DNA of 64,000 nucleotides from Minisyncoccota bacterium (GTDB taxonomy: Bacteria > Patescibacteriota > Minisyncoccia > JAHISW01 > Tagabacteraceae): the NCBI GenBank assembly GCA_028711505.1, contig JAQTSC010000001.1, positions 168,604-232,603 on the forward strand. Reading direction: 5' to 3'. A program made the position numbers and the translations under genes. How positions within the stretch are numbered: the first letter of the stretch is position 1; each line of letters starts with the position of its first letter. The notes under the pieces are model-generated. The model saw only the letters and a list, made by a program, of their open reading frames with translations, had not been told where the DNA came from and did not search any database. Below are positions 1 to 64,000 of the stretch, piece by piece.

Positions 1-133
1 CGAAAAGGCGAGGAGGAAAACCAAACCCGAACTCCTCGACTTTAGCGCCGAAAATTCTTGCAAAAAGGAAATGTCCCAGTTCATGGGACAAAACCAATAT
101 CGCCAAAGCGGCTATAAATAATATAATTTCCAT
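1..133 (-). CDS. rseP: Site-2 protease RseP (M50 family), N-terminal 44 codons; gene continues past the window start
   Basis: The reverse strand reads [44 protein letters not shown]. This contains the HExxH motif of M50 metalloproteases. ATG at 133. It lies immediately downstream of frr, the usual neighbourhood. Confidence 0.55.
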
Positions 134-142
134 AAATCCGCG

Positions 143-694
143 TTAATTTTTTATTTCATCTTTCTTTTTTTCCGCCATCTCTTCAAGTCTTTCGGAACAC
201 TCGTCAAATATTTTTTGGAGTTCGTCTTTAAAACGAAACTTATCGTCTTCGCTAAATTCTTTCTCTTTTTCTTTCTCTTTTATGTCTTTTAAAACATCGT
301 CCCTTTCCCTTCTCATCGAAATTCTCGCTTCCTCAAGTTTTTCCGAAACAAGTTTCAAGAGAGCTGTTCTTCTTTCCGCGGTAAGATCGGGAAAAATGAC
401 TCGGATCGTTCCTTTTTCGGTAATAGCCTGAGCTCCCAAACCGGAAGCTCTTATCGCTTGTTCAACCGGTAAAACAGAATCGCTGTCCCACGGCTTTACA
501 AGCAAAGTCCTGGCGTCCTCAACCGCTATGGAAGCAACTCCCTTCAGCGGATTTTTAGCGCCATAATAATCAACTTTCACGTTTTCTATCAACGCGGGGG
601 TGGCGCGGCCGGTACGTATAAGAAAAATTTCATTCTTAAACCACTCCTCTGTATCCACCGCTTTCTTTTTAAATTTTGTGAAATCGTAAGGCAT
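143..694 (-). CDS. frr: Ribosome recycling factor
   Basis: 183 aa. RRF-like sequence (VKVDYYGAKNPLKGVASIAVEDARTLLVKPWD...) with a C-terminal coiled-coil. Confidence 0.9.
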   Translation of the reverse strand: MPYDFTKFKKKAVDTEEWFKNEIFLIRTGRATPALIENVKVDYYGAKNPLKGVASIAVEDARTLLVKPWDSDSVLPVEQAIRASGLGAQAITEKGTIRVIFPDLTAERRTALLKLVSEKLEEARISMRRERDDVLKDIKEKEKEKEFSEDDKFRFKDELQKIFDECSERLEEMAEKKKDEIKN

Positions 695-887
695 TCTTCG
701 TAATGCACTATCGCATTTAAAAAACGATAATGCAGTAATTTAAATGATAATCGATGTCCGTTAATTCCTTTTCCCGCCACGCGTCAGGGAAAGCACGCGA
801 GAATGTTTATTACGGGATATGTTTTTATTATATCAAACAAATCCCCGGATTGAAAAGTTTTAAAAACATAATCTTAAAAATCAAACC

Positions 888-1553
888 TCATTTTGTTTTC
901 GGTAAAAAATATGCCAAATGTTCCAAAACCATTTTCGGATAAGCGCCAGGGGAAAGGAGCATTTCTCGGCACTTCGCGGTTTCCTCCGCAATCTCCGCGT
1001 TTATAACCGCGCCCTTTAAAAAATCACCGTTCAAAACCTCCACAATTCCTCCGAGAAAAGATACCGCTTTCTGTTTATCCGATATAAACGGTTTTAAAAT
1101 TTCCAGCCGCTTGTCAATCGTTGAATTCAAAAATTCCAAAATAAATTCCTTGTTTTCTGCCAATGAGGAAGCGGGTATTTCAAAATCTTCCGGGAAAAGC
1201 CTTGACCTAAGAGTACCGGGTATATTTTCTTTTGAGCCGGTAATGAGAAAAAAACGGCTATCCGCCGCCGGCTCTTCAAAAGTTTTAAGCAGAGCGTCGG
1301 AAGATTCCTTCGTAAAGAAATCGGCCATTACCACAAATACCCTGCCCTTCCCCGAAAAAGATTTTTGAGAAGACCATGTTCTTAAAAGTCGGCTATGGTC
1401 TATTGAAAGGGTGGCTGTTTCAAGAAGGAAAAAATCGGGATCGGAATTTATACTATCCCGCGTTTTTCCTAAAATTTCCGAAGCTGCGGCAATCGCCTTG
1501 TTTAAAGCCGTTTTTTTGTCGCCGGTAAAAAGGTATCCGTGTTTGAAGTCCAT
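888..1553 (-). CDS. holB: DNA polymerase III delta-prime subunit-like (AAA+ clamp-loader fold)
   Basis: HGYLFTG N-terminus and the LLKTFEEP box typical of HolB. Confidence 0.7.
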   Translation of the reverse strand: MDFKHGYLFTGDKKTALNKAIAAASEILGKTRDSINSDPDFFLLETATLSIDHSRLLRTWSSQKSFSGKGRVFVVMADFFTKESSDALLKTFEEPAADSRFFLITGSKENIPGTLRSRLFPEDFEIPASSLAENKEFILEFLNSTIDKRLEILKPFISDKQKAVSFLGGIVEVLNGDFLKGAVINAEIAEETAKCREMLLSPGAYPKMVLEHLAYFLPKTK

Positions 1554-1600
1554 TTTCTATATTATTACCTGCTAAAGAAACAAAAACAAACCCTGCCGGA

Positions 1601-1632
1601 GAAAAAAAAGACGGGTTCTAAACGAACCCGTC
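1601..1632 (-). terminator. Rho-independent terminator downstream of mreB
   Basis: GACGGGTTC-taaac-GAACCCGTC hairpin, followed on the minus strand by a T8 tract. Confidence 0.5.
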
Positions 1633-1947
1633 CAACGCTGCTGCATGGGATATTGATTATAACGGATAACGTCCGCGTATGCGCGCGGATAAAAGGTCGA
1701 TCCGGATTCGCCTTCGTCAGTTCTAATCCCCCATAACAGCCGCGATCCGGGCTCGATAAATTTTTATAGAAAGAACTTCAAACCCGGGTCGCGACTGTTA
1801 ACTTTTATTTCAACATTACTTTTTAAAAAACTTAATAGCGGTTATTATTATAGCCGACTAAAAAAATCTGTCAAACCAAATTTGTTTTTCCTCAAACAAA
1901 GCGGATATAAAACTCCCATTGCGGATTAAAAACAAGAAAATAAAAAA

Positions 1948-2958
1948 TTACCTTTTTGCCACGATGCTTCTCTTGTACGCGTCCAAATGCTCCAAAGCCA
2001 CGCCAGTGCCTTTGGCGACACAAAGCAAAGAATCTTCGGCAACCTCCGCCCTGACCCCGGTAGAACGAAAAACAAGTTCGTCGATATTTCTCAAAAGCGA
2101 AACCCCTCCGCTCATCAAAATTCCCAAATCAATAATATCCGAAGAAAGTTCCGGCGGAGTTTCCTGAAGAACATGTTTTATCGCCTTTATTATTTCTTTA
2201 AGTTCAAACTCAATCGCTTTTACAACCTCATTCGTGGAAACTTCTGCGCTGCGAGGAAGACCGGTCAAAAAATCTCTTCCTTTAACGGTGCATTTAAGCT
2301 CGTCGTCAACCATGACAGCCGAACCTACCGCTATCTTTATCTCCTCGGCCGTTTTTTCGCCTATAGCCAAATTAAAAGCTTTCTTAACATAATTAATAAT
2401 GGCTTGGTCAAGTTTATTGCCGGCAACTTTTACCGAAGTGGAAAAAACGATACCGCCCAAGCTTATAACGGCGGCATCGGTAGTCCCTCCTCCTATATCA
2501 ACTATCATATGACCGCAAGCTTCGTGTATGGGAACTCCGGCGCCAATGGCAGCGAGTATCGGTTCTTTCACTACATAAGCCGAACGCGCCCCTGCTTTTA
2601 CCGCCGCCTCGACTACCGCCCTTTTTTCGGTTGACGTTATTCCGGCAGGAACGGATATCATTACTTCCGGTTTAAAAATGTTAAATTTCCCGATGGATTT
2701 TCCGATATAATATTTAAGCATCGCTTCTGTCGCGCGATAATCGGCGATAACCCCGTCTTTAAGCGGACGATAAGTCATTATCGTATCGGGAGTTTTCCCG
2801 ACCATGTCTTTGGCGTCATCGCCTACGGCAAGAATTTTATTGTCAGGAACGGATATGGCGACAACGGACGGTTCGTTTAAAACAATGCCTTTGCCATACA
2901 CAAAAACCAAAGTATTCGCTGTCCCCAAATCTATTCCAAGTTTTCTGGCAAAAAACAT
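1948..2958 (-). CDS. mreB: Rod shape-determining actin homolog MreB
   Basis: GIDLGTANTLV phosphate-1 motif, DIGGGTTD, full-length actin-fold ATPase. Confidence 0.9.
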   Translation of the reverse strand: MFFARKLGIDLGTANTLVFVYGKGIVLNEPSVVAISVPDNKILAVGDDAKDMVGKTPDTIMTYRPLKDGVIADYRATEAMLKYYIGKSIGKFNIFKPEVMISVPAGITSTEKRAVVEAAVKAGARSAYVVKEPILAAIGAGVPIHEACGHMIVDIGGGTTDAAVISLGGIVFSTSVKVAGNKLDQAIINYVKKAFNLAIGEKTAEEIKIAVGSAVMVDDELKCTVKGRDFLTGLPRSAEVSTNEVVKAIEFELKEIIKAIKHVLQETPPELSSDIIDLGILMSGGVSLLRNIDELVFRSTGVRAEVAEDSLLCVAKGTGVALEHLDAYKRSIVAKR

Positions 2959-2963
2959 AAAAG

Positions 2964-4232
2964 TTAAATGCGTTTTATTGTCGCGCCAATGTTTGAAAGG
3001 CGTTCCTCTATTTTTTCATATCCCCTGTCTATATTATAGATATTGCTTATTTCCGATTCTCCTTCCGCGGCAAGCGCCGCGGTAAGAAAAGCCAGCCCGG
3101 CTCTCAAATCAGGGCTTTCCATTTTTCTTCCCCTTAATTTTGTCGGACCTTCAATTATCGCCCTGTGGGGGTCGCAGATAATAATCTTCGCTCCCATTCT
3201 TTCCAAATCGTTTAAATAATTCAGGCGGCCGTCAAATACCGTTTCAAAAACCATGCTTTTGCCTTCTGCTTGCGTTAAAAGCACGGAAAAAGGCGCTTGC
3301 ATATCCGTTGAAAAACCAGGGTATTCATGAGTTTTTATATCAACGGCCGTAAGCCGTTTCGGAGCGCTGATTAAAAGATAATCTTTGCCTATTTTAATAT
3401 CAACCCCTGTTTCTTTTAAGGCGGAAAGTTCGGCTCGCATGTGAGAAGGGTCGCAATCGGATATTCTTAAATTTTTTCCCAAAATTGACGCGATAACCGC
3501 AAAGCTGCCCGCCTCCACCCTGTCTGGCGGAGTTTCAAAAACTCCTTTTTCCAAAAGTTTGCCCGATCTTCCGTTTATTTCGATCGTATTGGTTCCCGCT
3601 CCTTTTATGTCGGCGCCGCTGGCATTTAAAAAATTAGCGAGGACCGCTATTTCCGGTTCGCACGCCACGTTTCTCAAAATTGTCTTCCCGTAAGCCAGAA
3701 CAGCGGCCATCATCAAAGTTTCGGTCGCCGTAACACTGGGAAGCTTAAAAAAAATATCCGCGCCTTTTAATTTTTTAGCTTCTATCCGATAAAAATTTGT
3801 TTCTTCAATGACACCAGCGCCCATCTCTTTGAAAGAGTCCAAGAAAACATCTATCGGTCTCTTCCCGATAACGCACCCGCCGGGATGCGGGAAAAAAACC
3901 CTGCCTTCGCGCGCCAGAATCGGTCCGGTTAATACGACAGAGGAACGGAGAAGCGTCGCGATTTTCAGATCCATTTCGGGCTTTATGCCGGAAGAAATTT
4001 TATAACGAAAAGTCCTGCCCTCTTCATGAAAGACTTCAACGCCCAAACTGCCAAGCAGGCAATTCATCTGCAAAAAATCTTCTATAAAAGGAACGTTCTT
4101 TAAAACAACTTCTTCCTTAAAAAGAACGGACGCGGCTTGAGCCTTAAGGACGGCATTTTTAGCTCCGTTGACGCGGAGAGTTCCTTCAAGTTTCTTCTTT
4201 TTTCCAAGCCCTTTAATCAAAAAAGAGTTCAT
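2964..4232 (-). CDS. murA: UDP-N-acetylglucosamine 1-carboxyvinyltransferase
   Basis: 422 aa EPSP-synthase fold. GAKNAVL, catalytic CVIGKRPID loop, LRAGLAFLTAALAAEGES. Confidence 0.9.
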   Translation of the reverse strand: MNSFLIKGLGKKKKLEGTLRVNGAKNAVLKAQAASVLFKEEVVLKNVPFIEDFLQMNCLLGSLGVEVFHEEGRTFRYKISSGIKPEMDLKIATLLRSSVVLTGPILAREGRVFFPHPGGCVIGKRPIDVFLDSFKEMGAGVIEETNFYRIEAKKLKGADIFFKLPSVTATETLMMAAVLAYGKTILRNVACEPEIAVLANFLNASGADIKGAGTNTIEINGRSGKLLEKGVFETPPDRVEAGSFAVIASILGKNLRISDCDPSHMRAELSALKETGVDIKIGKDYLLISAPKRLTAVDIKTHEYPGFSTDMQAPFSVLLTQAEGKSMVFETVFDGRLNYLNDLERMGAKIIICDPHRAIIEGPTKLRGRKMESPDLRAGLAFLTAALAAEGESEISNIYNIDRGYEKIEERLSNIGATIKRI

Positions 4233-4352
4233 TCCAACCGATTAAATTCAAAATTAAATATTAGTTTAAAAAACACCTGCTTCTGTGCTTTTAATTTCGC
4301 CTTTGCTATTTTATCCTAGACTTTTAGGCGTTTTTTTGCAAATATAATAAAT

Positions 4353-5393
4353 ATGATGACTCGCAGAAAAAGAAGGGTGTTTTTTCTTATATCGACAGGT
4401 GTTTTTCTGTTTGTGTCCCTTGCCGTCGTATTTTATAGCCAAGGGTACATGCTGGACAAAAATTACAAAATAACGCGCAAAGGAGGACTCTACATAAACA
4501 CACCGATTGAAAATTCCGACATATATATAAACTTAAAGAAAGAAAAGACAACCAGTTTCTTAAACCGCGATTTGCTTATGTCGAATATTGAACCCAAAAA
4601 ATATTCGATACTTATTGCCAAAGAAGGCTACTGGCCTTGGGCGAAGACGATAGAAGTCAAGCCGGGCATGGTTATAGAAGCAAGAGCGATAATGGTAAAA
4701 GAAAATCCACAGGGAGAATTTATCTTAAAAGGAAAATTCTCGCGCATCTGGTCTTCCCCATCGGAAAAAATAATTGCGCTGAAAGAAGAAAAAAACGGAG
4801 TTTTTGATTTGCTTTTCTATCTGCCGGAAAATAATGTTTTTCTCACCCCCCTCAATTCATCTTCAAAATATCTCTTGTCCTTTAAAAAAGAAATCTCCGG
4901 CGTATCTTTTGAAAACGGAAGCGTTTCCTTTAAAACGGAAAAGGGAAATATAAAAGCCGATTTTGATTTTTCAAAAAACAGCGTGTCCGCGACGCAGACG
5001 GACGTTCTTCCGGAAAAATCCGATTACGAGAAAACCGCGAGAAGAGGACAGGAAAAAATTTCATGGAATCCTGAAACAAACGAGGTTTTTGTGGAATGGC
5101 TGGAGAAAAACTCGACCCCTCCGCAATATATTTGCGAGGAAAAATGCGAATCTCCCATAAAGATATTCAAAAGCTTCTTGAAACTGAGGAACGCGGATTT
5201 CTTTCCGGGGAGACCGGATGTGGCAACGATAGCCGTGGGCAACGGAATTTACGCCCTTGAAATAGACGGAAGAGGAGGTCGCCTTATTTACCCTCTATAC
5301 AAAGGCAAAGAACCGGATTTTGCCCTGCTTGGAAGCGAAAAAAACGTCTACATAATAGACGACGGTTCTCTTATAAAAATATCTTTGGAGTAA
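4353..5393 (+). CDS. Membrane-anchored hypothetical protein (N-terminal TM helix, extracytoplasmic body)
   Basis: 346 aa ORF. Hydrophobic segment FFLISTGVFLFVSLAVVFY after a basic N-terminus. Confidence 0.5.
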   Translation: MMTRRKRRVFFLISTGVFLFVSLAVVFYSQGYMLDKNYKITRKGGLYINTPIENSDIYINLKKEKTTSFLNRDLLMSNIEPKKYSILIAKEGYWPWAKTIEVKPGMVIEARAIMVKENPQGEFILKGKFSRIWSSPSEKIIALKEEKNGVFDLLFYLPENNVFLTPLNSSSKYLLSFKKEISGVSFENGSVSFKTEKGNIKADFDFSKNSVSATQTDVLPEKSDYEKTARRGQEKISWNPETNEVFVEWLEKNSTPPQYICEEKCESPIKIFKSFLKLRNADFFPGRPDVATIAVGNGIYALEIDGRGGRLIYPLYKGKEPDFALLGSEKNVYIIDDGSLIKISLE

Positions 5394-7288
5394 TGAGCTT
5401 AAACCTGGTTAAAATTGTGCCAATCACAAAAGGCGCAGCCAAAGAACTTTTTTACTTTTCACAAAAAGACATAAAAAAAGGCTCGATAGTTTCCGCCGAA
5501 ATAAGAAAAAAAGAAACTCCTTGCCTTGTTCTCTCTTCCGAAAGCATAAAAGACGCCAAGTCCAGAATAAAAAATTATTCTTATCCCCTAAAAAAGATTT
5601 CATCAGTAAAAGCTGATGGTTTTTTTACCGAAGAATTTATTGAAGCGGCAAAGGACACGGCCGATTATTTTCTCTCTGCCGCGGGCAATGTTGTAAAAGA
5701 ACTTTGTCCGCAGGCTATTCTTGAAAATCCGCCGGCGGTAAAAGATGCCTTTTTGCAGGAATCGCTTCTAAAAAAAAGATTGCGCTCAAAAGAATTGCCC
5801 GGACTTTTATCGCTTCAGTCACCTCTTCCGAATAGAATAATTTTCTATAAAAACCTGATAAGGTCTGAATTCGCCAGAGGAAATTCAATATTTTTATGCC
5901 TCCCCACTTCCGCCGAGGCAATGCGTTTGTTTAAAGAAATTGAAAAAGGAATAGAACAGTTTTCATTCATCTTCACGGCAAAGACTTTAAAAAGGGACCT
6001 GAAAAAAAACTGGGCTAAAGTTATGGAAGAATCTCACCCTGTATTTATCACGGCAACCCCGCTTTTCCTTTCTGTTGCCAGAAAAGATATAAAAACTTTC
6101 ATAATAGAAAACGAGGGTTCTTTCGCGTATAAAAAACCGCGAAGGCCTTTTTTAAATTTCAAAAAAGCAGCGGAAAATCTGGCGCGGCGGAACGAAGCGA
6201 AAATAATTTTTGCCGACGAGATACCCAGCGCGGAAATTCATTATAAAATCTTCGCGGGAAAAATTACGGCGGCAGCTCCGGTTCAAGAAAAAATAACATC
6301 CACCGCCGAGCAAACGCTTGTTGACGCTAAAAAACAGAAAACCGTCCTGAGCGAAAAGATAATAAAAATGGTTGAAGAAGCGTCAACAAATAATCAAAAA
6401 ACCATACTTTTCATAAACAGGCGAGGTTTCGGATTGCAGACGATATGTGAAGACTGCGGAAAAATAATGGTCTGCCCAAGATGCGAAACGCCGCTTACCC
6501 TTCATAAAACTTCGGGGAATGAATTCTTGTGCCACAAATGCTTCAACAAAACTCCCGTCTTTGAAAGATGCCCTGACTGCGGAAGCTGGAGAATGAAAAC
6601 TTTAGGCTGGGGCATACAGGCGGCGGAAGAAGAACTAAAAGAAAAATTCCATAATTTAAAAATTTTGAGGCTGGACGCCGATTCGGCAAAAACAAAAAAA
6701 CAGGGTCGGGAAATTATGAAAAAATACGAAGATTCGCCCTCCGCGGTCTTAATAGCCACGGAAATGCTTTTCTCTTTCTGGGGCGAGGAAACGGACAATA
6801 TCGGAATCGTATCCGTTGACAGCATGCTTTCTTTGCCGGATTTCAGGATAAACGAAAGAATTTTCCGGCTTCTATTCCTCTTGAAAACCCGCGCCAGAAA
6901 AACTTTTATTATCCAGACAAGGATGCCGGAAAATCCGATTTTTGAAAACGTTATAAAAGGAGACGCTTCCGGCTTTTATCGTTTTGAGCTGGATTCGCGA
7001 AAAAATTTTGGATACCCGCCGTTCAAAACTCTTATAAAAATAATTCTTGAAGGCAGAGACAAAAACACGGCGCAGAAAGAAATAACCTCTCTTGAAAAGA
7101 AACTGGAAGATTACAATCCGACAAGCTTTTCCGCGTTTACACCGAAAATAAAAAACTTCTACCGGTTTTTCACGCTTCTTAAAATAGAGCCGGGCAAGTG
7201 GCCCGACCAAGAGCAAAAACTTTTTGAAATTCTGTCTTCTCTGCCCCGAGAATGGAAAATAGACGTCGACCCGGAAAGTTTGCTGTAA
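5393..7288 (+). CDS. priA: Primosomal protein N' (PriA)-like; Zn-finger retained, helicase ATPase motifs degenerate
   Basis: Core LFINRRGF...CEDCGKIMVCPRCETPLTLHKTSGNEFLCHKCFNKTPVFERCPDCGS matches the PriA Cys-rich region. No Walker A GxGKT was found, and the DExH position reads IFADEIP. Confidence 0.65.
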   Translation: MSLNLVKIVPITKGAAKELFYFSQKDIKKGSIVSAEIRKKETPCLVLSSESIKDAKSRIKNYSYPLKKISSVKADGFFTEEFIEAAKDTADYFLSAAGNVVKELCPQAILENPPAVKDAFLQESLLKKRLRSKELPGLLSLQSPLPNRIIFYKNLIRSEFARGNSIFLCLPTSAEAMRLFKEIEKGIEQFSFIFTAKTLKRDLKKNWAKVMEESHPVFITATPLFLSVARKDIKTFIIENEGSFAYKKPRRPFLNFKKAAENLARRNEAKIIFADEIPSAEIHYKIFAGKITAAAPVQEKITSTAEQTLVDAKKQKTVLSEKIIKMVEEASTNNQKTILFINRRGFGLQTICEDCGKIMVCPRCETPLTLHKTSGNEFLCHKCFNKTPVFERCPDCGSWRMKTLGWGIQAAEEELKEKFHNLKILRLDADSAKTKKQGREIMKKYEDSPSAVLIATEMLFSFWGEETDNIGIVSVDSMLSLPDFRINERIFRLLFLLKTRARKTFIIQTRMPENPIFENVIKGDASGFYRFELDSRKNFGYPPFKTLIKIILEGRDKNTAQKEITSLEKKLEDYNPTSFSAFTPKIKNFYRFFTLLKIEPGKWPDQEQKLFEILSSLPREWKIDVDPESLL

Positions 7289-7306
7289 GAAAACTCAAGA
7301 CAAAAA

Positions 7307-7723
7307 TTATTTACCAAGATAATTTTCAAAAGCCAAGACTAAATCATCAATAAGCCCGTATTTTTTATATTCTTTCGGGTCAATCCAAATATATTCTTCA
7401 TGGTCTTCGCTTAATATTACCTTGTCCGAGCCGGCAAAACATTCAAAAAAAGTCCCGATAATTTGCCACTGCTCTTCCCTTACAACAGGCCTCCATTCAT
7501 TAACAAAAAATGGTCGGCCAATTCTAACGCTAAGTCCCGTCTCTTCCTTAATTTCACGGATTAAATTTTCGTCAAATCTTTTTCCTGGCTTAACCCGGCC
7601 GCCTGCCACGTCAAATTTTCCCGCATTTGCCCCGTCCTTGTATTTTGCGGATTCTTTTAGCAATAACACCTTCCCGTTATAAATAATAAAGGCTTTTGTA
7701 GCGGCAAATAATTTAATTTCCAT
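7307..7723 (-). CDS. NUDIX hydrolase
   Basis: Nudix box GGRVKPGKRFDENLIREIKEETGL. Confidence 0.75.
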   Translation of the reverse strand: MEIKLFAATKAFIIYNGKVLLLKESAKYKDGANAGKFDVAGGRVKPGKRFDENLIREIKEETGLSVRIGRPFFVNEWRPVVREEQWQIIGTFFECFAGSDKVILSEDHEEYIWIDPKEYKKYGLIDDLVLAFENYLGK

Positions 7724-7834
7724 CTTATTTAAAATGGTACTCTTGGAATACGTTCAAATAAAGCCCTTCTTCTTTTCCAAAAACCCGAAAAGGCCCGTCA
7801 TTCAAAAATATTTAAAATTCCCTATAATACAGGT

Positions 7835-8359
7835 ATGGAAGAAACAGGAAACGAAAAAATCAAAATCTATCAAAAAGGCGAAAAAGTGCTCCGTGAAAAA
7901 GCGAAGAATGTTCCTGTTTCCGAGATAAAAAGCAAAAAAATTAAAGCTATACTAAAAAAGATGGCTGAAGCCGTTGCCGAAAACGAAGAAGCTGTTGCTG
8001 TTGCCGCTCCTCAGATAGGAGAAAGCCGGCGTATTTTTCTTATCTCGAAATGGGCGCTTAATTCGGAAAAAGAGAAAAAAGAATTTGAAGGACAAAACAT
8101 AGTCTTCATAAACCCGAAAATAATCAAAGAGTCCCAAAAGAAAAAATCTGTTCCTGAATCCTGTCTCAGCGCCCCGAATCTTATGGGGGTTGTGGACCGC
8201 GCCGAAAAGATAAAAGTGGAAGCGTATGACGAAAACGGGGAAAAATTTGAACGCGGAGCTTCCGGCTTTTTTGCCCAGGCGATTCAGCATGAAATAGACC
8301 ACTTGGACGGCGTGCTTTTTATAGATAAAGCCGAGAACCTGCAAAAATATAAAAAATAA
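7835..8359 (+). CDS. def: Peptide deformylase
   Basis: The three PDF motifs: IGESRRIF (GxGxAAxQ-like), ESCLSAP (EGCLS), QHEIDHLDG. Confidence 0.9.
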   Translation: MEETGNEKIKIYQKGEKVLREKAKNVPVSEIKSKKIKAILKKMAEAVAENEEAVAVAAPQIGESRRIFLISKWALNSEKEKKEFEGQNIVFINPKIIKESQKKKSVPESCLSAPNLMGVVDRAEKIKVEAYDENGEKFERGASGFFAQAIQHEIDHLDGVLFIDKAENLQKYKK

Positions 8360-8411
8360 AATACGCGCAAATAAATCCTTTATATGCAAAGTGGTTTCGA
8401 ATATAAAGGAT

Positions 8412-8912
8412 TTATTTGGTGTTATAATTTTTTGACACGGGTTTGTCAATCTGTTCTATATCAATTTGGTCAATATCTCTGCCTAGCCTACCCTTATATT
8501 CAATCAAATCAAACATTGGTATCACTTTTATTTTTATTCCAAATTCTGAGATACATTCGGCTTTATTAAAATCGATGTCTCTTTTTATCCAAACATTATT
8601 TTTTGTGTTCAAATATTCGGCACTATCTGCATCACAAAGTTCAATTTGTTGCCCATGATAATTTAAAATTTGATAAATTAACTTCCAGTGCGAACCCACA
8701 TGATAATCGGGGCCAAACTGACTATATTCTTTTACAGCTTCAGCGATTTTAGCAAAACCAGAATTTGGAATAAAAATATCAATATCAGCTAACTCACGCG
8801 TTGATCCATAACATATCGCCGCTAAACCACCCTCGATTTGATAAGGAATATCACTGTTTTCTAAAATATCAACTATCCATTGAAGAGCTCTTGTTGTTTT
8901 TTTATTTTCCAT
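8412..8912 (-). CDS. Nucleotidyltransferase-domain protein (Pol-beta/MNT superfamily-like)
   Basis: GS-x5-DID motif (CYGSTRELADIDIFIP) near the N-terminus. It is encoded antisense between def and fmt. Confidence 0.4.
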   Translation of the reverse strand: MENKKTTRALQWIVDILENSDIPYQIEGGLAAICYGSTRELADIDIFIPNSGFAKIAEAVKEYSQFGPDYHVGSHWKLIYQILNYHGQQIELCDADSAEYLNTKNNVWIKRDIDFNKAECISEFGIKIKVIPMFDLIEYKGRLGRDIDQIDIEQIDKPVSKNYNTK

Positions 8913-9068
8913 GTAAGTGTCAAAAAAATATAATTTCCGATAACTCGATTACGCGCGAAGTGATTTCACTTATTATACATAATATCGCCAGTTTTATGAA
9001 TATCATGTATTATTTATTTACTAGCCTTGATTATAAGGGAAAAAACTAATGGATATCTTCTAAAAAAT

Positions 9069-9944
9069 ATGGACAAAGCCAGAATCGTATTCTTCGGCAC
9101 GCCGGAATTCTCGGTAAAAATTCTTGAGGCGATGAAAAACGCCTGTTTTTTGCCGGCACTTATAATTACCGCTCCGGACAAGCCAAAAGGACGCGGAATG
9201 AAAATGGCTCCCTCTCCCGCAAAAGCTTGGGCGGAAAAAAACTGCATAAATCATATTGAACCGTCCTCTCTTAAAAAAGACCCCGAAATAGCGATAAAGC
9301 TTTCGGAAATGAATCCCGACCTTTTTGTAGTAGCCTCTTACGGAAAAATTCTCCCGAAAGAAATTCTCGATGTCCCCCGAAAAGGCACGTTAAATGTCCA
9401 TCCTTCGCTTCTTCCCAAGCTCCGCGGCGCGTCGCCTATTCAAGGAGCAATTTTATCGGGTGAAAAAGAAACCGGAGTAACCATTATGCTTATGGACGAA
9501 AAAATGGACGAGGGTCCAATTTTGGCCAAACAAAAATTGGAATTTCCGATTGCCAATTTAAGATTTTCAGAACTGGAACAAGAGCTTGCGGAGTTTGGAG
9601 GAAAAATTCTGACGGAAACAATTCCGAAATGGCTAAATGACAAAATAACTCCGCAACCGCAAGACCACTCACAAGCCACTTACACCAAACTCATTAAAAA
9701 AGAAGACGGTGAAATAAACTGGAGCGAGCCAGCAGAAGCAATTTTTAGAAAAATACGGGCATATACTCCTTGGCCCGGAGCTTACACTTTTTATAACGGA
9801 AAAAGAATAATAATAGCTGACGCCGAAATAAAGAATGACTCGCTTGATATTAAGCGAGTCAAACCCGAAGGCAAAAACGAAATTTCTTTTAAAGAATTCT
9901 ACAAAAACAATCCCGAATTTCCTAATTGCCGAAAATCTGAATAA
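9069..9944 (+). CDS. fmt: Methionyl-tRNA formyltransferase
   Basis: ARIVFFGTPEFS, LNVHPSLLPKLRGASPIQ (the SLLP motif), plus the C-terminal Fmt domain. Start moved to the internal ATG at 9069. Confidence 0.9.
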   Translation: MDKARIVFFGTPEFSVKILEAMKNACFLPALIITAPDKPKGRGMKMAPSPAKAWAEKNCINHIEPSSLKKDPEIAIKLSEMNPDLFVVASYGKILPKEILDVPRKGTLNVHPSLLPKLRGASPIQGAILSGEKETGVTIMLMDEKMDEGPILAKQKLEFPIANLRFSELEQELAEFGGKILTETIPKWLNDKITPQPQDHSQATYTKLIKKEDGEINWSEPAEAIFRKIRAYTPWPGAYTFYNGKRIIIADAEIKNDSLDIKRVKPEGKNEISFKEFYKNNPEFPNCRKSE

Positions 9945-11565
9945 ACGGCCACAAGATAATTCCTAAAACAGACGGCGCCGCTTCATAAGAAGTTGGAAGC
10001 GATTCCGCGCTCGGCGCTGGTTCAACACTCGGCGGAACTATCTCTACTTCAATATGAGGAACTTCCACTGTGGGAACGTATTGTTCTCCCGCAGGCATTT
10101 GTTCTACTGGAGGCCTCATTTCTCCCGGGGGCAATTGCTGGTAATTGACAGAAGGCGGAACATATCCTACTCCCTGTCCGCTGTCATCCATAGGCATATA
10201 ATTACCTCCTTCTTGCGTCCTGTAATTTTCATCTCCAGGAGGCATTCCCATATCTCCTCTTTCCGGAAATTGAATTTCTTGCCGAGGCATCATCTGCGCT
10301 TGCTCGCCATTAAAGTCAGGATATTGCCCTGACTCTCCGCCAGGAGGACCGTATATTATGTCTCCCTGCTGTGGCTGTGGCATCATACCTCCTTCGCCGG
10401 GAGACATAGGGGGCATCATTCCTTCTTGAGGCATCATGCTTTCTTGAGGCTGCATCATAAAAAATTGCTGCATTCTTTGAGCTTGGTCCATCTGCTGCAT
10501 CATGCCTTGAACTCTGTCTTTGCTCATCATCCCGGTATCGGCCGCGAAATTCGCGCACTCCTCAATCCGCGCCGGATCGCCGCAATAATTGCTGCATTCT
10601 TCAATTGACCTGCATCCTCCTGGTCCGGGCTGCTCTCCCATTTTACCGATAATACTCATCTGTTTTTCCATCATTATCGCTTCTTCAGGAGAAAGAAGTC
10701 CGCTTTCTTTTGAAAAATTGAAACAAGTTTCCCTATTTTCTTCTTTACTGCAAAACGCGTCGCATTCTTCCGTGTTTTTACATCCTCCGGGACCGCCAAT
10801 GCTCATCATCTTCTGCGCTTTTTCAGCTTCTTCTCGCGGCATAAGTCCATGCTCCACCGCAAAATTCATGCACTCTTCCATACGGCTCGTATCGTCGCAA
10901 TACGCTTTGCACTCTTCGGGATTTTTACACCCTCCGGGACCCGACCCTGCCGCTTCAAGAATTTCCATCGCTTTCTGTTCGTCAATTTCCGGCCCTTTCG
11001 GCTTACCAATATCTCCCTTCGCGATTTTAATCATAAAATCTGCTTCTTCCTGGGAAATTTTTCCTTCATCAACCACAAATTTCATACATTCTTCTATATT
11101 ATCGCGATTTTTACAATAACTGTCGCAATTTTCTCTTGACTGACATCCGCCAGGCCCTCCCTTTGCCGCTTTTTCTCTTATCTTGTCCGCCTCTTCCGCG
11201 GAAGTGTATCCGTTTTGAACTCCGTAATTAAGGCACTCGTCAAGATTCTCCAAAGACCGGCAATACATATCGCAAGATTTCGGAGTGGTGCATCCACCCG
11301 GTCCGGCAACAGGGTCCTCGGGCTTATTTTCCATCTGCGCCATATCCTCCATCCTTTTGGCTTCCATCGCTGAAAAAACTCCCCGGCTTTTGCCCCACTC
11401 AATGCAAGAAATTTGATTGGCTGGATTATCGCAATAAATTTTGCATTCTTCTTGCGAATTGCAGCTGCCAAGCTCGGCAATCGGATAAGAAATTTCCAAG
11501 GGGTTTTGCGCCGAAACGACAAACCCCGCAAAAAGCAAAATCGCGATTAAAATAATTTTTCTCAT
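9922..11565 (-). CDS. Secreted protein with six tandem 4-Cys modules (GPGGC-x5-C-x3-C-x9/10-C) and a Met/Gln/Pro-rich C-terminal tail
   Basis: Signal-peptide-like N-terminus MRKIILIAILLFAGFVVSAQ. Repeats are separated by EEA-helix linkers. C-terminal hydrophobic stretch LGIILWPFIQIF. Confidence 0.7.
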   Translation of the reverse strand: MRKIILIAILLFAGFVVSAQNPLEISYPIAELGSCNSQEECKIYCDNPANQISCIEWGKSRGVFSAMEAKRMEDMAQMENKPEDPVAGPGGCTTPKSCDMYCRSLENLDECLNYGVQNGYTSAEEADKIREKAAKGGPGGCQSRENCDSYCKNRDNIEECMKFVVDEGKISQEEADFMIKIAKGDIGKPKGPEIDEQKAMEILEAAGSGPGGCKNPEECKAYCDDTSRMEECMNFAVEHGLMPREEAEKAQKMMSIGGPGGCKNTEECDAFCSKEENRETCFNFSKESGLLSPEEAIMMEKQMSIIGKMGEQPGPGGCRSIEECSNYCGDPARIEECANFAADTGMMSKDRVQGMMQQMDQAQRMQQFFMMQPQESMMPQEGMMPPMSPGEGGMMPQPQQGDIIYGPPGGESGQYPDFNGEQAQMMPRQEIQFPERGDMGMPPGDENYRTQEGGNYMPMDDSGQGVGYVPPSVNYQQLPPGEMRPPVEQMPAGEQYVPTVEVPHIEVEIVPPSVEPAPSAESLPTSYEAAPSVLGIILWPFIQIFGN

Positions 11566-11568
11566 ATT

Positions 11569-11835
11569 TTATTGAGCGAAAGGATTTTTATAAGCGTCTT
11601 TAAAAGGATTGGCCGCATTTTCTATGTCATTAAAAACATTGGCTTCTTCCACAACCTTTGATAATTCATCGTCTTGCGCTTTCTTCTGCTCGGCCAAAAG
11701 TTCGGAACGTCCGGTTTCCTTGCCGGAAACCACGCCCGCTGAAAAACCCTTATATTCACCATAATAATAACCGCCGAAAAGGCCCACAAACAAAGCCACA
11801 ATGGGCAAGACCATCAAATATGTTTTTTGACTCAT
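11569..11835 (-). CDS. Small single-pass membrane protein
   Basis: 88 aa. TM helix LMVLPIVALFVGLFGGYYY. Confidence 0.45.
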   Translation of the reverse strand: MSQKTYLMVLPIVALFVGLFGGYYYGEYKGFSAGVVSGKETGRSELLAEQKKAQDDELSKVVEEANVFNDIENAANPFKDAYKNPFAQ

Positions 11836-11930
11836 TTTGTTAAAAAATTAAATTAGTAATTGTCATTTACTCCATTCTACAACAAAACTCCCCCCTGGGC
11901 GGGAGGAGTTATCCACAAAAAAAGAAGAAA

Positions 11931-12254
11931 TTACGATTTTAATTTTTTTTCCTTGAAATCACGTATTTCTCTGCGCGCCCTTTGGTTGGCTTTGTCTATC
12001 GCTTGGCGCCATGTTGCACCGTTTCCCTCAGCCCTGATTCCCTTTGCCGCTCCCGGAAAAATTATTTGCATTTCAGCCCTAAAAACATCTCCCTTGCTGT
12101 GTTTTTTAACTCTTTCTATTTCAATTTCAACTCTCCAGTCAACCCCTGTTTTTTTGGAAAATTTTTCAACCATTATTCCCGCTTTTTTTTCTACGAAATC
12201 GCGGGTTTTTTCTTCCAACTCAAAATTTGTCGCCTTAAGATTTAAATTCATCAT
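11931..12254 (-). CDS. hpf: Ribosome hibernation-promoting factor / RaiA (YfiA) family
   Basis: 107 aa with sigma-54 modulation protein family features (VEIEIERVKKHSKGDVFRAEMQI...). Confidence 0.8.
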   Translation of the reverse strand: MMNLNLKATNFELEEKTRDFVEKKAGIMVEKFSKKTGVDWRVEIEIERVKKHSKGDVFRAEMQIIFPGAAKGIRAEGNGATWRQAIDKANQRARREIRDFKEKKLKS

Positions 12255-12292
12255 ACTTTTTTAACAAGAAACTCCCTTAAGAAGTTTCTTGC

Positions 12293-12742
12293 CTATTTTC
12301 TTCCATAAAGGCCCACAAGTGTCGCTTGGTCCAAAACGCGAGGTTCCATTGTTTGTTCCAAAGTTTTTTTATCTATACCCGAAGGCAAATCCAAATATCC
12401 GTCAAGGGCATAAAGCTTAAACATATACCTGTGTTTTTTCGCTCCTGCCGGAGGGCAAGGACCTCCATATTCATTTCTGCCAAAATCGTTTCTCCCCTGC
12501 AGCGCGCCTTCGGGAACGCTGTATTCTTGAATTTCTTCGATTTCATCGGAAATATTGAAAACTATCCAATGGTCAAAAGTGCGGCCCGACGTGGCGTCAG
12601 GATCATCCATTATCAAAACCAAACTTTCCGCTCCTTCAGGGATGTCGCTTACCAAGAGAGGAGGGCTGACATTTTCACCGTCGCAAGTGTATTTTACCGG
12701 AATGTCGGAACTATTTTCAAAAGCAGGGCTCGATAAATTCAT
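12293..12742 (-). CDS. YbhB/YbcL (PEBP/Raf-kinase-inhibitor-like) family protein
   Basis: LVLIMDDPDA, DHWIVFNI, GPCPPAG..HRYMFKLYALD. Confidence 0.8.
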   Translation of the reverse strand: MNLSSPAFENSSDIPVKYTCDGENVSPPLLVSDIPEGAESLVLIMDDPDATSGRTFDHWIVFNISDEIEEIQEYSVPEGALQGRNDFGRNEYGGPCPPAGAKKHRYMFKLYALDGYLDLPSGIDKKTLEQTMEPRVLDQATLVGLYGRK

Positions 12743-12756
12743 AAATAAAATAAAAT

Positions 12757-13215
12757 TTAATAACCGGCGACATTTAAATTGTTTTCTAACACAAAACTTC
12801 TTAAAACGCCCTGCGAAGCGGCGATTCTGACAATATCATCCATCATTACTATAACAAACGGCACAAGAATTATTATCATCAAAATGCTGAGAATTTTTTC
12901 GTTTCTGGACCAATCTTTGCGCCATATTTCGTAAAAAAGAAGTATTGAATACAAACTTATGGAAAAAGGAACGATAAGCGTTATCAAAAACACGACTCCC
13001 CAAAGAAGATAAGAAAGTCCCAAAAGAGAACCGGAATTTATTATGGTATGCCATATGAACTTCAAGGCAAGCCAAAGATTGCCCGCGTAAAAAACAGCGA
13101 AGTACGAAAAGAAAAGCAGGTACAAAATAGTAAGAGCAGACCTCCATGTAGGCGCGAAATAAAAACTGAAAATACGAGAAAAATAATTTTGTTTAACAAA
13201 TTCGTCTTTTATCAT
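12757..13215 (-). CDS. Integral membrane hypothetical protein
   Basis: 152 aa with several hydrophobic helices. Confidence 0.45.
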   Translation of the reverse strand: MIKDEFVKQNYFSRIFSFYFAPTWRSALTILYLLFFSYFAVFYAGNLWLALKFIWHTIINSGSLLGLSYLLWGVVFLITLIVPFSISLYSILLFYEIWRKDWSRNEKILSILMIIILVPFVIVMMDDIVRIAASQGVLRSFVLENNLNVAGY

Positions 13216-13247
13216 ATGAAAAAGATTAACTTATTTTTATTATAACA

Positions 13248-14021
13248 CTAAAAAACGATTTGAGAAAAAGCCGAAAGAAGCACCAAAAAACCGAAACTCA
13301 CGGCAAACCAGCCAAAATTTATCTTTTTTGAAAGCCGGAATAAAAAACCCATTGTTAAAAGCCCGAAAACGAAAGATGTCAGAACACCCGTGATTCCGGA
13401 AATTCCTATTTCAATACCGCGGCCGGAAATGAAAAAAAAGACGTTGGCGCAAAAGACGGCGGGAAGGCTCATAAGAAAACTCAATTTTAGAGCATCGGTA
13501 TCGTTAAAGCGGCGGAAAAGAAGCGAGGCAATTGTAAGCCCGGAACGGGAAAGACCAGGAAGAGAAGAAAAACCTTGAAGAATTCCGGCAATAACTCCAT
13601 CTTTAAAGTTTACATCTTTCACTTCTCTGAATTCTGATTCTTTTTTCCTAAACAGCGCGAGCCCAGTAATTATAAGAAATATTCCTACGGCTCCGGAAAC
13701 AACGCCGGAAGAAACATCTGCAAAATACTTTTCGGCGAAAATAACGAGCGGGACCGACACGACTCCCGTAAACAACGTGCTTAAAAAAAGAAAATTAAAA
13801 ATTTGTCTGTTCTCCTTTTTAAAAATAGAAAAGACGTCTTTTCTCAAATAAATCAAAGCCGCGAAAAAAGTGCCTATATGCAGAAAAACCGCCATTGAAT
13901 AAGCGGCCGTATAATTTTTACCGAAAAAATTCACTCCGGCAAGAGATACCAGCCCGTCCGAACTTAAAGGCAGCCATTCGGCAATACCCTGAATCGCGCC
14001 CATTACAAAACCTTCTAACAT
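13248..14021 (-). CDS. uppP: Undecaprenyl-diphosphatase
   Basis: BacA signature AIQGIAEWLPLSSDG, SRSG motif, polytopic. Confidence 0.85.
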   Translation of the reverse strand: MLEGFVMGAIQGIAEWLPLSSDGLVSLAGVNFFGKNYTAAYSMAVFLHIGTFFAALIYLRKDVFSIFKKENRQIFNFLFLSTLFTGVVSVPLVIFAEKYFADVSSGVVSGAVGIFLIITGLALFRKKESEFREVKDVNFKDGVIAGILQGFSSLPGLSRSGLTIASLLFRRFNDTDALKLSFLMSLPAVFCANVFFFISGRGIEIGISGITGVLTSFVFGLLTMGFLFRLSKKINFGWFAVSFGFLVLLSAFSQIVF

Positions 14022-14125
14022 TTTTTAATAATACCAAAATCTCAAGCAGAATATAAGCGAACCGGCAAAAAAAGAAGGGACATAAAACATATAAAAATAC
14101 CCCGACACGAAGTCGGGATATTTTT

Positions 14126-14542
14126 TTAAACCTCTATATTCTTCGCCTCTTTTCTTATCACTGCCCAATGATAAAGATACAAAGGCAGACCTACTATTAT
14201 CATCGCCAAATTTATAGAAGCATCCCGCTGGCGCTGGCTTGATACCGGATCAACTTTATCGGATTGTTCTTTCCAAATTTTATAATCAGCGATAATTCTT
14301 TGCATTTCCGCCCTTTCGGTTTCCGTGAGCTGCTCTCCAGCCGCGGCTTTTTCTAAATTTTCAACAGGCGCATACACAGGCAATATTTTTGAACTGACTC
14401 TCTGCTGGTCATCGGCGCCGGTAAAGACAAACGCCTTAAGCCCCATGTTTATAAACCTCACTCCCGCAATGACCATAAGCGTAAGCCCGACAAGCGAAAA
14501 CAAATAAAGATAAATCGTTCTTATTATTGTTTGTTTTTTCAT
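14126..14542 (-). CDS. Membrane hypothetical protein
   Basis: 138 aa with an N-terminal TM. Confidence 0.45.
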   Translation of the reverse strand: MKKQTIIRTIYLYLFSLVGLTLMVIAGVRFINMGLKAFVFTGADDQQRVSSKILPVYAPVENLEKAAAGEQLTETERAEMQRIIADYKIWKEQSDKVDPVSSQRQRDASINLAMIIVGLPLYLYHWAVIRKEAKNIEV

Positions 14543-14553
14543 TTTTAATTTTA

Positions 14554-14760
14554 TTATTTCATCCCGTACGCTTTTCTCGTTTCCGGGTCATTAACTCTGG
14601 CCTGGGCCGTTTTCATTCTTTTTTCTTCTTCTTTCAAAGCTTCCGCTCCTTTTTTCTCTAAAATTTTTTTCTTTTCTTCTTCCATTAATACCACTTTTCT
14701 TCCCTGCTTCAATTGTTCCAAATAACCGGGGACCGGTTTCGGCATTTTTTCAAAATTCAT
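14554..14760 (-). CDS. Small charged hypothetical protein
   Basis: 68 aa ORF lying between two genes on the same strand. Confidence 0.3.
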   Translation of the reverse strand: MNFEKMPKPVPGYLEQLKQGRKVVLMEEEKKKILEKKGAEALKEEEKRMKTAQARVNDPETRKAYGMK

Positions 14761-14787
14761 GATATTTTTTGCTAATTTTATAATACT

Positions 14788-15942
14788 TTAATTATACTCC
14801 TTGGTTTCCGCCGCCTCAATCGCTTCCAAAATCATTTTTTTCACATCAAAATTTTCCTCGGCTTTTTCAATTTCACTCAGTCTTGCCTTTGTCGCCGGAT
14901 GGCGCGGCGTAAAAAGCTGGCAGCAATCTTGGTCGGGAATTATGGAAATCTCATAAGTCCCTATTTTTTTCGCCAAATCAATAATCTCTTCTTTATCCAT
15001 TCCTATAAGAGGTCTTAATATTTGAAAACCGGAAGCCCTGGAAACTACCGACATATTTTCCATGGTTTGAGAGGCTACTTGCCCCAAACTCTCTCCGGTT
15101 ATCAAGGCTCCGGCTTTTTCTTTTTCGGCGATTTGCGAAGCAATTCCCATCATAAGCCTGCGATATATTACTACGCGATATTTTTCCGGCGCAGACAAAA
15201 CTATTTTTTTCTGAATTTCACCGAAAGGAACGAGAAATAATTTTGAACCGTGCTGATGCCGGTCTAGAGTTTTTACAAGCTCTTCCGCCTTCTCAATGGA
15301 AGCTCTATTCAAAAACGGATAGGCGTGAAAATGAACGAAAACAACCCGGCACCCCCTTTTCATCATCATAAACGACGCGGCAGGAGAATCTATGCCGCCG
15401 GAAAGAAGCGCTACCGCCTTGCCGCCCGAATCAACAGGCAATCCGCCGATCCCCTTATATTTTTCAAAATAAAAAATCGCCTTGCCGCTATGCATTTCAA
15501 CATTGATTGTTTTCCCGGGATTTTTTAAATCAACAATGGCGCCGGTTTTAAGTTTTACGAATTCTCCGAGTTCCCTGTTTATTCCTTCCGAAGTTAACGG
15601 AAAATTTTTATCCGAACGGATAGAAGAAATTCTAAAACTTACGGGATTAAAATCAACAATTTCCTTTTCAAGCCGTTTTTTTATCGTTTCCATATCCGGC
15701 TTAACCCGAAAGACTGGCATAAAATTGGCAATACCCGGAGTCGCTTTCAAGATATCCCTGACTGCGGCTTCGTCAAAACCTGCTTTTGGAACAATAAAAA
15801 AACCGCCGGATATCTTTTCTATCCTTACTCCGCCGTTTTTTACAAACGCTTTTTTTAGATTATTCAAAAGGCGCGCCTCGAACAGGGGCCTGTTTCTTTT
15901 CTTTAAGGTTATTTCGTGAAAATGCGCGAGAAATCCATCCAC
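14788..15942 (-). CDS. thiI: tRNA 4-thiouridine synthase (THUMP + PP-loop ATPase)
   Basis: PP-loop motif LLSGGIDSPAASFMM with an N-terminal THUMP-like region. Confidence 0.85.
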   Translation of the reverse strand: MDGFLAHFHEITLKKRNRPLFEARLLNNLKKAFVKNGGVRIEKISGGFFIVPKAGFDEAAVRDILKATPGIANFMPVFRVKPDMETIKKRLEKEIVDFNPVSFRISSIRSDKNFPLTSEGINRELGEFVKLKTGAIVDLKNPGKTINVEMHSGKAIFYFEKYKGIGGLPVDSGGKAVALLSGGIDSPAASFMMMKRGCRVVFVHFHAYPFLNRASIEKAEELVKTLDRHQHGSKLFLVPFGEIQKKIVLSAPEKYRVVIYRRLMMGIASQIAEKEKAGALITGESLGQVASQTMENMSVVSRASGFQILRPLIGMDKEEIIDLAKKIGTYEISIIPDQDCCQLFTPRHPATKARLSEIEKAEENFDVKKMILEAIEAAETKEYN

Positions 15943-15947
15943 AAATT

Positions 15948-16733
15948 TTACTTTATCTCGTACGTCAGGCTCACGTTAACGCTAATTTCCTGCGAACCCG
16001 GTTCAATTGTTGAAACCGAGGAAACCGTATCGCCGCCCATTCCTATACCAATACCTTTCTCGTAGACAGAATAAGGATAGCCGTCCGATTCGTAAATGGA
16101 AATAAGCTTGCCTACTTTAAACCCCGCGGACTCAGCCATTGATTTCGCTTTTTCCTTGGCTTTTTTGATTGCCTCGTCTCTCGCGTCGTTTCGAACAACG
16201 GTCGGATCGTCAACCGTAAAAGAAAGCTGGCTTACGGAATTAGCTCCTTTTTCAACAACACCGGAAAGCACTTTTCCTATTTTTGAAAAATCCCTTATTT
16301 TTACCGAGACTGTCTGTGTTATCGTATATCCCACGATTTCAGGCGGGGGACAGGTTGAACTGGAAGAACCGGAATAAATTATTCCGCAATTTGAATACTG
16401 ATATCTCGGCGAAAGATTATATCCCTCGGTTTTTATATCCTTCGGGTCAATACCATTTGACTTCACAAAATCTATCGACGCGTTGACTTTTTCTGTATTT
16501 TTCGCTTGAGACGCGCCCACATCCATTCCTCCTTCCGTGATCACGCTAAAAGTAAATTGCGCCACGTCGGGAACGGTCGTTATCTTGCCGTCTCCGCTCA
16601 CGGTAAAACTTCTGTAAGAAGAAGGCGCGATTGATTTAGAATAAGTTATCACGTAAAAAACCGATGAAAACGCAATGGCAAGAGAAACCAAAATAATCGC
16701 CGGCCACAAATAATTTTTCGCTTGTTTTTCCAT
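15948..16733 (-). CDS. SIMPL (DUF541) domain periplasmic protein
   Basis: N-terminal TM followed by a SIMPL-like C-terminal region. Confidence 0.65.
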   Translation of the reverse strand: MEKQAKNYLWPAIILVSLAIAFSSVFYVITYSKSIAPSSYRSFTVSGDGKITTVPDVAQFTFSVITEGGMDVGASQAKNTEKVNASIDFVKSNGIDPKDIKTEGYNLSPRYQYSNCGIIYSGSSSSTCPPPEIVGYTITQTVSVKIRDFSKIGKVLSGVVEKGANSVSQLSFTVDDPTVVRNDARDEAIKKAKEKAKSMAESAGFKVGKLISIYESDGYPYSVYEKGIGIGMGGDTVSSVSTIEPGSQEISVNVSLTYEIK

Positions 16734-16835
16734 AAATTAAAATTTTAATAATTTAACAGGTTAATAATAAATTCCAATTATATTCCGATATCTTTATATT
16801 GTACCCAAAAAAACGGCTCCGGACAATAAAACTCA

Positions 16836-17834
16836 TTATAAAGCGGTAAAATTTCCCTGCGGAAAATATTTAGGATGATTTTCAAAAAATTCCCATATTA
16901 TTTCCGACGCGGAAATTGCCTGCAAGGGATCTTCTCCCAAGAACCATGCTTTTCCTCCTCCAGGCCAGCTATGTCCGCCGTTTTTTACGTCATAAAATAC
17001 AACGCCTGAATTTTCGTCGCAGCCATCATATTCTTCCATTTTAAAAAATTCGTTTTCTGTCTTTCTTGGATTAATCACACACCTGTTATGTCCCACCCAA
17101 AAAGAAAGCGCCTTAATGACTGCCGGATGATTGACGCCAAAAATTTTATAAACAGGGTCAGTGGCAAATCCTCCGTAAAAAGGAATGGTATCGTCAGCCT
17201 GCCCATGAAAAATTATTATTGACACCGGTTCTGCCGGCTTGCACATCGTCAAATCCATAGACCCTGAAACCGAAGACACGGCGGCAAAAATATCCGATGC
17301 TTCACAGGCCATTTTATAAGCCATTATTCCCCCATTGGACATCCCCGCTATATAAATACGGCGCGAATCTATCTTGTATTCTTTTTTCATCTGCCGGACT
17401 ATTTCTTCAAGAAATTCCGCGTCATCAACGCCGAACGGCTTGACTAAATTACAGCAATAACCTGCATTCCACGTAAGAAGATAATTATTAAAAAGTCCGG
17501 TACCGTTCGGATAAACGACAATAAATCTGTTTTTATCGGAAACTTCATCCATTTTCGTAGTTTCTCTGGCGATATCCGCGTTTCCGCCGGCTCCATGAAG
17601 CATCAAAACAAGAGGTATGGGGCTTCCGCCGTTATAATCTTTAGGCAAATGAACCAAATAGCTTCTCTCCAGCCCGCCCATTGTCAGATATAATTTAAAA
17701 TCCGAAGAGGAGATTTCTTTTGGAGTAGTTCGCGCGATTACGAAATTATCAAAAACCCAAGTTCTTAATTGGAAAATAACGGCAATAAGTATCAAAACAG
17801 CCAAAAGAGAAACAAAACGCCTGCCTGCTTTCAT
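16836..17834 (-). CDS. Secreted esterase, PHB-depolymerase/LpqC family (alpha/beta hydrolase)
   Basis: HGAGGNADIA and the nucleophile elbow GMSNGG. Confidence 0.7.
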   Translation of the reverse strand: MKAGRRFVSLLAVLILIAVIFQLRTWVFDNFVIARTTPKEISSSDFKLYLTMGGLERSYLVHLPKDYNGGSPIPLVLMLHGAGGNADIARETTKMDEVSDKNRFIVVYPNGTGLFNNYLLTWNAGYCCNLVKPFGVDDAEFLEEIVRQMKKEYKIDSRRIYIAGMSNGGIMAYKMACEASDIFAAVSSVSGSMDLTMCKPAEPVSIIIFHGQADDTIPFYGGFATDPVYKIFGVNHPAVIKALSFWVGHNRCVINPRKTENEFFKMEEYDGCDENSGVVFYDVKNGGHSWPGGGKAWFLGEDPLQAISASEIIWEFFENHPKYFPQGNFTAL

Positions 17835-17926
17835 AAAATAATATTACCAAAAACGGCTGAATTTTGAAATAAAAAAACCGCCAGCCCGATAAGACGGACA
17901 GGCGGTTTGCGTTGAATGCGTTTTTT

Positions 17927-18235
17927 CTAAAGCCTCTTTTTTGAAGAAGAAACAACATACTCTTCCGCTATTTTTCTGAGACGGAATACGCCGTTTATGT
18001 TTCTAAAAACAGCGTACTTGTAGGCACCCTCTTTGCGCGCGAAAAAAAACGCGGCGCCGCGAATCATGGGGCCGCAAAAAATTTCCCCCGAACCAATTAT
18101 AGTCCAATGACCCTCGGGATTTGCGCTCAAGCAGCCTAAACGCTCAAGCTCGTTGGCAATCGGCTCTGCCGCTTCCCAACCATCACCCATCTTTTTCGCC
18201 AACTCCTTTATTTCCTTTTCAAAAAAATTTTCCAT
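17927..18235 (-). CDS. Hypothetical small protein (paralog of the next gene)
   Basis: Start trimmed to MENFFEKEIKEL. Shares a GP-I-G...F-RKE-A-Y block with 18267..18614. Confidence 0.4.
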   Translation of the reverse strand: MENFFEKEIKELAKKMGDGWEAAEPIANELERLGCLSANPEGHWTIIGSGEIFCGPMIRGAAFFFARKEGAYKYAVFRNINGVFRLRKIAEEYVVSSSKKRL

Positions 18236-18266
18236 GGTTCTTTCCCCTTTCCTCCCTGAAGTCTTT

Positions 18267-18614
18267 TTAAGTTCTAGAAATTTTTTTGACAAGAAAATTC
18301 CTGGATTTTCCGGGAAACTTCGCTTCCACATATTCCCAGGCAAATTCCTCCTTTCGAAAATAATAAAGCGTTCCTTCTATGATAGGTCCGGCAAGCTGCA
18401 CATGCAGATTGCATAGACCCTGAGATAAAGTAGGACGCTTCAATAGTACAAAATTGCCAACAAGAGAAGCCCTGCTTTCAAACATTTCGGAAGACAAAAC
18501 CGACTCGTTAACAAGAATTTCCGCTTGCTTTTTGGCTTCTTCCCATTTTCTAGAAGAAAGAGCCTGGACAAACGGTTCCCATTTCACATTGATCACGCTG
18601 TCGTAAATCCCCAT
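18267..18614 (-). CDS. Hypothetical small protein (tandem paralog)
   Basis: Start trimmed to MGIYDSV. Block similarity to the upstream neighbour. Confidence 0.4.
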   Translation of the reverse strand: MGIYDSVINVKWEPFVQALSSRKWEEAKKQAEILVNESVLSSEMFESRASLVGNFVLLKRPTLSQGLCNLHVQLAGPIIEGTLYYFRKEEFAWEYVEAKFPGKSRNFLVKKISRT

Positions 18615-18756
18615 TTTTATATTTCCTCCCTTTTTTCTGTTTTCAAAATTCTTCAAATCCAAGAAGAAATTTACCATAAAAAATAACTTGTGTCAAACAC
18701 ACAAGGGTTCTTAATCCCTATTAAAAATAAAATTCCCGATCTTTTGTAACGCTGCT

Positions 18757-19914
18757 TTATCCCGTCTCGCTCCGCAAACTAGAAAGCATTTTCCTTTTTT
18801 CCGTCTCCCCCGCTTTCATTTTCCTCACAACTTTTCCGAAAAAATCAATTGTTTTATCATAAGTGATTCTATCCACATCATATGGAGTCGCGTCTTTTCC
18901 TCCATGAGCGAACGAATATCGCGCCGGATCTTCATAAGACGGCTTCGCTCCGTATATCATTTCCGAAACTAAGCTTAAAGCGCGAACCGTTTTCGGGCCC
19001 ACGCCTTTTGTTGCCAAAAGCGCTTCGTAATTTTCCGGCTTCTCATCGCATACTTTTCCCAAGACTTTCTCCAAATATTTGCTTTTTGAAAAATCCTCGC
19101 TCACGACGGGATGCCAAAAAAATTCTTTAGTTTCTAAATTTATCAAAGTCATCTGTCTGGTTCCTTGTCTTAACGAAACTGTCCGCGAAAGCCTCGAAGA
19201 ATGTTTGCGTAAAATTTCAATATCTTTCATAAGCCCGCCGTAATTACCCTGAACAAGCTCCGCGCTTAATTTCCGAGTCTGTCCGCTTTTTTTAGCCGAC
19301 AAATCAAGGGTAGGCGAAATCAAATCGCTTGAAATACCCGAATGAGGTTCGCAGACCAAATCGGTGGCTTTTTCCGAATGCCAATGATATCTGCGGGCTG
19401 TTTGTTTTTCCGTGTTCATTCCCTGTTGAACAACCGCCCACGCTCCGCCCTTGCTAAAAAAGAAAGAGTGATGATAAATCTGAAATCCGTCCTGTACCAA
19501 AGCGCCGTCAACCTTAGCCGCCATTTTTGAATTATAGACAAGCGATTCGGATTTTTCCTCGCCAAGCCCAGATCTTTCTCCATGCGTTTTTATTTCATCG
19601 GGAGTTTTTCTTGAGGTTTTCCCTTTCCCGCCGCAAATAAAAATTCCCAAATTATTTTCCCTGCCCCTCACCGCCTCTTTTAGCGAAGCGGTTAAAACCG
19701 TAGTGAGCCCGGACGCGTTCCAATCAAAAGCCAAAACGGTCCCGAGCGACTGGAACCACGCGGGGTCTGAAATTCTTTTCACAAATTCATCCGGACCATA
19801 TTCGGCAATAATAATTTCTACCATTTCCCTTCCAAGCTTTACCATTCTCTCGTAAAGCCACTTCGGGCAAATGCCGTAGTCAAGGCCGAATGTGGCAATA
19901 TTTTTTTGTATCAT
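18757..19914 (-). CDS. DUF763-like protein
   Basis: Start trimmed to M78 (MIQKNIATFGLDYGICPKWLYERMVKLGREMVEII...), giving about 385 aa, the usual DUF763 size. Confidence 0.45.
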   Translation of the reverse strand: MIQKNIATFGLDYGICPKWLYERMVKLGREMVEIIIAEYGPDEFVKRISDPAWFQSLGTVLAFDWNASGLTTVLTASLKEAVRGRENNLGIFICGGKGKTSRKTPDEIKTHGERSGLGEEKSESLVYNSKMAAKVDGALVQDGFQIYHHSFFFSKGGAWAVVQQGMNTEKQTARRYHWHSEKATDLVCEPHSGISSDLISPTLDLSAKKSGQTRKLSAELVQGNYGGLMKDIEILRKHSSRLSRTVSLRQGTRQMTLINLETKEFFWHPVVSEDFSKSKYLEKVLGKVCDEKPENYEALLATKGVGPKTVRALSLVSEMIYGAKPSYEDPARYSFAHGGKDATPYDVDRITYDKTIDFFGKVVRKMKAGETEKRKMLSSLRSETG

Positions 19915-19939
19915 CTTATATATATTATAGAATACCTGT

Positions 19940-20425
19940 ATGGCTTCAAAAACATCCGCCGGGCTTTTGATGTACCGGGTAAAAAACGGGAAAATTGAAT
20001 TCCTTTTAGGACACCCGGGAGGCCCTTTTTTCAAAAACAAAAATAATGGATTTTGGACAATTCCCAAAGGGGAAATAAAAAAAGACGAAGCACCGCTTGA
20101 AACCGCAGAACGAGAATTTGAAGAAGAAACAGGGCTTAAACCCATTAAAGAATTTATCCCGCTTGGAGAGATAATTCAAAAAAACGATAAGAAAGTTTTT
20201 GCCTGGGCTTTTGAATCAACAGACTGGCAAGATGACAACACAATATCTATTCCCCAAACAAATCTCGTTGAAATTGAATGGCCGCCAAAAAGCGGAAAGA
20301 CAATAAAGTTCTCGGAAATTGATAAACTGGAATTTTTTGATTTTGAAAACGCTAAAGAAAAGATAAATCAGGCGCAAATTCCGTTCTTGGAAAATCTTTT
20401 AAAGTACATTGACAAAAACCTATAA
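19940..20425 (+). CDS. NUDIX hydrolase
   Basis: Nudix box GEIKKDEAPLETAEREFEEETGL. Confidence 0.75.
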   Translation: MASKTSAGLLMYRVKNGKIEFLLGHPGGPFFKNKNNGFWTIPKGEIKKDEAPLETAEREFEEETGLKPIKEFIPLGEIIQKNDKKVFAWAFESTDWQDDNTISIPQTNLVEIEWPPKSGKTIKFSEIDKLEFFDFENAKEKINQAQIPFLENLLKYIDKNL

Positions 20426-20485
20426 AAATGCTATAAAAGATATATTAAGGTTTTAAAAAGTGTGAAAGGAAGGAGGTGAAGGTAG

Positions 20486-20689
20486 GTGAAAAAAAGATTT
20501 CAACAAACACCGGAAAATTGGAAACGGTTTAAAGGCTACGGCAGGTATGGTCAAGGAAGCTGGGAAGAGTTGGAAGTTCAAGCGGCAGACAGAGAGCACG
20601 CCGCAACACAAATCTCTTTCAAGTTTAGAGAAATCCACCGTCTAACCCGAACCGCTTTCGTTCAAACATCCAATATCCACCCCGCATAA
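20486..20689 (+). CDS. Small hypothetical protein (67 aa)
   Basis: GTG start preceded by GGAGGTG. A plus-strand terminator follows immediately. Confidence 0.3.
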   Translation: MKKRFQQTPENWKRFKGYGRYGQGSWEELEVQAADREHAATQISFKFREIHRLTRTAFVQTSNIHPA

Positions 20690-20705
20690 CTCTCCCCTTT
20701 CTAAA

Positions 20706-20742
20706 AGCCCCGCTATAAAAAGCGGGGCAGGTTTTTTGTTTT
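20706..20742 (+). terminator. Rho-independent terminator
   Basis: GCCCCGC-tataaaaa-GCGGGGC followed by TTTTTTGTTTT. Confidence 0.5.
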
Positions 20743-21982
20743 ATTCGTATCTAAGCGCTTCAATCGGGCTTTTACGCGAGGCCTGCCGCGCCGGATAAAG
20801 CCCGAAAATCAGTCCGACAAAAGCCGAGACTCCTATTCCCAAAAGCGCGGCTGAAAACGGAAAAGTAAATCCCCAATCAATAGCAAGCGCCTGCGTCAGA
20901 ATTAAAGACGCCAGAAAAGAAAAGGCGGCCCCAAGAAAAATTCCGATAAGTCCGCCCATGGCGGTGAGCAAAATCGCTTCAAGTAGAAATTGGCTTAAAA
21001 TATCTTTTTCGGTCGCTCCAAGCGCTTTGCGAAGCCCTATTTCCCGAGTGCGTTCGGTAACAGAAACAAGCATTATATTCATAATTCCAATTCCGCCAAC
21101 GACAAGCGAAATGGCCGCTACCGCCGCCAAAAACAGCGTAAGAATATTCATAATGGTTCCGACCATCTCCATCGCTTGCGCCTGAGTTTCCAAAAAGAAA
21201 TCGTCTTTGTCAGGGTCGGTGATATTATGGTTATTACGCAGAGTAATTTTTATATCCTCAACAGTCCTATCGACATTTTCTTCGCTGTCGGCCTCCACCA
21301 CGATACGATTATAATATTTGATGCTGAAGATATATTGCTGAGCGGTAGTGTATGGCGTGATAGCCGAATCATCAAAACTGATGAAAGAAAACTGCCCTTT
21401 TTCCGGCAGCACGCCGACAATACGAAGCCCTCGATTTTTTATTTTTATCTTCTGCCCGAGCGCTTCTTCGTTTGGCTCAAAAAGTTCATTTCTAAGTTTT
21501 GAACCGATAATAACAACTTCCGCTTTGGACATTATTTCTTCATCGGTAAAAAGCCTGCCTTCTTCGGGATAGATATCATAAATTTCCGCGAAAAAATTGT
21601 TAACGCCGAAAACAGTAGTCTGATGAATTTTATTTTCCCGCGTTGCCGCTTCGGAACCGAAAACTATAGGCATTACGCGCATCAAATGCGGCACATTGAT
21701 TTTTTTTTGCAAATCTTCCAAATCCTTATTTTTCAAAGAATCGGTAAAGGTGGAAAGAGAATCCGCAATGCCGGTAGGCTGCCGGCCTGGAGCTATAGCG
21801 ATAGTTTTCGAACCCATGCTCTGAATTTGACCAAGAATAAGATTTTGCGCTCCCTGCCCCAGAGAAACAATAAGAATAATCGCCGTAACCCCTATCACTA
21901 TTCCTAAAATAGTAAGAGACGAACGCGACTTGTTCGTTTTAAGTCCCCTAACCGCGGTTCTAAAACTATATTTAAAAGTCAT
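20741..21982 (-). CDS. ABC transporter permease, MacB/FtsX-like
   Basis: N-terminal TM, large periplasmic domain, C-terminal FtsX-type 3-TM bundle. Confidence 0.8.
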   Translation of the reverse strand: MTFKYSFRTAVRGLKTNKSRSSLTILGIVIGVTAIILIVSLGQGAQNLILGQIQSMGSKTIAIAPGRQPTGIADSLSTFTDSLKNKDLEDLQKKINVPHLMRVMPIVFGSEAATRENKIHQTTVFGVNNFFAEIYDIYPEEGRLFTDEEIMSKAEVVIIGSKLRNELFEPNEEALGQKIKIKNRGLRIVGVLPEKGQFSFISFDDSAITPYTTAQQYIFSIKYYNRIVVEADSEENVDRTVEDIKITLRNNHNITDPDKDDFFLETQAQAMEMVGTIMNILTLFLAAVAAISLVVGGIGIMNIMLVSVTERTREIGLRKALGATEKDILSQFLLEAILLTAMGGLIGIFLGAAFSFLASLILTQALAIDWGFTFPFSAALLGIGVSAFVGLIFGLYPARQASRKSPIEALRYE

Positions 21983-21994
21983 GGCTTTCTTGTT

Positions 21995-22714
21995 TTACTT
22001 CTCAAACATATGCCTCGATTTGCGGCGGTCTCCGACTTTTTCATCACTCTCGATTTTTCCGTCTTTCAAACGGATAATTCTTTGCGCGTGTTCGGCTGTG
22101 TAAGTTTCGTGAGTTATAAGAATAACAGTATGCCCTTTTTCTTCGTTCAACCGCTGGATTGTTTCCATAACCATCTGCCCCGATTTGGAATCGAGATTTC
22201 CGGTAGGTTCATCGGCAAAAATTATCTGCGGAGAATTCACCAAAGCGCGCGCTATCGCCACGCGCTGTTTTTCGCCTCCGGAAAGCTGATAGGGTTCATG
22301 GTTTATCCGATGAGACATCCCGACAATATCTATGGCGGCTTTCGCCATTTCATCCCAGAGAGATTCTTTTATCCCCGAATAAAGGAGTGGCAATTTTACG
22401 TTTTCCAAAACCGTAGTTTTTGGAAGAAGATTAAACGCCTGGAAAACAAAACCCATCTTTTTGTTTCTTACGCGCGCTATTTCTTCCTTTGAATAATCGT
22501 CTATGGTTCTTCCGTCAAAACGATACTCGCCGGACGTATAGAAATCCAGAAAACCGAGCATGTGAAGAAGAGTTGATTTTCCGGAACCGGACGGGCCCAT
22601 CACCGCCACAAATTCTCCCTGTTCGATATTAAAAGAAATGCCATCCAAAGCCGGCAGGTCAGAACCGTCCGAAGTGTATCTTTTGACTAAATTTTTTGTT
22701 TCTATAAGAGACAT
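21995..22714 (-). CDS. ABC transporter ATP-binding protein (MacB/LolD-type)
   Basis: Walker [10 protein letters not shown], signature [15 protein letters not shown], Walker [13 protein letters not shown]. Confidence 0.85.
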
Positions 22715-22755
22715 AAAATTGCAGAAAAAAATCCTTCGCAAAAAGGCCGCGTTTT

Positions 22756-24318
22756 TTATTTCTTCACGGAAATCATCACCTTATCGCCTTCGCTTATGCC
22801 GTTTGTTATTTCAATATTACCGTCAGAACCCCTTAGCCCGATCTCAACTTTAATCTCCTTGTAAGTTTTTCCGTCCGGTTCAATAACCTTTACGAATTTA
22901 TCCCCGTTTGACGATATGACCGCGCGAAAAGGAATTGAAATCACGTTCTCTTTTTTGTCGGCCAAAATATCCAAATTCGCGGTCATGCCCGATTTAATCC
23001 TGTCGTCTTTTTTAATGAATTGAAAAGTCGTCTTGTATGTTGAAACTCCTTCGATAACAGTTTCGGCAGGGTCTATTTTTGTAAGCCTCGCTTCAAAAAA
23101 AACGCTTTCTCCGTACGCGTCAAGCGTCACTTTCGTGAAATCTCCTATTTGAAGTTTAGAGATATCGGCTTCGGCAATATTCGCTTCTATTTCAAAATCG
23201 GACTCGGAAATCATTGAAACAACGGAAGTATTCGCTATCGCGGTTTCGCCGACCTTGGCGTCTTGCTTCGTAATTACTCCCGCTATGGGCGCCCAAATGA
23301 CATTTTTAGAAATTTGCGCTTTTATTTTATCAACAGCCGCTTCGGCTTCTTTCACGCTGGCTTTTTTCGCTTCAATTTCTTCCGAAGAACTGCCTGCGAG
23401 TTCCAAATCCAGTTGTTTTTCCGCCAGGTCTAAGGCTGATTGCTCCGTACGAAAACCTTCCACTGCCGTGGAAAGATTTGAAATCGCCGTATTGACATTT
23501 GTTCTTGCGGCGGAAACATCTGTTTTCCACCCGTCTATCGTAGTTTGAGAAAGCGAAGTATTCGGAGTAAGAGAATTTACAACAGAAGCCGCTTTTCCCA
23601 GAAAATCGCTTATTTGGTTTAAATTGTTTTGGGCAACATTCGCTTTTGAAAGCAGTTCTTCGGAAGAAAGTCCGCTTAAAACCCAGGAATTCCAATTGAC
23701 TAAAAGCACTTCAACGCTTCTTCTTCCAAATTCAACCGCTATTTCAGTCGTTGAATCCGACGGGCTGAATCTAAGCTGAGGGCTTACGCTTCTCGGATTA
23801 TCAAAAAACTGGTCGGCCTTGCCGCGAACCGCGTCGTCGGACTTGGTGTAAGCATCTTCTATCTTGTCCAAAAGAGTGCGTTTCGCGTCATCCAAAGCGA
23901 CTCCTGCGTTCGCCACTTTTACTCTTTGTATTTCTATCTCTTCGGGTCGGGAACCCCTTTCAAGTTCAGCCAGCTGAATTTTCGCTGATTCAAGAGACGC
24001 TTCCTTGCTCCTCAAGTCGGCGGAAAGTTCCGAAGTGTCCAAAGACGCTATGGATTGTCCCGAAAAAACCTTATCGCCAACATCGACATAAACCGCCACA
24101 ATTCTTCCGCTGGATTGAAAAGCCAAATCAACGCTTTGCGCCGGTTCGACTTTTCCGGTAACGCTCACTTCCAAAACAACATCCGTCTTCTTCGCCTCGG
24201 CAAAATCAAAAGCGGTTTCCCCCCCTCTCAAAAAGAAAAACCAAATTCCCGCAGCCACCAGGACGGCAAGAATTGAAAACAAAAAAATATACTTATGCTT
24301 TTTAAAAATTGAAGTCAT
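22756..24318 (-). CDS. HlyD-family periplasmic adaptor (MacA-like)
   Basis: N-terminal TM, long coiled-coil, beta-barrel C-terminus. Operonic with the ABC pair. Confidence 0.8.
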   Translation of the reverse strand: MTSIFKKHKYIFLFSILAVLVAAGIWFFFLRGGETAFDFAEAKKTDVVLEVSVTGKVEPAQSVDLAFQSSGRIVAVYVDVGDKVFSGQSIASLDTSELSADLRSKEASLESAKIQLAELERGSRPEEIEIQRVKVANAGVALDDAKRTLLDKIEDAYTKSDDAVRGKADQFFDNPRSVSPQLRFSPSDSTTEIAVEFGRRSVEVLLVNWNSWVLSGLSSEELLSKANVAQNNLNQISDFLGKAASVVNSLTPNTSLSQTTIDGWKTDVSAARTNVNTAISNLSTAVEGFRTEQSALDLAEKQLDLELAGSSSEEIEAKKASVKEAEAAVDKIKAQISKNVIWAPIAGVITKQDAKVGETAIANTSVVSMISESDFEIEANIAEADISKLQIGDFTKVTLDAYGESVFFEARLTKIDPAETVIEGVSTYKTTFQFIKKDDRIKSGMTANLDILADKKENVISIPFRAVISSNGDKFVKVIEPDGKTYKEIKVEIGLRGSDGNIEITNGISEGDKVMISVKK

Positions 24319-24345
24319 AATTTTTTCTAATTTAAAACGAAGAGG

Positions 24346-24558
24346 TTATTTTCCTTTATTCGGCTGGCGGTCGGCTTTTTTGGGCACGACAAAGATGGCG
24401 ATAATATAAGCGGCTATTCCCAGCACGAAACCGGTAAGCGCCGTTATCGCTATCCACGCGAGCCTCAAAACCACCGGGTCAACGTCAAAATACTCGCCAA
24501 GCCCGCCGAAAATTCCGGCAAAAACTTTGTTCTCTCCGCTTCTGTATAACTTTTTCAT
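24346..24558 (-). CDS. PspC-domain membrane protein
   Basis: RSGENKVFAGIFGGLGEYFDVDPVVLRLAWI followed by a TM. Start trimmed to the internal ATG at 24558. Confidence 0.65.
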   Translation of the reverse strand: MKKLYRSGENKVFAGIFGGLGEYFDVDPVVLRLAWIAITALTGFVLGIAAYIIAIFVVPKKADRQPNKGK

Positions 24559-24673
24559 AATGCTATTTATAGCATAAAAAACCCGGAAAGTTAAAGAAGC
24601 TGTTCGGTTGACCCGGTTCCTTCTTTTCTCTAAGATATAAGCCAGAATTTGAAAACAAAATAGCAAAAAGGAG

Positions 24674-25783
24674 GTGATAATCTTGGGCAAAAATAAAAAG
24701 AAAAGACCGAAAAAAACCAAGCTTGAAATGATATTTGAAAAAACGGCGGAAGACGTGAGAATTTTAAGAAAAAATGCCTCAATCGTCATCAATATCGAAA
24801 ACAATGCGGAAAAACCTGTCTTGGTAGAAAATCCAAATGGCCGGCTCAATTTGATAGCCGTTATCGGGCCATCGTCTTTTTTGTGGGAAGGAAAAGAATA
24901 TTGCGTGGATGAAGCCGTTCTTTTGGAAATAGGAGCAGAAAGAGCTCGACCTTACATCCTTTCGAAAGCGAAAAGGGGGAAACTGAAAACAAAAAGCCTT
25001 CACGGCAGAAACAAAAGATTTTTTCTTTCAGAATCTCAATATAAAATAGCGGCGCCGGTTTTATTTGACTGCATCGCAAAAAAAGCGACGGAGAAATGTT
25101 CGACCAGAATGAGGGCTGGCTGGAAGATTCATGAAAAAAACACCAGATGGAACAAATTCCGTAAAAATTTTGAAATAAAAGACAAGACAAAATGGCGGCC
25201 AAACGGTTCAAGATTCTCAGTATCGAAGAAAGACAGCTTGGTTCTTGGAGATATTTTTTGGGCGGAATTGAATTTAAACTCCGCCACAAAACGCCAAGTA
25301 GACGGCATTGCAAACGCTATCGGCATGGTAATAGTGGGCTGGACAGAGAAGAGAGGAAAAGATTTTAAAAAATTTCTCAAAAGCCAAAACGGAGACGAAA
25401 TTAAATGGAGCATCAAAAGATTGCCTCTGTATCTTGAAAAAATCGCCATGAAAAGATGTATTGAAATAAATCCCAAAAGCCGCTTTGTCTGCGATTTCTG
25501 CGAACTCTTGGGAATAAATTTGGAATCCAAAACCGACGAAGAAATTTTAGCGGAAAAAGCCGAGGAAATCGGAAATCCCTTGGGCAGAATAGGCAATATG
25601 GTATTAAAAACCAGCCCGCGCATCGCGGCAAAACGCAAAACTCAACCAAGATATCCCAAAAGATACGTGGTAATAGAAGTTTATCCTCCCGAGATTTTGG
25701 AAAAAGAAGAAGAAGAAACAAACTGGATAAATCCGAAATACCTGGACCAAACGGCATTTATTGAAGACATTATCCCGTTTTAA
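24674..25783 (+). CDS. Hypothetical protein (369 aa, basic)
   Basis: GGAGG immediately upstream of the GTG/TTG start. A strong terminator follows. Confidence 0.5.
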   Translation: MIILGKNKKKRPKKTKLEMIFEKTAEDVRILRKNASIVINIENNAEKPVLVENPNGRLNLIAVIGPSSFLWEGKEYCVDEAVLLEIGAERARPYILSKAKRGKLKTKSLHGRNKRFFLSESQYKIAAPVLFDCIAKKATEKCSTRMRAGWKIHEKNTRWNKFRKNFEIKDKTKWRPNGSRFSVSKKDSLVLGDIFWAELNLNSATKRQVDGIANAIGMVIVGWTEKRGKDFKKFLKSQNGDEIKWSIKRLPLYLEKIAMKRCIEINPKSRFVCDFCELLGINLESKTDEEILAEKAEEIGNPLGRIGNMVLKTSPRIAAKRKTQPRYPKRYVVIEVYPPEILEKEEEETNWINPKYLDQTAFIEDIIPF

Positions 25784-25832
25784 AAAGCGCCGAAATGCGA
25801 TTGATTACGCATAGCGGCGCTTTATTATTTTC
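25784..25832 (+). terminator. Rho-independent terminator
   Basis: AAGCGCCG...CGGCGCTT stem followed by TATTATTTTCT. Confidence 0.5.
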
Positions 25833-25842
25833 TGGCAACCTA

Positions 25843-25880
25843 AAAATAAAAGGGCAACATAAAATATTGCCCTTTTTGTG
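25843..25880. terminator. Bidirectional terminator hairpin
   Basis: AGGGCAA-cataaaatat-TTGCCCT flanked by A- and T-tracts. Confidence 0.45.
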
Positions 25881-25900
25881 GTGAGATAAAATTAAAATGT

Positions 25901-26248
25901 TTAAATCCGTAAAATTTCTTTATCCCCCAGCGTCACTAAAATATAAAATGTTTTTCCAACACCGAGATCCGCGCTCTCGTCGTCTTTGCCAAAATTAACG
26001 ATCACTTCCGGCAAATATTTCCTGGCAGCTTCCATTCCGTCTTTAACAAGGCAATTGTCGGCTATTAACATATCCACAAGAAAGTCGTAGACGTTAGCGG
26101 CCTCAATCAAATCCATAAGCACCCGTAGTTTTTCTTTCCGGGAAGATTGTTCTTTAAACACCTTCTCAAGCTCTTCTGCTTTCTTCTTAACCTCTTTTTC
26201 CTTCTCTTTCAGCTTTTTTCTATCAGCATCAGCAACAAAAAACTCCAT
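25901..26248 (-). CDS. Hypothetical coiled-coil protein
   Basis: Start trimmed to MEFFVADAD. Confidence 0.45.
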   Translation of the reverse strand: MEFFVADADRKKLKEKEKEVKKKAEELEKVFKEQSSRKEKLRVLMDLIEAANVYDFLVDMLIADNCLVKDGMEAARKYLPEVIVNFGKDDESADLGVGKTFYILVTLGDKEILRI

Positions 26249-26437
26249 CCTCTTTTTCCCCCTTCTTTTTTTAATGAGCAATTCTATATTTTAGAGATAG
26301 CACATATTTATCTTTTTGTAAAGAGCAAGATTTAGCAAAACGAAAGCCCGCCTCCATAAAACGAAGACGGGCCGTCATTTGGGACTTGGCAAAGGGTCAT
26401 CCCCTAAGACCGATCCGATTGAGTTAGCCATTGGAAT

Positions 26438-26728
26438 TTACACAATTTCCAACTCAGAAAAACTCTTTTGGTCTTTTTCATTCCTCTCTTCCTCTTTTTG
26501 GAAATAATACGTTCCCAAAACAGTGCCTACCGCGCAACCAAAAGCATAAACTACGGCAATCAGCCAATTATCAATGTCGTCCACAAAACGCTGAAGCACA
26601 TAATACCATATGAGGACGTTAACCATTGTAATTGCCCCGCTTGCCATAACCTTTGTTCTCGTGACAACTTTAGTCCAAGCGGTCACAATAAGCATTTCAA
26701 TAATGCCGACAAAAAATAAGAAGAACAT
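26438..26728 (-). CDS. Small membrane protein
   Basis: 96 aa with 2-3 TM helices. Confidence 0.4.
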   Translation of the reverse strand: MFFLFFVGIIEMLIVTAWTKVVTRTKVMASGAITMVNVLIWYYVLQRFVDDIDNWLIAVVYAFGCAVGTVLGTYYFQKEEERNEKDQKSFSELEIV

Positions 26729-26867
26729 AGTGTGTTTTTCTGAAGTTTACGCTAGTAATTTTTTAACGACCAATGAAAAAATATTCCCTCAGCGGGAATA
26801 CTTTTCACTACGAAATTATTATACTCTAAAAAAGCTTTTTTTACAACCCCCCGCAATATTTCATAAT

Positions 26868-27269
26868 TCACTTCCCTTCTTCGGAAAAAACGCGATAAGG
26901 ATACCTTTTTGAGAGCAAATTGTAAAAATAAGGCCTCGAGATAAAGGAAAACCCCACAATGGTCATCGCGAAAAAAACCGCGATTTTTACCCCGACGGAC
27001 ATGTTCAAAACAAACACGAAAAAAGACGAAAAAAACATTATGATTCCGCCGGTCGGCTCGTTCTTCCACGCGACGAAAAGAAGTATCGTAAAAACATACG
27101 CGGGGAAAAGACGCATAACAAGCAGCGTTATTATCGCCCAGACAGAAGGGTCGTCATCATAAATTCCCAAAGCGGAAATCCACAAAAAGCAAAGGAAAGC
27201 TATTCCTAAAGATCTGGGTGTCCAGTATGAAATTTTTTCCATCTTATCCCTATCCATATTCATTTGCAT
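26868..27269 (-). CDS. Membrane hypothetical protein
   Basis: 133 aa, polytopic. Confidence 0.45.
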   Translation of the reverse strand: MQMNMDRDKMEKISYWTPRSLGIAFLCFLWISALGIYDDDPSVWAIITLLVMRLFPAYVFTILLFVAWKNEPTGGIIMFFSSFFVFVLNMSVGVKIAVFFAMTIVGFSFISRPYFYNLLSKRYPYRVFSEEGK

Positions 27270-27347
27270 AAAATTTTATTTCAAAAAAGCCTTACGGCAA
27301 AAACACAAACTGTCGGCAAGAACAAAAACAAAAGTGCAAATTCTCCG

Positions 27348-27740
27348 CTAAAACTCGTCTCCGAATTTCTTCTCTTCAAGCTCTGAAATTTCTCTTTCGC
27401 CAAAGCCCAGATGATGACCCACTTCGTGCCAAACCACTTCAAAAACCAGCTTTCTTATTTTTTTTGAATCGGTCCTCCCCGCCAGCTCTTCAATCGGCTT
27501 TTGGAAAATAGTGATCTTATCGGGCATCACGCCGAAATATCCGGATCCGCGGGCGCTCTTTGGAACGCCTTCATAAAGCCCCAAAATATCGTCATCAACA
27601 AAAATTTCCGTCTCGCCGAAATTCTTTTTGCGCGCTTCTTCCTCAACGACAAAAACAAGGTTCTCCAAAGACGCTTTTGCTTTCCCCGGCAAGGCGTTCA
27701 CCGCTTCTGCCACTATTTTTTCAAATTCTTTTGTATTCAC
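27348..27740 (-). CDS. Small Zn-metallopeptidase-like protein (HExxH)
   Basis: WHEVGHHLGF motif. 130 aa. Confidence 0.6.
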   Translation of the reverse strand: MNTKEFEKIVAEAVNALPGKAKASLENLVFVVEEEARKKNFGETEIFVDDDILGLYEGVPKSARGSGYFGVMPDKITIFQKPIEELAGRTDSKKIRKLVFEVVWHEVGHHLGFGEREISELEEKKFGDEF

Positions 27741-27750
27741 TTCCGTACTG

Positions 27751-28770
27751 TTATTCTACCAAAAAATCGCCGGACAAGCTCCCTCCTGCCAGCTGGCCGC
27801 AAGCGGCGCTTATATCCTCGCCAAAACGGTATCTCTGGGTAACTCCTATTCCTCTTTTCTCCAAAATTTCCCGGAATTTTTTAATCTTAAGAGGAGCGGA
27901 AGGCTTGAAAAATCCGGTCGGATTATAAGAAATCAAATTGACGAAACAAAGGCGCCCCCTCATCAGCTCGGCCAATTTTTCGGCATGCTTTTCACTGTCA
28001 TTTACACCGCTTATCATTACATACTCAAACATCACGCGGCGTCCGGTATTTTTTATATAATCATCAACCGCGGCTAAAATTTTCTTAATCGGATATTTTT
28101 CGTTAATCGGCATCAATTTTAAACGAAGGTCGTCATCGGGAGCATGAAGTGAAATCGCCAAATTTATCTGTAATTTTTCTTTTGCCAAATTTATAATTCC
28201 TTCAACAATACCGGCGGTAGAAATTGAAAAATGCCTGGCGCCCAGATTAAATTCTTCCTTGCCGTTCAAAATCTTTATCGCCCCGATCACATTTTTGTAA
28301 TTCAAAAACGGCTCACCCATACCCATAAAAACTACGCTGGTGATTTTTTCTTTAAATTTCTTCAAATAGCGGGCGAAAAACAAAACCTGGTCTGTAATTT
28401 CATAAATATCCAAATTTCTTTTGAATCCGGTTTTTCCCGTGGCGCAAAAAGAACAATCCAAAACGCAGCCCACTTGAGAAGAAACGCAAACGGTATTTCT
28501 GGCGCCCTTGCCTCTCATTAAAACCGATTCAATTTTCAAGCCGTCTTTTAAGACGAAAAGAGCTTTTATCGCATCCTTGTTTTTGGAAACAATAGTCTTT
28601 CCTGGAGTTTCAATCGGAAACTCTTTGCTTAATTTTTCTCTCAAACCTAACGGCAAAGCCGACGCTTCCCGCCAATCCTGAATTAAATCCTGAAAAATAG
28701 CTTTCCTTGCTTGTTTTAAGCGATACTCTGGTTCTTTGTTAAAAAATTTTTGAAGCCGCGCTAAATCCAT
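27751..28770 (-). CDS. rlmN: 23S rRNA/tRNA adenine-C2 methyltransferase RlmN (radical SAM)
   Basis: CVSSQVGCVLDCSFCATG radical-SAM cluster motif. Confidence 0.9.
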   Translation of the reverse strand: MDLARLQKFFNKEPEYRLKQARKAIFQDLIQDWREASALPLGLREKLSKEFPIETPGKTIVSKNKDAIKALFVLKDGLKIESVLMRGKGARNTVCVSSQVGCVLDCSFCATGKTGFKRNLDIYEITDQVLFFARYLKKFKEKITSVVFMGMGEPFLNYKNVIGAIKILNGKEEFNLGARHFSISTAGIVEGIINLAKEKLQINLAISLHAPDDDLRLKLMPINEKYPIKKILAAVDDYIKNTGRRVMFEYVMISGVNDSEKHAEKLAELMRGRLCFVNLISYNPTGFFKPSAPLKIKKFREILEKRGIGVTQRYRFGEDISAACGQLAGGSLSGDFLVE

Positions 28771-28780
28771 CTTAATATAC

Positions 28781-28823
28781 TAACAAGAAACCGCCCGCTT
28801 TTTAAGCGGGCGGTTTCTTGTTA
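28781..28823. terminator. Perfect palindromic terminator
   Basis: TAACAAGAAACCGCCCGC-ttttta-GCGGGCGGTTTCTTGTTA. Confidence 0.5.
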
Positions 28824-28836
28824 GTGGCATTGCGTT

Positions 28837-29034
28837 TTAAGCGCGTGACACATTTGTGGCGCTCGGTCCCTTTTCACCGTCTACGACTTCAAAAGTAACT
28901 GCATCGCCGACTTTGAGTTCGTCATATGCAACTCCTTTGAGCTCATTTGAGTGAAAGAAAAGATCCTTTGCTTCGCCTTCGCGCGCGATGAATCCGAATC
29001 CTTTGGGCGTGAGCGTTTTGATAGTTCCGTTCAT
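28837..29034 (-). CDS. cspA: Cold-shock protein
   Basis: KGFGFI RNP1 motif; 65 aa. Confidence 0.9.
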   Translation of the reverse strand: MNGTIKTLTPKGFGFIAREGEAKDLFFHSNELKGVAYDELKVGDAVTFEVVDGEKGPSATNVSRA

Positions 29035-29135
29035 TTAATTATTCAAGTTATTTTTTATACAGAAATCCGACCTCGTCTCTATAGTGTTTTAATAATATCA
29101 AAATAATATAATTTTGTCAACTTTAACCTTGGTCT

Positions 29136-30110
29136 TTATAACTTTTTTGTTTTGGCTGCTTGCAAATCATTAAGTATTTTTTTCACAAACTCAATGCTGT
29201 CCAATTCAAAAATGGATATGGCCGTTATTTTTTTATTCAATTTTTTAATCTTCTTTATAGTCTCATTAACAATAGTCGGCGAAACCGCGTCTTTCTTGCT
29301 TATAAAAACATACTCCGGTTTTTCGAGAAGCGGTTTATTGTACGCCCCAAGCTCATGGCGTACTGTCTTATAATCGGAAACAGGGTCGGCGGAATCCGCG
29401 GCGATAAAATGAAACAACGTATTCGTGCGTTCCACGTGCCGCAAAAATTTAATGCCCAGTCCTTTTCCGCCAGACGCGCCCTCAATGAGCCCCGGAATGT
29501 CGGCAAGTATCAAATCAAAATAAGTACCTAAATTCGGCTCCAAAGTGGTAAATGGATAATTCGCCACTTTGCTTTTCGCGTTAGTAAGCTCGTTAAGTAA
29601 GCTTGATTTTCCGACATTAGGCAGCCCGATAAACCCCACGTCGGCGATCAGTTTTAATTCAAAACGAATTTTAAACGCTTCTCCCGGCGTTCCGTATTGA
29701 AATTCTTTTGGCGTCGTATTGGTGGAAGAACGAAAATGAAAATTCCCTTTTCCCCCGCGGCCGGCGCGGGCAATTGCCTCCCTTTGCCCGATTTTAGTTA
29801 TCTCAATATCTTTGCCGGTACTTAAATTATGAATTACGGTCCCCGTTGGAACGAATAAAATCAACTCATCGGAATCGGCGCCATCACGAAACTGAGAATG
29901 GCCGTCTTCCCCGTTTTTAGCGTTAATTTCTTTTTTAAAGCGAAATTGATTCAGCGCGCTCAAATCAGAAACCCCTTCGGCAAAAACGCTTCCGCCCCTG
30001 CCTCCGCTTCCGCCAGCCGGCCCAAAAGACATAACATTTTTATTAAAAGAGACAGCGCCCTTTCCTCCATTTCCCGCGCGTACTTTAATTGTCACATCAT
30101 CAATCAGCAT
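29136..30110 (-). CDS. obg: GTPase Obg (N-terminal Obg fold + G domain; no long C-terminal extension)
   Basis: Gly-rich Obg fold, then G1 GLPNVGKSSLL, DIPGLIEGA, NKPD-like motif. Confidence 0.85.
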   Translation of the reverse strand: MLIDDVTIKVRAGNGGKGAVSFNKNVMSFGPAGGSGGRGGSVFAEGVSDLSALNQFRFKKEINAKNGEDGHSQFRDGADSDELILFVPTGTVIHNLSTGKDIEITKIGQREAIARAGRGGKGNFHFRSSTNTTPKEFQYGTPGEAFKIRFELKLIADVGFIGLPNVGKSSLLNELTNAKSKVANYPFTTLEPNLGTYFDLILADIPGLIEGASGGKGLGIKFLRHVERTNTLFHFIAADSADPVSDYKTVRHELGAYNKPLLEKPEYVFISKKDAVSPTIVNETIKKIKKLNKKITAISIFELDSIEFVKKILNDLQAAKTKKL

Positions 30111-30384
30111 AATATATATATAACAAGAAAAAGGCCTTTAAAAAACCAATAATTCACGGTCCGATAATCTTAACAGCCTCAATAAAAAATCTTGCTGGAT
30201 TTGTCAGAAAAATTACTGGCTTTTTAAAAGCCTTCAAAAATAGCTAAGAGAACGTATAGAACAAGAGAAATTATCTTAGTATTTGAAGTATATCATATCT
30301 GATTTGTCTTGTCAAACAGAAAACTTTTGTATATGATATAGAAACACGACAGCCGGAAGGACCGGATATTTTTATAAAATTATT

Positions 30385-30981
30385 ATGAATCTGAAAAGAC
30401 GTTTTATTGAAGTTCAAAAATGCCCGGCAGTATCGGATGTAGATTTGCCTCTCGAAATCAAATTGAGAATTGCAAAAATCTGCCTTACATTGCGGCAACG
30501 CCGGACGAAATTCGGGCTTTTTGTTATCTTGGGATGGAAGAAAAAATGGAATAAATACGCGGTTTCTCCGGACATCTCGCAAGACATTTTTCTTCGGCAC
30601 CATACGAACATTATGACCCCGGGAATCCGTCCGGCGGCATCGCAAGACAAAAATCGGGACATCACCAAAACAATAAATTTTGACGGAGCGATACTGATAG
30701 ACGAATCCGGCGACATCTTGCACTCGGGAACCATGATTGAAAATCTGCGTCCCAAAAAAGTGGCCCAAAAAATCAATCCCCAAAAATCCAGCACCGACTT
30801 GTCCACCCAGTTCGGATTCAAGCAAAAAGTGCACATGAGGCATTTGTCCGCCATCACTTCTTCGTATATTTTCAAAGGAACAACCGTGTTTACCGTTTCC
30901 GAAGAAACAGGCCATTTCCCTATTTTTGAAAACGGAAAAATTCTGTACTCAACCATTCTGCAAGAACAGGAATTGGATTGA
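30385..30981 (+). CDS. DAC-domain diadenylate cyclase (CdaA/DisA_N-like), soluble, with a divergent RHR motif
   Basis: FDGAILIDESGDILHSGTMIE (DGA motif), HMRHLSAITSS in place of GTRHRAA, and TVFTVSEETGHFPIFENGKI. Confidence 0.55.
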   Translation: MNLKRRFIEVQKCPAVSDVDLPLEIKLRIAKICLTLRQRRTKFGLFVILGWKKKWNKYAVSPDISQDIFLRHHTNIMTPGIRPAASQDKNRDITKTINFDGAILIDESGDILHSGTMIENLRPKKVAQKINPQKSSTDLSTQFGFKQKVHMRHLSAITSSYIFKGTTVFTVSEETGHFPIFENGKILYSTILQEQELD

Positions 30982-30997
30982 TAAAAACGATGGACAG

Positions 30998-31396
30998 TTA
31001 TTCCGTGGTTATCCCGTCAAATTCCGGCCCGTCCGCCGTGGCTTCTTCTTTCGTCATCCGGACAACCCCGTCTTTGTGGTGCGCCGGGGAATAAATCGTG
31101 TAAAGTTTTAAACTCTCGGTCGCGGAAGTATTGATAATATTGTGCTGAGCGCCGGCAGGCACAATAATTACGGAGCCGTCGCCAAGCGCGCATTCGTTCC
31201 CGTCAATAACGCATTTCCCCTGCCCTTTTTCAAAACGAAAAAATTGGTCGTTTTCCTCGTGCGTCTCCATCCCGATTTCTTCGTTCGGTTTCAAACTCAT
31301 TAGCACCAACTGGCTGTGCTTCCCCGTGTAAAGCACTTTGCGAAAATTTTCATTTTCCAAAGTTTCTTTCTCTATGTTCGCGTTAAATCCTTTCAT
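30998..31396 (-). CDS. Cupin-domain protein
   Basis: G(x)5HxH-like METHEEND and IIVPAGAQHN motifs. Confidence 0.6.
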   Translation of the reverse strand: MKGFNANIEKETLENENFRKVLYTGKHSQLVLMSLKPNEEIGMETHEENDQFFRFEKGQGKCVIDGNECALGDGSVIIVPAGAQHNIINTSATESLKLYTIYSPAHHKDGVVRMTKEEATADGPEFDGITTE

Positions 31397-31433
31397 AAAA
31401 TTTTTTGTTTAATCTGATAAATTTTCGACAAAA

Positions 31434-31739
31434 TTATTTGTCTTTTCTCTTGTCGAGCTTGTCCAAACCCAATAACCTGACTCCAAAATAAACCACCAAA
31501 GCGATAACGACAAAATCAATAAACACACTAACAAGGTCTCCGTAAAGAATCTTAGCCGAACCGATATTTAACGAAGCGTTTTTTAATTCGCCGGCAGCCC
31601 CCAAAACAATGCCCAAAAGAGGATTGATAAAATCTGACACAATCGCGGAAACAAGTTTGGACACGGCGCCACCAAGAATAAAACCGACCGCCAAACCGAT
31701 AACTCCCTGTTCGCGGATAAAATTTACAAATCCTTTCAT
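31434..31739 (-). CDS. mscL: Large-conductance mechanosensitive channel
   Basis: MKGFVNFIREQGVIGLAVGFILGGA with a second TM; about 100 aa. Confidence 0.85.
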   Translation of the reverse strand: MKGFVNFIREQGVIGLAVGFILGGAVSKLVSAIVSDFINPLLGIVLGAAGELKNASLNIGSAKILYGDLVSVFIDFVVIALVVYFGVRLLGLDKLDKRKDK

Positions 31740-31778
31740 GTTTTATTTTATTATCAAATTAATTTCTAAAAAATAAAA

Positions 31779-32642
31779 TTATCTGCAGGAAGACAGCCCC
31801 TCGTCGCACCCGCACCCGTACGCGGCCCCGATGCTCACATGGTAATGATTACCTTCATTCAGACACTTCGCTTCTATATTGCACTCCCCCGCGGCTTTTT
31901 TTACTTGGTCAAAAGATAAATTTGTGCCCACATCCAAAGCGTAGCTTCCCTTTGAAGAACAATTCCTTCCTCCGTAATGACAGGAATATTGCGTGTGCTG
32001 ACAATTTTGGCTATCGTTAAAACTTTCGCCGGGACTCGTATAATTGCATGTTCCCGACACTATATTATTATCGGCTACTGAAGTTATTCTCACGCCGGAC
32101 AGCCTGCTTTCAAAACACGATTGAAATACGGCAAGCTCCGCGGAAGCGTTGGCATTGGAATTACCGGAAGAAGGCGTTTCTTCAAAAAGAGGGGCAGAAA
32201 CCTCCGGAGCGGATTTCATTTCTACCAGCTCGCAAGCGGGAAATTTTTGCCACACTTTAAACTCGCCGGTCAAAAGCACTCCTAAAATGGAATTCACGAT
32301 GGAATACGCGCTGAAAGCGATTATCAAACCAATAGCCGTGTTTTTAAATATCTCTTTCCCTTTTTCTTTTGTGCCGGGATTTCCTCCCGAAGTCATAAAA
32401 TAAAAGCCGGCAACGATAAAAGCCAAAACAGAAACCGGAAGAGTCAATTCAAAAAGAAGAAAGTTCAGGAAATTATTTACCATCGTCTCAAAATAACAAA
32501 GATTGCAAGCGCTTTCTCCCGCGCCGCCGCAAGGCACAATCCCTTTCGCAAAAGCCACAGACGGCAAAAGCAAAATCGCCGTTAAAACAGAGAAAGGCAA
32601 CAAGCCGCCTTTATTCCAGAATTGTTTAAACTGCCTGAACAT
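31779..32642 (-). CDS. Membrane/secreted Cys-rich hypothetical protein
   Basis: N-terminal hydrophobic segments, then a C-terminal half with many Cys. Confidence 0.5.
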   Translation of the reverse strand: MFRQFKQFWNKGGLLPFSVLTAILLLPSVAFAKGIVPCGGAGESACNLCYFETMVNNFLNFLLFELTLPVSVLAFIVAGFYFMTSGGNPGTKEKGKEIFKNTAIGLIIAFSAYSIVNSILGVLLTGEFKVWQKFPACELVEMKSAPEVSAPLFEETPSSGNSNANASAELAVFQSCFESRLSGVRITSVADNNIVSGTCNYTSPGESFNDSQNCQHTQYSCHYGGRNCSSKGSYALDVGTNLSFDQVKKAAGECNIEAKCLNEGNHYHVSIGAAYGCGCDEGLSSCR

Positions 32643-32687
32643 ATATGTTAGAATTATACTATAAAAGGTCGTTAAAATTAAATTATA

Positions 32688-33167
32688 TTGAACATGGTAA
32701 TAAAACTTATTTACACTGTCTTTTTGGCATTGTTAGTCGCGCTTTTTGTCGGTTTTGGCATTGACGCTTTTTATAAGGGCTCAGAAATGCCAAAGTATCC
32801 GATTGAATTGGAAACTCAAAAAGCGGGCTGCGATGAGCCGGCAGAAATGACTTCTCTCAGAAAAGATTACGACCAAAAGCAGGAACAATATTTTGAAGAA
32901 TCCAAATCGTACAACCGCAATGTTTCTATCATTGCGCTGGTTGCCGCTATCATCATTTTGGTGGCGAGTTTGACGCTTTTGTCAAAAATCAAAATGATAG
33001 CCGACGGAATACTTTTAGGCGGAGTTTTTACGACCGCTTATGGCATTATCCGCGGAATCATGAGCGCGAATTCCCAATTCCGATTTTTCATTATAGTGAT
33101 TGGTCTGTTAATCGCTTTAATCTTGGGCTATATCAAATTCATCCGGGCCAAAACGGATTCTCGGTAA
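32688..33167 (+). CDS. Membrane hypothetical protein
   Basis: 159 aa with 3-4 TM helices. Confidence 0.5.
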   Translation: MNMVIKLIYTVFLALLVALFVGFGIDAFYKGSEMPKYPIELETQKAGCDEPAEMTSLRKDYDQKQEQYFEESKSYNRNVSIIALVAAIIILVASLTLLSKIKMIADGILLGGVFTTAYGIIRGIMSANSQFRFFIIVIGLLIALILGYIKFIRAKTDSR

Positions 33168-33268
33168 AAACAATCGCGGGTGCTTGATTTCGGACAACAA
33201 AAAAAGGAGGGGCGTACTGTCTCTCCTTTTTTTGTTTAATATTCTAATAACTGAAAACTGTATAAATC

Positions 33269-33391
33269 CTATCTCCGCTTTTTCTTTGCGGCTTTATTCT
33301 CAAGCATGAGTCTTTTAACCTCAAGACGCTTCGCTGTCTTGTGAGAATGCGATTTTTTCCTTTTCCCTATTGCCGTGCTTCTTTTTGCCAT
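33269..33391 (-). CDS. Very basic 40-aa ORF (MAKRSTAIGKRKKSHSHKTAKRLEVKRLMLENKAAKKKRR); possible small ribosomal-type protein
   Basis: Not in the ORF track because it is under 60 aa. It is a clean ATG..TAG in an otherwise empty intergenic gap, with a composition like bL32/bL34-class proteins. Confidence 0.3.
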   Translation of the reverse strand: MAKRSTAIGKRKKSHSHKTAKRLEVKRLMLENKAAKKKRR

Positions 33392-33467
33392 ATGAATTTT
33401 TAATAATTGCTAAAAATCTTATTTCTATTCTGCCAAGTACCGGAATAAATAGAGGTTTGACAGACTA

Positions 33468-34028
33468 TCAATCAAATAATTTTGCAAGCCAGCCAAATAA
33501 ACTGAATTTTCCTTCCTGAGCCTTAATAAAACTTTCAATTTTGGTTTGTTCCTGTTCTAGAGACTGAACTTGATTTTGAAGCTCTGTTTTTTCTCCTTCG
33601 TTTTGAATATTCTCCATCAATCTGTTTAATTGTTCCAGCCTGTTTCTGGTTTGAACAGTTTCGCTTCTTAAAGCGCCGAGATTTTTATAATCGGAACCGA
33701 TTAAAAAAGTTTTTATCTTGCTTCTTGCCTGGACTTTTTCCATCGCCTTAATCGCCGTGCTCGCGGATTGGTTTTGCTCCGTGGCTATAATTTTTACTTG
33801 CTGCCCTATTCCTTCTTCTCCTTCCGTGCTGCTTGCCGTCTCCAAAAGAGTCTGGACAAAATCGGCTACAACACTGCGATGTTCTTCGGTATCAATCTGA
33901 GCGCGAACTTGTTTTTGTTCGCTATTTCCGTTTTGGTTTTGTTCTTCCTGCCCGTTTTTCGCGTCAGCAGCAAAAGCAAGAACAAAAACAAACACCCAAA
34001 TACCCGCTGCTAAAATTTTATTTTTCAT
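33468..34028 (-). CDS. Secreted coiled-coil hypothetical protein
   Basis: Signal-peptide-like start, Q/E-rich helical body. Confidence 0.5.
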   Translation of the reverse strand: MKNKILAAGIWVFVFVLAFAADAKNGQEEQNQNGNSEQKQVRAQIDTEEHRSVVADFVQTLLETASSTEGEEGIGQQVKIIATEQNQSASTAIKAMEKVQARSKIKTFLIGSDYKNLGALRSETVQTRNRLEQLNRLMENIQNEGEKTELQNQVQSLEQEQTKIESFIKAQEGKFSLFGWLAKLFD

Positions 34029-34148
34029 ATTTTTGAAATATTGTTAAATTCCCGACTTTTTAATTAATGCTGTCATTATATCAAAAAACCGCCCGCGCGT
34101 CAGCTGATACGCGGACAATTTTCAAATTTCTCTAATTTCGCTAAAAAA

Positions 34149-35579
34149 CTAAACTCTTTTAGCGGTTCGCAAAGGGATGTCGGCAACAGTTTTTTTGCCT
34201 AAAATTCCGGCAATTTCCAAAAGATATTTCCCGTGCCCGAAAACTTTAAGAAACCATCTCGGGTTTGTTCTCAATATGGCCTCAAAAGTGTTGAAAACCA
34301 CGCGGGGATTGGTATAAAAACGCTTTGCCGCTTCTTTGCACTTTCTCTGAACCAATTCTTCTGGCATCGGCTGAAATTTCCCTTCTTTTTGCGCGAGCCA
34401 TATGTCGGAACCGATAAGCACGGTCAGAACATAAAATCCGCAAAACGTCGGCTTTATTTTCAAAGCAAATTTTATAGTCTCTTCCATTGTTTCTTCGGTG
34501 TCTCCGGGAAGGCCAAAAATAAATTCCACGCTGTTCAAGATACCCGATTTTTTCAATTCTTTCACCAAATCGGCCAAAGCTTGGGGCTGTTCCGGACTTC
34601 TGTTTACGTTTTTCAAAATCTCTTTGGATGCGGACTGCAAACCGATTGTAATTGAAGAACACCCCGCTTTTTTCATCAAAGGCAAAATTTCTTTGCGGCT
34701 TTTTAAAAAGCTGAACGGATGCAATATACAGCGCCACTTCAAATCATAATTTCTTTCAATAAGTTTTTGGCAGAATTCTCTTGCCCAATCATCGTTAAGC
34801 CATGACCAGATATCGTCCTGAAACATAAGGTACTTAACGCCTTTTTCCTTCACGAGATAATCAATTTCTTCCAAAACGCTTTCAACGGAACGGCTTCGGT
34901 AAACGCCTCCCCATATTTTATGAGAAACGCAATAACTGCATTTAAAAGGACAGCCGCGGGAAGCCATTATTGAAGTATAAGGAGTCCTCATGTCAAAAAC
35001 GTGATAATCGTAAAAATTATTCAAATCGAATTTGTCCCATGCCGGCATCGGCAATTCATCAAGATTTTTTACAAGTTCCCTTTCCGGAGTATATTTTATT
35101 TCGCCGCGTTCTTTGTAAGCGATTCCTTTTATCTGAGGCAAATTGATTTTCCCGCGGCAATATTCAATCATTTCCACAATAGTTTTTTCTCCTTCATTAA
35201 GACAAAAAACATCCACGCCGGCGTTCAAATAACTTTCACAATCAAACATGTCGGGGCCGCCGGCAAAAATTTTTAACTTGGGAAATTTTTCCCTGGTTGC
35301 CCGCAAAAATTCAAACATATGGTCTTTCATCGCGGCGGAGCCGTAAAAACCCACGAAAAGAGGGGAAACTTCGGCAATATGAGAATTAAGCGATTCTTTG
35401 GTATAAGGAGTAATGGTAAAATCAAGTATTTCTGAATCAACGCCCTGTTGACGCAAAACCGAAACCAAATAAGCGAAACCTATTTGAGGCTCCCTCTTTA
35501 TGTCGTAATCTCTTTTGCCGGCGAGAGCGAAACTCATGTCGGGTTGTCCGACGTAAACAAAGAGGCATTTTTCCTGCAT
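34149..35579 (-). CDS. B12-binding-domain radical SAM protein
   Basis: N-terminal Rossmann-like B12-binding region, then RGCPFKCSYCVSH. Confidence 0.8.
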   Translation of the reverse strand: MQEKCLFVYVGQPDMSFALAGKRDYDIKREPQIGFAYLVSVLRQQGVDSEILDFTITPYTKESLNSHIAEVSPLFVGFYGSAAMKDHMFEFLRATREKFPKLKIFAGGPDMFDCESYLNAGVDVFCLNEGEKTIVEMIEYCRGKINLPQIKGIAYKERGEIKYTPERELVKNLDELPMPAWDKFDLNNFYDYHVFDMRTPYTSIMASRGCPFKCSYCVSHKIWGGVYRSRSVESVLEEIDYLVKEKGVKYLMFQDDIWSWLNDDWAREFCQKLIERNYDLKWRCILHPFSFLKSRKEILPLMKKAGCSSITIGLQSASKEILKNVNRSPEQPQALADLVKELKKSGILNSVEFIFGLPGDTEETMEETIKFALKIKPTFCGFYVLTVLIGSDIWLAQKEGKFQPMPEELVQRKCKEAAKRFYTNPRVVFNTFEAILRTNPRWFLKVFGHGKYLLEIAGILGKKTVADIPLRTAKRV

Positions 35580-35729
35580 AAATTTTTGGAAGAGAAGCTT
35601 GTTTTCTTTTTTTATTATTTAAACCAAATTAAATAATACAAAAAATGTTGTTTCCGGTCAAACAAAACGCGGCCAATTTGAGAAAAATGGTTTAACCGAG
35701 GCCAACGAACGACGATGAAACCTGTTTTA

Positions 35730-35772
35730 TTAATTGAAATATAAAAAAGCGGATGTTAGCTTCTTGCCTCAC
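35730..35772. terminator. Terminator hairpin
   Basis: AAGCGG...CCGCTT stem with flanking A6/T6 tracts. Confidence 0.45.
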
Positions 35773-35791
35773 CGCTTTTTTAACTAAAAGA

Positions 35792-36100
35792 TTATTTGAA
35801 CAAAGAAATTGTTTTCTCGGCCTCATCCAAGAGATTCTTAAAATCAGCCGGCCCGCTGTAGCCATTTCTAACATTAAATAAAGGTTTAAGCCCCAGCTCC
35901 TGTATCAGAAAAAACAAAGCGGCGCGGGCAGGTGTTGTCAGTTCGGAAGGTTGAGGTATACCAAATAAAAAATCTCTTCTTTGTTCCCGGGCTGCCGCTT
36001 TTTCAGGTGAACAGGTAAAGATACCATTTTTTGCTTCCAGTTCTTTAAGGTTTTTTATAACCTTTTCGCATATTGCGATATCGGGGATTTTCATAAACAA
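35792..36100 (-). CDS. Hypothetical protein
   Basis: 102 aa ORF upstream of the terminator. Confidence 0.45.
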   Translation of the reverse strand: MFMKIPDIAICEKVIKNLKELEAKNGIFTCSPEKAAAREQRRDFLFGIPQPSELTTPARAALFFLIQELGLKPLFNVRNGYSGPADFKNLLDEAEKTISLFK

Positions 36101-36416
36101 CCTCCTTTTTCAATCCAAAATTTCTTTATCAAAAAAAACCGCCAGTTTTTATCTATTTAATCTATAACAAACTATATTAATTCTGTCAACTCCCGAATTA
36201 AAACCCTCGCAAACTTTTGAAATCATTTTGCCAAATCTGATACACAAATCCAAAAAACGGACAGAATTTTTGGCGGCGGATATCCAACTTGATTTATCCA
36301 ATCACGAATATACATTCCCACGCGTTCAATATGGTGATGTCTCAAAGAAGAGGCGCCCGCGAAATAAAGCCGTAACCGCACCTGCATTAGCAGACAAAGT
36401 CATTGTATTAAAGATT

Positions 36417-36464
36417 GGCATAAAAAAGAGCCCTCGGCGTTGCGAAAAAATCGCGCCGAAGGCT
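36417..36464 (-). terminator. Rho-independent terminator of the GC-rich gene
   Basis: GAGCCTTCGGCGCG...CGCCGAGGGCTC followed on the minus strand by TTTTTTAT. Confidence 0.5.
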
Positions 36465-36503
36465 CAAGGGTTAAAAAGGGGTAAACTCTCAAAATTACAA
36501 GGT

Positions 36504-37370
36504 TCAGAGCCTCCGAGACGCACCCACGCCAACGCCGTAGCCGCGGTCGCCGTCCCAGCCGCCGACGCGGAGGCCGTCCTCGCCGAAGCCGCCGACACAC
36601 GAGACGCCGCCAACGCTGCCAGCAGCGACCTTATCGGTCTTCACAATGCGCTCCGTGCAGGCTGCCCACCGCGATGAATTAGGACGGTTACCCGTCTTGC
36701 GGAAGACGAGGATGTCCTTCGTCGTTTCGGCGATGGTCGTCGGCACTTCGTACCCTTCGGGAAGCATCGCCACCTGCTCTTCGGGCTTCTTGCTCGTGGA
36801 ATCGGGAACGATGTCCTTGAGCATGAGGTACCACCTGAGTTGCATAGTTGCCACATCGGTGTGCGGCTGGCCTACGTGCCACGGGTCGTTGTTGAAATAA
36901 AATTTCGGCTGTTCCGTTGCAGGGTGCAGTTCAAGCCACTTCGCTACCGTAAGCGGAGCACCGTTGATGCGGGAAAGACCCAGGAATGCGAAATGTGTGT
37001 CCTTCACTAGCTTACCCTTGTTGAAGGGACAGGGACTGTTGAGGACGTCTTCGCCCCACGGAAACTTCCCGGCTTCACGGAGCTGTTTCTTGGTGAACTT
37101 GGCGTCGTAGTAGCTCATCCAGTCGGCATCGTCGAAGATGTTCCGACCCAGAACCACCCGAGCCAACCGTGACCCGATGGAACCGACGAGACCCTTGCGC
37201 ATCATCGCTTGCGCGATGCGGCAGGCGTACTCGTTGTCTGTACGGAAGAGATCGAAGAGGTCGCAAGGATTGCCTCCCTGCTTGGTGATTGCCCTTTCAA
37301 GAGAAGCCACACTCTCCTCGAACCCACCCTTTGTCATTGTCCAGAGACCGCTTGTCTGTCTTGTGCTCAT
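36504..37370 (-). CDS. Hypothetical protein encoded in a GC-rich foreign-looking cassette
   Basis: Strong RBS GGAGGTG 6 nt before ATG. G+C is visibly much higher than in flanking DNA. The Gly/Val-rich C-terminal tail may be an artefact of the GC-rich repeats. Confidence 0.55.
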   Translation of the reverse strand: MSTRQTSGLWTMTKGGFEESVASLERAITKQGGNPCDLFDLFRTDNEYACRIAQAMMRKGLVGSIGSRLARVVLGRNIFDDADWMSYYDAKFTKKQLREAGKFPWGEDVLNSPCPFNKGKLVKDTHFAFLGLSRINGAPLTVAKWLELHPATEQPKFYFNNDPWHVGQPHTDVATMQLRWYLMLKDIVPDSTSKKPEEQVAMLPEGYEVPTTIAETTKDILVFRKTGNRPNSSRWAACTERIVKTDKVAAGSVGGVSCVGGFGEDGLRVGGWDGDRGYGVGVGASRRL

Positions 37371-37520
37371 AGCACACCTCCATTTTTTGATTTGTTCTCC
37401 ATATCCTTCAGAGATTTTAGAGAACGGGTTACCCTTTGCCGCAGGGTGACGGTCTCATCTCTCCTATGAGACGAGCGTTTTAGGAATCAAGATTTTGACA
37501 CCCAAAACGCCCATCTCATA
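37371..37520 (-). promoter_or_regulatory. Highly structured 5' leader (nested long inverted repeats) of the GC-rich gene
   Basis: Imperfect ~22-bp stem CTATGAGATGGGCGTTTTGGG / CCTAAAACGCTCGTCTCATAG, plus GGAGAGA...TCTCT with an inner ACCCT-GCGGCAA-AGGGT hairpin. Confidence 0.35.
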
Positions 37521-37630
37521 GACTGTCTGAATCTATTTTATTCTCATTTTCAAAGGATATCTCATCACAGCAATATATTTTAGGAAAGTCAAGCCAAAGA
37601 AAAAAGTGTCGCTATAAAAACAACAACCCG

Positions 37631-37846
37631 CTTGCGGGAGATCAAAGCGACATTTACAAAGCCGCTGGCATTGCCGCGCACGAGTTGGCTTACTTTTGTA
37701 AACAAATATACGAAGTTGCCGAATCAGATGACAGGCGCATGTTGTTCTCCCAGATTTTTACGAACCTTGTCCAAAATCGAAGTGGAATAAAAAAACACCA
37801 GCTTTCGTTGATGTTTATCCTTCTTGGCTCGCTTGGAAGGATATGA
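37631..37846 (+). pseudogene. Relic C-terminal fragment of a large serine recombinase
   Basis: Reads ...DQSDIYKAAGIAAHELAYFCKQIYEVAESDDRRMLFSQIFTNLVQNRSGI. This aligns with DEHQAAGIAVHELAFRSKEIYEVADDVDMKRLLLSQLFTNLLQNG in the intact recombinase at 50148..51725. No catalytic N-terminal domain is present. Confidence 0.55.
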
Positions 37847-38095
37847 TACGAACGCTGAAATGGGAAGAGATTTTCCCTTATCCCACAGTATCTTTACAGC
37901 AGATAAGGCAGTTGTTAGCTATCGTTCAATAAAATTGTATCACTTATAATAACAATTTAATAGTTTATTAAGCCAGGAGAAGAGGCACGATGTCTCTTCT
38001 TTTTGGTTTTAGGGTGGTGGTAGTTTCCCAGTGCCATTTTATTTTTTTGAGGGGGAAGCCCTGGGGTAATTTGTCTTTTTTGTCCGAAAACCTGT

Positions 38096-38170
38096 TGTAT
38101 GTACCAGTACGTACCATACCAGTACATACTAACGGCACATTATTTGCACATAGCCACTTCTACCACGTAC
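38096..38170. repeat. GTAC/ACGTAC-containing short direct repeats (iteron-like)
   Basis: gtaccagtacgtaccataccagtacatac ... ccacgtacac. A similar ACGTAC cluster occurs at 47083-47155. Confidence 0.3.
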
Positions 38171-38314
38171 ACACCCTGTCATCGTTTGAGACATTAACTT
38201 GTTTATGCTTGGAATAACAGATGATAGCAGGGTTATAGTGTGTTAAACAAAAAGGGTGTAACCATCTTTTTACCCGTCTCAATAGGTTAAAAATACCACT
38301 ACCTATAAGGGTAG

Positions 38315-38815
38315 CTATTTTACCTCTCTGCCCTTGGTGTGATTTTGGAACAAGATATAACCGATACTAAACACAATTAAAGAGGCGCCAAGTGGTGGGA
38401 ATAGATACAACACAAGGTTTAAGATGTTATACAAAAAAGATATTATAGCGTTCAATAGTTCGACAACCTTGGGAACAACCCAAAAGTACATAATTAGAAT
38501 CAAGAAGCCCCATATAAGCCCCTTTATACCTCGATAAAGCTGCCTGTCTCCCAAGCCTCTTACTATCAGATGGTATAAGAATTGATAAAATCTCACCCAA
38601 TATAAAAATGCGCCAAATGTTACAAATACCAAGGCGCTATACAATACTCGGTTAAAAAAACTCGGCGCCTCAATAGGGTTTATCGTAGCCCACTGAAATG
38701 TCTTACCAAGCCAGAAATGCCAGAGTAAAATTGCCAAAGCAAAAACGACAGCAAATGCCGCCGATGATGCAATTTCTTTTTTATTTTTTGCTATAACTTT
38801 TTTATACCAGCTCAT
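38315..38815 (-). CDS. 4-TM membrane protein, last gene of the hsdR-hsdMS-AAA_13 operon
   Basis: 166 aa with four hydrophobic helices. Start is 3 nt after the upstream stop. Confidence 0.55.
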   Translation of the reverse strand: MSWYKKVIAKNKKEIASSAAFAVVFALAILLWHFWLGKTFQWATINPIEAPSFFNRVLYSALVFVTFGAFLYWVRFYQFLYHLIVRGLGDRQLYRGIKGLIWGFLILIMYFWVVPKVVELLNAIISFLYNILNLVLYLFPPLGASLIVFSIGYILFQNHTKGREVK

Positions 38816-38818
38816 ATT

Positions 38819-41128
38819 TTATGGCGTCGTCGTTGTCGCGGGCGTGCAAAGAGCTTTTATGTCATCGTAGTGCTCTTTGTCTGCTAACTCAATAAACTTC
38901 AATACGTTTTTAGCAATAGATTTTCCTTCAAGCATAGCTGCGGAAATTGGTCTTGAAAAATCTTGTCCGTGAGAATACTCGTGTAAAAACTTAACTACAA
39001 AATCACCCGTGCCTTTTTTGAGATGATTTGGGTCTGCAACGAATCTATTAAGTACGATACTGGTAAAATCCTCGGTTGTTCTACAAGACCATTTGAAGCC
39101 AGAAAAAAACTCTAAAACCTTCCTTGCTATATTCGCCACGAGTGGTTCGTCCAATGGTCTTATATTATTTGCAAACTGATAAAGTCGGCAAAAGAGATAT
39201 TGATATTCGCTTTTATATTCTTTAAGAAGGTCTGGGAGATTTTCAACTTTAACTTCTTGGGTAGTGTTTTCTTTATCAAGGGAAATAAGATACATCCACG
39301 AATCATTTTCTAATTGCTTGCTTAAAAACCAATCGCGCATTAAATTAAAAAACTCGAAATTGTGTGTGAGTACAATCAGCTGCCCGACATTTTTTAGTTG
39401 TCTTTTTATCAAGCCCGCCGTGCGGAATAAAAAAATACTATCCTGACTATCAACTGGGTCATCAACGACAATCAAACAATTCTCTTTATTACACCCGTCT
39501 TCTTCAAGTTTTATTAAAAAGTAGACAAGAGCAAGCACGCCTTCTTCTCCTTCGCTCAAATGCTTGGCATCTTTATTTCTTCGTTTCAAAACATAGCTTG
39601 TATCACCATCCTCCGACTCTGTAACTTCAAGGTAGATATGGGATTCACCAAAAAACTCTTTTAGTATGGCATTGATTTTATCAACTGCATCTGTTGCATT
39701 ATGTAAAGATGCTTTTTTGCTTTGGATTTTAATAATCAAATCACCACGCTCAACTTTTAATTTAGCTATCTCTGCCGCAATACGCTCATTTTCTTTTTTG
39801 TTTTGGAAATACTGCTTATCAGATAAAATCGAGGCTATTATATGTAATTCAATTTTTTCTGCTGCGTTTTTAACTTCTTCTGATATTGTTGCTACTTTTT
39901 TGTTGTGTTCAGTTATTATACTTTTAATTTTTTCCAAACTTACATTTGCCTTGTCTATGGCGTCTTTTGGGTATATTACGGCGCTATGCTTTTTAGTGCA
40001 GTCGTGTAGATTGTCTTTTTTATTTTTAAGACAATCCGTGAGAGAGCCAATTACTTCTTTTATTTTTTTGACTTGTTCTTCGAGCTCCTTCTTCGCTGTT
40101 GTATATTCTTTTGCTGGTTCGGGGAACAAGGCACTTGATTCCAACTCTAACGCGATGCCGTTATAATCATCGTTTTCAAGAGAAATTATTGCATCCTCAA
40201 TTTGCTTCTTTGTTTTTTGAAGTTCGTCGGTAAAAAAACTTCCAAGACGAGTTAAGGTTTCTCCTGGCAAACTACTTTTGCAGAATTGACATTCGGTCAA
40301 AGCCCTATCTTTGTGTAGTTTATATCCAGTCTCAACCCAATCTCGTAAATCCTTATCATCTTTAAGCTCCTTGATTTCTTGTACGTTAATTGTGGTACAA
40401 AGTAGACCATTGGCACTACCAAAAAGCTCGGAAAAATCTGGAATCGTTGCTACGTTTAATTTAATTTCTTTCTTCTCATTTTTTATAATATCTTTCTTTG
40501 CGTCCACGTCTGCCTGGTCTGCAATAATCAATGAGGCGATACTACTTTCGCTTACTACTCCACTTTCAATACGCTTATCGACTTTATTTTTGTTATAGCT
40601 TCTACCATAGTATGTATCATTCGCCAGCGGTGTGTTGGTAAAGTTTTGAGGAACTTGTCTTCCTGCCTCCGTGAGAATAGCGTCAAGTTTAGGTAATTTT
40701 CCTTGCGCTTCCTCTAACTCCTCAATGCTTTTCTGCTTTGCCTTATAATCAATATCTAACGCTTCAATTTCTTTTTTGGTCTCAACATTTTCTTTTCCAA
40801 GTATTACGATTTTCTTCGCTTGCGATTCTTCGAACAGTAGGTTTTCTTTTATAAAATCTTCATTAAAAACCCTTACATTGAGTTCGTGATTCGCTATATT
40901 GTTCTGTTTTATTGTGCCAGCGTCTGTTTGAACTGTGAACTCAACAGAGGTTAAGTCTGGGATGTGTATTGCTTTTCTTTCCAAAAAATTAAAAAGTCTG
41001 GAAATGGTAGTCTTTCCAGAACCGTTCCAACCGTAAATAAGGTTGTGCTTTTTGAGGTCATCGCCAAGCCAATTGAAGGAATCAAAAGCGTCAACATTTT
41101 TTATTTCTTTGACTTTTTTTACTATCAT
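38819..41128 (-). CDS. AAA_13-family ABC-type ATPase with coiled-coil insertion and CxxC hook (PrrC/RloC-like; putative anticodon-nuclease-type abortive-infection protein)
   Basis: Walker A GWNGSGKTT near the N-terminus, ~300-aa coiled-coil containing CQFCKS, Walker B-like LIVVDDPVDSQD, C-terminal His-containing region. Directly downstream of the type I RM genes. Confidence 0.5.
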   Translation of the reverse strand: MIVKKVKEIKNVDAFDSFNWLGDDLKKHNLIYGWNGSGKTTISRLFNFLERKAIHIPDLTSVEFTVQTDAGTIKQNNIANHELNVRVFNEDFIKENLLFEESQAKKIVILGKENVETKKEIEALDIDYKAKQKSIEELEEAQGKLPKLDAILTEAGRQVPQNFTNTPLANDTYYGRSYNKNKVDKRIESGVVSESSIASLIIADQADVDAKKDIIKNEKKEIKLNVATIPDFSELFGSANGLLCTTINVQEIKELKDDKDLRDWVETGYKLHKDRALTECQFCKSSLPGETLTRLGSFFTDELQKTKKQIEDAIISLENDDYNGIALELESSALFPEPAKEYTTAKKELEEQVKKIKEVIGSLTDCLKNKKDNLHDCTKKHSAVIYPKDAIDKANVSLEKIKSIITEHNKKVATISEEVKNAAEKIELHIIASILSDKQYFQNKKENERIAAEIAKLKVERGDLIIKIQSKKASLHNATDAVDKINAILKEFFGESHIYLEVTESEDGDTSYVLKRRNKDAKHLSEGEEGVLALVYFLIKLEEDGCNKENCLIVVDDPVDSQDSIFLFRTAGLIKRQLKNVGQLIVLTHNFEFFNLMRDWFLSKQLENDSWMYLISLDKENTTQEVKVENLPDLLKEYKSEYQYLFCRLYQFANNIRPLDEPLVANIARKVLEFFSGFKWSCRTTEDFTSIVLNRFVADPNHLKKGTGDFVVKFLHEYSHGQDFSRPISAAMLEGKSIAKNVLKFIELADKEHYDDIKALCTPATTTTP

Positions 41129-41133
41129 AATGT

Positions 41134-43575
41134 TTATTCACCCCAAACTTCGGCGATTTTAGCCTTAATCTTTTCTTCGTATATTTCAATCATCCTTTTG
41201 GCTGATTCGACGTGTTTCGATTCATTTTCAATTTCAGAGACAATCTTTGTCTGTTCTTCAATCGGTGGTAGAAGTATTGAATAGTTTGAAACAAAATTGT
41301 TTGTTAATCTCTGCTGTCCAGCAGAGCCTGTCATATTATTTTTTCCCATCTTCAAAAACCTATCTTCCGCAATATAGTAATACAATAATTCGGGCAATAT
41401 CTTTTCTGTGGAGCGTAAAACAAAGAACTCTGTCGAACCAAATCCAATACCATTGGTGAGATTTTTTGCTATACCCGCTTTTCCGTTTTCAAAACACGGA
41501 GTAATTTTTGCAAGGAGAACATCATTATCCCTAAAATAAGTATAACTTTTTATCACGTCTTTGAGCGGTTTTGTTTCTTTCGGATAGAAAAACTTTTGAT
41601 GCTCTTCGATGTCTGCCATCGGCACAAATGATACTTGGGTAGTCCCGCTTATTTTTTTGACTTCTGATTTTGCTGGGTTTATTTCACAAACTTCTTTTAA
41701 GGAAACTTTTTTCCAATTTGGATTAACTTTTATTGATGATTTTGAGTGTTCAATAATTTGCTTTGCTCCATCTATAACTTTTTGATAGTTGTTAATTTCG
41801 CCGACTATTTCTCTTTGTACCTCAATCGGAGGTAGAGGGATTTTAATTTTTGAGTATTCAGAAATCCAATATCTTTTATGTTTATGACTTACAGAACCTA
41901 TCTTCTGCATTACATAAAACAAAAATCCTATATCTGCCACATTTTCCTTTGCGTGCAATATCTTCATCGCAGATGATTTAACCTTAAAAGGAAAATCAAC
42001 GAACTTTATCGCAGTAGTAAAATCATCAAAAATAATAACGGGCAATTTTTCTTTGAAGATACCGTCTTTTTCGTTGGTGTGTCCTAAAATAAAAGTTTTT
42101 CCAGCAGTTAATACTGGTGTTGTGTAGCTGTCATCATAATCAACAGAACGAACAATATACTTTGTGGGTTGTTCATAATCCAATATTTCACCCAGACTAA
42201 CCATTTGCCATTTAGTATTATTGTTACCAACCACGGCTCTATAATGGTCTCCTGACAGGTCGTAATTTTCGTTTTCAGCAATCTTTGTTTTAAGAGCTGT
42301 CCAAGCAAATAAACTACCTTTCTTCAATAGCGGATTTTTCTTTCCCGTTGTTATTGCATTTCGCTGTGCTTGTAATACTTCAATGGCGTGGGGCAAATCA
42401 TTTCGGTCAACTGGTCTACGTTGGGCGCCAAGGTCAAATCCATCGTTAAGTACTTTTATAAACAGAACTTCATTTGATTGTTTTGAAAGTTGATTGTCAA
42501 AAAATAAAATACTGGTTCTTACGCCAGAATATGGATTGAAAACTCCCGAAGGTAAAGAAACGACAGCGTACAAACCATCCTCAACAAGTAGTTTTCTTAA
42601 TTGTTTATAGGCTCCTGCTACTTGAAAAATAATAGCCTCTGGCACGATGATACCAGCACGTCCCTTATTATTGAGATGCTCCATAATATAATCTACGAAA
42701 AGCACTTCGGCGCGGTTAGCTTGTGCCATAAAGCGCTTGTGTGGGCGTATTCCGCCTTTGGGTGTCATAAAGGGTGGATTTGCCATCATTACGTCAAAGC
42801 GCTCGTCCCACTTCTCTTCGCTTGTTAGCGTGTCATATTCGTGGATATTTGGACTTGGGAAGCCGTGTAGATACAGATTTACAAGCGATAACTTCACCAT
42901 ATCGGGTGAAATATCATAGCCAGTAAGATTGCCCATTAAGCGTTTCTTTTCATCTGGGGTAAGCGGTTTATTCTTATTTGATTTAAGAATATGTTTGTAT
43001 GCAGAAATAAGAAATCCTGCCGTGCCACAAGCGGGGTCAAGTATTGTTTCGTCTTTCTTTGGGTCAACAACTTCAACGATAAAATCAATAATATGTCGCG
43101 GCGTTCTGAACTGTCCTGCGTCGCCCTGAGAGCCAAGGATTGAAAGTAAATACTCAAACGCATCACCAAGATTTTCACTGTGGTCGTAATTAAAAAAGTT
43201 TATATCTTTCAAAAATAGATTGAGAGTTTCTGGGTCGCGATATGGTAAAAAAGCATCTTTGAAAACATCACGAAAGAGTTGTGGAAGATGTGGATTTTTC
43301 GACATCTTTGTAATAGCTTCCACATAAAGATTCAAACGCTCCTGTCCGCCAAGTTTAGCATCCATCATTTTGCCCCAAGCATATTTTTCAAATCCATTCG
43401 TAAAAAACTGCGCCTTGCCCTTCGGTAAAGATGCAGCTCGCTTATCCATATCATCCATAAACTTATAGATAAGCGCTGTGGTGATTTGTTCCACTTGGGC
43501 TTTCGGGTCTGGGACTTTACCAACTAAAATATCCCGCGCCGAATCAATTTTCTTTTTTATATCTGTTGTTAGCAT
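41134..43575 (-). CDS. hsdMS: Type I restriction-modification N6-adenine methyltransferase fused to specificity subunit (HsdM-HsdS)
   Basis: HsdM N-terminus (QVEQITTALIYKFMDDMD), motif I LDPACGTAGFL, motif IV NPPF. About 370 C-terminal residues carry two TRD-like halves with conserved HsdS-type spacer helices. Confidence 0.8.
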   Translation of the reverse strand: MLTTDIKKKIDSARDILVGKVPDPKAQVEQITTALIYKFMDDMDKRAASLPKGKAQFFTNGFEKYAWGKMMDAKLGGQERLNLYVEAITKMSKNPHLPQLFRDVFKDAFLPYRDPETLNLFLKDINFFNYDHSENLGDAFEYLLSILGSQGDAGQFRTPRHIIDFIVEVVDPKKDETILDPACGTAGFLISAYKHILKSNKNKPLTPDEKKRLMGNLTGYDISPDMVKLSLVNLYLHGFPSPNIHEYDTLTSEEKWDERFDVMMANPPFMTPKGGIRPHKRFMAQANRAEVLFVDYIMEHLNNKGRAGIIVPEAIIFQVAGAYKQLRKLLVEDGLYAVVSLPSGVFNPYSGVRTSILFFDNQLSKQSNEVLFIKVLNDGFDLGAQRRPVDRNDLPHAIEVLQAQRNAITTGKKNPLLKKGSLFAWTALKTKIAENENYDLSGDHYRAVVGNNNTKWQMVSLGEILDYEQPTKYIVRSVDYDDSYTTPVLTAGKTFILGHTNEKDGIFKEKLPVIIFDDFTTAIKFVDFPFKVKSSAMKILHAKENVADIGFLFYVMQKIGSVSHKHKRYWISEYSKIKIPLPPIEVQREIVGEINNYQKVIDGAKQIIEHSKSSIKVNPNWKKVSLKEVCEINPAKSEVKKISGTTQVSFVPMADIEEHQKFFYPKETKPLKDVIKSYTYFRDNDVLLAKITPCFENGKAGIAKNLTNGIGFGSTEFFVLRSTEKILPELLYYYIAEDRFLKMGKNNMTGSAGQQRLTNNFVSNYSILLPPIEEQTKIVSEIENESKHVESAKRMIEIYEEKIKAKIAEVWGE

Positions 43576-43577
43576 AA

Positions 43578-46094
43578 TTACATATAGGCGTTAAGCGAAA
43601 CATAATCCTTCACATATTCTGGCACTTTCTCAATCCAACCATTTAAGGCTTCAAGGTCTGCAAAAGTTAGTTTTGGATTGGTGGCGAGCCGCGCATATTC
43701 ACCCTTTTCGATAATGTCTCGTATTTCATTATCGGTTATGTATGCCTTCAAGTAATTTTTAATCGGCATTACGAATTGATTTTCTGGCTTATTGATAGCA
43801 ACGAACTTCTCAAACTCTCCCTCCAATAATTCGTCTTTTGATTTGAAGTTAGTGATACCACCGAAGATTTTTTCTATAAACTCGCGCAAGCTGATGCGTC
43901 GGTCAGACTTCACTGATTTACGTAATTTGTCCAGATTGAAGAAATCTTCTGGCTTATCAAAAATCTTGTCTTTTACATAATCTTCAATCGTCGCCAAATC
44001 TCCTTCATCATATTTTTGTTTAATAAAGGAGTCTTCTTTTATTGCTGCCTCAAACTTTTCGAATAGCTTGCGGTCAATCTTCATCCCTTCAACACCCACC
44101 GCTTTTTCAGTAAATGTTTTTAATGGGTCTGGCTGCGTAATTGAAATCTCGTCAATGTTTATTCCGCCTTCTCCACTTTCACCGCCAGTGCCAGTTTTAG
44201 CAGGTAAATGTAAAACCTCATCGTAATCATACTTTTCTTCAAAGTATTCGCAGTTAGCAAAGAAATCAAAGAGCTTAAACTTTTCTTTTGATACTTTTGC
44301 TTCCTGTATTTTGCCACCTTCTTTTTCTTGGTGGGTAAATGTGAACTTGCGCGTGCCACGTCCCTTAATCTGAATAAAATCAGTCGGAGAAAATATCGGG
44401 CGCATCAAGGCAACGTTGAGTATATCTTGGCAATCATAACCAGTTGTCATCATCCCAACTGTTACACAAAGACGCGTCTTGCTGGAATGATAGCCGTCCA
44501 AAAACTTTGTATAGCCATTAAGATTGTTGTTAGCAAAACTCACCGTAAAATCTTGGGCACTTGGAATATTTGAAGTAACCTGTACGGCAAAATCAGAATT
44601 ATATTTGCCTGGATAAAGTTGGTCGGCAAACTGATTAAGTATTTGTGTAACTTTGGATGCGTGTTTTTGACTAACACAAAAAACAATACCCTTACCAATT
44701 TCTCCCGTTATTGGGTCTTTAAGAGCATTTTCAAAAAATGTTTTGCAAAAAATCTGATTGGTTTTATCGGAGAAGAACTTGCGTTCAAAATCAGTATGGA
44801 AAAAAGTCTGTTCTTCTTCCTTACCGTTTTCATCTTCAACCATCATCGCATAGCCCTTTTCAGAAAGAAGCTCGGTTGTTATTTCGGTACGCGCATCAGC
44901 AACAACTGGGTTTATTAAATAGCCTTCCTTAACGCCATCAAGCAAGGTGTATCGAAATGTTGGCTCGCCAGTTTCGCAGCCAAAAGTTTTGTAGGTATCA
45001 AAAAGTTGGCGGCGCTCCCAAGCGCGCGGGTCTTTGGTGTTGAGTTTTTCAGGGTTGATTCCTTTGAGATAATTTTTAGGAGTTGCAGTAAGTCCGAGTT
45101 TATAGCCAACAAAATACTCAAATACTGCACGACTATTGCCGCCGATTGAACGATGGGCTTCATCGGAAATTATGAGGTCAAAATCCGTAGGAGAGAATAA
45201 TTTTTGATACTTATTATTAAAGGAAAGACTTTGCACAGTGGAAACAACAATCTCTGCCTTGCGCCAGTCATCTTTGTTTTCTTTATAAACAACGGTTGTA
45301 TAATCCTTTGAAAGCCACTTCTTGAAGTTCTTGGCTGCCTGGTCTTCCAATTCCAAACGGTCAACAAGAAATAAAATACGCTTGGCATTTCCGCTTTTTA
45401 GGAAAAGTTTAATGATAGCCGCTGATACAAGAGTTTTACCCGTGCCTGTCGCCATCTCAAACAAATAACGGTCATTGCCTTTGGCGGCGGATTCTTGAAG
45501 AGATTTGATGGCGTGTAATTGATATGGGCGCAAAAACTTTAATCCTTCCGTGTCAATAAGATTCTGTTGCTGCTCTTCGTTCTCCCAGCGTGGGTCGCTC
45601 TTATAATCTGTCTTCTGGGTAAGTACTATGTAATCATTTTCTACATCCTCATCGGCAAGACGCTTGGAATTAGGTTTGAATTGTTCAAAATGTTGAAGTG
45701 ATTGTGGTGTTGGAAATTGGACAATGATTGTAGGGTTGCCGCGCTCCAAGTCCCAGAAATAGTGAAGGTTACCGTTAGAAAGAATAACAAAACGTACATT
45801 TAGGGACTGGGCATAGCTGCGCGCTTGTTCTTTGCCGTCAAGCGGGTCTTTGTCTTCGGACTTCGCTTCAAGCACTACATACGGGAATCCTTTTTCATCA
45901 AGTAATAAAAAATCAACAAAACCATTTTTTGTTTTTTCGAAATCACCACCAAAAGCATCGACTGCTTTTTTAGTAAGTTTAGTGTTAAGTTCAAGGGCGA
46001 TGTTAGCCTTGCCTTTTTCATCATCAAAAAATCTCCAACCAGACTTTTGGAGGAGGTCGTTTATTTTTATTCGTGATTTAGCTTCTTTTTGCAT
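43578..46094 (-). CDS. hsdR: Type I restriction enzyme R subunit (PD-(D/E)xK nuclease + SF2 helicase)
   Basis: N-terminal VDFLLLDEKGFPYVVLEAKS (D...EAK), Walker A MATGTGKT, DEAH (LIISDEAHRS), motif VI QIKGRGTR. Confidence 0.8.
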   Translation of the reverse strand: MQKEAKSRIKINDLLQKSGWRFFDDEKGKANIALELNTKLTKKAVDAFGGDFEKTKNGFVDFLLLDEKGFPYVVLEAKSEDKDPLDGKEQARSYAQSLNVRFVILSNGNLHYFWDLERGNPTIIVQFPTPQSLQHFEQFKPNSKRLADEDVENDYIVLTQKTDYKSDPRWENEEQQQNLIDTEGLKFLRPYQLHAIKSLQESAAKGNDRYLFEMATGTGKTLVSAAIIKLFLKSGNAKRILFLVDRLELEDQAAKNFKKWLSKDYTTVVYKENKDDWRKAEIVVSTVQSLSFNNKYQKLFSPTDFDLIISDEAHRSIGGNSRAVFEYFVGYKLGLTATPKNYLKGINPEKLNTKDPRAWERRQLFDTYKTFGCETGEPTFRYTLLDGVKEGYLINPVVADARTEITTELLSEKGYAMMVEDENGKEEEQTFFHTDFERKFFSDKTNQIFCKTFFENALKDPITGEIGKGIVFCVSQKHASKVTQILNQFADQLYPGKYNSDFAVQVTSNIPSAQDFTVSFANNNLNGYTKFLDGYHSSKTRLCVTVGMMTTGYDCQDILNVALMRPIFSPTDFIQIKGRGTRKFTFTHQEKEGGKIQEAKVSKEKFKLFDFFANCEYFEEKYDYDEVLHLPAKTGTGGESGEGGINIDEISITQPDPLKTFTEKAVGVEGMKIDRKLFEKFEAAIKEDSFIKQKYDEGDLATIEDYVKDKIFDKPEDFFNLDKLRKSVKSDRRISLREFIEKIFGGITNFKSKDELLEGEFEKFVAINKPENQFVMPIKNYLKAYITDNEIRDIIEKGEYARLATNPKLTFADLEALNGWIEKVPEYVKDYVSLNAYM

Positions 46095-46129
46095 AATACA
46101 TTTTCATTTTCATATTTACAGAGAAACGG

Positions 46130-46318
46130 TTATCTCTTTTTCTTTTTTGCCTTAAAACTGTTCTCGACGAACTCTTCAAGGTCTTCTTTTCTAAAACGCC
46201 AACGTCCAATTTTTGCAGCTTTAATTTTACCGCTATGCAGATAGCGGAATAGTGTGCGCTTGCCAATATCAAGAAACTTGGCGGCTTCTTCTATATTCAA
46301 AAACTTCTCTTGTTCCAT
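46130..46318 (-). CDS. Excisionase/MerR-type HTH DNA-binding protein
   Basis: 62 aa; LNIEEAAKFLDIGKRTLFRYLHSGKIKAAKIGRWRFRKEDLEEF. Confidence 0.65.
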   Translation of the reverse strand: MEQEKFLNIEEAAKFLDIGKRTLFRYLHSGKIKAAKIGRWRFRKEDLEEFVENSFKAKKKKR

Positions 46319-46392
46319 ACAAACATATTGTATCCCTTTTTGCTCGAAATGGCAATTATTGGCATTTCTTGATATAATGGCTTTAAGACACT

Positions 46393-47067
46393 ATGGAAAT
46401 GAAAATGACAACAAAAGAAAAGGATATTTTATTTGCTCAAATTATCAATGAGCACTTTTTAACGCAAAAAAATAATACGGTCTATATACCAGCAAGACAT
46501 CTCGAAGCGAAGGGTTTTGATATTTCTGATAGTAATAATGCCTTGTGGCGCCTAAAAGATAATGGGATTATTAAACAATATAAACATTGCTGGGGCTTTT
46601 GGGAGATTAAAGGCAGTAAGAAGGTTTTTGTTATTACGAGCGAAGAGGAACCCAAAACAGATGATGACGTTGAGGTTTATCAGATTAACGTTATTCCTGG
46701 ACACCTTGTGCAAGCAACAAAAAGCCAAATAGAAAAACAAGAAGAAAAAAATGTTACTCTCTACCTCAACAAAAATGGTGATTTGTACAGAGAGCCGAAA
46801 AGCAATTTTTGTTATCCGATGAGCGGTAAGGGTGTTCCATTAAAAATACTCAAATACTTCGTAGATAACCCAAATATTGATTATGAACAAAATACAATAA
46901 ACGCCGCCGACTCTATCGGTATAAAAGCAGACCAATTACGTAAAGAAATAAACAAGATGAGAAAACCCATCAAAGACAGACTAAAACTGAATAGTGGGCT
47001 AATTGAAGCAAGAAGGAATAGCGGTTATAGGCTTAATCCAAATATAGAAATAATACACAAAAACTAA
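46393..47067 (+). CDS. Hypothetical protein (possible element regulator or replication factor)
   Basis: Divergent from the Xis-like gene. TTGATATAAT promoter-like sequence lies upstream. A terminator follows. Confidence 0.5.
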   Translation: MEMKMTTKEKDILFAQIINEHFLTQKNNTVYIPARHLEAKGFDISDSNNALWRLKDNGIIKQYKHCWGFWEIKGSKKVFVITSEEEPKTDDDVEVYQINVIPGHLVQATKSQIEKQEEKNVTLYLNKNGDLYREPKSNFCYPMSGKGVPLKILKYFVDNPNIDYEQNTINAADSIGIKADQLRKEINKMRKPIKDRLKLNSGLIEARRNSGYRLNPNIEIIHKN

Positions 47068-47106
47068 ATACCCTCACGTACCCCATACGTACTGTTAATT
47101 ACTTTT

Positions 47107-47140
47107 AAGACGACTGCTAAAACAGTCGTCTTTTTGTATC
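47107..47140 (+). terminator. Rho-independent terminator
   Basis: AAGACGACTG-ctaaaa-CAGTCGTCTT followed by TTTGTATC. Confidence 0.55.
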
Positions 47141-47449
47141 TCAAAAAGTACGTGCAGATTATGTTAAGCGATAACACGTCGTTGATATTCTGTAAGTATA
47201 TGAAAAATGCAGATACAAAAATTGCAATTAGCGACTTGGGACTTGCGAGCTTACTGGTAACGCTCAACTTTAATTTGGTCGATATGGAGCGCGTGAACGA
47301 AAAGCGCATCAACTTTTTATTTGCGCCAGCAGAAGGAATAGAGCAAGTCATCAGTGATTTTTGGGCAGGCATTAAAATCTCTGTTTCTACACAGAGCCTT
47401 TTTAATAATCAAAAGATGCTCAAAAACCGCTTGTACGCTTTCAAATAAT

Positions 47450-47614
47450 ATGGAGCTTACTGCGGAACAATTACAAATGCTTCGAAAGCCTTTTGAAAAA
47501 GCAGGGGCATTTGTTGGTCGTTCCGAAGAAGAAATTAAAAAACTTCTTGAAGGCATTGCAGATATTTACGTAACCCTTGCAGAAATAAACTTACTTTCAA
47601 AAAATAAAAAATAA
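47450..47614 (+). CDS. Small hypothetical protein (54 aa) immediately upstream of the primase
   Basis: ATG at 47450. It is 4 nt before the Prim-Pol start. Confidence 0.3.
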   Translation: MELTAEQLQMLRKPFEKAGAFVGRSEEEIKKLLEGIADIYVTLAEINLLSKNKK

Positions 47615-47618
47615 AACT

Positions 47619-49352
47619 ATGGAAAATGAAAATCAAATCTTAAAAGCTGCGTTGCGATATTGCGATATGGGATTCTCTATAATTCCAATCGGGGAAAATA
47701 AACGTCCGCTTCTTGCCGAATGGAAACCGTATCAAGAAGTGTGCGCAACAAAGGAACAAGTAGAAAAATGGTTTGAACAATTCCCGCAAGCGAATATAGG
47801 AATCATAACGGGCAAAGTGTCCAATATTGTTGTCATAGATGTTGATGATAAAGATGCAGACATATCAGGGCTAATACCAACAGCTATTGCACAAACTGGT
47901 AGAGGCTTCCACTATTATTATTCACATCCTGGCTTTCCTGTTCATTGCGGCATATTGCGTACCAAGATTGATATTAAGGGAGATGGCGGTTATGTAATTG
48001 CTCCGCCCTCATTGCACGCATCTGGACGTCATTATGAATGGGTTTATCATCCCGATGATGTTGGGTTTGCTGATTTACCGCAATGGGTTTTTAGAGAAAA
48101 CGGAAAACAAAAAATCAATCAAATAGAAAATAATCCTCAAACTGAAAATAAAGTATACGAAGGACATCGAAATGATAGTGCTACGAGATTTGCTGGAAAG
48201 CTATTGCACGCACTACCACGCGAAGACTGGGAGTTTGGATGGTCTGTAATACAAAAATGGAATCAAGAGCGATGTGTGCCGCCGCTTCCAGAAAGTGAGC
48301 TGCGAAAAACTTTTGATAGTATTTCTGGACGTGAAAACAAAAGACAAGATGGAAAGGGCGCTACCGAATGGGAAATAAAAACTATGCAACTTTCGGAACT
48401 TGTTAAAATGGATTTTCCAAATCCACAATGGCTCGTAGATAGATTGATTCCGCACGAGGCTGTTACCATCATCTCTGGTACGCCAGCATCTTATAAAACT
48501 TTCCTTACTCTGGACATTGCATTAAAGGTAGCAAGCGGAGAAAAAGTTTTCGGTAATTTCCAGGCTACCCAAAGTCCAGTTTTAATTATTGATGAAGAAA
48601 ATAATCCACGCGTATTACAAGAACGAGTCAAATTACTTTCACAGAATCCCGACTTGCCAATTTTTATAGCATCAAGAAACGGTTTTCAACTTAACGACGA
48701 CAATGTTCAAAAAATTGTTGATTATGCCAAAAGTAAAAATGTACAACTAATTATATTTGACTCTTTTATTTGCATACACCAAGCCGATGAAAATGTGGCA
48801 AGTGAAATGCGTAATGTGATGAAACACTTGAAAGAGATTGCCAGCCACGGCATCGCGGTTATTGTTATTCATCATCACCGCAAAAGAGGAAATGCGGAAA
48901 AAGGAAATGCCTCGCAGGATATGCGCGGCTCTTCCGATATTCTGGCGCAGGTTGATTGTCATTTGGCGATTGATAGAAAAAAGAGCGGAGACGCCAGCGT
49001 TACTATCCAGCAGGTCAAGTTAAGAGAAGCCAAAGAGATGGAGCCATTTGTTGTTTGCCTTCATAGTAATGGCGAGAGTGGATATTTTGAATATGTTGGG
49101 CAAGCCAAAGAAAAAAATGATAAGCAAGGAGATGTTAAAGCAGCTGTAATTAAAATACTTGGCGCAACAGACAAGCCACTAAATAAGGCAGAGGTATGGA
49201 GACTTATCAAACAGTCTGGTGTTGAGGTGGGACAGTCAACATACAAAACAGCCTTTAAGGAATTGGTTGAGACTGGCGAGATACTCACACAGAAAGGGGC
49301 TAAAAATACCATACTTTGCAGTCTGAATAAGTTAGAGGGTGGTGATGGTTAA
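47619..49352 (+). CDS. Bifunctional DNA primase/polymerase (Prim-Pol N-terminal domain) fused to a RecA-like/AAA_25 helicase-type ATPase domain
   Basis: Prim-Pol motifs GFSIIPIG..KRPL, VVIDVD, GRGFHYYY, DIKGDGGYVIAPPSLH. C-terminal Walker A GTPASYKT and Walker B LIIFDSF. Confidence 0.8.
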   Translation: MENENQILKAALRYCDMGFSIIPIGENKRPLLAEWKPYQEVCATKEQVEKWFEQFPQANIGIITGKVSNIVVIDVDDKDADISGLIPTAIAQTGRGFHYYYSHPGFPVHCGILRTKIDIKGDGGYVIAPPSLHASGRHYEWVYHPDDVGFADLPQWVFRENGKQKINQIENNPQTENKVYEGHRNDSATRFAGKLLHALPREDWEFGWSVIQKWNQERCVPPLPESELRKTFDSISGRENKRQDGKGATEWEIKTMQLSELVKMDFPNPQWLVDRLIPHEAVTIISGTPASYKTFLTLDIALKVASGEKVFGNFQATQSPVLIIDEENNPRVLQERVKLLSQNPDLPIFIASRNGFQLNDDNVQKIVDYAKSKNVQLIIFDSFICIHQADENVASEMRNVMKHLKEIASHGIAVIVIHHHRKRGNAEKGNASQDMRGSSDILAQVDCHLAIDRKKSGDASVTIQQVKLREAKEMEPFVVCLHSNGESGYFEYVGQAKEKNDKQGDVKAAVIKILGATDKPLNKAEVWRLIKQSGVEVGQSTYKTAFKELVETGEILTQKGAKNTILCSLNKLEGGDG

Positions 49353-49432
49353 AAACACTACTATATAGTGTCAGATTTTTTTAACCAACTTAAAGGTCGA
49401 AATAATTAAACAATAATTAAACATAAAAAAAT

Positions 49433-49603
49433 ATGGAAGAAGAGCTTTATATCAATGTTCCTCGCCCGTTGCTACAAGACGCAGCCAAAGAAGACTTCGG
49501 GAGATTATTAACCGATGATGAACTCGTGGAGGTAGGAAGTCTGGTCGTAGAAGCGGCTATGGCAGCAATCCAAGAGAGTATTAAACAGGTTGTTGAAAAA
49601 TAA
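49433..49603 (+). CDS. Small acidic hypothetical protein (56 aa)
   Basis: Clean ATG..TAA ORF. Confidence 0.3.
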   Translation: MEEELYINVPRPLLQDAAKEDFGRLLTDDELVEVGSLVVEAAMAAIQESIKQVVEK

Positions 49604-49649
49604 CATCTTGCCAATTCTTGCCACTATGATATACTAACTATGACGCCTA

Positions 49650-49825
49650 CATTTCATAATAGCCATTTTGCTACGTTGTAGCTTTTAGTTCCCAGAAAGG
49701 GGTTCATCCTCTTACTGCCACTAAAAGCTACGCAAGTGGTTTGAAATGTGGGCGTCCAGTAAGATGTGGTGAGCCCCTTTTTGGGTATTTGGGGACACCG
49801 CACAGGTGCCCTTTTTTCTTTTTCC
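49650..49825 (+). ncRNA. Candidate structured small RNA (promoter-to-terminator unit)
   Basis: TTGCCA-N16-TATACT promoter-like sequence at 49617-49644. Long stem GTAGCTTTTAGT...ACTAAAAGCTAC. Ends with a GGGACACC-gcaca-GGTGCCC hairpin plus TTTTTTCTTTTT terminator. Confidence 0.3.
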
Positions 49826-49895
49826 CATTGAGTGCTTCGAGCACTAACGAGCGCCAAGAGTGTCTGGGAGAAAGAAAAAAGGACGCCTTAATAAA

Positions 49896-50126
49896 ATGAA
49901 TATGAACTACCAAAAACAATTAAGTGTTAGCGAACTAATAATGTGGTCGATTTACTTTTTGTTTTTCTTTTCCATTTTTACCGCAATCAGTACTGGAATA
50001 ATGCAATGGCTTTTCGAGATAAAAACATTATCTTTAATAGTCGGAATAACTTGTGGAATCGTGGGCTGCTATTTGGTAAGAAACTTACCGCACAAAATGA
50101 AAGTAAATGACCGCGGCGGATTATAA
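49896..50126 (+). CDS. Small 2-TM membrane protein
   Basis: MNMNYQ start. Two hydrophobic helices. Confidence 0.35.
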   Translation: MNMNYQKQLSVSELIMWSIYFLFFFSIFTAISTGIMQWLFEIKTLSLIVGITCGIVGCYLVRNLPHKMKVNDRGGL

Positions 50127-50147
50127 ACTAACTTCACTTACAAAAAT

Positions 50148-51725
50148 ATGACCAATAACATTTCATCAAAAATAAAAGCAATGGTTTTCTGCCGCGTCTC
50201 TTCCAAAGAACAAGAAGACACGGGCTACTCGTTGGACTCGCAAGAAAAACTTTTGACCGAGTATGCGAAAAAATACGATTACAAAATTGTAAAAGTCTAC
50301 CGCATATCTGAATCAGCCAGCGGCAAACAGGTGCGCAAAACTTTTATTGAGGCTTTGCAATTTGCCACAAAAAATAAAATAGAAATTATTTTGTGTGAAA
50401 AAATTGACCGCCTTACTCGCAACTTAAAAGATGCCGCCACAATAGATGACTGGGTAAAGGAAGACACGGCGCGCGCAGTTCATTTCGTCAAAGAAAACTT
50501 TATCTTGAACCAACAGACGAAGGCTCACGATAATTTTATTTGGGATATGAAAGTTGCTGTTGCCAGATTTTATACCAACAATCTTTCCGAAGAAGTTAAG
50601 AAAGGACAAATAGAAAAAATAGCCCAAGGTTGGCTACCAACAAAACCGCCGCTCGGATATAAAACTATCGGCGACAAAGGACACAAGACGCACGTCATTG
50701 ATGAAGAAGTGGCGCCTTTTATGCGCAAGATGTTTGAATGGTACGCTACGGGCAATTATTCAGTTGCGCGCGTGGAAAAGGAATTGTTTGAGGCTGGGCT
50801 GCGCACACGTTCGGGTAAAAAGCTGGGAATGAGTCGAATCCATATGATGCTACAAGACCCGTTCTATTACGGCAAGATGCGCTGGATGGGAAAAGTATTT
50901 GCTGGTATGCACAAGCCGCTTATAGAAAAAGATGTGTTTGATAAAGTACAAGGATTACTGCGCCGAAAAACAAACTCACCTCATCTTCGAAAACACAACC
51001 CACTTTTTAAGAGCAAAATCTTCTGCGAAAATTGCGGCGGGATGATGACTTGGTATGAGAAGAAAGGACACTGGTATGGGCACTGTAACAACCACGGAGA
51101 GTACGCCAGGTGCACTAAAAAGACCTGTATGAGGCAGGAAGCCATAGAAGAACAGATAACCACCGTCTTTGACGTCATAGCCCCTCAAAATGAGGAGGTG
51201 CTTGCAGCGATAGTTCAAATCCTTAAAGACAAACACAAGGATATGACCGCCAACCGCGAGAATGATATTAAAAGGTATAATTCGCTCCTGGCTAATGTCC
51301 AGACACAGAAAGACAGACTCTACGAAGCCAAGCTAAATAAGGAGGTGCCAGTTGAGTACGTAGAGCGCAAGCTGGCTGAATTAACCACCGAAGCAGAGAC
51401 TTTGGAAAATACCCTGGTTTCTGTGAGAGACAAGAGCGATGAGCACCAAGCGGCAGGCATTGCCGTACACGAGCTGGCGTTTCGTTCAAAGGAGATTTAC
51501 GAGGTAGCTGATGACGTTGATATGAAGAGATTGCTTTTGTCTCAATTATTTACGAACTTGCTACAAAATGGGCTTGAAATAAAGAAAGAATACACATCCG
51601 CCGCTAAATTATTGATAGAATGGGTGCCAAAGCTAAACAAGGATTACGAACTGCAAAAAAGTGAGCAGATAAAAGGAAAAGACGTCGTTTTGTCGACGTC
51701 TTCTCCTGTCTGGCTCCGGTGGTAG
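50148..51725 (+). CDS. Large serine recombinase (resolvase catalytic domain + recombinase domain + Zn ribbon + coiled-coil)
   Basis: Catalytic AMVFCRVSSKEQ (Ser nucleophile), IDRLTRN, Cys cluster CENCGG...CNNHGEYARCTKKTC. The last 5 codons overlap the tRNA-Asn 3' end. Confidence 0.85.
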   Translation: MTNNISSKIKAMVFCRVSSKEQEDTGYSLDSQEKLLTEYAKKYDYKIVKVYRISESASGKQVRKTFIEALQFATKNKIEIILCEKIDRLTRNLKDAATIDDWVKEDTARAVHFVKENFILNQQTKAHDNFIWDMKVAVARFYTNNLSEEVKKGQIEKIAQGWLPTKPPLGYKTIGDKGHKTHVIDEEVAPFMRKMFEWYATGNYSVARVEKELFEAGLRTRSGKKLGMSRIHMMLQDPFYYGKMRWMGKVFAGMHKPLIEKDVFDKVQGLLRRKTNSPHLRKHNPLFKSKIFCENCGGMMTWYEKKGHWYGHCNNHGEYARCTKKTCMRQEAIEEQITTVFDVIAPQNEEVLAAIVQILKDKHKDMTANRENDIKRYNSLLANVQTQKDRLYEAKLNKEVPVEYVERKLAELTTEAETLENTLVSVRDKSDEHQAAGIAVHELAFRSKEIYEVADDVDMKRLLLSQLFTNLLQNGLEIKKEYTSAAKLLIEWVPKLNKDYELQKSEQIKGKDVVLSTSSPVWLRW

Positions 51726-51785
51726 GATTCGAACCTACAACCAACTCCTTAACAGGGAGCTGCGCTACCGTTGCGCTACACCGGA
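51711..51785 (-). tRNA. tRNA-Asn (anticodon GTT)
   Basis: 75 nt cloverleaf. Acceptor TCCGGTG/CACCGGA, D-arm GCGC-AACGGTA-GCGC, anticodon loop CTGTTAA, T-arm GTAGG-TTCGAAT-CCTAC, discriminator G, encoded CCA. Confidence 0.85.
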
Positions 51786-51818
51786 ATAAAAACTTATTTC
51801 CCTATTCTATATTCTGTT

Positions 51819-53057
51819 CTAATACCCTTCAAGCCTCCGCAATTTATCGTGTTGGCGGATTTTTTCAATCGCTTTGGCTTCAATCTGACGTATTCGCTCG
51901 CGGGTAACCCCAAATTCTTTTCCCACTTCTTCAAGCGTGTGAGTGATGCCGTCGGCAAGTCCGAAACGCATCTCCAAAATTTTCTGTTCTCTCGGCGCCA
52001 AATCAATCAAAATTTCTTTAAGCTGGTCTTTAAGCAATCTGCGCGCCGCCTGTTGGTCTGGCGACAGAATTTTTTCATCTTCAATAAATTCACCGAGCGT
52101 TGAATCGTCTTCGTCGTCTCCGACCGGCGCTTCAAGTGAAATCGTTTCCTGGGAAATCTTCTGCATGTGGCGAATTTTTTCCACCTCAACTCCCATCTCC
52201 GCCGCTATTTCTTCGGCGAGGGGATCTCTTCCCAGATCCTGAGTAAGCCGGCGGAAAACTTGCTGATATTTTGAAATCGTTTCAACCATATGAACGGGAA
52301 TGCGAATCGTTCTCGCCTGATCCGCCAAGGCGCGCGTTATCGCCTGTCTCACCCACCAAGTAGCGTATGTGGAAAATTTAAAACCTTTTCTCCAGTCAAA
52401 TTTTTCAACGGCGCGGAAAAGTCCGAGGTTTCCTTCCTGTATCAAATCCAAAATAGTAAGGTTCGGAGTGCGATTTATGTATTTTTTGGCGATGGAAACA
52501 ACCAAACGCAAATTAGCCTGCGCTAATTTCTTTTTCGCTTCGTCATCTCCCTGCTCAATGAGCTTTGCCAATTCTTTTTCTTCCTGCGCGGTGATAAGCG
52601 GAATTTTTCCTATCTCTTTCAGATACATCTGGACAGAGTCCGACAACCCGCCGCCTTCTTCAAGAAGTCTGGCTTTCCCTTTTTTGCGAGGAACGGCGTC
52701 GGTTTCCAAAAGATCGCTTCCTTCCAATACATCTATTCCCTGCTCTTCGCATTTAACGTAAAGATGGTCAAGAAAAACAATGTCGTTTTCTATATCAGGG
52801 AAAGCTTTAAGTATCTCGTTATGAGTTATGAACCCCCGTGTTTTGCCTTTCGCTAAAAGAATCTCTATTTTTTGTTCGTTTGTTATTTTCCCTTTCTTCT
52901 GCAAGGGTTCTTTAACAATTACCGCTTTCTCCGGCTTTATGCCGGCTTTTTTAGAAATTTTTTCCGATTTCTTGACTAAAGATTTTCCCTGAGATTTTCC
53001 GGAAGATTTAGGTGAAAGATGTTTTTGAGATTTGGCTTTTGCGAGTTTTTTGGGCAT
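51819..53057 (-). CDS. rpoD: RNA polymerase sigma-70 factor
   Basis: Regions 1.2-4. [23 protein letters not shown], and the region 4.2 HTH ([20 protein letters not shown]). Confidence 0.9.
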
Positions 53058-53144
53058 TGAGAATAAATATAATACATCTTGCGTTTAAAAACAAGAATCC
53101 CGCCCCGTCTTTACACCGGAGCGGGATTCTTTAAAATCCAAAAT

Positions 53145-55820
53145 CTACGCCGAACACAATCCCCAACCGCAAACCGGACAAGAAGCACAGCCTTCCTTAA
53201 AAGAAAGTTCCACTTTGCAATTAGGACAATGTGTTATTTTGCCGTTCCCATTTCCATTGCCATTTCCGTTTCCGTTTAAATCTCCGTTCAAAATACTTGA
53301 AGACGAAGAATCCAAATACACGGCCATTCCTTCTGCTTTTTCATCTTTCATGCTTTGAAGGTTTGAACGCGGACTTTCGCTCCCCTTGCTACCCTTGGTC
53401 ATCCTGCTCTTTTTTGTGTCGGCCACCGCCGTTAAAACCTGATCTTTAATTGATTCATCGCGAAACACGGTTACATCTTTACAGCCGAGTTCGTAAGCAA
53501 GAATATAAGCTTTTTTCATATCTTCCACCGTCGCGGTCTTGGGGAAATTAATTGTTTTTGAAATTGAAGAATCAATCCATTTCTGGAAAACAGAAAGTGC
53601 CCTAACGTGCTCTTCCGGCTTTATGTCATGGCTTACCACAAAAAGTTTTTTAAGTCTCGGAGGAATATAATTTATGCCTTGAACAGATCCGTGATTATCA
53701 ACAACGTCATTTAAAAGGTCTTCATCAAAAAGCCCTTCCCTTAGCATTACTTTTTCAAAAACCGGGTCAATATAATAGAAAGAACCGACAGCGACGCTTT
53801 TCTGATACACAAGCGAATAAACAGGCTCTATGCCGGACGAACACCCGGCTATCATTGAAGTGGAACCCGTGGGAGCCACAACGGTTGTAAAGCTGTTTCT
53901 TACGCCATAGCGCTTTATATCGGCGGCAATTTTTTTCCAGTCAAAATTCCAGGATTTTTTGTCGTAAAATCCGGAAAAAGGCAACTTCCCTTCCGCGTAA
54001 AAACTCTTCTTAAAAAGAGGGAAAGGTCCCCGTCTTTTAGATATTTCTATTGATTCAAGTTTTGAATGATAGTTTATGAACTCTGTGACTTTTTCCATCA
54101 TTTCGTGCCCTTTCTGAGAATCGTATGGCAATTCAAGCTCAAAAAGAAAATCTCCAAGCCCCATAATTCCAAGCCCCGCCTTTCTCGTCTTTAAAGACAT
54201 TTCTTCGATGTCTTTAAGCGGAAATTTGTTCATGTCTATTATATTATCCAAAAACTTAAGGCCAACGCGCGCCGCTCTGGCAATGCCGTCCCAATCAACG
54301 GTTTTTTTATCGTGAGAATTTTCTTTTATGAAAGACCACAAATTTATGGCGCCGAGATTGCAGGACTCGTTCGGATAAAGCAAAAGTTCGCCGCAAGGAT
54401 TAGTCGTAACTATCGGCCCGAGCGCTTTTAGCATCGGGTTGTGTTCATTTATGCGGTCAAAATAAATCACTCCCGGCTCTCCCGACTCCCACGCCTGATA
54501 CGCGATTTTTTCAAGAAAAATTTTGGGAGAGATATACCCCATTACCACTTTTGTTCTCGGATTCAATAAAGGATAAGGCTTGTCTTTTTTGTAATAGTCC
54601 CAAAAATCTCCCATCACTAAAACCGAAATGTTGAAATTCTTCAAAAATTTGTTGCCTGTTTTTGAAGTAATGAATTTTTCTATGTCAGGGTGATTGCTAT
54701 TCATTATGCCCATGTTCGCTCCGCGCCGTATTCCACCCTGCTTCACCACTTCGGTCATGGTGTCAAAAAGTCTCATAAAACTCAAAGGGCCGGAAGAAGT
54801 TCCTCCTGTCGTTTTTATGAAATCGCCTTCGGGCCTTAATTTTGAAAAATTATAGCCAAGGCCGCCGCCGGATTTAAAAATAATAGAAGCCCTTTTTAAG
54901 GTTTCCATTATTGAATCAATGGAGTCATCTATATCCAAAGCGAAACAAGCCGAGCCCATGCCAAGATAACTTCCGAAATTCGCGATAGCCGGAGTGTTTG
55001 GCATAAATTTTCTGCTCACCATCAACTCTTTCACTTCGTCCATTTCTTTCTGGTACTCTTTAAACTTGTTCTGCTTCAGCATGGAAACAAGATTTTCCCA
55101 GCTTGTTTTCATTCTGCCTTCTTTTTCAAAACGCTTAAAAAGCCGGTAAAGACCTTTTACGTGAAAACGGTTGAGAGAATAATCTCCAAGTTTTAAAGTT
55201 CCTTCCAAGGCAATCGCTTTCTCGTTTGGAAGTTCCCTTTCTTCTTCGGTGAGTTCGTGAAGCGCTTCAAGAAAATCTTTTTTCGGCTTGCCGCTGACTT
55301 TTTTATCGTGCATTACGCTGGCAAGAGTGGCATGTAAGGCAACGCGCTCAAAAAGCTGTTTTGGAGACTCTATAACCCTGCCGTTGTCGTCTTTTCTCAA
55401 ATAGCGGCTTTTTAAAACCCTTAGAGCATTCGGGTCAAAACGCTTATCAACTTCATCTATCTCCTGTTTATCCAAAATATCCTGCTTTTCCCTCCTTATT
55501 TCGCCTCTTTTTTGCCGGTAAAGTATGTATGATTTCGCCACTTTGGCATGGCCTTTATCAACCAAAGACTCTTCTACAAGGTCCTGTATTTCTTCTATGG
55601 AGGGAACGGCTTTTGACACCGCTTTTTTGTATTTTTTTTCCAGTTTTTGAAGTACGGCAACCATCACTTCCTCGGCAAGCGGGTAATCTGGCTTGGCGCT
55701 TGCCTGAAACGCTTTAAAAACAGCCTGCGTGATGCGGCCTGCGTCAAAATCAACGATCCTTCCGTCCCTCTTTTTTATTTTTTTGGGGGCTGGCAATGGA
55801 GAATTTTTTTTCGGTTGCAT
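53145..55820 (-). CDS. nrdJ: Adenosylcobalamin-dependent (class II) ribonucleotide reductase with ATP-cone and C-terminal Zn ribbon
   Basis: ATP-cone VDFDAGRITQAV, NPCGE active-site loop, C-terminal CPNCK...CASCPVCG. Contains a (GN)n repeat. Confidence 0.85.
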   Translation of the reverse strand: MQPKKNSPLPAPKKIKKRDGRIVDFDAGRITQAVFKAFQASAKPDYPLAEEVMVAVLQKLEKKYKKAVSKAVPSIEEIQDLVEESLVDKGHAKVAKSYILYRQKRGEIRREKQDILDKQEIDEVDKRFDPNALRVLKSRYLRKDDNGRVIESPKQLFERVALHATLASVMHDKKVSGKPKKDFLEALHELTEEERELPNEKAIALEGTLKLGDYSLNRFHVKGLYRLFKRFEKEGRMKTSWENLVSMLKQNKFKEYQKEMDEVKELMVSRKFMPNTPAIANFGSYLGMGSACFALDIDDSIDSIMETLKRASIIFKSGGGLGYNFSKLRPEGDFIKTTGGTSSGPLSFMRLFDTMTEVVKQGGIRRGANMGIMNSNHPDIEKFITSKTGNKFLKNFNISVLVMGDFWDYYKKDKPYPLLNPRTKVVMGYISPKIFLEKIAYQAWESGEPGVIYFDRINEHNPMLKALGPIVTTNPCGELLLYPNESCNLGAINLWSFIKENSHDKKTVDWDGIARAARVGLKFLDNIIDMNKFPLKDIEEMSLKTRKAGLGIMGLGDFLFELELPYDSQKGHEMMEKVTEFINYHSKLESIEISKRRGPFPLFKKSFYAEGKLPFSGFYDKKSWNFDWKKIAADIKRYGVRNSFTTVVAPTGSTSMIAGCSSGIEPVYSLVYQKSVAVGSFYYIDPVFEKVMLREGLFDEDLLNDVVDNHGSVQGINYIPPRLKKLFVVSHDIKPEEHVRALSVFQKWIDSSISKTINFPKTATVEDMKKAYILAYELGCKDVTVFRDESIKDQVLTAVADTKKSRMTKGSKGSESPRSNLQSMKDEKAEGMAVYLDSSSSSILNGDLNGNGNGNGNGNGKITHCPNCKVELSFKEGCASCPVCGWGLCSA

Positions 55821-55940
55821 GATTTTCGCGATTAACTTTCTTCTTGCTGTCTATATCTTACCAAAAACCGGCAACAAAAAACTTGTGGATAAACATGCGG
55901 AATTTTTTTCAAAAGTTCGTCAAATTCACTTCGCAAAAAA

Positions 55941-55969
55941 ACGAAAAAATAAAAGCCCCCGCAGGGGGC
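55941..55969 (-). terminator. Rho-independent terminator
   Basis: GCCCCCTGCGGGGGC followed on the minus strand by TTTTATTTTTT. Confidence 0.5.
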
Positions 55970-55994
55970 GAAAAAATTAAAATCAAAAAATCGC

Positions 55995-56032
55995 GAAAAA
56001 TAAAAAATCCGCCAGACCTTCGAGCCTGGCGG
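55995..56032 (-). terminator. Rho-independent terminator (tandem with the previous one)
   Basis: CCGCCAG-gctcgaaggt-CTGGCGG followed on the minus strand by TTTTTTATTTTT. Confidence 0.5.
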
Positions 56033-56061
56033 AAATGAAAAATCTGTTGCTTGGCAAATCA

Positions 56062-56433
56062 TCAAATAACGGCATTGCAGATTTTAAAACTCCCATCAGT
56101 CGCAATTCTCGGCCCAAAAGACATACAAACACCCTTGAACCAGGTAAAAATCCCGAGACCCCAAACCGCCTGCGCCACAAAAAGGCCCCACGGCTCTATG
56201 GCAAACCAACATGCCCCGTAAAGAAAAAACCCCAGGAAGACAAAAATGGACGCTTCCCATCGGCAGAATGAGACTGCAGTGAAAACTAACACAGAAAAAA
56301 TAGTGATGACCGGAGAAGTATCCCTAAGAAGACTAAGGAAGAAAAGCCCAAAAAGTCCACAACCCATCGCGGCCATCAAAAAAAAGAAAACACTAAACGC
56401 CTGATTAACCCCCCTGTAAAAGGATTTTTTCAT
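56062..56433 (-). CDS. Membrane hypothetical protein
   Basis: 123 aa with 3-4 TM helices. Confidence 0.45.
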   Translation of the reverse strand: MKKSFYRGVNQAFSVFFFLMAAMGCGLFGLFFLSLLRDTSPVITIFSVLVFTAVSFCRWEASIFVFLGFFLYGACWFAIEPWGLFVAQAVWGLGIFTWFKGVCMSFGPRIATDGSFKICNAVI

Positions 56434-56553
56434 AGAAACACCCCCCTTTTTTTATTCTTTTTTTATTGCCAAAAAAATGATTTCAAATCTAATGTATATT
56501 ATACACCAAAAATTAACCTATTGTCAATAACAATAAACTTATGCAAAAACCCC

Positions 56554-57504
56554 CTACGGCTGCAAAATATCCTCTGTTCGGCCGTTTACCGACATAATCA
56601 CACTATTTACCGTTGAAAACTGCTTTAAAGTCTCGGTTATTTGAGCCCTTATGGCAGAAACTCGGCAGGAACCGCCCACCGCCCGCTCCATTTCCCCGTC
56701 AAAATCCACTCTGGCAACTCCATTTTCTATAGTTAAACTGTTGATTTTAACGCCCGGGTTTATGGAAGTGGCAAAACCGCATTTTTTCTCAACACTGGCA
56801 GGACCTTTTAAAAGTTCTTCAAGCGCCACGCGCGCCACGGCCTGTGTTTTTGCGACTTTTCTTTCCACGGGGAAAACTTTATTGCAGGAAGCCTCCGGAT
56901 CCAAAATGGAATTATTAAAATATGCTCTTATTGTTATTGTTTCGGTTTCTGAAAAATTTACCGGAATTCTGACCTCCGCCGAATTCTCCGGAAGTCCGGA
57001 CGGATTATCTTTTTCCAAAACCAAAAAACCGGTTTTCGCCCCTTTTGCGTCAAAACTGATTTCAGTTTCAAATGGCACAAAATTTTCCGTCATCCAATCC
57101 CCGCCAGCTTGCGCCGGAACAGCCGCTAAAACTTCTTCTTTTTCATTTAAAATTTTTACAGGAAACGACGCTTCAAAATACCAAGAACCCCTTGCTTCTC
57201 CTTTTACAATAAGCGGACTTGAAATCGTATCCCCGGATTTCGGAGACACAAGCCGCACACTGTCGTTTAAAGCGACTCCGTTATTATTATCTTGAAAATT
57301 ATTTCCGCACGGCTCCGCGGGTTTTTCCGCGTACGGACTGCCATGTTTTACCCACTCCCCTTTTTCTTTATCGCAAATCCACGTATCTTCGTCTCCGCCG
57401 ATTAAAAAACGCAAAGTTAAAACCAGCGCCGCAATCGCCAAAACGATAAAAATAACAGTTAATATTTTATTCGCCATATTGTTTTTATCAAAAACAACAA
57501 ACAA
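56554..57504 (-). CDS. Secreted GerMN/Gmad2-like domain protein
   Basis: N-terminal TM followed by a C-terminal GerMN-like region (VNSVIMSVNG). Confidence 0.45.
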   Translation of the reverse strand: MFVVFDKNNMANKILTVIFIVLAIAALVLTLRFLIGGDEDTWICDKEKGEWVKHGSPYAEKPAEPCGNNFQDNNNGVALNDSVRLVSPKSGDTISSPLIVKGEARGSWYFEASFPVKILNEKEEVLAAVPAQAGGDWMTENFVPFETEISFDAKGAKTGFLVLEKDNPSGLPENSAEVRIPVNFSETETITIRAYFNNSILDPEASCNKVFPVERKVAKTQAVARVALEELLKGPASVEKKCGFATSINPGVKINSLTIENGVARVDFDGEMERAVGGSCRVSAIRAQITETLKQFSTVNSVIMSVNGRTEDILQP

Positions 57505-57663
57505 AGAAGACGGAAGACAAAACGAATTTGGCGGATTGTGCAGCCCGAGCGGGCATGGATTTTTTCTGAAAGAAAAATGAGCGAGGGCGGAGCCCTTTTG
57601 ATCACCGCGCAGGAGCGATCGAAAAAAGCCAGATCGTTTTATCTTCCGCCTAAAACGAATTTT

Positions 57664-58131
57664 CTATTGCTTTTCTATACCCAAAAGTTCCACTTCAAAA
57701 ATAAGAGTAGAGTTCGGCGGTATTGAACCGATGGCGCGCGAACCATAGCCAAGCTCAGCAGGAATAATGAGTTTTCTTTTTTCTCCGATTTTCATTCCCA
57801 AAACTCCCTGGTCCCAACCTTTTATCACATACCCCGATCCAAGCGGAAATGAAAACGGCTGTCCCCTGTCTATACTGGAATCAAACTTTGTTCCGTTTTC
57901 CAAAACGCCGACATAGTGCACGGAAACTGTATCGCCGTTTTTCGCTTCCGCGCCAGTTCCCTCTTTTAAAATTTCAATCTTTAATTCTCCTGCTTGATTT
58001 TCCATATTTTGATTTTGCGCCGGATCCAACGTTTGCTCTTCCGACTCATTATTAATTTTTGAATAATCGTAAATAAAATACGAAACCAACGCGACCGTTA
58101 AAATAACAATGACTAAAACGATTTTATTCAT
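57664..58131 (-). CDS. FKBP-type peptidyl-prolyl cis-trans isomerase
   Basis: [16 protein letters not shown]...[26 protein letters not shown]. Confidence 0.85.
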
Positions 58132-58132
58132 A

Positions 58133-58861
58133 TTATTTCAGGCCAAAAGAAGTTTTAACGGTAACCATTATTTCTTTTTCAATACTGGAAGTGTCATAAG
58201 TGCCGTAATCGGACACATCAACGGAATTAAGCGGCAAAACCTGCACTACACCGCTTGAAGCGGACCTTATGCTACCCGTTTTTTTGCCGGCACTTTCCGC
58301 GATTTTGTCCGCCCTGTCTTTGGCATCTTTTACCGCGTCAGAAAGCAAAGAAACCCTGGTTTCCGGAAGTTTGGAATAGTAATATTCAAGTGACTGCACC
58401 GAGGCTATCGCGCCCTTGACTGCCAATTCGGGTATGGCTTTTGAAAGATTAGTGATTTTTGAGACATCGGCTGATTGAATAATCGCGGTTTGCCGAAGTT
58501 CATATTCATTTTCCCCTCCTTGTTTGTTGCTCCAGAATTGATTCATGGAAACAGGGCTAATGGTTGTTTCTGTGGCGGAAATTCCCTTTTGGGCCAAGAG
58601 CTCATTTAAAAAGCCGAGGTCGCGGGAGACTTGAGAATTGCCGTACGCAAGCTGGCTCACGGGAACAACGCGCGACAAAACTATTGTCAATTTTGCCTGA
58701 TCCGAAGTCACCGCTTTTTTGGCGGAACCCGTAACAGTCAAAACGTCTCTGCTGGTCGCGTACTGCGCGTAATAATAAAATCCGCCGAAGATTGAAAAGC
58801 TGATTATTAAGGAAATGCCCAAAATGACGGCGAAAGGTATTTTTGAATTTGTCGGAGGCAT
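58133..58861 (-). CDS. SIMPL (DUF541)-like periplasmic protein
   Basis: N-terminal TM. Architecture similar to 15948..16733. Confidence 0.5.
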
Positions 58862-58968
58862 AATATTTAAAATTTAAGGTTAATTATAGTTTTATTATAC
58901 AATGAACTAAAAAATCTTAAAATTGACGGTGGCGGTGTTTGGAAGTTTAAGTAAAAAACATGGAACCG

Positions 58969-59415
58969 TCACTTCTCAAGCGTTTTCCTTAATTCGCTTA
59001 TAACTGCTTTTTCCCAATACTTCATCGAATACCAACGGATAAGTGGCGTTGCGGCTACGCGTAGCCATGCCTTATGAATTGAAACGCGATAAGTGTAATC
59101 GATTAAGGTTCCTTCGGGGGATTTGGAAAATAGCATCTCTTCATGCCCGGAAGTTCCGAATTTAGAGCTTTCATTATCCGAAATGAACCCCTTCCCAGGG
59201 AGAATCTGAGTTTTCATTTTTACCGGAAATTTTTTGCCGAACGAACTGGCAATTGCATCCATTTCTACATAATTTCCCTCCCGTTTCTTCACTCGTATTG
59301 ATTCGGCAACCCTTGGAAAATAATCGGGGAATTTCTCGAAGTCTGTCATCATACTGAAAACATCTTCAACAGGTGCTTTAATAATCCACTGACCATGAAG
59401 CGTAATTTCTTTCAT
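58969..59415 (-). CDS. SRPBCC (polyketide cyclase/dehydrase-like) family protein
   Basis: Start trimmed to MKEITLHGQWIIKAPVEDVFSMMTDFEKFPDYFP. Confidence 0.5.
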   Translation of the reverse strand: MKEITLHGQWIIKAPVEDVFSMMTDFEKFPDYFPRVAESIRVKKREGNYVEMDAIASSFGKKFPVKMKTQILPGKGFISDNESSKFGTSGHEEMLFSKSPEGTLIDYTYRVSIHKAWLRVAATPLIRWYSMKYWEKAVISELRKTLEK

Positions 59416-59685
59416 CTGGGTAATTTTTCCATGACTTCTTTCAATTTCGCTGAATGTAAAACTTGGCGGAGAGGGCGAGAAGATAGATTCGGTCAGACAT
59501 TTTTTATCCGCCGTAGGCGGTGACCAAGCTCTCTCCACAAAACGGTGTACTCGGGTTAAGTACCCGTGACTTCAATGTTTATAAGGGTATTTTAGCACGA
59601 TTTTAGGCCTCGCTTCAAGGCATGTGGGTCGGGGTCTGGCTTTTTAAAAATGCGACAAATGCGACAGTACTTAAGCATTTTTGCT

Positions 59686-60330
59686 TTACTCAGCAAATGC
59701 AGTTAAATGTGGCCAAATTTTGTATTTTCCAAGCACTTTTTCTGGTTCATAGATCTCATACCATGGAGTCATTGCTATTGTATTTTCCTTGCCCTCGACT
59801 GGCACAGAGACATATTCGAGCAGTTTCTTGGGCGGTAACACGCCTTCATTTTCTTTTATTAAAAATACTTCAAAACCACTCTGAGGAATAATCCGTGCTT
59901 TCAAGACACCTTGTCGAATAAGTTTTCTAACAGTTGGCGACTTCATTTTAAAATAAGTATCAAATTCCCAAGTCGCATACCAATCTTTATCGTTATAGCA
60001 AATCTTACCAGAAATAATTTTCTTGTTGACCGCGTCCTGACAAGCAAGACATTTTTTACCCCATTTATCATACCAAAGCTGTTCGTCCTTAATTGAGGCG
60101 TGGCAAATACCACAATTATAGGTTTGACCATCCATTAAACAATAACCCTTGGGATGATCTTTTAGTTTTTCTTTAAGTTTTAATTCTCGCACGTGGCTAT
60201 CAAACAAAATTTTATATAAACCAACCAAACGCTCGCCAGACTCACGAGCTTCTTCAAAGGAAATTTCTTTTCCATATTCTTTTTTGAAAATTTCCTGAAA
60301 TTCTTTAATTGCTTTTTCTGATAAAGACAT
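59686..60330 (-). CDS. Zn-ribbon (CxxC...CxxC) hypothetical protein, terminal gene of the CBASS-like operon
   Basis: YNCGICH...CLACQD. Start abuts the upstream stop, suggesting translational coupling. Very AT-rich. Confidence 0.5.
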   Translation of the reverse strand: MSLSEKAIKEFQEIFKKEYGKEISFEEARESGERLVGLYKILFDSHVRELKLKEKLKDHPKGYCLMDGQTYNCGICHASIKDEQLWYDKWGKKCLACQDAVNKKIISGKICYNDKDWYATWEFDTYFKMKSPTVRKLIRQGVLKARIIPQSGFEVFLIKENEGVLPPKKLLEYVSVPVEGKENTIAMTPWYEIYEPEKVLGKYKIWPHLTAFAE

Positions 60331-61014
60331 TTATTTTTTGTTAGCGATCTTATATATAATTTGATCTATACTCTCAAGAGTCTTTTTGGCATCTTTTGCT
60401 CTAATTTGACCTTTATATTTTTTCATTAACTCAAAATGACAATTTCTTAATTTTTTATTACTACCACAATAACAATTCCAGTGTCCTTTGATTTTCTTTT
60501 TGGTTAGATATTCGATAAATCTATAGACTGCTTTTATATCGTCTGTATTTAATATTTCCTTATAAAATTGAAGGGCTCCGTCTAACCCGTGCGCGTATGC
60601 CTTATCCTTGTTTTTGCCACCACTTACCTCGTATTCTATTTGCCAGAGAAAAAATGGCTCAACCAATTTTTTCATAAAATCAAGAATTGTAGATTTTTCG
60701 TTCCAGTACAAAAAGATTGCATCTCTAAAACACAAACACGCCTTTCCATCATTTTCAAAATGCCGGTCTGGAACTGTAGGAATTCGATTCCCAGTTTCTC
60801 TAACTTCTGGTATTTCTTGTGGAAAGTTATAAGGCACCTGTATATCAATCTTAAAACTATCCAGAATAGTATTTTTACTGTCCCTGATTCTAAGAGTGCC
60901 TTTTATATGAACTAGATTATTCTCTATTGAAACGACTAGGGTTGGATAATTTTTGTCAATTTCTGATTTGAGGGAGTTAAATAGTTCTTTATTTTGGAGA
61001 TGCCAATAGTTCAT
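60331..61014 (-). CDS. Possible E2 (UBC-fold)-like protein (CBASS Cap2-E2-only type)
   Basis: RHFENDGKACLCFRDAIFLYW resembles the E2 HPN-x-G-x-ICL-x-IL active-site segment, with Cys in the expected position. Confidence 0.35.
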   Translation of the reverse strand: MNYWHLQNKELFNSLKSEIDKNYPTLVVSIENNLVHIKGTLRIRDSKNTILDSFKIDIQVPYNFPQEIPEVRETGNRIPTVPDRHFENDGKACLCFRDAIFLYWNEKSTILDFMKKLVEPFFLWQIEYEVSGGKNKDKAYAHGLDGALQFYKEILNTDDIKAVYRFIEYLTKKKIKGHWNCYCGSNKKLRNCHFELMKKYKGQIRAKDAKKTLESIDQIIYKIANKK

Positions 61015-61017
61015 AAC

Positions 61018-61902
61018 TTAGCAATTCAGCCATGGTTTGGGTGCGTTGCCTTGATTGCTATTTGTTTTAAAAGAATTAACCACATAGCTTTTATCAGTAT
61101 CCTCCGCGATGCCAAATAATTCCTCCCAATTATCATTATTAATCAACTCAATTGCTTTTGTAGCAGCCGCAGACAGATTACTTTTTACGGTACTATCAAA
61201 TAGCGAACTAAGGTCGTTTCCTGAATTGGCAGGATCCTCAATCGAAATATTATCTATGTTGGTACTTAATTCTTCAAAGAATTTCTTAAGGCATTTCCCT
61301 AAACCATCATCATCTTTACTTTTTTCTAGAACCTTAACAACTAAAAGCTCCAAAACAAAAGTTTTTACATCAATTGAATAGATGTTTTTCCAAATCTTAA
61401 CCAATTTTATTGTTTTGGTTAGTGCACTATCTTTAATATGACTGATATGTACATCAAGATTAGTCTTTAGGCGTTTTTTATCACCCGATGACTGATAAAG
61501 AAAAGTGTCACTTTCAGAATCATCAACAAATCTTCCTGGGACAACATCGATATGAAAATCAAATTTATTTTCGCCCTGGAGACGTAACGCTGACTTCTTT
61601 GAGACAATCGTATATTGCTTTGATAGCGAATCTTTAACATTATTAAAAATATCTTCCAAATTATCTCCCGCTGAATCATCGTCATGCTTAAAATAACAGA
61701 CAATATCTAAGTCATAACTAGCTTTTATCATGGTCTCTTTTTTATAAGAACCAGCATATCTAATCACTGGGTTTCCGTCGAAAGAGTCAGAGATAGCCTT
61801 CTCCACCTTTGCTTTCTCTTCTTGCATGGCCTTGGCCTCTGCAGAATCTTTTGTTAAACCTTCTTTACTCAATATTTGCTCTAAATATTTTTCTGTTTCC
61901 AT
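61018..61902 (-). CDS. SMODS-type nucleotidyltransferase (CD-NTase-like second-messenger synthase)
   Basis: GS-x10-DLD (RYAGSYKKETMIKASYDLDIV) and third acidic residue in FDFHIDVVPG. Confidence 0.65.
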   Translation of the reverse strand: METEKYLEQILSKEGLTKDSAEAKAMQEEKAKVEKAISDSFDGNPVIRYAGSYKKETMIKASYDLDIVCYFKHDDDSAGDNLEDIFNNVKDSLSKQYTIVSKKSALRLQGENKFDFHIDVVPGRFVDDSESDTFLYQSSGDKKRLKTNLDVHISHIKDSALTKTIKLVKIWKNIYSIDVKTFVLELLVVKVLEKSKDDDGLGKCLKKFFEELSTNIDNISIEDPANSGNDLSSLFDSTVKSNLSAAATKAIELINNDNWEELFGIAEDTDKSYVVNSFKTNSNQGNAPKPWLNC

Positions 61903-61912
61903 ATTTTTATAA

Positions 61913-63061
61913 TTAATTAATTGTTAATGAATACTTAAATTTACCTTTGTTGTACGTATTATAGATTTTTAATTTTGGGTCAGAATGTTTATTTAATGAT
62001 CTGCCGCAAACTATCGCCACTGGGGCAGGGACTGCTGGGAAAACATCAATATTTTTTAAACCAACATGCTCATTTTTAATTTTACTTATCGTATCGGAAA
62101 AACACTTTTCAAAATTTAATAAGTCTTTTTGCGTTCTTAGAAAGTTGTAATTCGGACTTCCCACTAAAGACAGTTCGTATATATAATATTTTTTGTCTAT
62201 TTTTGTGGGTAGCAAATCTCGTTTTATTGTTCCAGACAACGATAGTAATAATGCCACCTTGCTCTTATCTTGTCCTTTGTCGGTTAACTTAAACTGGTAA
62301 TCGGCCTTTGGTTTTCCATTTTTCCACTCCCAGTTTTCTCCGTCACGATGGCGTTGGAATATTTTAGTTTTGATTTTATTATCTAATTTCGAACCCAAAT
62401 ACATAAGAAGCGGCATAGGTCCTATTCCAAAAATTGACACATGTTCTATTTTTTCTCTTTTTAAATCAGAATAGAATTTATCAAGGGTGCTATTGATATC
62501 TCGCGATTTTGACTTCCAATAATCACTGCTGTCTTGTCCTGGATTATTAGAAAAATCAACTTCTTCGAATTTGTCTTCACAAGGTATTAATCCAGCTTTC
62601 ATTAGTGCCTTTACGATATCAGGGGTTGATAATTTAACAGTCTCAGAGTTTATATTGGCAACCATTTTCAAAACTTTTGTTTGTCTTTTCTGATCAAAAC
62701 TTGTAGATAACAGAATTCGTTTTTCGTGCTCAGCTTTATAATCTTGCAGTTGCTGAGCGGTGTAATATTCATCCTGTCCTGTTTTATCAATTTTCTCATG
62801 GCAATCAGGACACGCTAATAGTAAATTACTAACGTTATTTTTATCAGTGATATATTTATTAGCCCTGGGGCCTTTATTACTAAAGGCATATATATGAGCC
62901 ATTTCTCCCCATACAAATTGTTGCCTTGTTGTGGAATCTTTGATTACTAGCTTGTTACAAATTTCGCACCTACCAGCAGATTTCGCGAATAATAAAACCT
63001 TAGTATTTTCCTTAATACCACGACCATTTTTTATTTCTGTAATTTTTATATCTGTATTCAT
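61913..63061 (-). CDS. HNH endonuclease fused to a SAVED-like sensor domain (Cap5-like CBASS effector)
   Basis: HNH motif CEICNK..H..N..ACPDCH in the first ~100 aa. The remaining ~280 aa is the size and position of a SAVED domain. Confidence 0.55.
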   Translation of the reverse strand: MNTDIKITEIKNGRGIKENTKVLLFAKSAGRCEICNKLVIKDSTTRQQFVWGEMAHIYAFSNKGPRANKYITDKNNVSNLLLACPDCHEKIDKTGQDEYYTAQQLQDYKAEHEKRILLSTSFDQKRQTKVLKMVANINSETVKLSTPDIVKALMKAGLIPCEDKFEEVDFSNNPGQDSSDYWKSKSRDINSTLDKFYSDLKREKIEHVSIFGIGPMPLLMYLGSKLDNKIKTKIFQRHRDGENWEWKNGKPKADYQFKLTDKGQDKSKVALLLSLSGTIKRDLLPTKIDKKYYIYELSLVGSPNYNFLRTQKDLLNFEKCFSDTISKIKNEHVGLKNIDVFPAVPAPVAIVCGRSLNKHSDPKLKIYNTYNKGKFKYSLTIN

Positions 63062-63065
63062 ATCT

Positions 63066-63701
63066 CTATTTTTTAATAACTCTAACAGCGACCCCGTTGA
63101 CCATATAGCTAGAGCTGTTTATATCTGATTCGTGTAAAATAATCGGTGGAATTTCTTGTGTTGATTCAGAAACAAGACGAATTTCGTGTTTACTGTCATC
63201 TTTAAAAAACTTCTTGAAATTGGCCGCACCGTCAATGATGGATAAAACATAATCCCCATTGCTCGGTTGCTGTTTGCAATCAACGATTACATAGTCGCCG
63301 TCTTCAATATTTTCACCTCCAATATTTGCCTTATTCAGAGAGTCACCGACAGCTCTCACAGCAATCAGTCCGTCAGGCTTAGATCTCTTAAGCGATGTTT
63401 GAGTAATTTTTAAGTATTTCTGGATATCTTCCTGGGCCAACTCCATAGCTGGACCGCAGTTGGCAGATCCAACCAGTGGGATGCTAAATAATTTATCTAC
63501 AGCAAAAGCTTTAGGTTTCGCCACCCTCTGACGCTTTTTAATATCCAAATACAGAAGTCCTTTCTTTTTAAGTTGATCAAGATGATAGATCACTGTCTGT
63601 GGATTGGGAATACCTAGCTCACGGCCTATTTCTCTGAAAGTCATCTTGGAAATATCCTTTTTCTTAGCTAAATCTATTAATTTTTGTTGGTTTTCGTTCA
63701 T
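63066..63701 (-). CDS. LexA-like repressor (winged HTH + S24 peptidase autocleavage domain)
   Basis: N-terminal HTH (MTFREIGRELGIPNPQTVIYHLDQLKKKG), Ala-Gly cleavage-site region (VGSANCGPAMEL), Ser-Lys dyad context (VRAVGDSL ... K). Confidence 0.75.
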   Translation of the reverse strand: MNENQQKLIDLAKKKDISKMTFREIGRELGIPNPQTVIYHLDQLKKKGLLYLDIKKRQRVAKPKAFAVDKLFSIPLVGSANCGPAMELAQEDIQKYLKITQTSLKRSKPDGLIAVRAVGDSLNKANIGGENIEDGDYVIVDCKQQPSNGDYVLSIIDGAANFKKFFKDDSKHEIRLVSESTQEIPPIILHESDINSSSYMVNGVAVRVIKK

Positions 63702-63727
63702 AGGACTTTGTTTATAATTTCTTATTA

Positions 63728-63756
63728 ACTATTTCCATTATAATCTAAGCTGTTTC
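63728..63756 (-). promoter_or_regulatory. Sigma-70 consensus promoter of the lexA-like/CBASS-like operon
   Basis: Reverse strand reads TTGACA-N17-TATAAT exactly, about 27 nt upstream of the lexA-like ATG. Confidence 0.55.
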
Positions 63757-63782
63757 TAATGTCAATAGATTATTTATTGACA
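63752..63782. promoter_or_regulatory. Palindromic operator candidate overlapping the -35 element
   Basis: GTCAATAG-N15-CTATTGAC with a third TATTGAC half-site in the spacer. Confidence 0.4.
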
Positions 63783-63921
63783 CTATTGACGGCACCCAAC
63801 GATTGGGTATATACTTTAAGTAGGTTTGAATACCAAACAACAAACCCAAGAATCTTACGACAATTGAATAGAAATAATGCAACCTAAATAAAAAGCGAGG
63901 GCTTATCCCCTCAATCAGGCC

Positions 63922-63996
63922 GGAGCACTTATTTCACTACACCAAACACGAAATGCTTTTTTGTGTTGGAAAAGTGAAATAGGTGCTTTTTATTTT
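63922..63996 (+). terminator. Nested hairpin followed by TTTTTATTTT (plus-strand terminator-like)
   Basis: GCACTTATTTCACT...AGTGAAATAGGTGC outer stem with an inner CCAACAC/GTGTTGG stem. Confidence 0.4.
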
Positions 63997-64000
63997 GGTC

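Follow-up and report, generated by a model that had tools for sequence, protein, structure and literature searches.

A gene on the minus strand of the window (the whole stretch of 64,000 nucleotides that was analysed) encodes an exported protein built around six copies of a four-cysteine, three-helix module, and it is paired with a small upstream gene for a membrane-anchored protein that ends in an NPF motif. The GPGGC four-cysteine module is an undescribed and uncharacterised domain family that runs through the whole Patescibacteria (CPR) lineage. We tentatively interpret the repeat protein, at somewhat less than an even chance, as a Sec-exported helical scaffold of the cell envelope, stapled by disulfides, for which the small protein acts as a tether. 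Patescibacteria account for a large share of bacterial diversity, and their envelope and surface biology is deduced almost wholly from hypothetical proteins; both products of the pair are listed as such in NCBI (an identical protein, PHC85_00860 from a Candidatus Pacebacteria MAG, and for the partner PHC85_00865). The repeat protein and its operon partner offer structural and cell biologists a concrete pair that can be tested.

Table 1. Features of the repeat gene, its product and its immediate surroundings in the window.
Feature	Residues	Position	Strand	Remarks
Whole gene	547 aa + stop	9922..11565	-	
Sec-type signal peptide	1-19	11509..11565	-	Sequence; AF2 helix 2-17
Conserved mature N-terminal segment	20-34	11464..11508	-	QNPLEISYPIAELGS; alignment, AF2
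Module 1	31-77	11335..11475	-	LGSC variant entry; Cys 35, 41, 45, 54
Module 2	88-133	11167..11304	-	GPGGC entry; Cys 92, 98, 102, 111
Module 3	137-183	11017..11157	-	Cys 141, 147, 151, 160
Linker between three-module blocks	184-208	10942..11016	-	Alignment and AF2
Module 4	209-255	10801..10941	-	Cys 213, 219, 223, 232
Module 5	258-304	10654..10794	-	Cys 262, 268, 272, 281
Module 6	314-360	10486..10626	-	Cys 318, 324, 328, 337
Low-complexity acidic P/G/E/Q/M-rich tail	376-532 (157 aa)	9970..10440	-	Composition, AF2
Conserved C-terminal hydrophobic/amphipathic helix	533-547	9925..9969	-	PSVLGIILWPFIQIFGN; family alignment, AF2
Partner gene	88 aa	11569..11835	-	N-terminal transmembrane anchor, charged spacer, C-terminal NPF motif (...ANPFKDAYKNPFAQ)
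Terminator-like hairpin upstream of the pair		11886..11910	-	10-bp stem, 6 G-C pairs, T-run; consensus scan only
Terminator-like hairpin about 60 nt 3' of the stop		9836..9861	-	Inside convergent fmt; consensus scan only

Sequence, homologues and an AF2 model confirm the original prediction of a real, secreted ORF of repeats with a signal-peptide-like start. The N-terminus consists of MRK, a 14-residue hydrophobic run and a VSA/QN junction, and homologues have in common a basic N-terminus (104 of 120), a hydrophobic core and an AxA-like site. The signal peptide is of the Sec type: the window protein begins MRKIIL and lacks a twin-arginine motif, and just two of the 120 homologues have a Tat-like (RRxFL-like) one, which places the family outside the Tat-exported class. 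This rarity implies that the protein crosses the membrane unfolded, which argues against a pre-loaded cofactor. The segment that follows has the family motif (I/V)x(Y/F)P(I/V)xELGNC and packs onto module 1. NPFD or NPLE stands at the mature N-terminus of the window protein and of close relatives, and was considered as a mimic of the partner's NPF peptide; this idea was dropped as a general feature because xPF occurs there in only 6 of 64 proteins of the wider family.

All 24 cysteines of the protein fall into six groups with the identical spacing C-x5-C-x3-C-x8-C, and five of the modules are entered through GPGGC, the entry of the first being LGSC. The six groups and the x5 and x3 spacers are as originally described, but the last spacer is 8 rather than 9-10 residues and GPGGC is not common to all six. 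Tandem repetition with fixed cysteine spacing also stands, but not a regular unit of about 45 residues: the first cysteines (residues 35, 92, 141, 213, 262 and 318) lie 49-72 residues apart, a period made uneven by linkers of different length. The repetition is far beyond chance; none of 200,000 shuffles of residues 21-375 contains two or more matches to the pattern (1,112 contain one), and the family module HMM finds six domains with E values of 7e-20 to 6e-26. AF2 gives each module three short helices, with pLDDT above 90 over most of residues 30-370, and a single module (module 4) modelled by itself adopts the three-helix fold with a mean pLDDT of 92.4. Within a module, the first cysteine belongs to the GPGGC turn, helix 1 bears the CX3C pair and helix 2 has the fourth cysteine in its first turn; the second and the fourth cysteine each follow a conserved E-E, which sits in the first turn of helix 1 or helix 2, respectively. 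The modules are modelled as two continuous blocks, 1-3 and 4-6, confident through most linkers. The linker between the two blocks is flexible at residues 187-190 (pLDDT <50) and contains a conserved extra helix at 196-206 (IDEQKAMEILE).

The remainder of the protein is of another kind. Residues 376-547 are rich in P (17%), G (13%), E (10%), Q (9%) and M (9%), much as the predicted Met/Gln/Pro-rich tail of about 170 residues, and in the AF2 model 377-532 are mostly disordered and 534-546 form a C-terminal helix. Tails vary greatly within the family and at times carry extra domains (Kazal, a beta-rich insert), and the terminal helix has the family motif LLGxxLxPFLxIF(R/K). The hydrophobic stretch noted at the very end is there, but throughout the family it is a short amphipathic helix and not a transmembrane anchor. 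Gram-positive surface proteins are similar in having a cleavable signal peptide, tandem domains, a Pro-rich spacer and, at the C-terminus, a hydrophobic segment whose last residue is often R/K; here, however, the segment is too short and amphipathic for stop-transfer (the uncharged run has a family median of 9 residues), and LPxT[GASN] is found within the last 60 residues of only 1 of 120 homologues and is absent from the window protein. A C-terminal membrane anchor and a sortase signal were rejected on these grounds.

Neither the sequence nor the fold of the module matched any family or structure in Pfam, NCBIfam and the PDB, in agreement with the first impression that the domain is not a recognised one; the Pfam matches that the window protein does give are below cut-off. 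Among these are SHOCT, DUF2680 (YckD) and SPP1 gp23.1, which are also precomputed for a few homologues and are due to the third helix (G-h-h-S/P-x-E-E-A-x-x-h-K); they cover some 15-20 residues of capping-box helix and, unlike the module, have no four-cysteine element. The HcpA-E/Sel1-like proteins are also exported bacterial tandem arrays of short helical repeats with intra-repeat cysteines. Their unit, however, has two helices, 36 residues and one disulfide, whereas the unit here has three helices, four cysteines and at least 47 residues; neither Sel1 (PF08238) nor TPR came up when Pfam was scanned with E values up to 10, and Foldseek matches to SLR/TPR solenoids (LapB, AlgK) were not significant (E >=0.15, TM about 0.1). 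Fold searches yielded no informative analogue, and a description of the family was not found in the literature on GPGGC and on cysteine-rich CPR surface proteins. As it is missing from the curated libraries and the PDB that were searched, the domain is a candidate family for the domain databases.

The module HMM recovers 1,916 protein clusters (50% identity); the 150 that are listed have 6-13 modules apiece. Wherever the lineage of module-bearing clusters can be checked it is Patescibacteria, and the CPR-type organism that had been proposed from the letters of the sequence is borne out. Loci were also gathered by scanning GTDB genomes with a degenerate DNA pattern, and among the matches listed many Parcubacteria and Microgenomates lineages are represented. 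Named taxa outside the CPR were rejected as hosts, their loci having 0-1 pattern match each and looking like chance matches; the 'Gammaproteobacteria' label of one locus (L016) is wrong, its neighbour gene being 100% identical to a Candidatus Daviesbacteria protein. A tblastn search of 50,697 phage records gave no match. The family layout is found here in full: signal peptide, ELG(N/S)C first module, GPGGC C-x5-C-x3-C-x8-C modules, tail and LLGxxLxPFLxIF helix. When modules are compared across proteins, mean identity is 0.32-0.45 for module i against module i and 0.19-0.30 for non-matching positions; since a module is nearer to its counterpart in other species than to its own neighbours, the six-module layout must be ancient.

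The original prediction did not mention the gene that lies immediately upstream on the same strand. Counting as partner an ORF that has two or more NP[FYW] motifs together with a transmembrane segment at its N-terminus, one is present in 54 of 65 loci, with a length of 67-137 aa and at -41 to +152 nt. In 49 of 64 cases the distance between the last two NP[FYW] motifs is 8 residues, Tyr stands two residues ahead of the last NPF in 38 of 62, and the protein ends 0-2 residues past the last NPF in 52 of 62; the conserved C-terminal peptide is NPFxxxYxNPF. NPF and module counts are hardly correlated (Spearman rho 0.29 for the loose and 0.09 for the strict motif), and a one-to-one stoichiometry was discarded. 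Clustering of the flanks of 94 loci gave as conserved neighbours only this small NPF gene and antisense shadow ORFs; in the window the surrounding genes are housekeeping ones (def, fmt, hpf, uppP). Terminator-like hairpins bracket the pair, and of these the upstream one probably ends the hpf transcript; the repeat gene and partner gene look like a bicistronic unit.

Taken together, these results suggest how the two proteins might work. The repeat protein is very acidic (pI about 4.4) and would belong to the envelope; its N-terminal two-thirds forms six predicted three-helix modules in two three-module blocks, from which a long disordered Pro/Gly/Glu/Gln/Met-rich spacer leads to the short amphipathic C-terminal helix. 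Its partner is predicted to be a small bitopic membrane protein, with the N-terminus in the cytoplasm and the C-terminus, bearing NPFxxxYxNPF, outside. It is their apparent co-transcription that suggests a physical interaction; the two proteins would then form a complex at the membrane's outer face, where the small protein and/or the C-terminal helix would hold the cysteine-repeat scaffold at the cell surface. Such a complex may have a conserved part in building or organising the cell envelope of Patescibacteria. A more specific version, which we regard as unlikely though with an appreciable chance, is that the GPGGC module is a new peptide-recognition domain and that the partner's NPFxxxYxNPF docks into the repeat scaffold, making a two-component envelope system so far found only in Patescibacteria, and across that group. 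If so, a disulfide-rich acidic rod would be set at a fixed distance from the membrane and could, for instance, organise the wall, S-layer or pilus zone of such ultra-small cells.

In the proposed scaffold the four invariant cysteines of a module most probably form two disulfides that lock it, with a predicted pairing of either C1-C3 and C2-C4 or C1-C2 and C3-C4. All four are retained in 2,340 of 2,343 unique modules; with only three lacking any cysteine there is no signal of paired loss, and the attempt to read the connectivity from natural variants, in which no pairwise cysteine loss was seen, was abandoned. This near-invariance is equally well explained if each module binds Zn(II), Cu(I) or Fe in a Cys4 site and the protein is an extracytoplasmic metal buffer, scavenger or detoxifier, a reading that we consider unlikely. 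Module position 20, which is Asn in 56% and His in 40% of the module profile, and the strongly acidic character of the protein would suit it, and the abundance of Met in the tail and in the third helices would aid the capture of a soft metal such as Cu(I). Met makes up 9% of the tail here and a median of 6% in the family, up to 17%, against 2.2% in the other long ORFs of the window, and MMP-type motifs are reminiscent of the Met-rich ones for Cu(I) that periplasmic copper proteins have. The enrichment is patchy, however, some tails having no Met at all. In Csp1/Csp3 and the Met-rich periplasmic copper proteins there are likewise cysteines on helices, including CX3C, and Met-rich segments outside the cytoplasm; the Csp proteins, however, are single four-helix bundles with many core-lining cysteines, not tandem four-cysteine mini-domains, and no sequence or fold match to Csp or copper proteins was obtained. 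More generally, the module has no match in sequence or fold to a known metal-binding domain: the ferredoxin motif CxxCxxCxxxCP is absent, there is no Pfam Fer4 match, and the sole PDB match to a 4Fe-4S ferredoxin has an E value of 0.25.

The geometry of the module also speaks against a metal site. A single helix would supply two of the ligands, at i and i+4, a departure from standard Cys4 geometry, and the flanking spacers vary (C1-C2 x4/x5, C3-C4 x6/x8, giving the classes (5,3,8), (4,3,8) and (5,3,6)), although the CX3C spacing itself has only 4 exceptions among 1,930 anchored modules. The E-E ahead of the second and fourth cysteines suits helix capping rather than metal ligation, and Sec export without Tat means that metal would have to be loaded outside the cell. 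The context, too, favours disulfides over metal. In some homologues (P0050, P0064, P0085, P0089 and P0102) the modules share a polypeptide with Kazal domains, which are extracellular and disulfide-dependent, while the window protein has no Pfam match to Kazal (PF07648, PF00050). [quoted passage not shown] In the 64-kb window a motif screen for a thioredoxin-like CxxC oxidoreductase gave a single, unconvincing match in a 90-aa ORF. Disulfide formation is made less obvious by the fact that many Patescibacteria are found in anoxic water.

The module had originally been proposed as a surface adhesion module of an epibiont, and in this form the protein would be a host-attachment adhesin whose modules bind a ligand on the host surface and whose tail serves as a flexible stalk. 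It is indeed extracytoplasmic, repetitive and rich in cysteine, and occurs in lineages with a presumed life on other cells, and the variability of the tails with their occasional extra domains might be expected of such a protein. We nevertheless consider this distinctly unlikely: the modules are positionally conserved over lineages and habitats that are far apart, the gene has housekeeping neighbours in a wider neighbourhood that is itself not conserved, and a recognisable wall or membrane anchor was not found. Positional conservation and housekeeping context are more easily reconciled with a conserved role in the envelope than with a fast-evolving host adhesin.

Small tandem disulfide modules within one exported precursor also bring to mind a polyprotein that is cut into six free defensin-like or alpha-hairpinin-like peptides, with antimicrobial or signalling activity. 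The window protein has a match to PF25052 (defensin-like) at E 0.009, below the cut-off, and for three homologues a match to that family is precomputed. The alpha-hairpinins, or cystine-stabilised alpha/alpha peptides (C-x3-C ... C-x3-C), share with the module a helix-loop-helix held by cysteines and a CX3C on a helix, and in plants they too occur in tandem within a precursor. Their defining C-x3-C on both helices is not found here; each module has one CX3C plus two isolated cysteines, at the entry turn and on helix 2, as well as a third helix, and processing is not seen. The blocks of modules 1-3 and 4-6, continuous in the AF2 model, the distinct identity conserved at each module position, and a conserved tail and C-terminal helix that would be left without a role make a polyprotein highly improbable, as does an informal look at the linker columns of the module profile, in which no conserved processing site was noted.

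Finally, although the strand opposite the gene contains several ORFs of 90-176 aa (for example 10589..11119 on the plus strand), the notion that the repeat ORF is a chance or antisense reading over a better-supported gene can be discounted almost completely, given its confident AF2 model and at least 487 homologues that keep the signal peptide, modules and C-terminus, and because antisense ORFs turn up at other loci solely where they overlap the same repeat gene, as its shadows.

The target gene encodes a member of an undescribed domain family; its class, that of exported helical repeat proteins stabilised by cysteines, is a familiar one. All 24 cysteines of the protein fall into six groups, which begin at residues 35, 92, 141, 213, 262 and 318 and share an identical C-x5-C-x3-C-x8-C spacing. 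The six tandem cysteine modules of the original prediction are thereby confirmed with small corrections: the x5 and x3 spacers stand, but the last spacer is x8 rather than x9-10; the GPGGC entry is present in five groups, but the first has LGSC; and the repeat period, put at about 45 aa, is uneven (49-72 residues). The repeat is well beyond chance: 200,000 shuffles of residues 21-375 never reached two pattern matches, versus the six observed; the family module HMM also finds six domains, with E-values of 7e-20 to 6e-26. The first residues (MRK, a hydrophobic stretch, VSA|QN) resemble a Sec signal peptide, residues 376-547 are rich in P/G/E/Q/M, and the protein is acidic (pI 4.35).

The concern that this ORF might be antisense to a better-supported gene is answered by the opposite-strand ORFs themselves (see table). 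Their equivalents form clusters across 51 and 36 other loci, but recur there only where they overlap a target-family gene; they are shadows of the repeat, conserved only as its mirror images (GPGGC on the opposite strand reads ...PPGP...), and risk being mis-called as genes. The 3' ends of the target gene and the convergent fmt gene overlap by 23 nt (9922..9944). (The conserved formyltransferase N-terminus, …RIVFFGTPEF…, starts about 16 codons after the TTG of the called ORF, at an ATG (MDKARIVFFG) that is probably the true fmt start.)

Features of the target locus and its surroundings
Feature	Coordinates	Strand	Remarks
Target gene	9922..11565	minus	547 aa
Partner gene	11569..11835	minus	88 aa; ends 3 nt ahead of target start codon
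Ribosome hibernation factor gene	11931..12254	minus	
Terminator-like hairpin	11886-11910	minus	strong; 10-bp stem, 6 G-C pairs, T-run; between hibernation factor and partner genes
Terminator-like hairpin	9836-9861	minus	inside fmt coding sequence
fmt ORF	9027..9944	plus	called mechanically; starts at TTG
Antisense ORFs	10054..11139	plus	90-176 aa, inside target gene; e.g. 10589..11119
DUF5671 membrane protein	14126..14542	minus	between uppP/bacA and thiI

An AlphaFold2 model of the protein, made with a 120-sequence alignment, has pLDDT > 90 across most of residues 30-370 and three helices in each module. Confidence falls at residues 187-190, a dip that splits the protein into two three-module blocks, and the linker between these blocks contains one additional, conserved helix. 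Most of 377-532 is modelled as disordered, ahead of a terminal helix at 534-546. When a lone module is modelled with the module alignment, as had been proposed at the outset, three helices are again obtained (module positions 8-15, 21-30 and 36-47; pLDDT 92.4). In this model C1 is located in the GPGGC turn, the CX3C pair (C2 and C3) shares one face of helix 1, and C4 falls within helix 2's first turn.

The original remark that the cysteine pattern matches no recognised domain holds: Pfam and NCBIfam scans of the protein, and PDB sequence searches with the whole protein and with the module profile, gave nothing above threshold, and a literature search found the motif and family in no paper. Sub-threshold Pfam matches (SPP1_GP23-1, DUF2680, SHOCT-like) are confined to the capping-box third helix.

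Homologues are nevertheless abundant. NCBI has the identical sequence, from a Candidatus Pacebacteria MAG, as hypothetical protein PHC85_00860. At least 487 homologues were scored, any names given to them being generic or uninformative, under labels that cover Parcubacteria lineages, Gracilibacteria and others. In the best 120 the number of strict modules ranges from 3 to 10, with 6 the commonest, and the common features are a signal peptide that is basic and hydrophobic, a first module with the conserved motif (I/V)x(Y/F)P(I/V)xELGNC, GPGGC modules, a tail of low complexity, and a short C-terminal helix, LLGxxLxPFLxIF(R/K). The consensus for the module is GPGGC-[KR]-[SG]-x-x-E-C-x-A-[YF]-C-x-[DN]-P-x-[NH]-x-E-E-C-x-x-F-A-x-x-x-G-[LF]-[MI]-[SP]-x-E-E-A. 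Among 1.84 billion cluster representatives, a profile built from 123 diverse modules matches 1,916 proteins at E <= 1e-3, of which 1,092 reach E <= 1e-30, with 6-13 modules apiece in the 150 matches listed.

Scanned with a degenerate DNA pattern, the species genomes of GTDB gave at least 120 loci. As the original prediction had proposed checking, many lineages of Patescibacteria (CPR) carry homologues: multi-module ORFs among the loci listed come from Harrison-, Lloyd-, Nealson-, Jorgensen-, Azam-, Ryan-, Wolfe-, Colwell-, Yanofsky-, Nomura-, Kaiser-, Uhr-, Andersen-, Davies- and Woesebacteria and from generic Patescibacteria MAGs. Thirteen listed loci from named non-CPR taxa look like chance matches, with zero or one pattern match each. 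The "uncultured Gammaproteobacteria" label of locus L016 is wrong, because the adjoining mercury(II)-reductase-like gene matches a Candidatus Daviesbacteria protein at 100% identity. Two members lie on archaeal-labelled contigs, L042:6630-8000 (-) (Candidatus Pacearchaeota; cysS and a gene for the RuBisCO large subunit are on the same contig) and L094:1-975 (-) ('uncultured archaeon'), occurrences that may reflect mis-binning, mislabelling or CPR-DPANN transfer.

Among 65 six-module proteins, a module compared with the module at the same position in another protein has 32-45% identity at non-cysteine positions, versus 19-30% at non-matching positions and 19-35% for pairs within a protein. The six-module layout is therefore older than the split between these lineages, and every position is under constraints of its own. 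The CX3C spacing hardly varies, unlike the outer spacers; the spacing classes are (5,3,8) in 79% of modules, (4,3,8) in 13% and (5,3,6) in 6%. A second CPR family of 880-1,270 aa (loci L010, L020, L063, L086, L102, L109, L110 and L117) has a single copy, GPGGCRxxxECFxYCSxPxNGxECIAFGAK, so the module is a mobile domain found beyond the six-module protein; of eight proteins scanned, two-module L022 and L055 among them, six had no Pfam match. L016:2152-3603 (+) has six 35-residue units without the third helix, and the minimal unit is therefore the cysteine turn plus two helices. In some homologues (P0050, P0064, P0085, P0089, P0102; P0021, P0065, L023) a Kazal-type inhibitor domain or an approximately 80-aa beta-rich insert (…FDFTVMDSDGVASFSFK…) lies in or beside the low-complexity tail; in L023 the insert is N-terminal.

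In the best-supported mechanism, each module would be a disulfide-stapled three-helix unit of an exported acidic scaffold, held at the cell surface by an NPF-tailed membrane protein and/or by its own putative amphipathic C-terminal helix. Because an i/i+4 disulfide within a helix (C2-C3) is sterically unfavourable, the likely pairings in the model would be C1-C3 with C2-C4, or C1-C2 with C3-C4. Indirect support for disulfides comes from export via Sec, there being no Tat motif; Kazal domains in the same polypeptide as the modules in some homologues; a conserved Glu-Glu ahead of C2 and C4, positioned for helix capping; and the enrichment in CPR genomes of MdbA-like oxidoreductases, often adjoining VKOR (PMC6744442; bioRxiv 10.1101/335083). 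The invariance of the cysteines fits equally the main rival, in which each module would be a Cys4 metal site aided by the Met-rich tail (median methionine 6%, versus a 2.2% background). A host adhesin is possible, but fits poorly with the position-specific conservation and with the housekeeping context (def, fmt, hpf, a PEBP-family gene, uppP and thiI); the surface/adhesion module first proposed was right as far as it went, with "adhesion" unsupported. A polyprotein precursor is unlikely given the AlphaFold2 model and the position-specific identities.

How a disulfide-stapled scaffold might be retained is suggested by a conserved operon partner that the original prediction missed. The last 30 residues across the family have a median uncharged run of only 9 aa and often include Asp or Glu, which favours an amphipathic helix over a transmembrane segment. 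Because the C-terminus is not transmembrane-like and LPXTG is lacking in all but 1 of 120 homologues, the small gene immediately upstream is attractive as a putative tether. Its product combines a transmembrane segment with a charged spacer and has ...ANPFKDAYKNPFAQ as its C-terminus. This arrangement is seen in all four homologue contigs fetched and in 54 of the 65 loci whose upstream sequence is long enough, and conservation extends to no other neighbour. The partner diverges quickly (seven sequence matches, the two named ones being "hypothetical protein"), but its C-terminus follows a set pattern: the final two NPx motifs lie 8 residues apart in 49/64, a Tyr lies two residues ahead of the last NPF in 38/62, and 0-2 residues follow that NPF in 52/62. 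In homologues, basic residues precede the transmembrane segment, and the predicted topology is therefore N-in, C-out, which would put the NPF peptide and the cysteine-repeat protein in one compartment. Terminator-like hairpins flank the pair, and because one of them separates it from the ribosome hibernation factor gene, the two-gene unit is suggested to have its own promoter in the ~50-nt gap. The DUF5671 protein is another envelope-associated protein encoded nearby.

Follow-up and report, generated by a model that had tools for sequence, protein, structure and literature searches.

Organization of the locus

The locus lies on the minus strand of the window, i.e. the whole 64-kb stretch of DNA that was analysed, and its central element is an intact open reading frame (ORF) of 288 codons (Table 1). 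The GGAGGTG ribosome binding site and the ORF had already been pointed out in the preliminary description of this DNA, and both were found in place; in the homologous loci the Shine-Dalgarno sequence is conserved as GGAGGTG or GGAGATG. In the window the -10 element of the promoter-like site is a weak one, with 4 of 6 matches, and a consensus scanner did not report the site. In the alignment, a TTGACT-17-TAnAAT arrangement occupies the equivalent place upstream of the leader in the loci L001 and L003, and the upstream homology to other loci stops at about 37600.

Table 1. Features of the GC-rich locus, in positions of the window (TR, template repeat; VR, variable region).
Feature	Position	Strand	Basis
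Promoter-like site (putative function): -35 TTGACT (37592..37587), 17-nt spacer, -10 TGTGAT (37569..37564)	37564..37592	minus
Conserved structured 5' leader RNA, ~130 nt	37391..37520	minus	covariance model, covariation, fold energy
Leader P1, 20-22-bp hairpin	37463-37522	minus
Leader P3, 5-bp hairpin	37431-37447	minus
Leader P4a/P4b, nested stem	37394-37425	minus
Shine-Dalgarno GGAGGTG, 4 nt upstream of ATG	37375..37381	minus	read from sequence
DGR variable (target) protein, 288 aa, ATG start	36504..37370	minus	intact ORF
VR, encoding ...CVGGFGEDGLRVGGWDGDRGYGVGVGASRRL	36512..36630	minus	107-nt alignment to the L003 template repeat
GC-rich hairpin (36428-36465) with U-run (36420-36427)	36420..36465	minus	fold -27.9 kcal/mol, z = -4.5 vs shuffles
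Remnant of the next transcription unit: extended -10-like TAATACAAT (36410..36402) and ~70 nt of the conserved 5' part of the presumed TR RNA	36332..36410	minus	homology

The G+C content of the ORF is 58.9% (GC3 72%), while the other 867-nt windows of the 64 kb have a mean of 40.2% (sd 3.2, maximum 49.4%), which places the ORF at z = 5.9. When 867-nt windows were slid along the sequence, the global G+C maximum began at 36500. The adjoining genes have a G+C of 36-41% and a GC3 of 32-43%. The impression that the G+C of this segment is much above that of both flanks was thus verified by the window-wise computation.

The target protein and its family

The 288-aa protein keeps all the invariant residues of its family, and the exact protein is represented by a single database member. 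It consists of an N-terminal helical domain (approx. aa 1-75) and an FGE-like C-type-lectin domain (approx. aa 76-288). Searches of Pfam, NCBIfam, PHROGs and PADLOC with the protein gave no match, a PDB sequence search with the family profile returned spurious helical-barrel matches only, and neither a signal peptide nor a membrane anchor was evident by eye in the protein sequence. A confident AlphaFold model was obtained, and it displays the FGE-like C-type-lectin fold seen in the solved DGR variable proteins. The protein had been described as not recognisable; by its homologs and its predicted structure it is a C-type-lectin-fold DGR variable protein.

In DGRs, a reverse transcriptase (RT) and Avd reverse-transcribe the RNA of the TR, misincorporating opposite adenines, and the resulting cDNA replaces the VR and thereby changes the AAC codons that specify the ligand-binding face of the C-type lectin. 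Many Patescibacteria homologs of the window protein, at 60-83% identity, have a template repeat and genes for bAvd and an RVT_1 reverse transcriptase as neighbours; bAvd and RVT_1 are adjacent to the target in L001-L005, L009 and many metagenome loci. The window protein is 74-83% identical to the targets of the complete cassettes L001, L003 and L009 and of L007, which is decayed but has kept its TR. DGRs of this type are common in ultra-small Patescibacteria. The order in complete cassettes is promoter, structured leader, target gene with C-terminal VR, hairpin/terminator, second promoter, TR, avd (on the opposite strand) and RT. At 50% identity the family falls into 993 clusters. Members with a named source, and the genome loci, are nearly all from Patescibacteria, the majority of the members being metagenome sequences without a source name, and no relatives were found among viral contigs (IMG/VR). 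When GTDB genomes were scanned with a pattern for the TR, 9 of the 22 matches had no target, RT or Avd homolog, about 9 being expected by chance; four of these nine represent one unrelated conserved archaeal gene.

The VR of the window was aligned with the TR of L003 over 107 positions, 27 of which are template adenines. Twenty of the 24 mismatches fall on these adenines (hypergeometric P = 2.9e-12) and 19 of the 20 are A to G, the test being indirect because the cognate TR is missing and a heterologous one had to be used. The TR/VR pairs of 36 related loci have 604 mismatches, 546 of which coincide with TR adenines, and this concentration on adenines is the hallmark of DGRs. In the protein alignment of the family, hypervariability is located exactly at the AAC codons of the template. 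The Kuenenbacteria loci L001, L036 and L044 carry one identical TR with different VRs, which shows that DGRs are active elsewhere in the family. Within the VR of the window, 9 nt are duplicated in tandem (36604-36612 and 36613-36621).

Base composition and history of the target module

In the 66 loci with usable flanks the target has a G+C of 57.7% and the flank 42.7%, while the RT has 37.5%. GC-richness is confined to the target module, the RT and Avd genes of these cassettes being AT-rich. In related loci the G+C climbs about 100 nt before the start codon, is 0.57-0.66 across the ORF, peaks in its final 150 nt and is 0.44-0.48 directly past the stop codon. In the Saccharibacteria-type homologs the scaffold is host-like (0.41-0.44) and the VR alone is GC-rich, and the L088 homolog shows no GC-richness. 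GC-richness is a family-wide trait of the target module rather than a sign that something happened recently in this genome.

Leaky adenine mutagenesis across the whole gene was considered as the source of the G+C and was rejected: both A and T are depleted at 4-fold sites, where the A/T ratios of the target resemble those of the RT and of host genes. The enrichment is strand-symmetric and therefore not a by-product of adenine mutagenesis.

At 4-fold sites, divergence of the target was below that of the RT or Avd in 24 of 28 cassette pairs. Stationarity was tested by taking the majority consensus as a proxy of the ancestor; 142 changes from the clade consensus were GC to AT and 35 were AT to GC, which implies an equilibrium near 50%; the composition is not stationary. 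The lower divergence of the target together with the erosion of its G+C fits a horizontal spread from a GC-richer ancestor. The high G+C would then have been inherited from such an ancestor, spreading horizontally among Patescibacteria, and would now be eroding towards that of the host. The earlier suggestion of a recent horizontal acquisition therefore survives in its horizontal part, while "recent" had to be abandoned, since the GC-richness is family-wide. Constraint on synonymous sites, and not a younger age, might also account for the target's lower synonymous divergence.

It is also conceivable, if somewhat doubtful, that the high G+C is upheld in the target by selection or by a gene-specific biased process, for example selection on codons or mRNA structure or GC-biased repair tied to retrohoming, instead of being a fading legacy of transfer. 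Several observations speak for such maintenance besides the AT-richness of the neighbouring RT and Avd: the G+C of the target is unaffected by that of the host flanks (slope -0.04, flanks 36-54%), homologs near 4-fold saturation relative to the window (identity 0.31-0.46) have mostly 59-81% G+C at those sites, and some target pairs at 50% amino-acid identity are still 0.5-0.6 identical at 4-fold sites, the baseline being 0.34. However, the host-like scaffolds of the Saccharibacteria-type homologs and the four-to-one excess of GC to AT changes weaken the case for active maintenance, as do the ordinary composition of L088 and the strand symmetry of the enrichment.

The contrast of composition within the cassettes suggests that DGR modules have separate histories, and the less diverged synonymous sites of the target and its net loss of GC likewise point in this direction.

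Probable truncation of the cassette

The 3' hairpin starts 39 nt past the stop codon. Its sequence is conserved in 16 loci with almost no covariation (double-sided change in 3 of 24 pairs), and a simple pattern scanner did not list it as a terminator. Judged from its sequence, the hairpin followed by the U-run is probably an intrinsic terminator, in agreement with the claim that the unit has a terminator of its own.

DGRs have a GC-rich inverted repeat downstream of the VR, and the hairpin occupies this position; given the U-run behind it, however, it may be no more than a terminator. The conserved GC-rich end of the VR, GTTGGCGTGGGTGCGTC, may correspond to an IMH-like element.

From 36503 to about 36332 the window is 77-83% identical to the first ~170 nt past the stop codon of complete cassettes. 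In these the TR begins 360-500 nt after the stop, while the homology of the window ends at ~36332, before any TR. In the 64-kb window an RT was sought by tblastn and, over six frames, with the family profile HMM (best E 0.18; positive control 1.9e-150), Avd was sought likewise by tblastn and a profile HMM, and a TR or second VR copy by blastn with a word size of 7; none was found. A cognate TR would be expected to resemble TGGCAACGTCTCGTGTGTCGGCAACTTC...GTTGGCGTGGGTGCGTC, with adenines at the ~27 variable positions. Since only ~170 nt of the downstream spacer is left, and TR, avd and RT are lacking, the locus has the form of a truncated DGR. It takes its place in a decay series, in which L003 is complete, L007 has the TR and a fragment of the RT, and the window has the start of the spacer only. 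In L006, L053, L049 and L056 just ~81 nt is retained past the stop codon, and about one third of the related loci are copies detached from any RT.

The cassette is thus very probably the target module of a Patescibacteria-type DGR which has lost its diversifying machinery. The locus would have been derived by deletion from a complete cassette and would now encode a "frozen" variant, except in the case that another DGR of the genome acts on it in trans; the window covers 64 kb of a 234-kb contig from an incomplete MAG, and such a DGR may lie outside it. On the other hand, the ORF, the leader and the 3' end of the VR are all intact, which is not the picture of a pseudogene in decay. The proposal that the segment is a remnant of a mobile element's cargo was essentially right, the element being a DGR without template, Avd and RT in the 64 kb.

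The trans alternative, namely that the gene is an active, non-adjacent target diversified by a complete DGR beyond the 64-kb window, would be consistent with the intactness of the ORF with all its invariant residues, with that of the leader (133.9 bits) and with the retention of the conserved GC-rich VR 3' end GTTGGCGTGGGTGCGTC, the cognate TR being absent. Non-adjacent or remote targets of other DGRs are documented (PMC5758913), and L007 carries a second RT/Avd pair about 7 kb away. However, the stump of its own spacer lies directly downstream of the gene, which points to a local deletion and not to a dedicated remote target. RT, Avd and TR are absent from the 64 kb (of a 234-kb contig), and past its variable positions the VR carries two or three substitutions relative to active cassettes, SRRL being encoded where about 90% of the homologs have SRK. 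Diversification in trans is therefore considered unlikely, and the loss of the machinery remains the preferred explanation.

The structured 5' leader

The fold of the leader has an energy of -62.7 kcal/mol (z = -5.9), and none of 200 shuffles was as stable. The nested long hairpins that had been proposed for it were confirmed: the ~22-bp stem corresponds to P1, the ACCCT/AGGGT stem to P3, and TCTCT/GGAGA lies within P4a. With the covariance model R1 the leader scored 133.9 bits and was the sole forward match in the 64 kb. Covariation against the homologous loci was strong. In the leader alignment 95% of the cells were paired, as compared with 33-53% in slid controls, and 19-22 of the 36 pairs had changed on both sides, as compared with 4-10 in the controls; the observed pairing and covariation were matched by none of 500 shuffles, with fitted and unfitted alignments alike. 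An alternative P2 hairpin (93% paired) and a pseudoknot stem (74%) were above the slid controls but not above the shuffles; both may form, having the potential to pair, but their covariation is insufficient.

Neither a terminator nor a clear helix sequestering the Shine-Dalgarno sequence was found within the leader. The leader had no match in Rfam (Rfam 15) at E<=10 over 36100-38400, and there was none at gathering thresholds across the whole 64-kb window. In the literature, covered in part, no description of the leader or of a target-only GC enrichment was found, and the searched parts of the DGR surveys mention neither a structured 5' leader nor the contrast of composition between the target and RT/Avd.

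A conserved, covarying structure located between the promoter-like site and the ribosome binding site is thus a family-wide feature, and it would be expected to act in cis as an RNA controlling the expression of the variable protein. There is good support for regarding the leader as a candidate new structured RNA that accompanies DGR targets; it is apparently undescribed.

A role as DNA (an operator or recombination site), or as a plain 5' hairpin protecting the mRNA, might also be proposed, as P1 is nearly palindromic, its base is strongly conserved in sequence (GAGACGAGC/GCTCGTCTC), it is the only part of the leader kept upstream of distant short homologs, and neither of the regulatory elements sought was detected. 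However, the compensatory changes in P1, P3 and P4 maintain pairing and not sequence, and G-U pairs, which form in RNA only, are frequent in the helices. Between the arms of P1 there are 20-40 nt with loops that vary, which does not resemble an operator, and the invariance of several unpaired positions recalls RNAs that bind ligands or proteins. A function other than that of a regulatory RNA thus seems improbable.

Integrity of the assembly

The suggestion of a chimera, in which the assembly would have fused a GC-rich fragment of foreign origin to an AT-rich contig, and for which the abrupt shift of composition at both ends and the shortness of many homolog-bearing contigs might be cited, is rejected as practically without probability: the same gene, leader and 3' segment are found inside AT-rich flanks at 66 independently assembled loci (NCBI, JGI, ENA, Logan), and homology between the loci extends over the junctions, i.e. 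promoter/leader on one side and post-stop spacer on the other. Where homolog-bearing contigs are short, this is explained by the TR/VR repeat, which breaks assemblies, as exemplified by L025, which ends at the VR, and L027, which starts at the TR, both in one MAG.

Comparison with known systems

The model of the window protein shares its FGE-like C-type-lectin fold with TvpA of Treponema denticola (2y3c), Mtd of Bordetella phage BPP-1 (1yu0) and TaqVP of Thermus aquaticus (5vf4). In contrast, there is no detectable sequence similarity between the window protein and any solved structure, and the N-terminal helical domain of ~75 aa is its own.

Cellular DGRs of Patescibacteria/CPR were reportedly treated by Paul and co-workers in 2017. 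They are likewise chromosomal and found in the same host group, they have a single, mostly unannotated target, and RT, Avd and TR are adjacent to it, whereas the window copy is without these three. They correspond to the "CPR set" of Wu et al. 2018 (PMC5758913) and to DGR clade 2 of Roux et al. 2021 (PMC8144416). Non-adjacent or remote targets are known in Treponema and Legionella (Wu et al. 2018, PMC5758913). These resemble the window gene in being VR-bearing genes without a neighbouring RT, but they are served by a TR and RT elsewhere in the genome, while the window gene has the stump of its own spacer instead.

Riboswitch-like or protein-binding leaders and the motifs RT-1 to RT-19 (Weinberg et al. 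2017, PMC5737381) are compared with the window leader as conserved multi-helix RNAs with covariation, placed between promoter and ribosome binding site and linked to a retroelement. However, RT-1 to RT-19 adjoin RT genes and are in Rfam, whereas the window leader precedes the target gene, has no Rfam match and persists in copies without RT.

Implications

The large family of "hypothetical proteins" without a Pfam, NCBIfam or PHROG model can now be identified as C-type-lectin-fold DGR variable proteins. In an AT-rich Patescibacteria genome, a DGR target can in practice be recognized by a sharp GC island whose gene product has a Gly-rich C-terminus, and also by the fragmentation of contigs at such a gene; neither sign should be taken for misassembly. 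The decay series and the roughly one third of RT-detached copies bear on the question of how often hypervariable proteins become fixed.

It is tentatively proposed, at somewhat less than even confidence, that the leader represents a new cis-regulatory RNA class (riboswitch or protein-binding) for the variable-protein genes of Patescibacteria DGRs and that, in addition, the target module circulates apart from RT and Avd. If this is true, a sensed signal would gate the expression of a hypervariable binding protein, and the module of promoter, leader, gene, spacer and template would move horizontally as a unit, DGR cassettes being mosaics. The leader thus offers a lead into the regulation of diversified binding proteins in organisms with tiny genomes.

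A GC-rich gene and its surroundings

The G+C content, determined in 300-nt windows, rose from 0.38 to 0.54-0.63 across about 36.3-37.35 kb and then returned to about 0.40. The 867-nt open reading frame (ORF) found here had a G+C content of 58.9% (GC3 72%), the highest of the whole window (z = 5.9), compared with a mean of 40.2% (sd 3.2, maximum 49.4%) for all 867-nt windows at non-overlapping positions; the genes beside it had 36-41% G+C and a GC3 of 32-43%. The composition anomaly is genuine and its edges are sharp, in agreement with the preliminary description, in which the G+C had been judged much higher than in the flanks. The anatomy proposed there (a 288-aa ORF, a GGAGGTG ribosome-binding site, a folded leader and a terminator hairpin) was also confirmed in all points, and the fold energy of the 160 nt located 5' of the start codon was -62.7 kcal/mol (z = -5.9). 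The window's second-highest GC region (49%) encodes a secreted protein with repeats of the GPGGC...EEC...YC type and a Pro/Met/Gln/Gly-rich tail; its G+C is due to this amino-acid content and has no relation to the gene studied here.

Features of the GC-rich cassette and of its surroundings
Feature	Position	Strand	Details
Target ORF	36504-37370	-	288 codons, start ATG
Ribosome-binding site	4 nt upstream of ORF start	-	GGAGGTG, from sequence
Leader	37391-37520		single match of covariance model R1 in the window, 133.9 bits
Leader helix P1			20 bp; GAGACGAGCGUUUUGG... / ...CCAAAACGCUCGUCUC
Leader helix P3			5 bp
Leader helix P4a			7 bp
Leader helix P4b			4 bp
Variable repeat	36512-36618	-	last ~107 nt of the ORF
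9-nt tandem duplication	36604-36621	-	within the variable repeat; TGGCAGCGT then TGGCGGCGT
Hairpin and U-run	hairpin 36428-36465	-	fold z = -4.5
Post-stop stretch	36503 to ~36332		~170 nt, 77-83% identity to the same stretch of complete cassettes
Same hairpin and U-run, conserved	within post-stop stretch	-	homology to complete cassettes
Conserved extended -10-like box	within post-stop stretch	-	TGATACAAT; window form TAATACAAT
~70 nt leading to the template repeat in complete cassettes	within post-stop stretch	-	homology
Secreted protein	9922-11565	-	547 aa
Pilin-type protein	31779-32642	-	287 aa; TrbC/VirB2 and T4SS_pilin domains
Probable pseudogene	37610-37935	+	...AAHELAYFCKQIYEVAESDDRRMLFSQIFTNLVQNRSGIKK / KTPAFVDVYPSWLAWKDMIRTLKWEEIFPYPTVSLQQIRQLLAIVQ*
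Hydrophobic ORF	38315-38815		166 aa, no family match
Defence-type cluster	38819-46094	-	directly upstream of the cassette
AAA_13 ATPase	within 38819-46094	-	769 aa; PADLOC candidate PDC-S06, E 1e-140
Fused Type I methyltransferase and specificity subunit	within 38819-46094	-	813 aa
Type I restriction subunit	within 38819-46094	-	838 aa

A B12-binding radical-SAM gene and a small unannotated ORF lie on one side of the gene; on the other side a small membrane-like ORF, the AAA_13/PDC-S06 ATPase, the fused Type I M+S subunit and the Type I R subunit are found. The setting resembles a variable neighbourhood of the defence type. Around the cassette no transposase, integrase or boundary-marking flanking repeat of a mobile element was seen. 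The protein with pilin domains, encoded ~4 kb from the cassette in this Patescibacteria genome, is a pilin of type IV secretion or of conjugation. The ORF-poor stretch between the cassette promoter and the next gene resembles a frameshifted gene fragment, the two ORF pieces of which had no match in Pfam, and is probably a pseudogene.

The gene belongs to a family of retroelement targets

The 288-aa protein, described earlier as not recognisable, had no match in Pfam, NCBIfam, PHROGs or PADLOC; the genomic context of its homologs identifies it as the target of a diversity-generating retroelement (DGR). Large-database searches returned 210 close homologs and 993 clusters at 50% identity. Many homologs were 80-83% identical to the window protein, every one was annotated as hypothetical, and the named sources were Kuenenbacteria, Yanofskybacteria, Falkowbacteria, Liptonbacteria and other Patescibacteria. 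Downstream of the homolog in L001/L002, L003-L005 and L009 come an opposite-strand bAvd (accessory variability determinant) gene and then an RVT_1 reverse transcriptase (RT), and in these loci a second copy of the last ~110 nt of the target gene sits ~360-500 nt past the stop codon. The two copies differed at adenines of the downstream copy in 18/18 cases in L001 and in 17/20 cases in L003. Over 36 loci, 546 of the 604 differences between template repeat (TR) and variable repeat (VR) were at TR adenines (A->G 312, A->T 149, A->C 85). The defining signature of DGRs is the mutagenesis of TR adenines into the VR. Because of the bAvd and RVT_1 context and the adenine-specific copy differences, the family was identified as DGR targets.

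A target gene of 82% identity, with a typical leader and 38% G+C flanks, is found on a contig titled 'uncultured Gammaproteobacteria bacterium' (L014), which is probably Patescibacteria DNA that was binned or labelled wrongly. A 21-nt VR pattern, for which ~9 chance matches are expected in 596 Gb, also matched four archaeal contigs (L017, L022, L026 and L028; Methanosarcinales / Methanobacteriota MAGs). A cross-domain DGR was rejected here, as the four contigs share an unrelated conserved gene containing the 21-mer, without target, RT or Avd homology.

The VR of the window protein

The window VR could be aligned without gaps to the TR of L003, a complete cassette, with 24 differences, 20 of which fell on the 27 TR adenines (hypergeometric P = 2.9e-12). 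Among these 20 substitutions 19 were A->G, and the Gly-rich C-terminus of the protein arose because AAC became GGC. A 48-sequence protein alignment showed a conserved scaffold, and in the CVGxFxxxGLxVxxWxGxRxxxVGxGASRK motif the variation was mainly at residues coded by TR AAC. The A->G skew, compared with 57% family-wide (binomial P = 2e-4), was likewise seen in some Kuenenbacteria VRs (13/14 in L036) and could be due to RT bias or to selection for Gly. The 9-nt duplication has its counterpart in TGGCAACGT of related templates; through it the protein gains three residues (VGG) that are absent from every other aligned homolog. Its two units are unlike at one template-adenine position, which implies that either the duplication was present in the lost cognate TR or the VR was altered after mutagenesis.

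An AlphaFold2 model built from the 48-sequence alignment was confident (pLDDT 89.6, pTM 0.80), and the protein is predicted to consist of a helical N-terminal domain (~75 aa) and a C-type-lectin-fold domain with the VR at its end. Three of the structures likened to the model are solved DGR variable proteins. No sequence-level similarity of the window protein to solved structures was found.

The window locus as a probable orphaned target

In the 64-kb window neither a second VR copy (blastn, word size 7) nor an RT or Avd (tblastn) was found, and profile HMMs built on family members (13 for RT, 22 for Avd) likewise found neither, with a best E-value of 0.18 in the six frames, compared with 1.9e-150 for a divergent control. 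Homology to complete cassettes ends with the post-stop stretch, and a deletion of the TR, avd and RT from this locus is suggested by the sequence. The relatives form a series of cassette-loss states: L003 is complete, L007, syntenic with it, is reduced to the TR plus part of the RT, L038 has an RT fragment and no TR, and L006, L053, L049 and L056 keep just ~81 nt past the stop. Where 4 kb or more of downstream sequence was available, about one third of the loci had neither TR nor RT. A DGR elsewhere in the source genome may serve the window gene in trans, but this is the less probable reading.

The window element agreed with the DGR variable proteins in homology, in the adenine-specific differences of its VR and in its predicted fold, and with a complete DGR in none of the features examined (no RT, TR or Avd in the 64 kb). 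It fits best as the target gene of a known kind of system from which it has been orphaned. The remnant of a mobile element's cargo, suggested previously, thus stands as a DGR target without RT, TR and Avd, with the type of element now named. Wu et al. 2018 (PMC5758913) and Roux et al. 2021 (PMC8144416) describe the DGRs of Patescibacteria as abundant, mainly cellular and single-target, with unannotated targets. The observation is accounted for and falls within a known class. Paul and co-workers are also said to have described, in 2017, abundant, mainly cellular and single-target DGRs with unannotated targets in Patescibacteria.

In the MAG H41-bin131_1 one contig (L025) ends at the target VR (4728-4748) and another (L027) begins with the TR/Avd/RT part (40-60); many homologs lie on 1-3 kb contigs because the TR/VR repeat breaks short-read assemblies.

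The cause of the GC-richness

The mean G+C of the targets was 57.7%, compared with 42.7% in the flanks (66 loci with usable flanks); the adjacent RT had 37.5% (34 loci), and target G+C was independent of host G+C (slope -0.04). The GC anomaly is not confined to the source genome of the window. Of the recent horizontal acquisition put forward in the preliminary description, the horizontal spread of the target module is supported as the cause, although the GC-richness recurs at related loci and does not mark a recent event here.

When complete cassettes from different lineages were compared, mean identity at 4-fold sites was 0.53 for the target scaffold, 0.34 for the RT and 0.33 for the Avd, and the target was less diverged at these sites than RT or Avd in 24 of 28 cassette pairs. 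The module histories are discordant within cassettes: between L001 and L009 the identity was 86% for Avd (4-fold sites 0.58), 58% for RT (0.29) and 82% for the target (0.69). These cassettes, and likewise L003 and L057, look mosaic. The most economical reading, given with moderate confidence, is that the target module comes from a GC-richer ancestor, that its spread or replacement is of later date than that of RT and Avd, and that it is ameliorating. Synonymous-site constraint may add to the GC-richness; some target pairs at 50% amino-acid identity had a 4-fold identity of 0.5-0.6 compared with a codon-aware baseline of 0.34. This contrast of the target with RT and Avd in composition and divergence was not found in those portions of the DGR literature that the search covered.

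Active maintenance of the target G+C, at first favoured because 4-fold sites are still G+C-rich in near-saturated pairs, is weakened by three results. Saccharibacteria-type homologs have host-like scaffolds and are GC-rich in the VR only, the homolog L088 is not GC-rich at all, and 142 GC->AT compared with 35 AT->GC changes from the consensus were counted (18 non-redundant main-clade genes, 70 4-fold columns), 13 and 1, respectively, in the window copy. This excess indicates a non-stationary composition decaying to ~50% or lower. Leaky adenine mutagenesis was rejected, since 4-fold sites are poor in A (0.12) and T (0.17) alike and the effect is therefore strand-symmetric. The assembly chimera considered earlier was not borne out and is excluded for practical purposes, because the contrast of GC-rich target and AT-richer flanks recurs at the 66 loci.

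A conserved structured leader RNA

The upstream regions could be aligned across loci, including those without RT. RNAalifold gave four helices for 25 leader sequences, and 20 of the 36 pairs had compensatory changes. The covariance model R1 matched a forward-oriented leader directly 5' of the target gene in nearly all loci; where the homolog is distant and its N-terminus short, P1 alone was recognised. The cells were paired in 95% of cases, compared with 33-53% in slid controls, and 19-22 of the 36 pairs had double-sided changes, compared with 4-10; the observed values were reached by 0/500 shuffles in both cases. The counts from the model-fitted alignment agreed with those from a plain MAFFT alignment. 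The nested hairpins noted previously are borne out by covariation at homologous loci, and the 5' UTR leader is concluded to be a true structured RNA. The pairing potential of an H-type pseudoknot stem (CCGY/RCGG) and of an alternative hairpin, formed by the P1 3' strand with a downstream GAGAYRAG, is also conserved, with sequence variation too low for covariation. In L007 (9828-9977) an additional ~21-nt GC-rich hairpin (GCCTGCCTGCCGGTAGGCAGG) lies between the P2 region and P3, a position that therefore tolerates insertions. A promoter-like TTGACT-17-TAnAAT site is located 5' of the leader, with a weak -10 in the window (TGTGAT).

Weinberg et al. 2017 (PMC5737381) described RT-associated motifs that adjoin RT genes and are present in Rfam, whereas the leader had no family match in Rfam 15, even at E<=10. 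A family-wide structured leader was not described in the portions of the DGR literature and RNA libraries covered by the search. The putative function of the leader would be to control the expression of the variable protein, and it is this RNA that has the greatest value for follow-up.

What the first reader, a model, noticed from the sequence alone, without database searches (positions are those of the whole stretch)
37631..51785. Integrative element at tRNA-Asn(GTT) with the large serine recombinase overlapping the tRNA 3' end, plus an upstream relic recombinase fragment suggesting tandem or ancestral insertions
The 525-aa serine recombinase gene ends inside the 3' end of tRNA-Asn on the opposite strand (15-nt overlap). 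This is the configuration expected when an element integrates into, and reconstitutes, a tRNA 3' end. The element carries a Prim-Pol/helicase, an Xis-like HTH, a candidate sRNA and the defence operon, but no virion genes. That looks like a small integrative plasmid-like defence island.

About 12.5 kb away, at 37631-37846, an ORF fragment is about 50% identical to the recombinase C-terminus over ~45 aa and has no catalytic domain. It lies next to a GC-rich one-gene cassette. This is consistent with an older, decayed element at the same site.
Basis: partly seen in the sequence, partly recalled or inferred. Interest (0 to 1): 0.65.

Follow-up and report, generated by a model that had tools for sequence, protein, structure and literature searches.

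The report
Split-recombinase defence island at tRNA-Asn
A 13.9-kb mobile defence island in a Patescibacteria (CPR) genome sits at the very 3' end of the tRNA-Asn gene, put there by a large serine recombinase whose own gene is cut by the insertion; dozens of related elements share this design, and I found no description of it for this enzyme class.

Summary
The 525-aa large serine recombinase (LSR, 50148-51725 +) ends 15 nt inside tRNA-Asn(GTT) (51711-51785 -). The upstream fragment (37640-37830) is a real LSR C-terminus (E=1.8e-13).

Related contigs fix the element's ends to a 6-bp core, TGGCTC:
- Left: homology to L081 (85%) starts at 37823.
- Right: homology to L177 (94%) stops at 51716.

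The element is about 13.9 kb (37831-51716). Its cargo slot (38270-46104) holds a type I R-M system plus PDC-S06. Its backbone is HTH_17, DUF5659, a Prim-Pol/helicase and the LSR.

New point: attP lies inside the LSR reading frame. The last 33 codons (AWKDM...AIVQ*) sit at the far left end (37831-37932). They are contiguous with the LSR in long-form relatives (L095, 19 of 120 homologues) and detached but intact in 15 or more other integrated elements at tRNA-Asn, Gln, Lys, Tyr and Asp.

The LSR's 3' coding region also forms an intrinsic terminator for the tRNA. The relic abuts attL exactly and matches other family members better than the resident LSR. It is therefore the stump of an older tandem element; an intact tandem is seen in L177. 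No excised circle or empty site was observed.

The parts
37640..37830 (+). Relic: the C-terminal stump of a different LSR (element E1). It covers roughly aa 428-480 and then the last ~13 aa up to '..SWL', with a ~33-codon internal deletion and a frameshift at the A-run 37784-37793. It forms the outer (B-side) arm of attL.
   Evidence: tblastn E=1.8e-13. Best matches are other family members: P0004 72% over 54 aa, and the C-termini of P0010/P0011/P0079 at 77% over 13 aa, against 60% for the window's own LSR. Frame analysis.
37825..37830 (+). attL crossover core, TGGCTC. It is identical to the attR core.
   Evidence: Homology to L081 starts at 37823. Comparison of attL and attR.
37831..37932 (+). 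Detached 3' end of the LSR gene (P' arm): AWKDMIRTLKWEEIFPYPTVSLQQIRQLLAIVQ plus stop. It is in frame with the ..WL of the LSR only in the circular (attP) form.
   Evidence: Tail HMM E=5.8e-19. 24 of 35 residues match the contiguous tail of P0068, with the same stop position. L095 is colinear across the predicted junction. L081 keeps the same ORF.
37975..38003 (+). Terminator-like hairpin with a T run, 42 nt after the tail's stop codon. Likely the terminator of the full-length LSR transcript in the circular form.
   Evidence: Conserved in L081.
37933..38270 (.). Conserved non-coding left-end region, 85-90% identical to L081 although the cargo differs. It holds GTACCAGTAC-type repeats. Possible origin of replication or regulatory region; function not tested.
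   Evidence: Fold z-score -2.46.
38315..46094 (-). Cargo (defence) operon: HsdR-like 43578-46094; fused HsdM-HsdS 41134-43575; AAA_13/PDC-S06 38819-41128; 166-aa unknown 38315-38815.
   Evidence: Pfam and PADLOC. The slot 38270-46104 holds different cargo in L081 and L177.
46130..46318 (-). HTH_17 (AlpA/Xis-like) protein. A conserved backbone gene and a candidate regulator or directionality factor.
   Evidence: Pfam E=1.4e-17. Found in 18 related loci.
46393..47614 (+). Backbone genes: a 224-aa unknown (46393-47067), a DUF5659 protein (within 47134-47448) and a small ORF.
47619..49352 (+). Prim-Pol + PriCT_1 + AAA_25/DnaB-like helicase (replication module).
   Evidence: Pfam and PHROGs. 94% nt identity to L177.
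50148..51725 (+). Large serine recombinase, integrated (truncated) isoform of 525 aa. Codons 1-523 belong to the element. The final RW* (51717-51725) is antisense tRNA sequence.
51674..51707 (-). Intrinsic-terminator hairpin (14 pairs plus a T run) for tRNA-Asn, encoded inside the LSR C-terminal coding region (P arm).
   Evidence: The same feature occurs in 38 of 45 related integrated loci.
51711..51716 (+). attR crossover core, TGGCTC. This is the tRNA 3' end GAGCCA on the minus strand.
   Evidence: Homology to L177 (94%) ends exactly at 51716..
51711..51785 (-). tRNA-Asn(GTT), the target gene. It is intact.

Best explanation
Window 37831-51716 is a ~13.9-kb integrative, probably self-replicating, defence island. 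Its host is a Paceibacteria-like CPR bacterium.

How it works:
- The island is inserted by its own large serine recombinase (LSR) at the extreme 3' end of the tRNA-Asn(GTT) gene.
- The crossover lies within the 6-bp core TGGCTC, which is GAGCCA on the tRNA strand.
- The element's attachment site (attP) lies inside the LSR reading frame, at codons W522-L523.
- In the circular form the gene would encode a 556-aa protein ending in a 33-aa tail, followed by its own terminator.
- Integration moves that tail to the opposite end of the element. At attR the ORF is completed by three codons of antisense tRNA (RW*).
- The tRNA keeps its sequence. It also gains a new intrinsic terminator, which is dual-coded inside the LSR's C-terminal codons.
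- The cargo slot between the left-end non-coding region and the HTH_17 gene is exchangeable. Here it holds a type I R-M system and a PDC-S06 gene pair.

The relic at 37640-37830 is the last part of the LSR gene of an earlier, different family member. That element once lay in tandem to the left; the rest of it has been deleted.

Shown by sequence comparison:
- the boundaries and the core;
- the split gene;
- that the architecture is general to the family;
- that the relic comes from a different family member.

Inferred, not shown:
- that a circular form exists;
- that Prim-Pol replicates it;
- that the truncated isoform, with or without an unidentified directionality factor, performs excision;
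- that the tail matters for integration or for directionality.
For: Host and enzyme.
- RpoD relatives are all Patescibacteria MAGs. P0122, which looks identical to the window LSR, is named Candidatus Paceibacterota.
- The LSR has all three LSR domains. It holds every invariant family residue, including R16/S18 and the zinc-ribbon cysteines. The fold matches serine-integrase cryo-EM structures.

Boundaries.
- Homology to L081 starts at 37823.
- Homology to L177 ends at 51716.
- The flanks differ between contigs: rpoD here, acetate kinase/XFP in L081, another element in L177.

Split gene.
- 19 of 120 homologues are long forms ending in the tail motif. Most others read antisense into a tRNA.
- The window's left end encodes the tail.
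- L095 is colinear with the predicted attP junction.
- 19 detached tails are intact, with the family stop position. Tail identity tracks LSR body identity.
- attL and attR share only 4-9 nt, at the junction itself.
- Of 80 metagenome loci, 42 have the LSR stop inside an antisense tRNA and 26 of those are tRNA-Asn.

Terminators.

Tandem and relic.

Cargo.
Against: - No excised circle, attP junction or empty attB was seen for this element or a near-identical one. No related contig is demonstrably circular.
- Long-form LSRs also occur in large chromosomal contigs (L092-094, L096, L109). A contiguous tail is therefore not in itself proof of an extrachromosomal state. L177 shows that tandem arrays are one such case.
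- The closest relatives L087 and L177 show no detectable tail at their left ends.
- Only 9 of 17 integrated loci with 9 kb or more of upstream sequence show a detached tail. The others may simply be longer than the 10-kb flank.
- How a second element recombines with a hybrid site (attP x attR or attP x attL), as a tandem array requires, is not explained by standard LSR rules.
- The function of the tail is unknown.
Confidence: 0.85

Rival explanations
1. The relic and the 'tail' together are just one decayed long-form LSR pseudogene (37640-37932). The true left end of the present element would then lie to the right of 37933, and the resident LSR gene would not be split.
For: In the window the relic's last frame runs straight into the tail (..KKTPAFVDVYPSWLAWKDM..IVQ*), so it reads like one C-terminus.
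Against: - L081 shares 37823-38270 at 85% identity, including the tail ORF. It has unrelated host sequence and a stop codon 9 codons upstream, with no LSR-like sequence there.
- At least 15 other integrated elements carry an intact tail with no relic.
- L095 joins the LSR 3' end and the tail contiguously.
- The tail is 85% identical to L081's, whose LSR is 92% identical to the resident LSR. The relic body fits other lineages better.
Confidence: 0.04
2. The island arrived by LSR integration but is now a fixed fossil. This copy no longer excises, and the truncated recombinase is inactive or domesticated, like the 'suicidal' SSV-type integrases.
For: No circular form or empty site was found. No close relative of the host is available: RpoD identity is 75% at most. 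Integration removes 33 aa of the enzyme.
Against: - All backbone genes and the detached tail are intact.
- The backbone is 94% identical in nucleotide sequence to L177 and 85-90% to L081, which have different cargo and flanks. That implies recent mobility of the lineage.
- Detached tails are kept intact across the family, which requires selection acting through a joined form.
- The truncated isoform retains the catalytic, recombinase, zinc-ribbon and coiled-coil parts.
Confidence: 0.15
3. The element is a phage satellite or other helper-dependent element (PICI- or tycheposon-like), not a plasmid-like island. It would move between cells in the capsids of a helper phage.
For: The organisation is integrase + Prim-Pol/helicase + small HTH genes + cargo at a tRNA, with no virion genes. 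This matches satellites and tycheposons (10.1101/2020.12.28.424599).
Against: No packaging, capsid or terminase-small genes were found in Pfam or PHROGs searches. A scan of IMG/VR viral contigs with the LSR found nothing. The transfer route is simply unknown.
Confidence: 0.2
4. The tRNA-Asn is cargo of the element rather than its chromosomal target.
For: The tRNA is always next to the LSR. It is the only tRNA in the 64-kb window.
Against: - Homology with the 94%-identical element in L177 ends at 51716, before the body of the tRNA.
- In L081 the tRNA has host-specific compensatory acceptor-stem changes (TCCGGAG/CTCCGGA against TCCGGTG/CACCGGA) and a group I intron.
- rpoD followed by tRNA-Asn, with no LSR, occurs in L037, L017 and L019.
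- Family members use nine different tRNAs.
Confidence: 0.02

Closest known systems
Phage and ICE large serine recombinases (serine integrases: phiC31, Bxb1, A118/LI, TP901-1)
   Same: The domain set is the same: Resolvase catalytic domain, Recombinase domain, and a zinc ribbon with a long coiled coil. Foldseek's top hits are serine-integrase/att complexes, Bxb1, PhiC31 and A118. The att sites share only a few base pairs at the crossover.
   Different: - Sequence identity to solved LSRs is only 12-17%.
- The targets are the 3' ends of tRNA genes. The literature I could search calls this unknown or unproven for S-Ints (PMC4383910; PMC7192596 reports 14 of 297 predicted cases and says 'experimental proof will be required').
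- attP lies inside the recombinase ORF, so integration changes the C-terminus.
- There is an extra C-terminal helical extension that ends in the 33-aa tail.
SSV-type ('suicidal', type I) tyrosine integrases of archaeal viruses and plasmids
   Same: attP lies inside the integrase ORF, the target is a tRNA gene, and integration leaves the two gene parts at opposite ends of the element. Tandem integration can rebuild or hybridise the gene (PMC7253208). L177 shows such a hybrid here.
   Different: These are tyrosine recombinases, not serine recombinases. They are described as 'so far restricted to archaea'. The SSV split lies mid-gene and gives two inactive pseudogenes. Here only the last 33 of 556 codons are removed, and every recognisable domain stays in the integrated isoform.
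Myxophage Mx8 IntP/IntX
   Same: [quoted passage not shown] 1996, as cited in PMC4383910). From my own knowledge, the target overlaps tRNA-Asp genes.
   Different: It is a tyrosine integrase of a tailed phage in Myxococcus, and a single system. The case here is a large LSR family.
Integration-dependent immunity of mycobacteriophage BPs and relatives
   Same: attP lies inside a coding gene, so the integrated and free forms encode products with different C-termini. This makes gene function depend on integration state (PMC4557955).
   Different: There the split gene is the repressor, and the integrase is a tyrosine recombinase. Here the recombinase itself is split.
Tycheposons and similar tRNA-targeting islands (Prochlorococcus)
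   Same: They are small tRNA-associated islands with a site-specific integrase, primase/helicase replication genes and exchangeable cargo. A minority carry an LSR (10.1101/2020.12.28.424599).
   Different: 910 of 937 use tyrosine recombinases. I saw no split recombinase gene reported there. The host phylum is different.

Membership tests
Large serine recombinase (S-Int) family | N-terminal resolvase-type catalytic domain with the serine nucleophile | tested here: met
   PF00239 E=1e-22. R16-V17-S18 are invariant across 49 family members, and the positions are given for the window protein.
Large serine recombinase (S-Int) family | Recombinase domain, plus a zinc-ribbon domain with four Cys and an embedded coiled coil | tested here: met
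   PF07508 E=5.5e-15 and PF13408 E=3.3e-6. C293, C296 and C322 are invariant and C313 nearly so. Long helices 346-450 appear in the AF2 model of the homologue P0068. Foldseek E=6.5e-17 to serine-integrase complexes.
Large serine recombinase (S-Int) family | Catalyses attP x attB recombination with a 2-bp staggered cut at a short shared core | not testable with these tools
   Only the consequence is seen: attL and attR share a 4-9-nt core. The dinucleotide itself is not resolved.
tDNA-targeting genomic island (Islander definition) | An intact tRNA gene at one end, a displaced tRNA fragment at the other, and an integrase gene next to the tRNA | tested here: inconclusive
   The intact tRNA and the adjacent integrase are present. 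The 'fragment' at attL is only the 6-bp core, followed by a tRNA-like but coding P' arm (14 of 19 matches by eye against, 6 sequence; no repeat of 9 nt or more).
tDNA-targeting genomic island (Islander definition) | Tyrosine-family integrase | tested here: not met
   The only recombinase is a serine recombinase.
SSV-type 'suicidal' integrase elements | attP inside the integrase ORF; the gene is partitioned to both ends on integration | tested here: met
SSV-type 'suicidal' integrase elements | Tyrosine recombinase; integration yields two inactive pseudogenes | tested here: not met
   This is a serine recombinase. The integrated ORF keeps all its domains and stays intact across 42 integrated loci. 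Activity was not tested.
Type I restriction-modification system (cargo) | HsdR (ResIII/helicase + HSDR_N), HsdM (N6_Mtase) and HsdS (Methylase_S) genes in one operon | tested here: met
   Pfam. PADLOC REase_I 4.4e-55, MTase_I 1.2e-97 and Specificity_I 8e-64. HsdM and HsdS are fused in one 813-aa ORF.
PADLOC candidate system PDC-S06 | AAA_13-type ATPase matching the PDC-S06 profiles | tested here: met
   PDLC04894 E=1.2e-140, full length. The defence function of PDC-S06 is itself only a candidate.

The most novel reading that the evidence does not exclude
A large, mostly Patescibacteria-borne family of serine-integrase elements uses the integration event itself as a switch. The free circle encodes a full-length recombinase with a 33-aa C-terminal tail. 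The integrated copy encodes a tail-less isoform completed by antisense tRNA codons. The two isoforms would differ in directionality or activity (integration-competent versus excision-competent or quiescent). This would give a built-in, state-dependent control that could replace or supplement a separate directionality factor. The same DNA also doubles as the terminator of the target tRNA.
Probability: 0.4. Interest if true: 0.85.

Novelty: new variant of a known kind. Interest (0 to 1): 0.72.

Why it matters
- Serine integrases are treated in the literature I could search as enzymes that avoid tRNA genes and keep attP outside their own gene (PMC4383910, PMC7192596). Split-integrase architecture is described as an archaeal, tyrosine-recombinase peculiarity (PMC7253208). 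This locus belongs to a populous LSR family that breaks both rules: more than 2400 database homologues at E<=1e-10, and 42 of 80 sampled loci end in a tRNA.
- It provides defined mobile elements, with base-pair boundaries and an exchangeable defence-cargo slot, for Patescibacteria. I found no literature in the held library linking Patescibacteria to serine recombinases in any substantive way.
- It offers a natural experiment on what the extreme C-terminus of a serine integrase does. That is relevant because LSRs are genome-engineering tools, and a family whose attB is a universally conserved tRNA end could be useful.
- It also explains recurrent assembly breaks and apparent 'recombinase reads into tRNA' annotations in CPR MAGs.

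Tried and rejected
- Direct repeats. I looked for a direct repeat of the tRNA 3' end at the left border. Neither blastn-short nor repeat finder gave a repeat of 9-10 nt or more. The borders were found only by comparison with related elements.
- Exact-protein look-ups of the window's RpoD and LSR returned nothing on record.
- Empty site by synteny. The closest genomes share 75% RpoD identity or less and almost no flanking synteny, so no empty attB could be aligned. L037, L017 and L019 show only that rpoD followed by tRNA-Asn exists without an LSR.
- False breakpoint. I first read the end of window/L081 homology at 51751, in the anticodon loop, as the crossover. This was wrong. L081's tRNA-Asn carries a group I intron there (Rfam RF00028, 89.9 bits; exons).
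- An IMG/VR scan with the LSR found nothing.
- Circularity. None of 12 complete small contigs has terminal overlaps.
- I considered whether long-form LSRs mark free circles. I rejected this as a general rule, because several lie in chromosomal contigs of 150-508 kb.
- No detached tail was found at the left ends of L087 and L177.
- The GC-rich 288-aa ORF (36504-37370) has no hit in Pfam, NCBIfam, PHROGs or PADLOC, or in any fetched locus.
- The AF2 model shows that the tail's last helix is confidently folded. I could not extract contacts from it, so it gives no mechanism.


Full report
**What is in the sequence**

ARAGORN finds a single tRNA in the 64-kb window: tRNA-Asn(GTT) at 51711-51785 on the minus strand. 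Rfam confirms it at 72.4 bits.

The ORF 50148-51725 (+) encodes 525 aa with Resolvase (E=1e-22), Recombinase (5.5e-15) and Zn_ribbon_recom (3.3e-6) domains, so it is a large serine recombinase (LSR). Its stop codon TAG (51723-51725) lies in the 3' strand of the acceptor stem.

tblastn of the LSR against the whole window gives one extra hit: aa 428-496 against 37640-37843, 49% identity over 69 aa, E=1.8e-13. The next hit has E=0.46. Both observations are therefore real.

**Host and gene content**

The adjacent rpoD (51819-53057, minus strand) has its best relatives, at 60-75% identity, only in Patescibacteria/CPR MAGs. A protein that looks identical to the window LSR (P0122 = MDD5032704.1) is annotated Candidatus Pacebacteria/Paceibacterota bacterium.

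Between the relic and the tRNA lie:
- A minus-strand operon of an HsdR-like protein, a fused HsdM-HsdS, an AAA_13 protein that matches PADLOC PDC-S06 over its full length (E=1.2e-140), and a 166-aa unknown.
- A 62-aa HTH_17 protein.
- A 224-aa unknown, a DUF5659 protein and a Prim-Pol/PriCT/AAA_25 helicase.
- The LSR.

No virion genes were found.

**The arrangement recurs**

Among the rpoD loci fetched from GTDB genomes, three carry an LSR only about 30% identical to this one. They are L028 (Nealsonbacteria), L066 (Vogelbacteria) and L060. In L028 and L066 the LSR ORF converges on a tRNA-Asn with the same 15-nt overlap. In L060 the LSR also converges on a tRNA-Asn, and its frame appears to read further into the tRNA.

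The protein database holds 2402 homologues at E<=1e-10. In 80 loci fetched from metagenomes with an LSR profile:
- 42 LSRs stop inside an antisense tRNA: 26 Asn-GTT, 7 Gln, 2 each of Ser, Tyr and Asp, and 1 each of Leu, Lys and Glu.
- 8 have a longer C-terminus.
- 9 run off the contig.
- 21 are unresolved. Several of these read typical antisense T-arm peptides such as ..DSNQ...

**Boundaries**

Contigs that encode LSRs 86-92% identical to the window's (L081-L091) share the backbone but not the cargo or the flanks.

*Left boundary.* Window 37823-38270 aligns with L081 825-1272 at 85%, with an abrupt onset at CTTGGCTCG. To the left of that point, L081 has unrelated sequence.

*Right boundary.* The closest relative is L177/L178 (LSR P0121, in the same 90% cluster). 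It is 94% identical in nucleotide sequence over 46104-49639 and 50142-51716. Its homology stops exactly at 51716, the last base of TGGCTC.

*A false lead.* Homology with L081 runs on to 51751. I first took that point for a breakpoint in the anticodon loop. It is in fact the insertion site of a group I intron in L081's tRNA-Asn (RF00028, 89.9 bits). The exons are intact, and the acceptor stem carries compensatory host-specific changes. Such 35/36 introns in Patescibacteria tRNA-Asn are already described (PMC13011429).

The element is therefore 37831-51716, about 13.9 kb, flanked by TGGCTC at 37825-37830 and 51711-51716. The cargo slot is 38270-46104.

**The recombinase gene is split by integration**

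The C-termini of the 120 best homologues fall into two classes.
- Short forms end by reading antisense into a tRNA (..WLRW, ..LLRG, ..WLPDLDSNQD).
- 19 long forms (~551-557 aa) end in a conserved tail, LAW(K/R)D.LRT..W...FP.P.VSL.QI..LL.

The window's left end, in frame from the TGGCTC core, encodes WL|AWKDMIRTLKWEEIFPYPTVSLQQIRQLLAIVQ*. This matches the tail of P0068 at 24 of 35 residues and stops at the same position.

Further support:
- L081 has the same ORF, with conservative and synonymous changes. A stop codon lies nine codons upstream, so it cannot be an independent gene.
- Contig L095 carries the long form P0068 after a Prim-Pol gene, with cargo on the opposite strand. It is colinear with the predicted circular junction: L095 5076-5212 matches window 51525-51661, and L095 5264-5370 matches window 37827-37933. 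The stretch CTCGCTTGGAAGGAT is identical.
- A tail HMM finds intact, detached tails on the same strand, 5-10.6 kb upstream of the LSR, in L099 (Gln), L103/L104, L125/L126, L130, L140, L158 and L159 (Asn), L113 (Lys), L114 (Gln), L115 (Tyr), L145 (Asp), and in L133, L149 and L153.
- In each pair, attL and attR share only 4-9 nt, exactly at the junction: (T/G)GCTC for Asn, TTGTGCGC for Lys, CTTGTGC for Tyr.
- Tail identity to the window's tail tracks LSR body identity, from 85% at 92% down to 30-39% at 46%. This is what one expects for two parts of one protein under common selection.
- A terminator-like hairpin follows the tail's stop codon (37975-38003).

I conclude that attP lies within codons W522-L523 of a 556-aa gene. 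Integration replaces the last 33 codons with RW* taken from the tRNA.

**The tRNA side**

Only 6 nt or fewer of the tRNA (GAGCCA) can come from the element. The acceptor-stem bases to the right of the core co-vary with the host's 5' strand.

Directly 3' of the tRNA, inside the LSR's C-terminal codons, is a 14-bp hairpin with a T run on the tRNA strand (51707-51674). The equivalent 45 nt fold strongly in 38 of 45 non-redundant integrated loci. The mean is -15.3 kcal/mol, against -6.1 for a control segment 90 nt further in. The element thus replaces the tRNA's terminator with one that is dual-coded in its recombinase gene.

**The relic**

In one frame the relic reads ..AAGIAAHELAYFCKQIYEVAESDDRRMLFSQIFTNLVQNRSGIKK. 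After an A-run and a deletion of about 33 codons, a second frame reads KKTPAFVDVYPSWL. That runs straight into the core and then the present element's tail.
- The first part matches P0004 (72% over 54 aa) and P0003 (70%) better than the resident LSR (60%).
- The second part matches the extreme C-termini of P0010, P0011 and P0079 (77% over 13 aa), and does not match the resident LSR at all.

So the relic is the P arm of a different family member, joined at the crossover core to the P' arm of the present element. That is the hybrid junction expected between two elements inserted in tandem at the same tRNA.

L177 shows this state undecayed. An intact LSR, 94% identical in nucleotide sequence to the window's, is fused at ..SSPIWL| to a tail of a different subtype (ALLNDFRHFDYATEYKYPTVVLDQMKGLLAKYENL). 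That tail belongs to a following element, which carries its own type I R-M cargo.

The order of the two insertions cannot be resolved. Nor can I say how an LSR uses a hybrid site.

The region to the left of the relic (36000-37600) is GC-rich, 46-49% against about 40%. It holds a 288-aa ORF with no detectable family. It may be residual cargo of the older element, but this is not shown.

**Comparison with what is known**

The protein is a bona fide LSR by domains, invariant residues and fold. The system differs from known serine-integrase systems in two ways.
[quoted passage not shown] - *attP position.* attP inside the integrase gene is known for archaeal SSV-type tyrosine integrases, described as 'so far restricted to archaea' (PMC7253208). 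It is also known for Mx8 IntP (cited in PMC4383910). A related logic operates on the repressor of mycobacteriophage BPs (PMC4557955).

Tycheposons are the closest ecological analogue. Searches that combined Patescibacteria with serine recombinase, or serine integrase with attP-within-gene, returned nothing relevant. The library covers open-access papers only.

I therefore class this as a new variant of known kinds: an LSR island with a split-integrase architecture.

**Limits**

- No excised circle, attP junction or empty site was seen for this element, and no related contig is circular.
- Long-form LSRs also occur inside large chromosomal contigs, so contiguity alone does not prove a free form.
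- The role of the tail, the identity of any directionality factor, the replication role of Prim-Pol and the route of cell-to-cell transfer are all inferences.

Noticed in passing
L081 11605-12185 (minus strand): The tRNA-Asn next to the 92%-identical LSR is interrupted by a group I intron at anticodon position 35/36 (Rfam RF00028, 89.9 bits). For this reason ARAGORN reports no tRNA in L081-L091. The phenomenon is already published for Patescibacteria (PMC13011429). It can mimic an att breakpoint.
   Followed up: yes
window 36190-36257; L103 1758-1825 (+) and 5026-5093 (-): A ~68-nt sequence in the window is about 97% identical to two inverted copies in L103. Those copies bracket a 3.3-kb cassette (C5 DNA methylase, a 486-aa unknown, an HTH_3 controller) lying just outside that locus's attL. 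The window holds a solo copy, next to the GC-rich 288-aa orphan ORF (36504-37370). This may be a second kind of mobile cassette at the tRNA-Asn hotspot.
   Followed up: partly
window 51674-51707 (-), and the 45 nt 3' of the tRNA in L098-L173: The conserved peptide stretch near the LSR C-terminus (e.g. KGKDVVLSTSSP / KGKEVVFATSSP) is encoded by a palindrome. On the opposite strand that palindrome is an intrinsic terminator directly after the tRNA. This is seen in 38 of 45 loci. The peptide conservation may therefore partly reflect a constraint at the DNA or RNA level.
   Followed up: partly
L153 554-655, 1180-1263, 10001-11650, 20191-21450: A 647-kb contig carries two detached tails side by side, an LSR with a degenerate contiguous tail, and a second LSR only 26% identical about 9 kb downstream. 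This looks like a multi-element array, or the debris of several insertions.
   Followed up: no
L017, L019 (contigs end at tRNA-Asn); L112, L119, L130, L136, L148, L151 (contigs end 110-114 nt after the LSR stop): Assemblies repeatedly break at or just past this tRNA. That fits strain-level heterogeneity (occupied, empty or differently occupied sites) in the sampled populations.
   Followed up: no
window 37933-38270: The non-coding left-end segment is 85-90% identical to L081 although the cargo differs completely. It contains GTACCAGTAC/GTACCATACCAGTAC repeats and folds better than shuffles (z=-2.46). It could be the replication origin for the Prim-Pol helicase, or a regulatory RNA or promoter region.
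   Followed up: partly
window 49608-49897 (inverted repeat 49804-49827 / 49865-49888): The intergenic stretch between Prim-Pol and the LSR is 85.5% identical to L081 and contains a 24-nt-arm inverted repeat. It has no Rfam match.
   Followed up: no
L092-L094, L109 (P0051); L096 (P0077): Long-form family members sit inside larger islands in chromosomal contigs of 150-508 kb. Neighbours include TrwB-like coupling proteins, ArdC, an OLD-family nuclease and a ComM (Mg_chelatase_C) fragment. L096 has Bacteroidota-like neighbours (IS66, CHU_C). The family is therefore not confined to CPR or to tRNA targets.
   Followed up: partly
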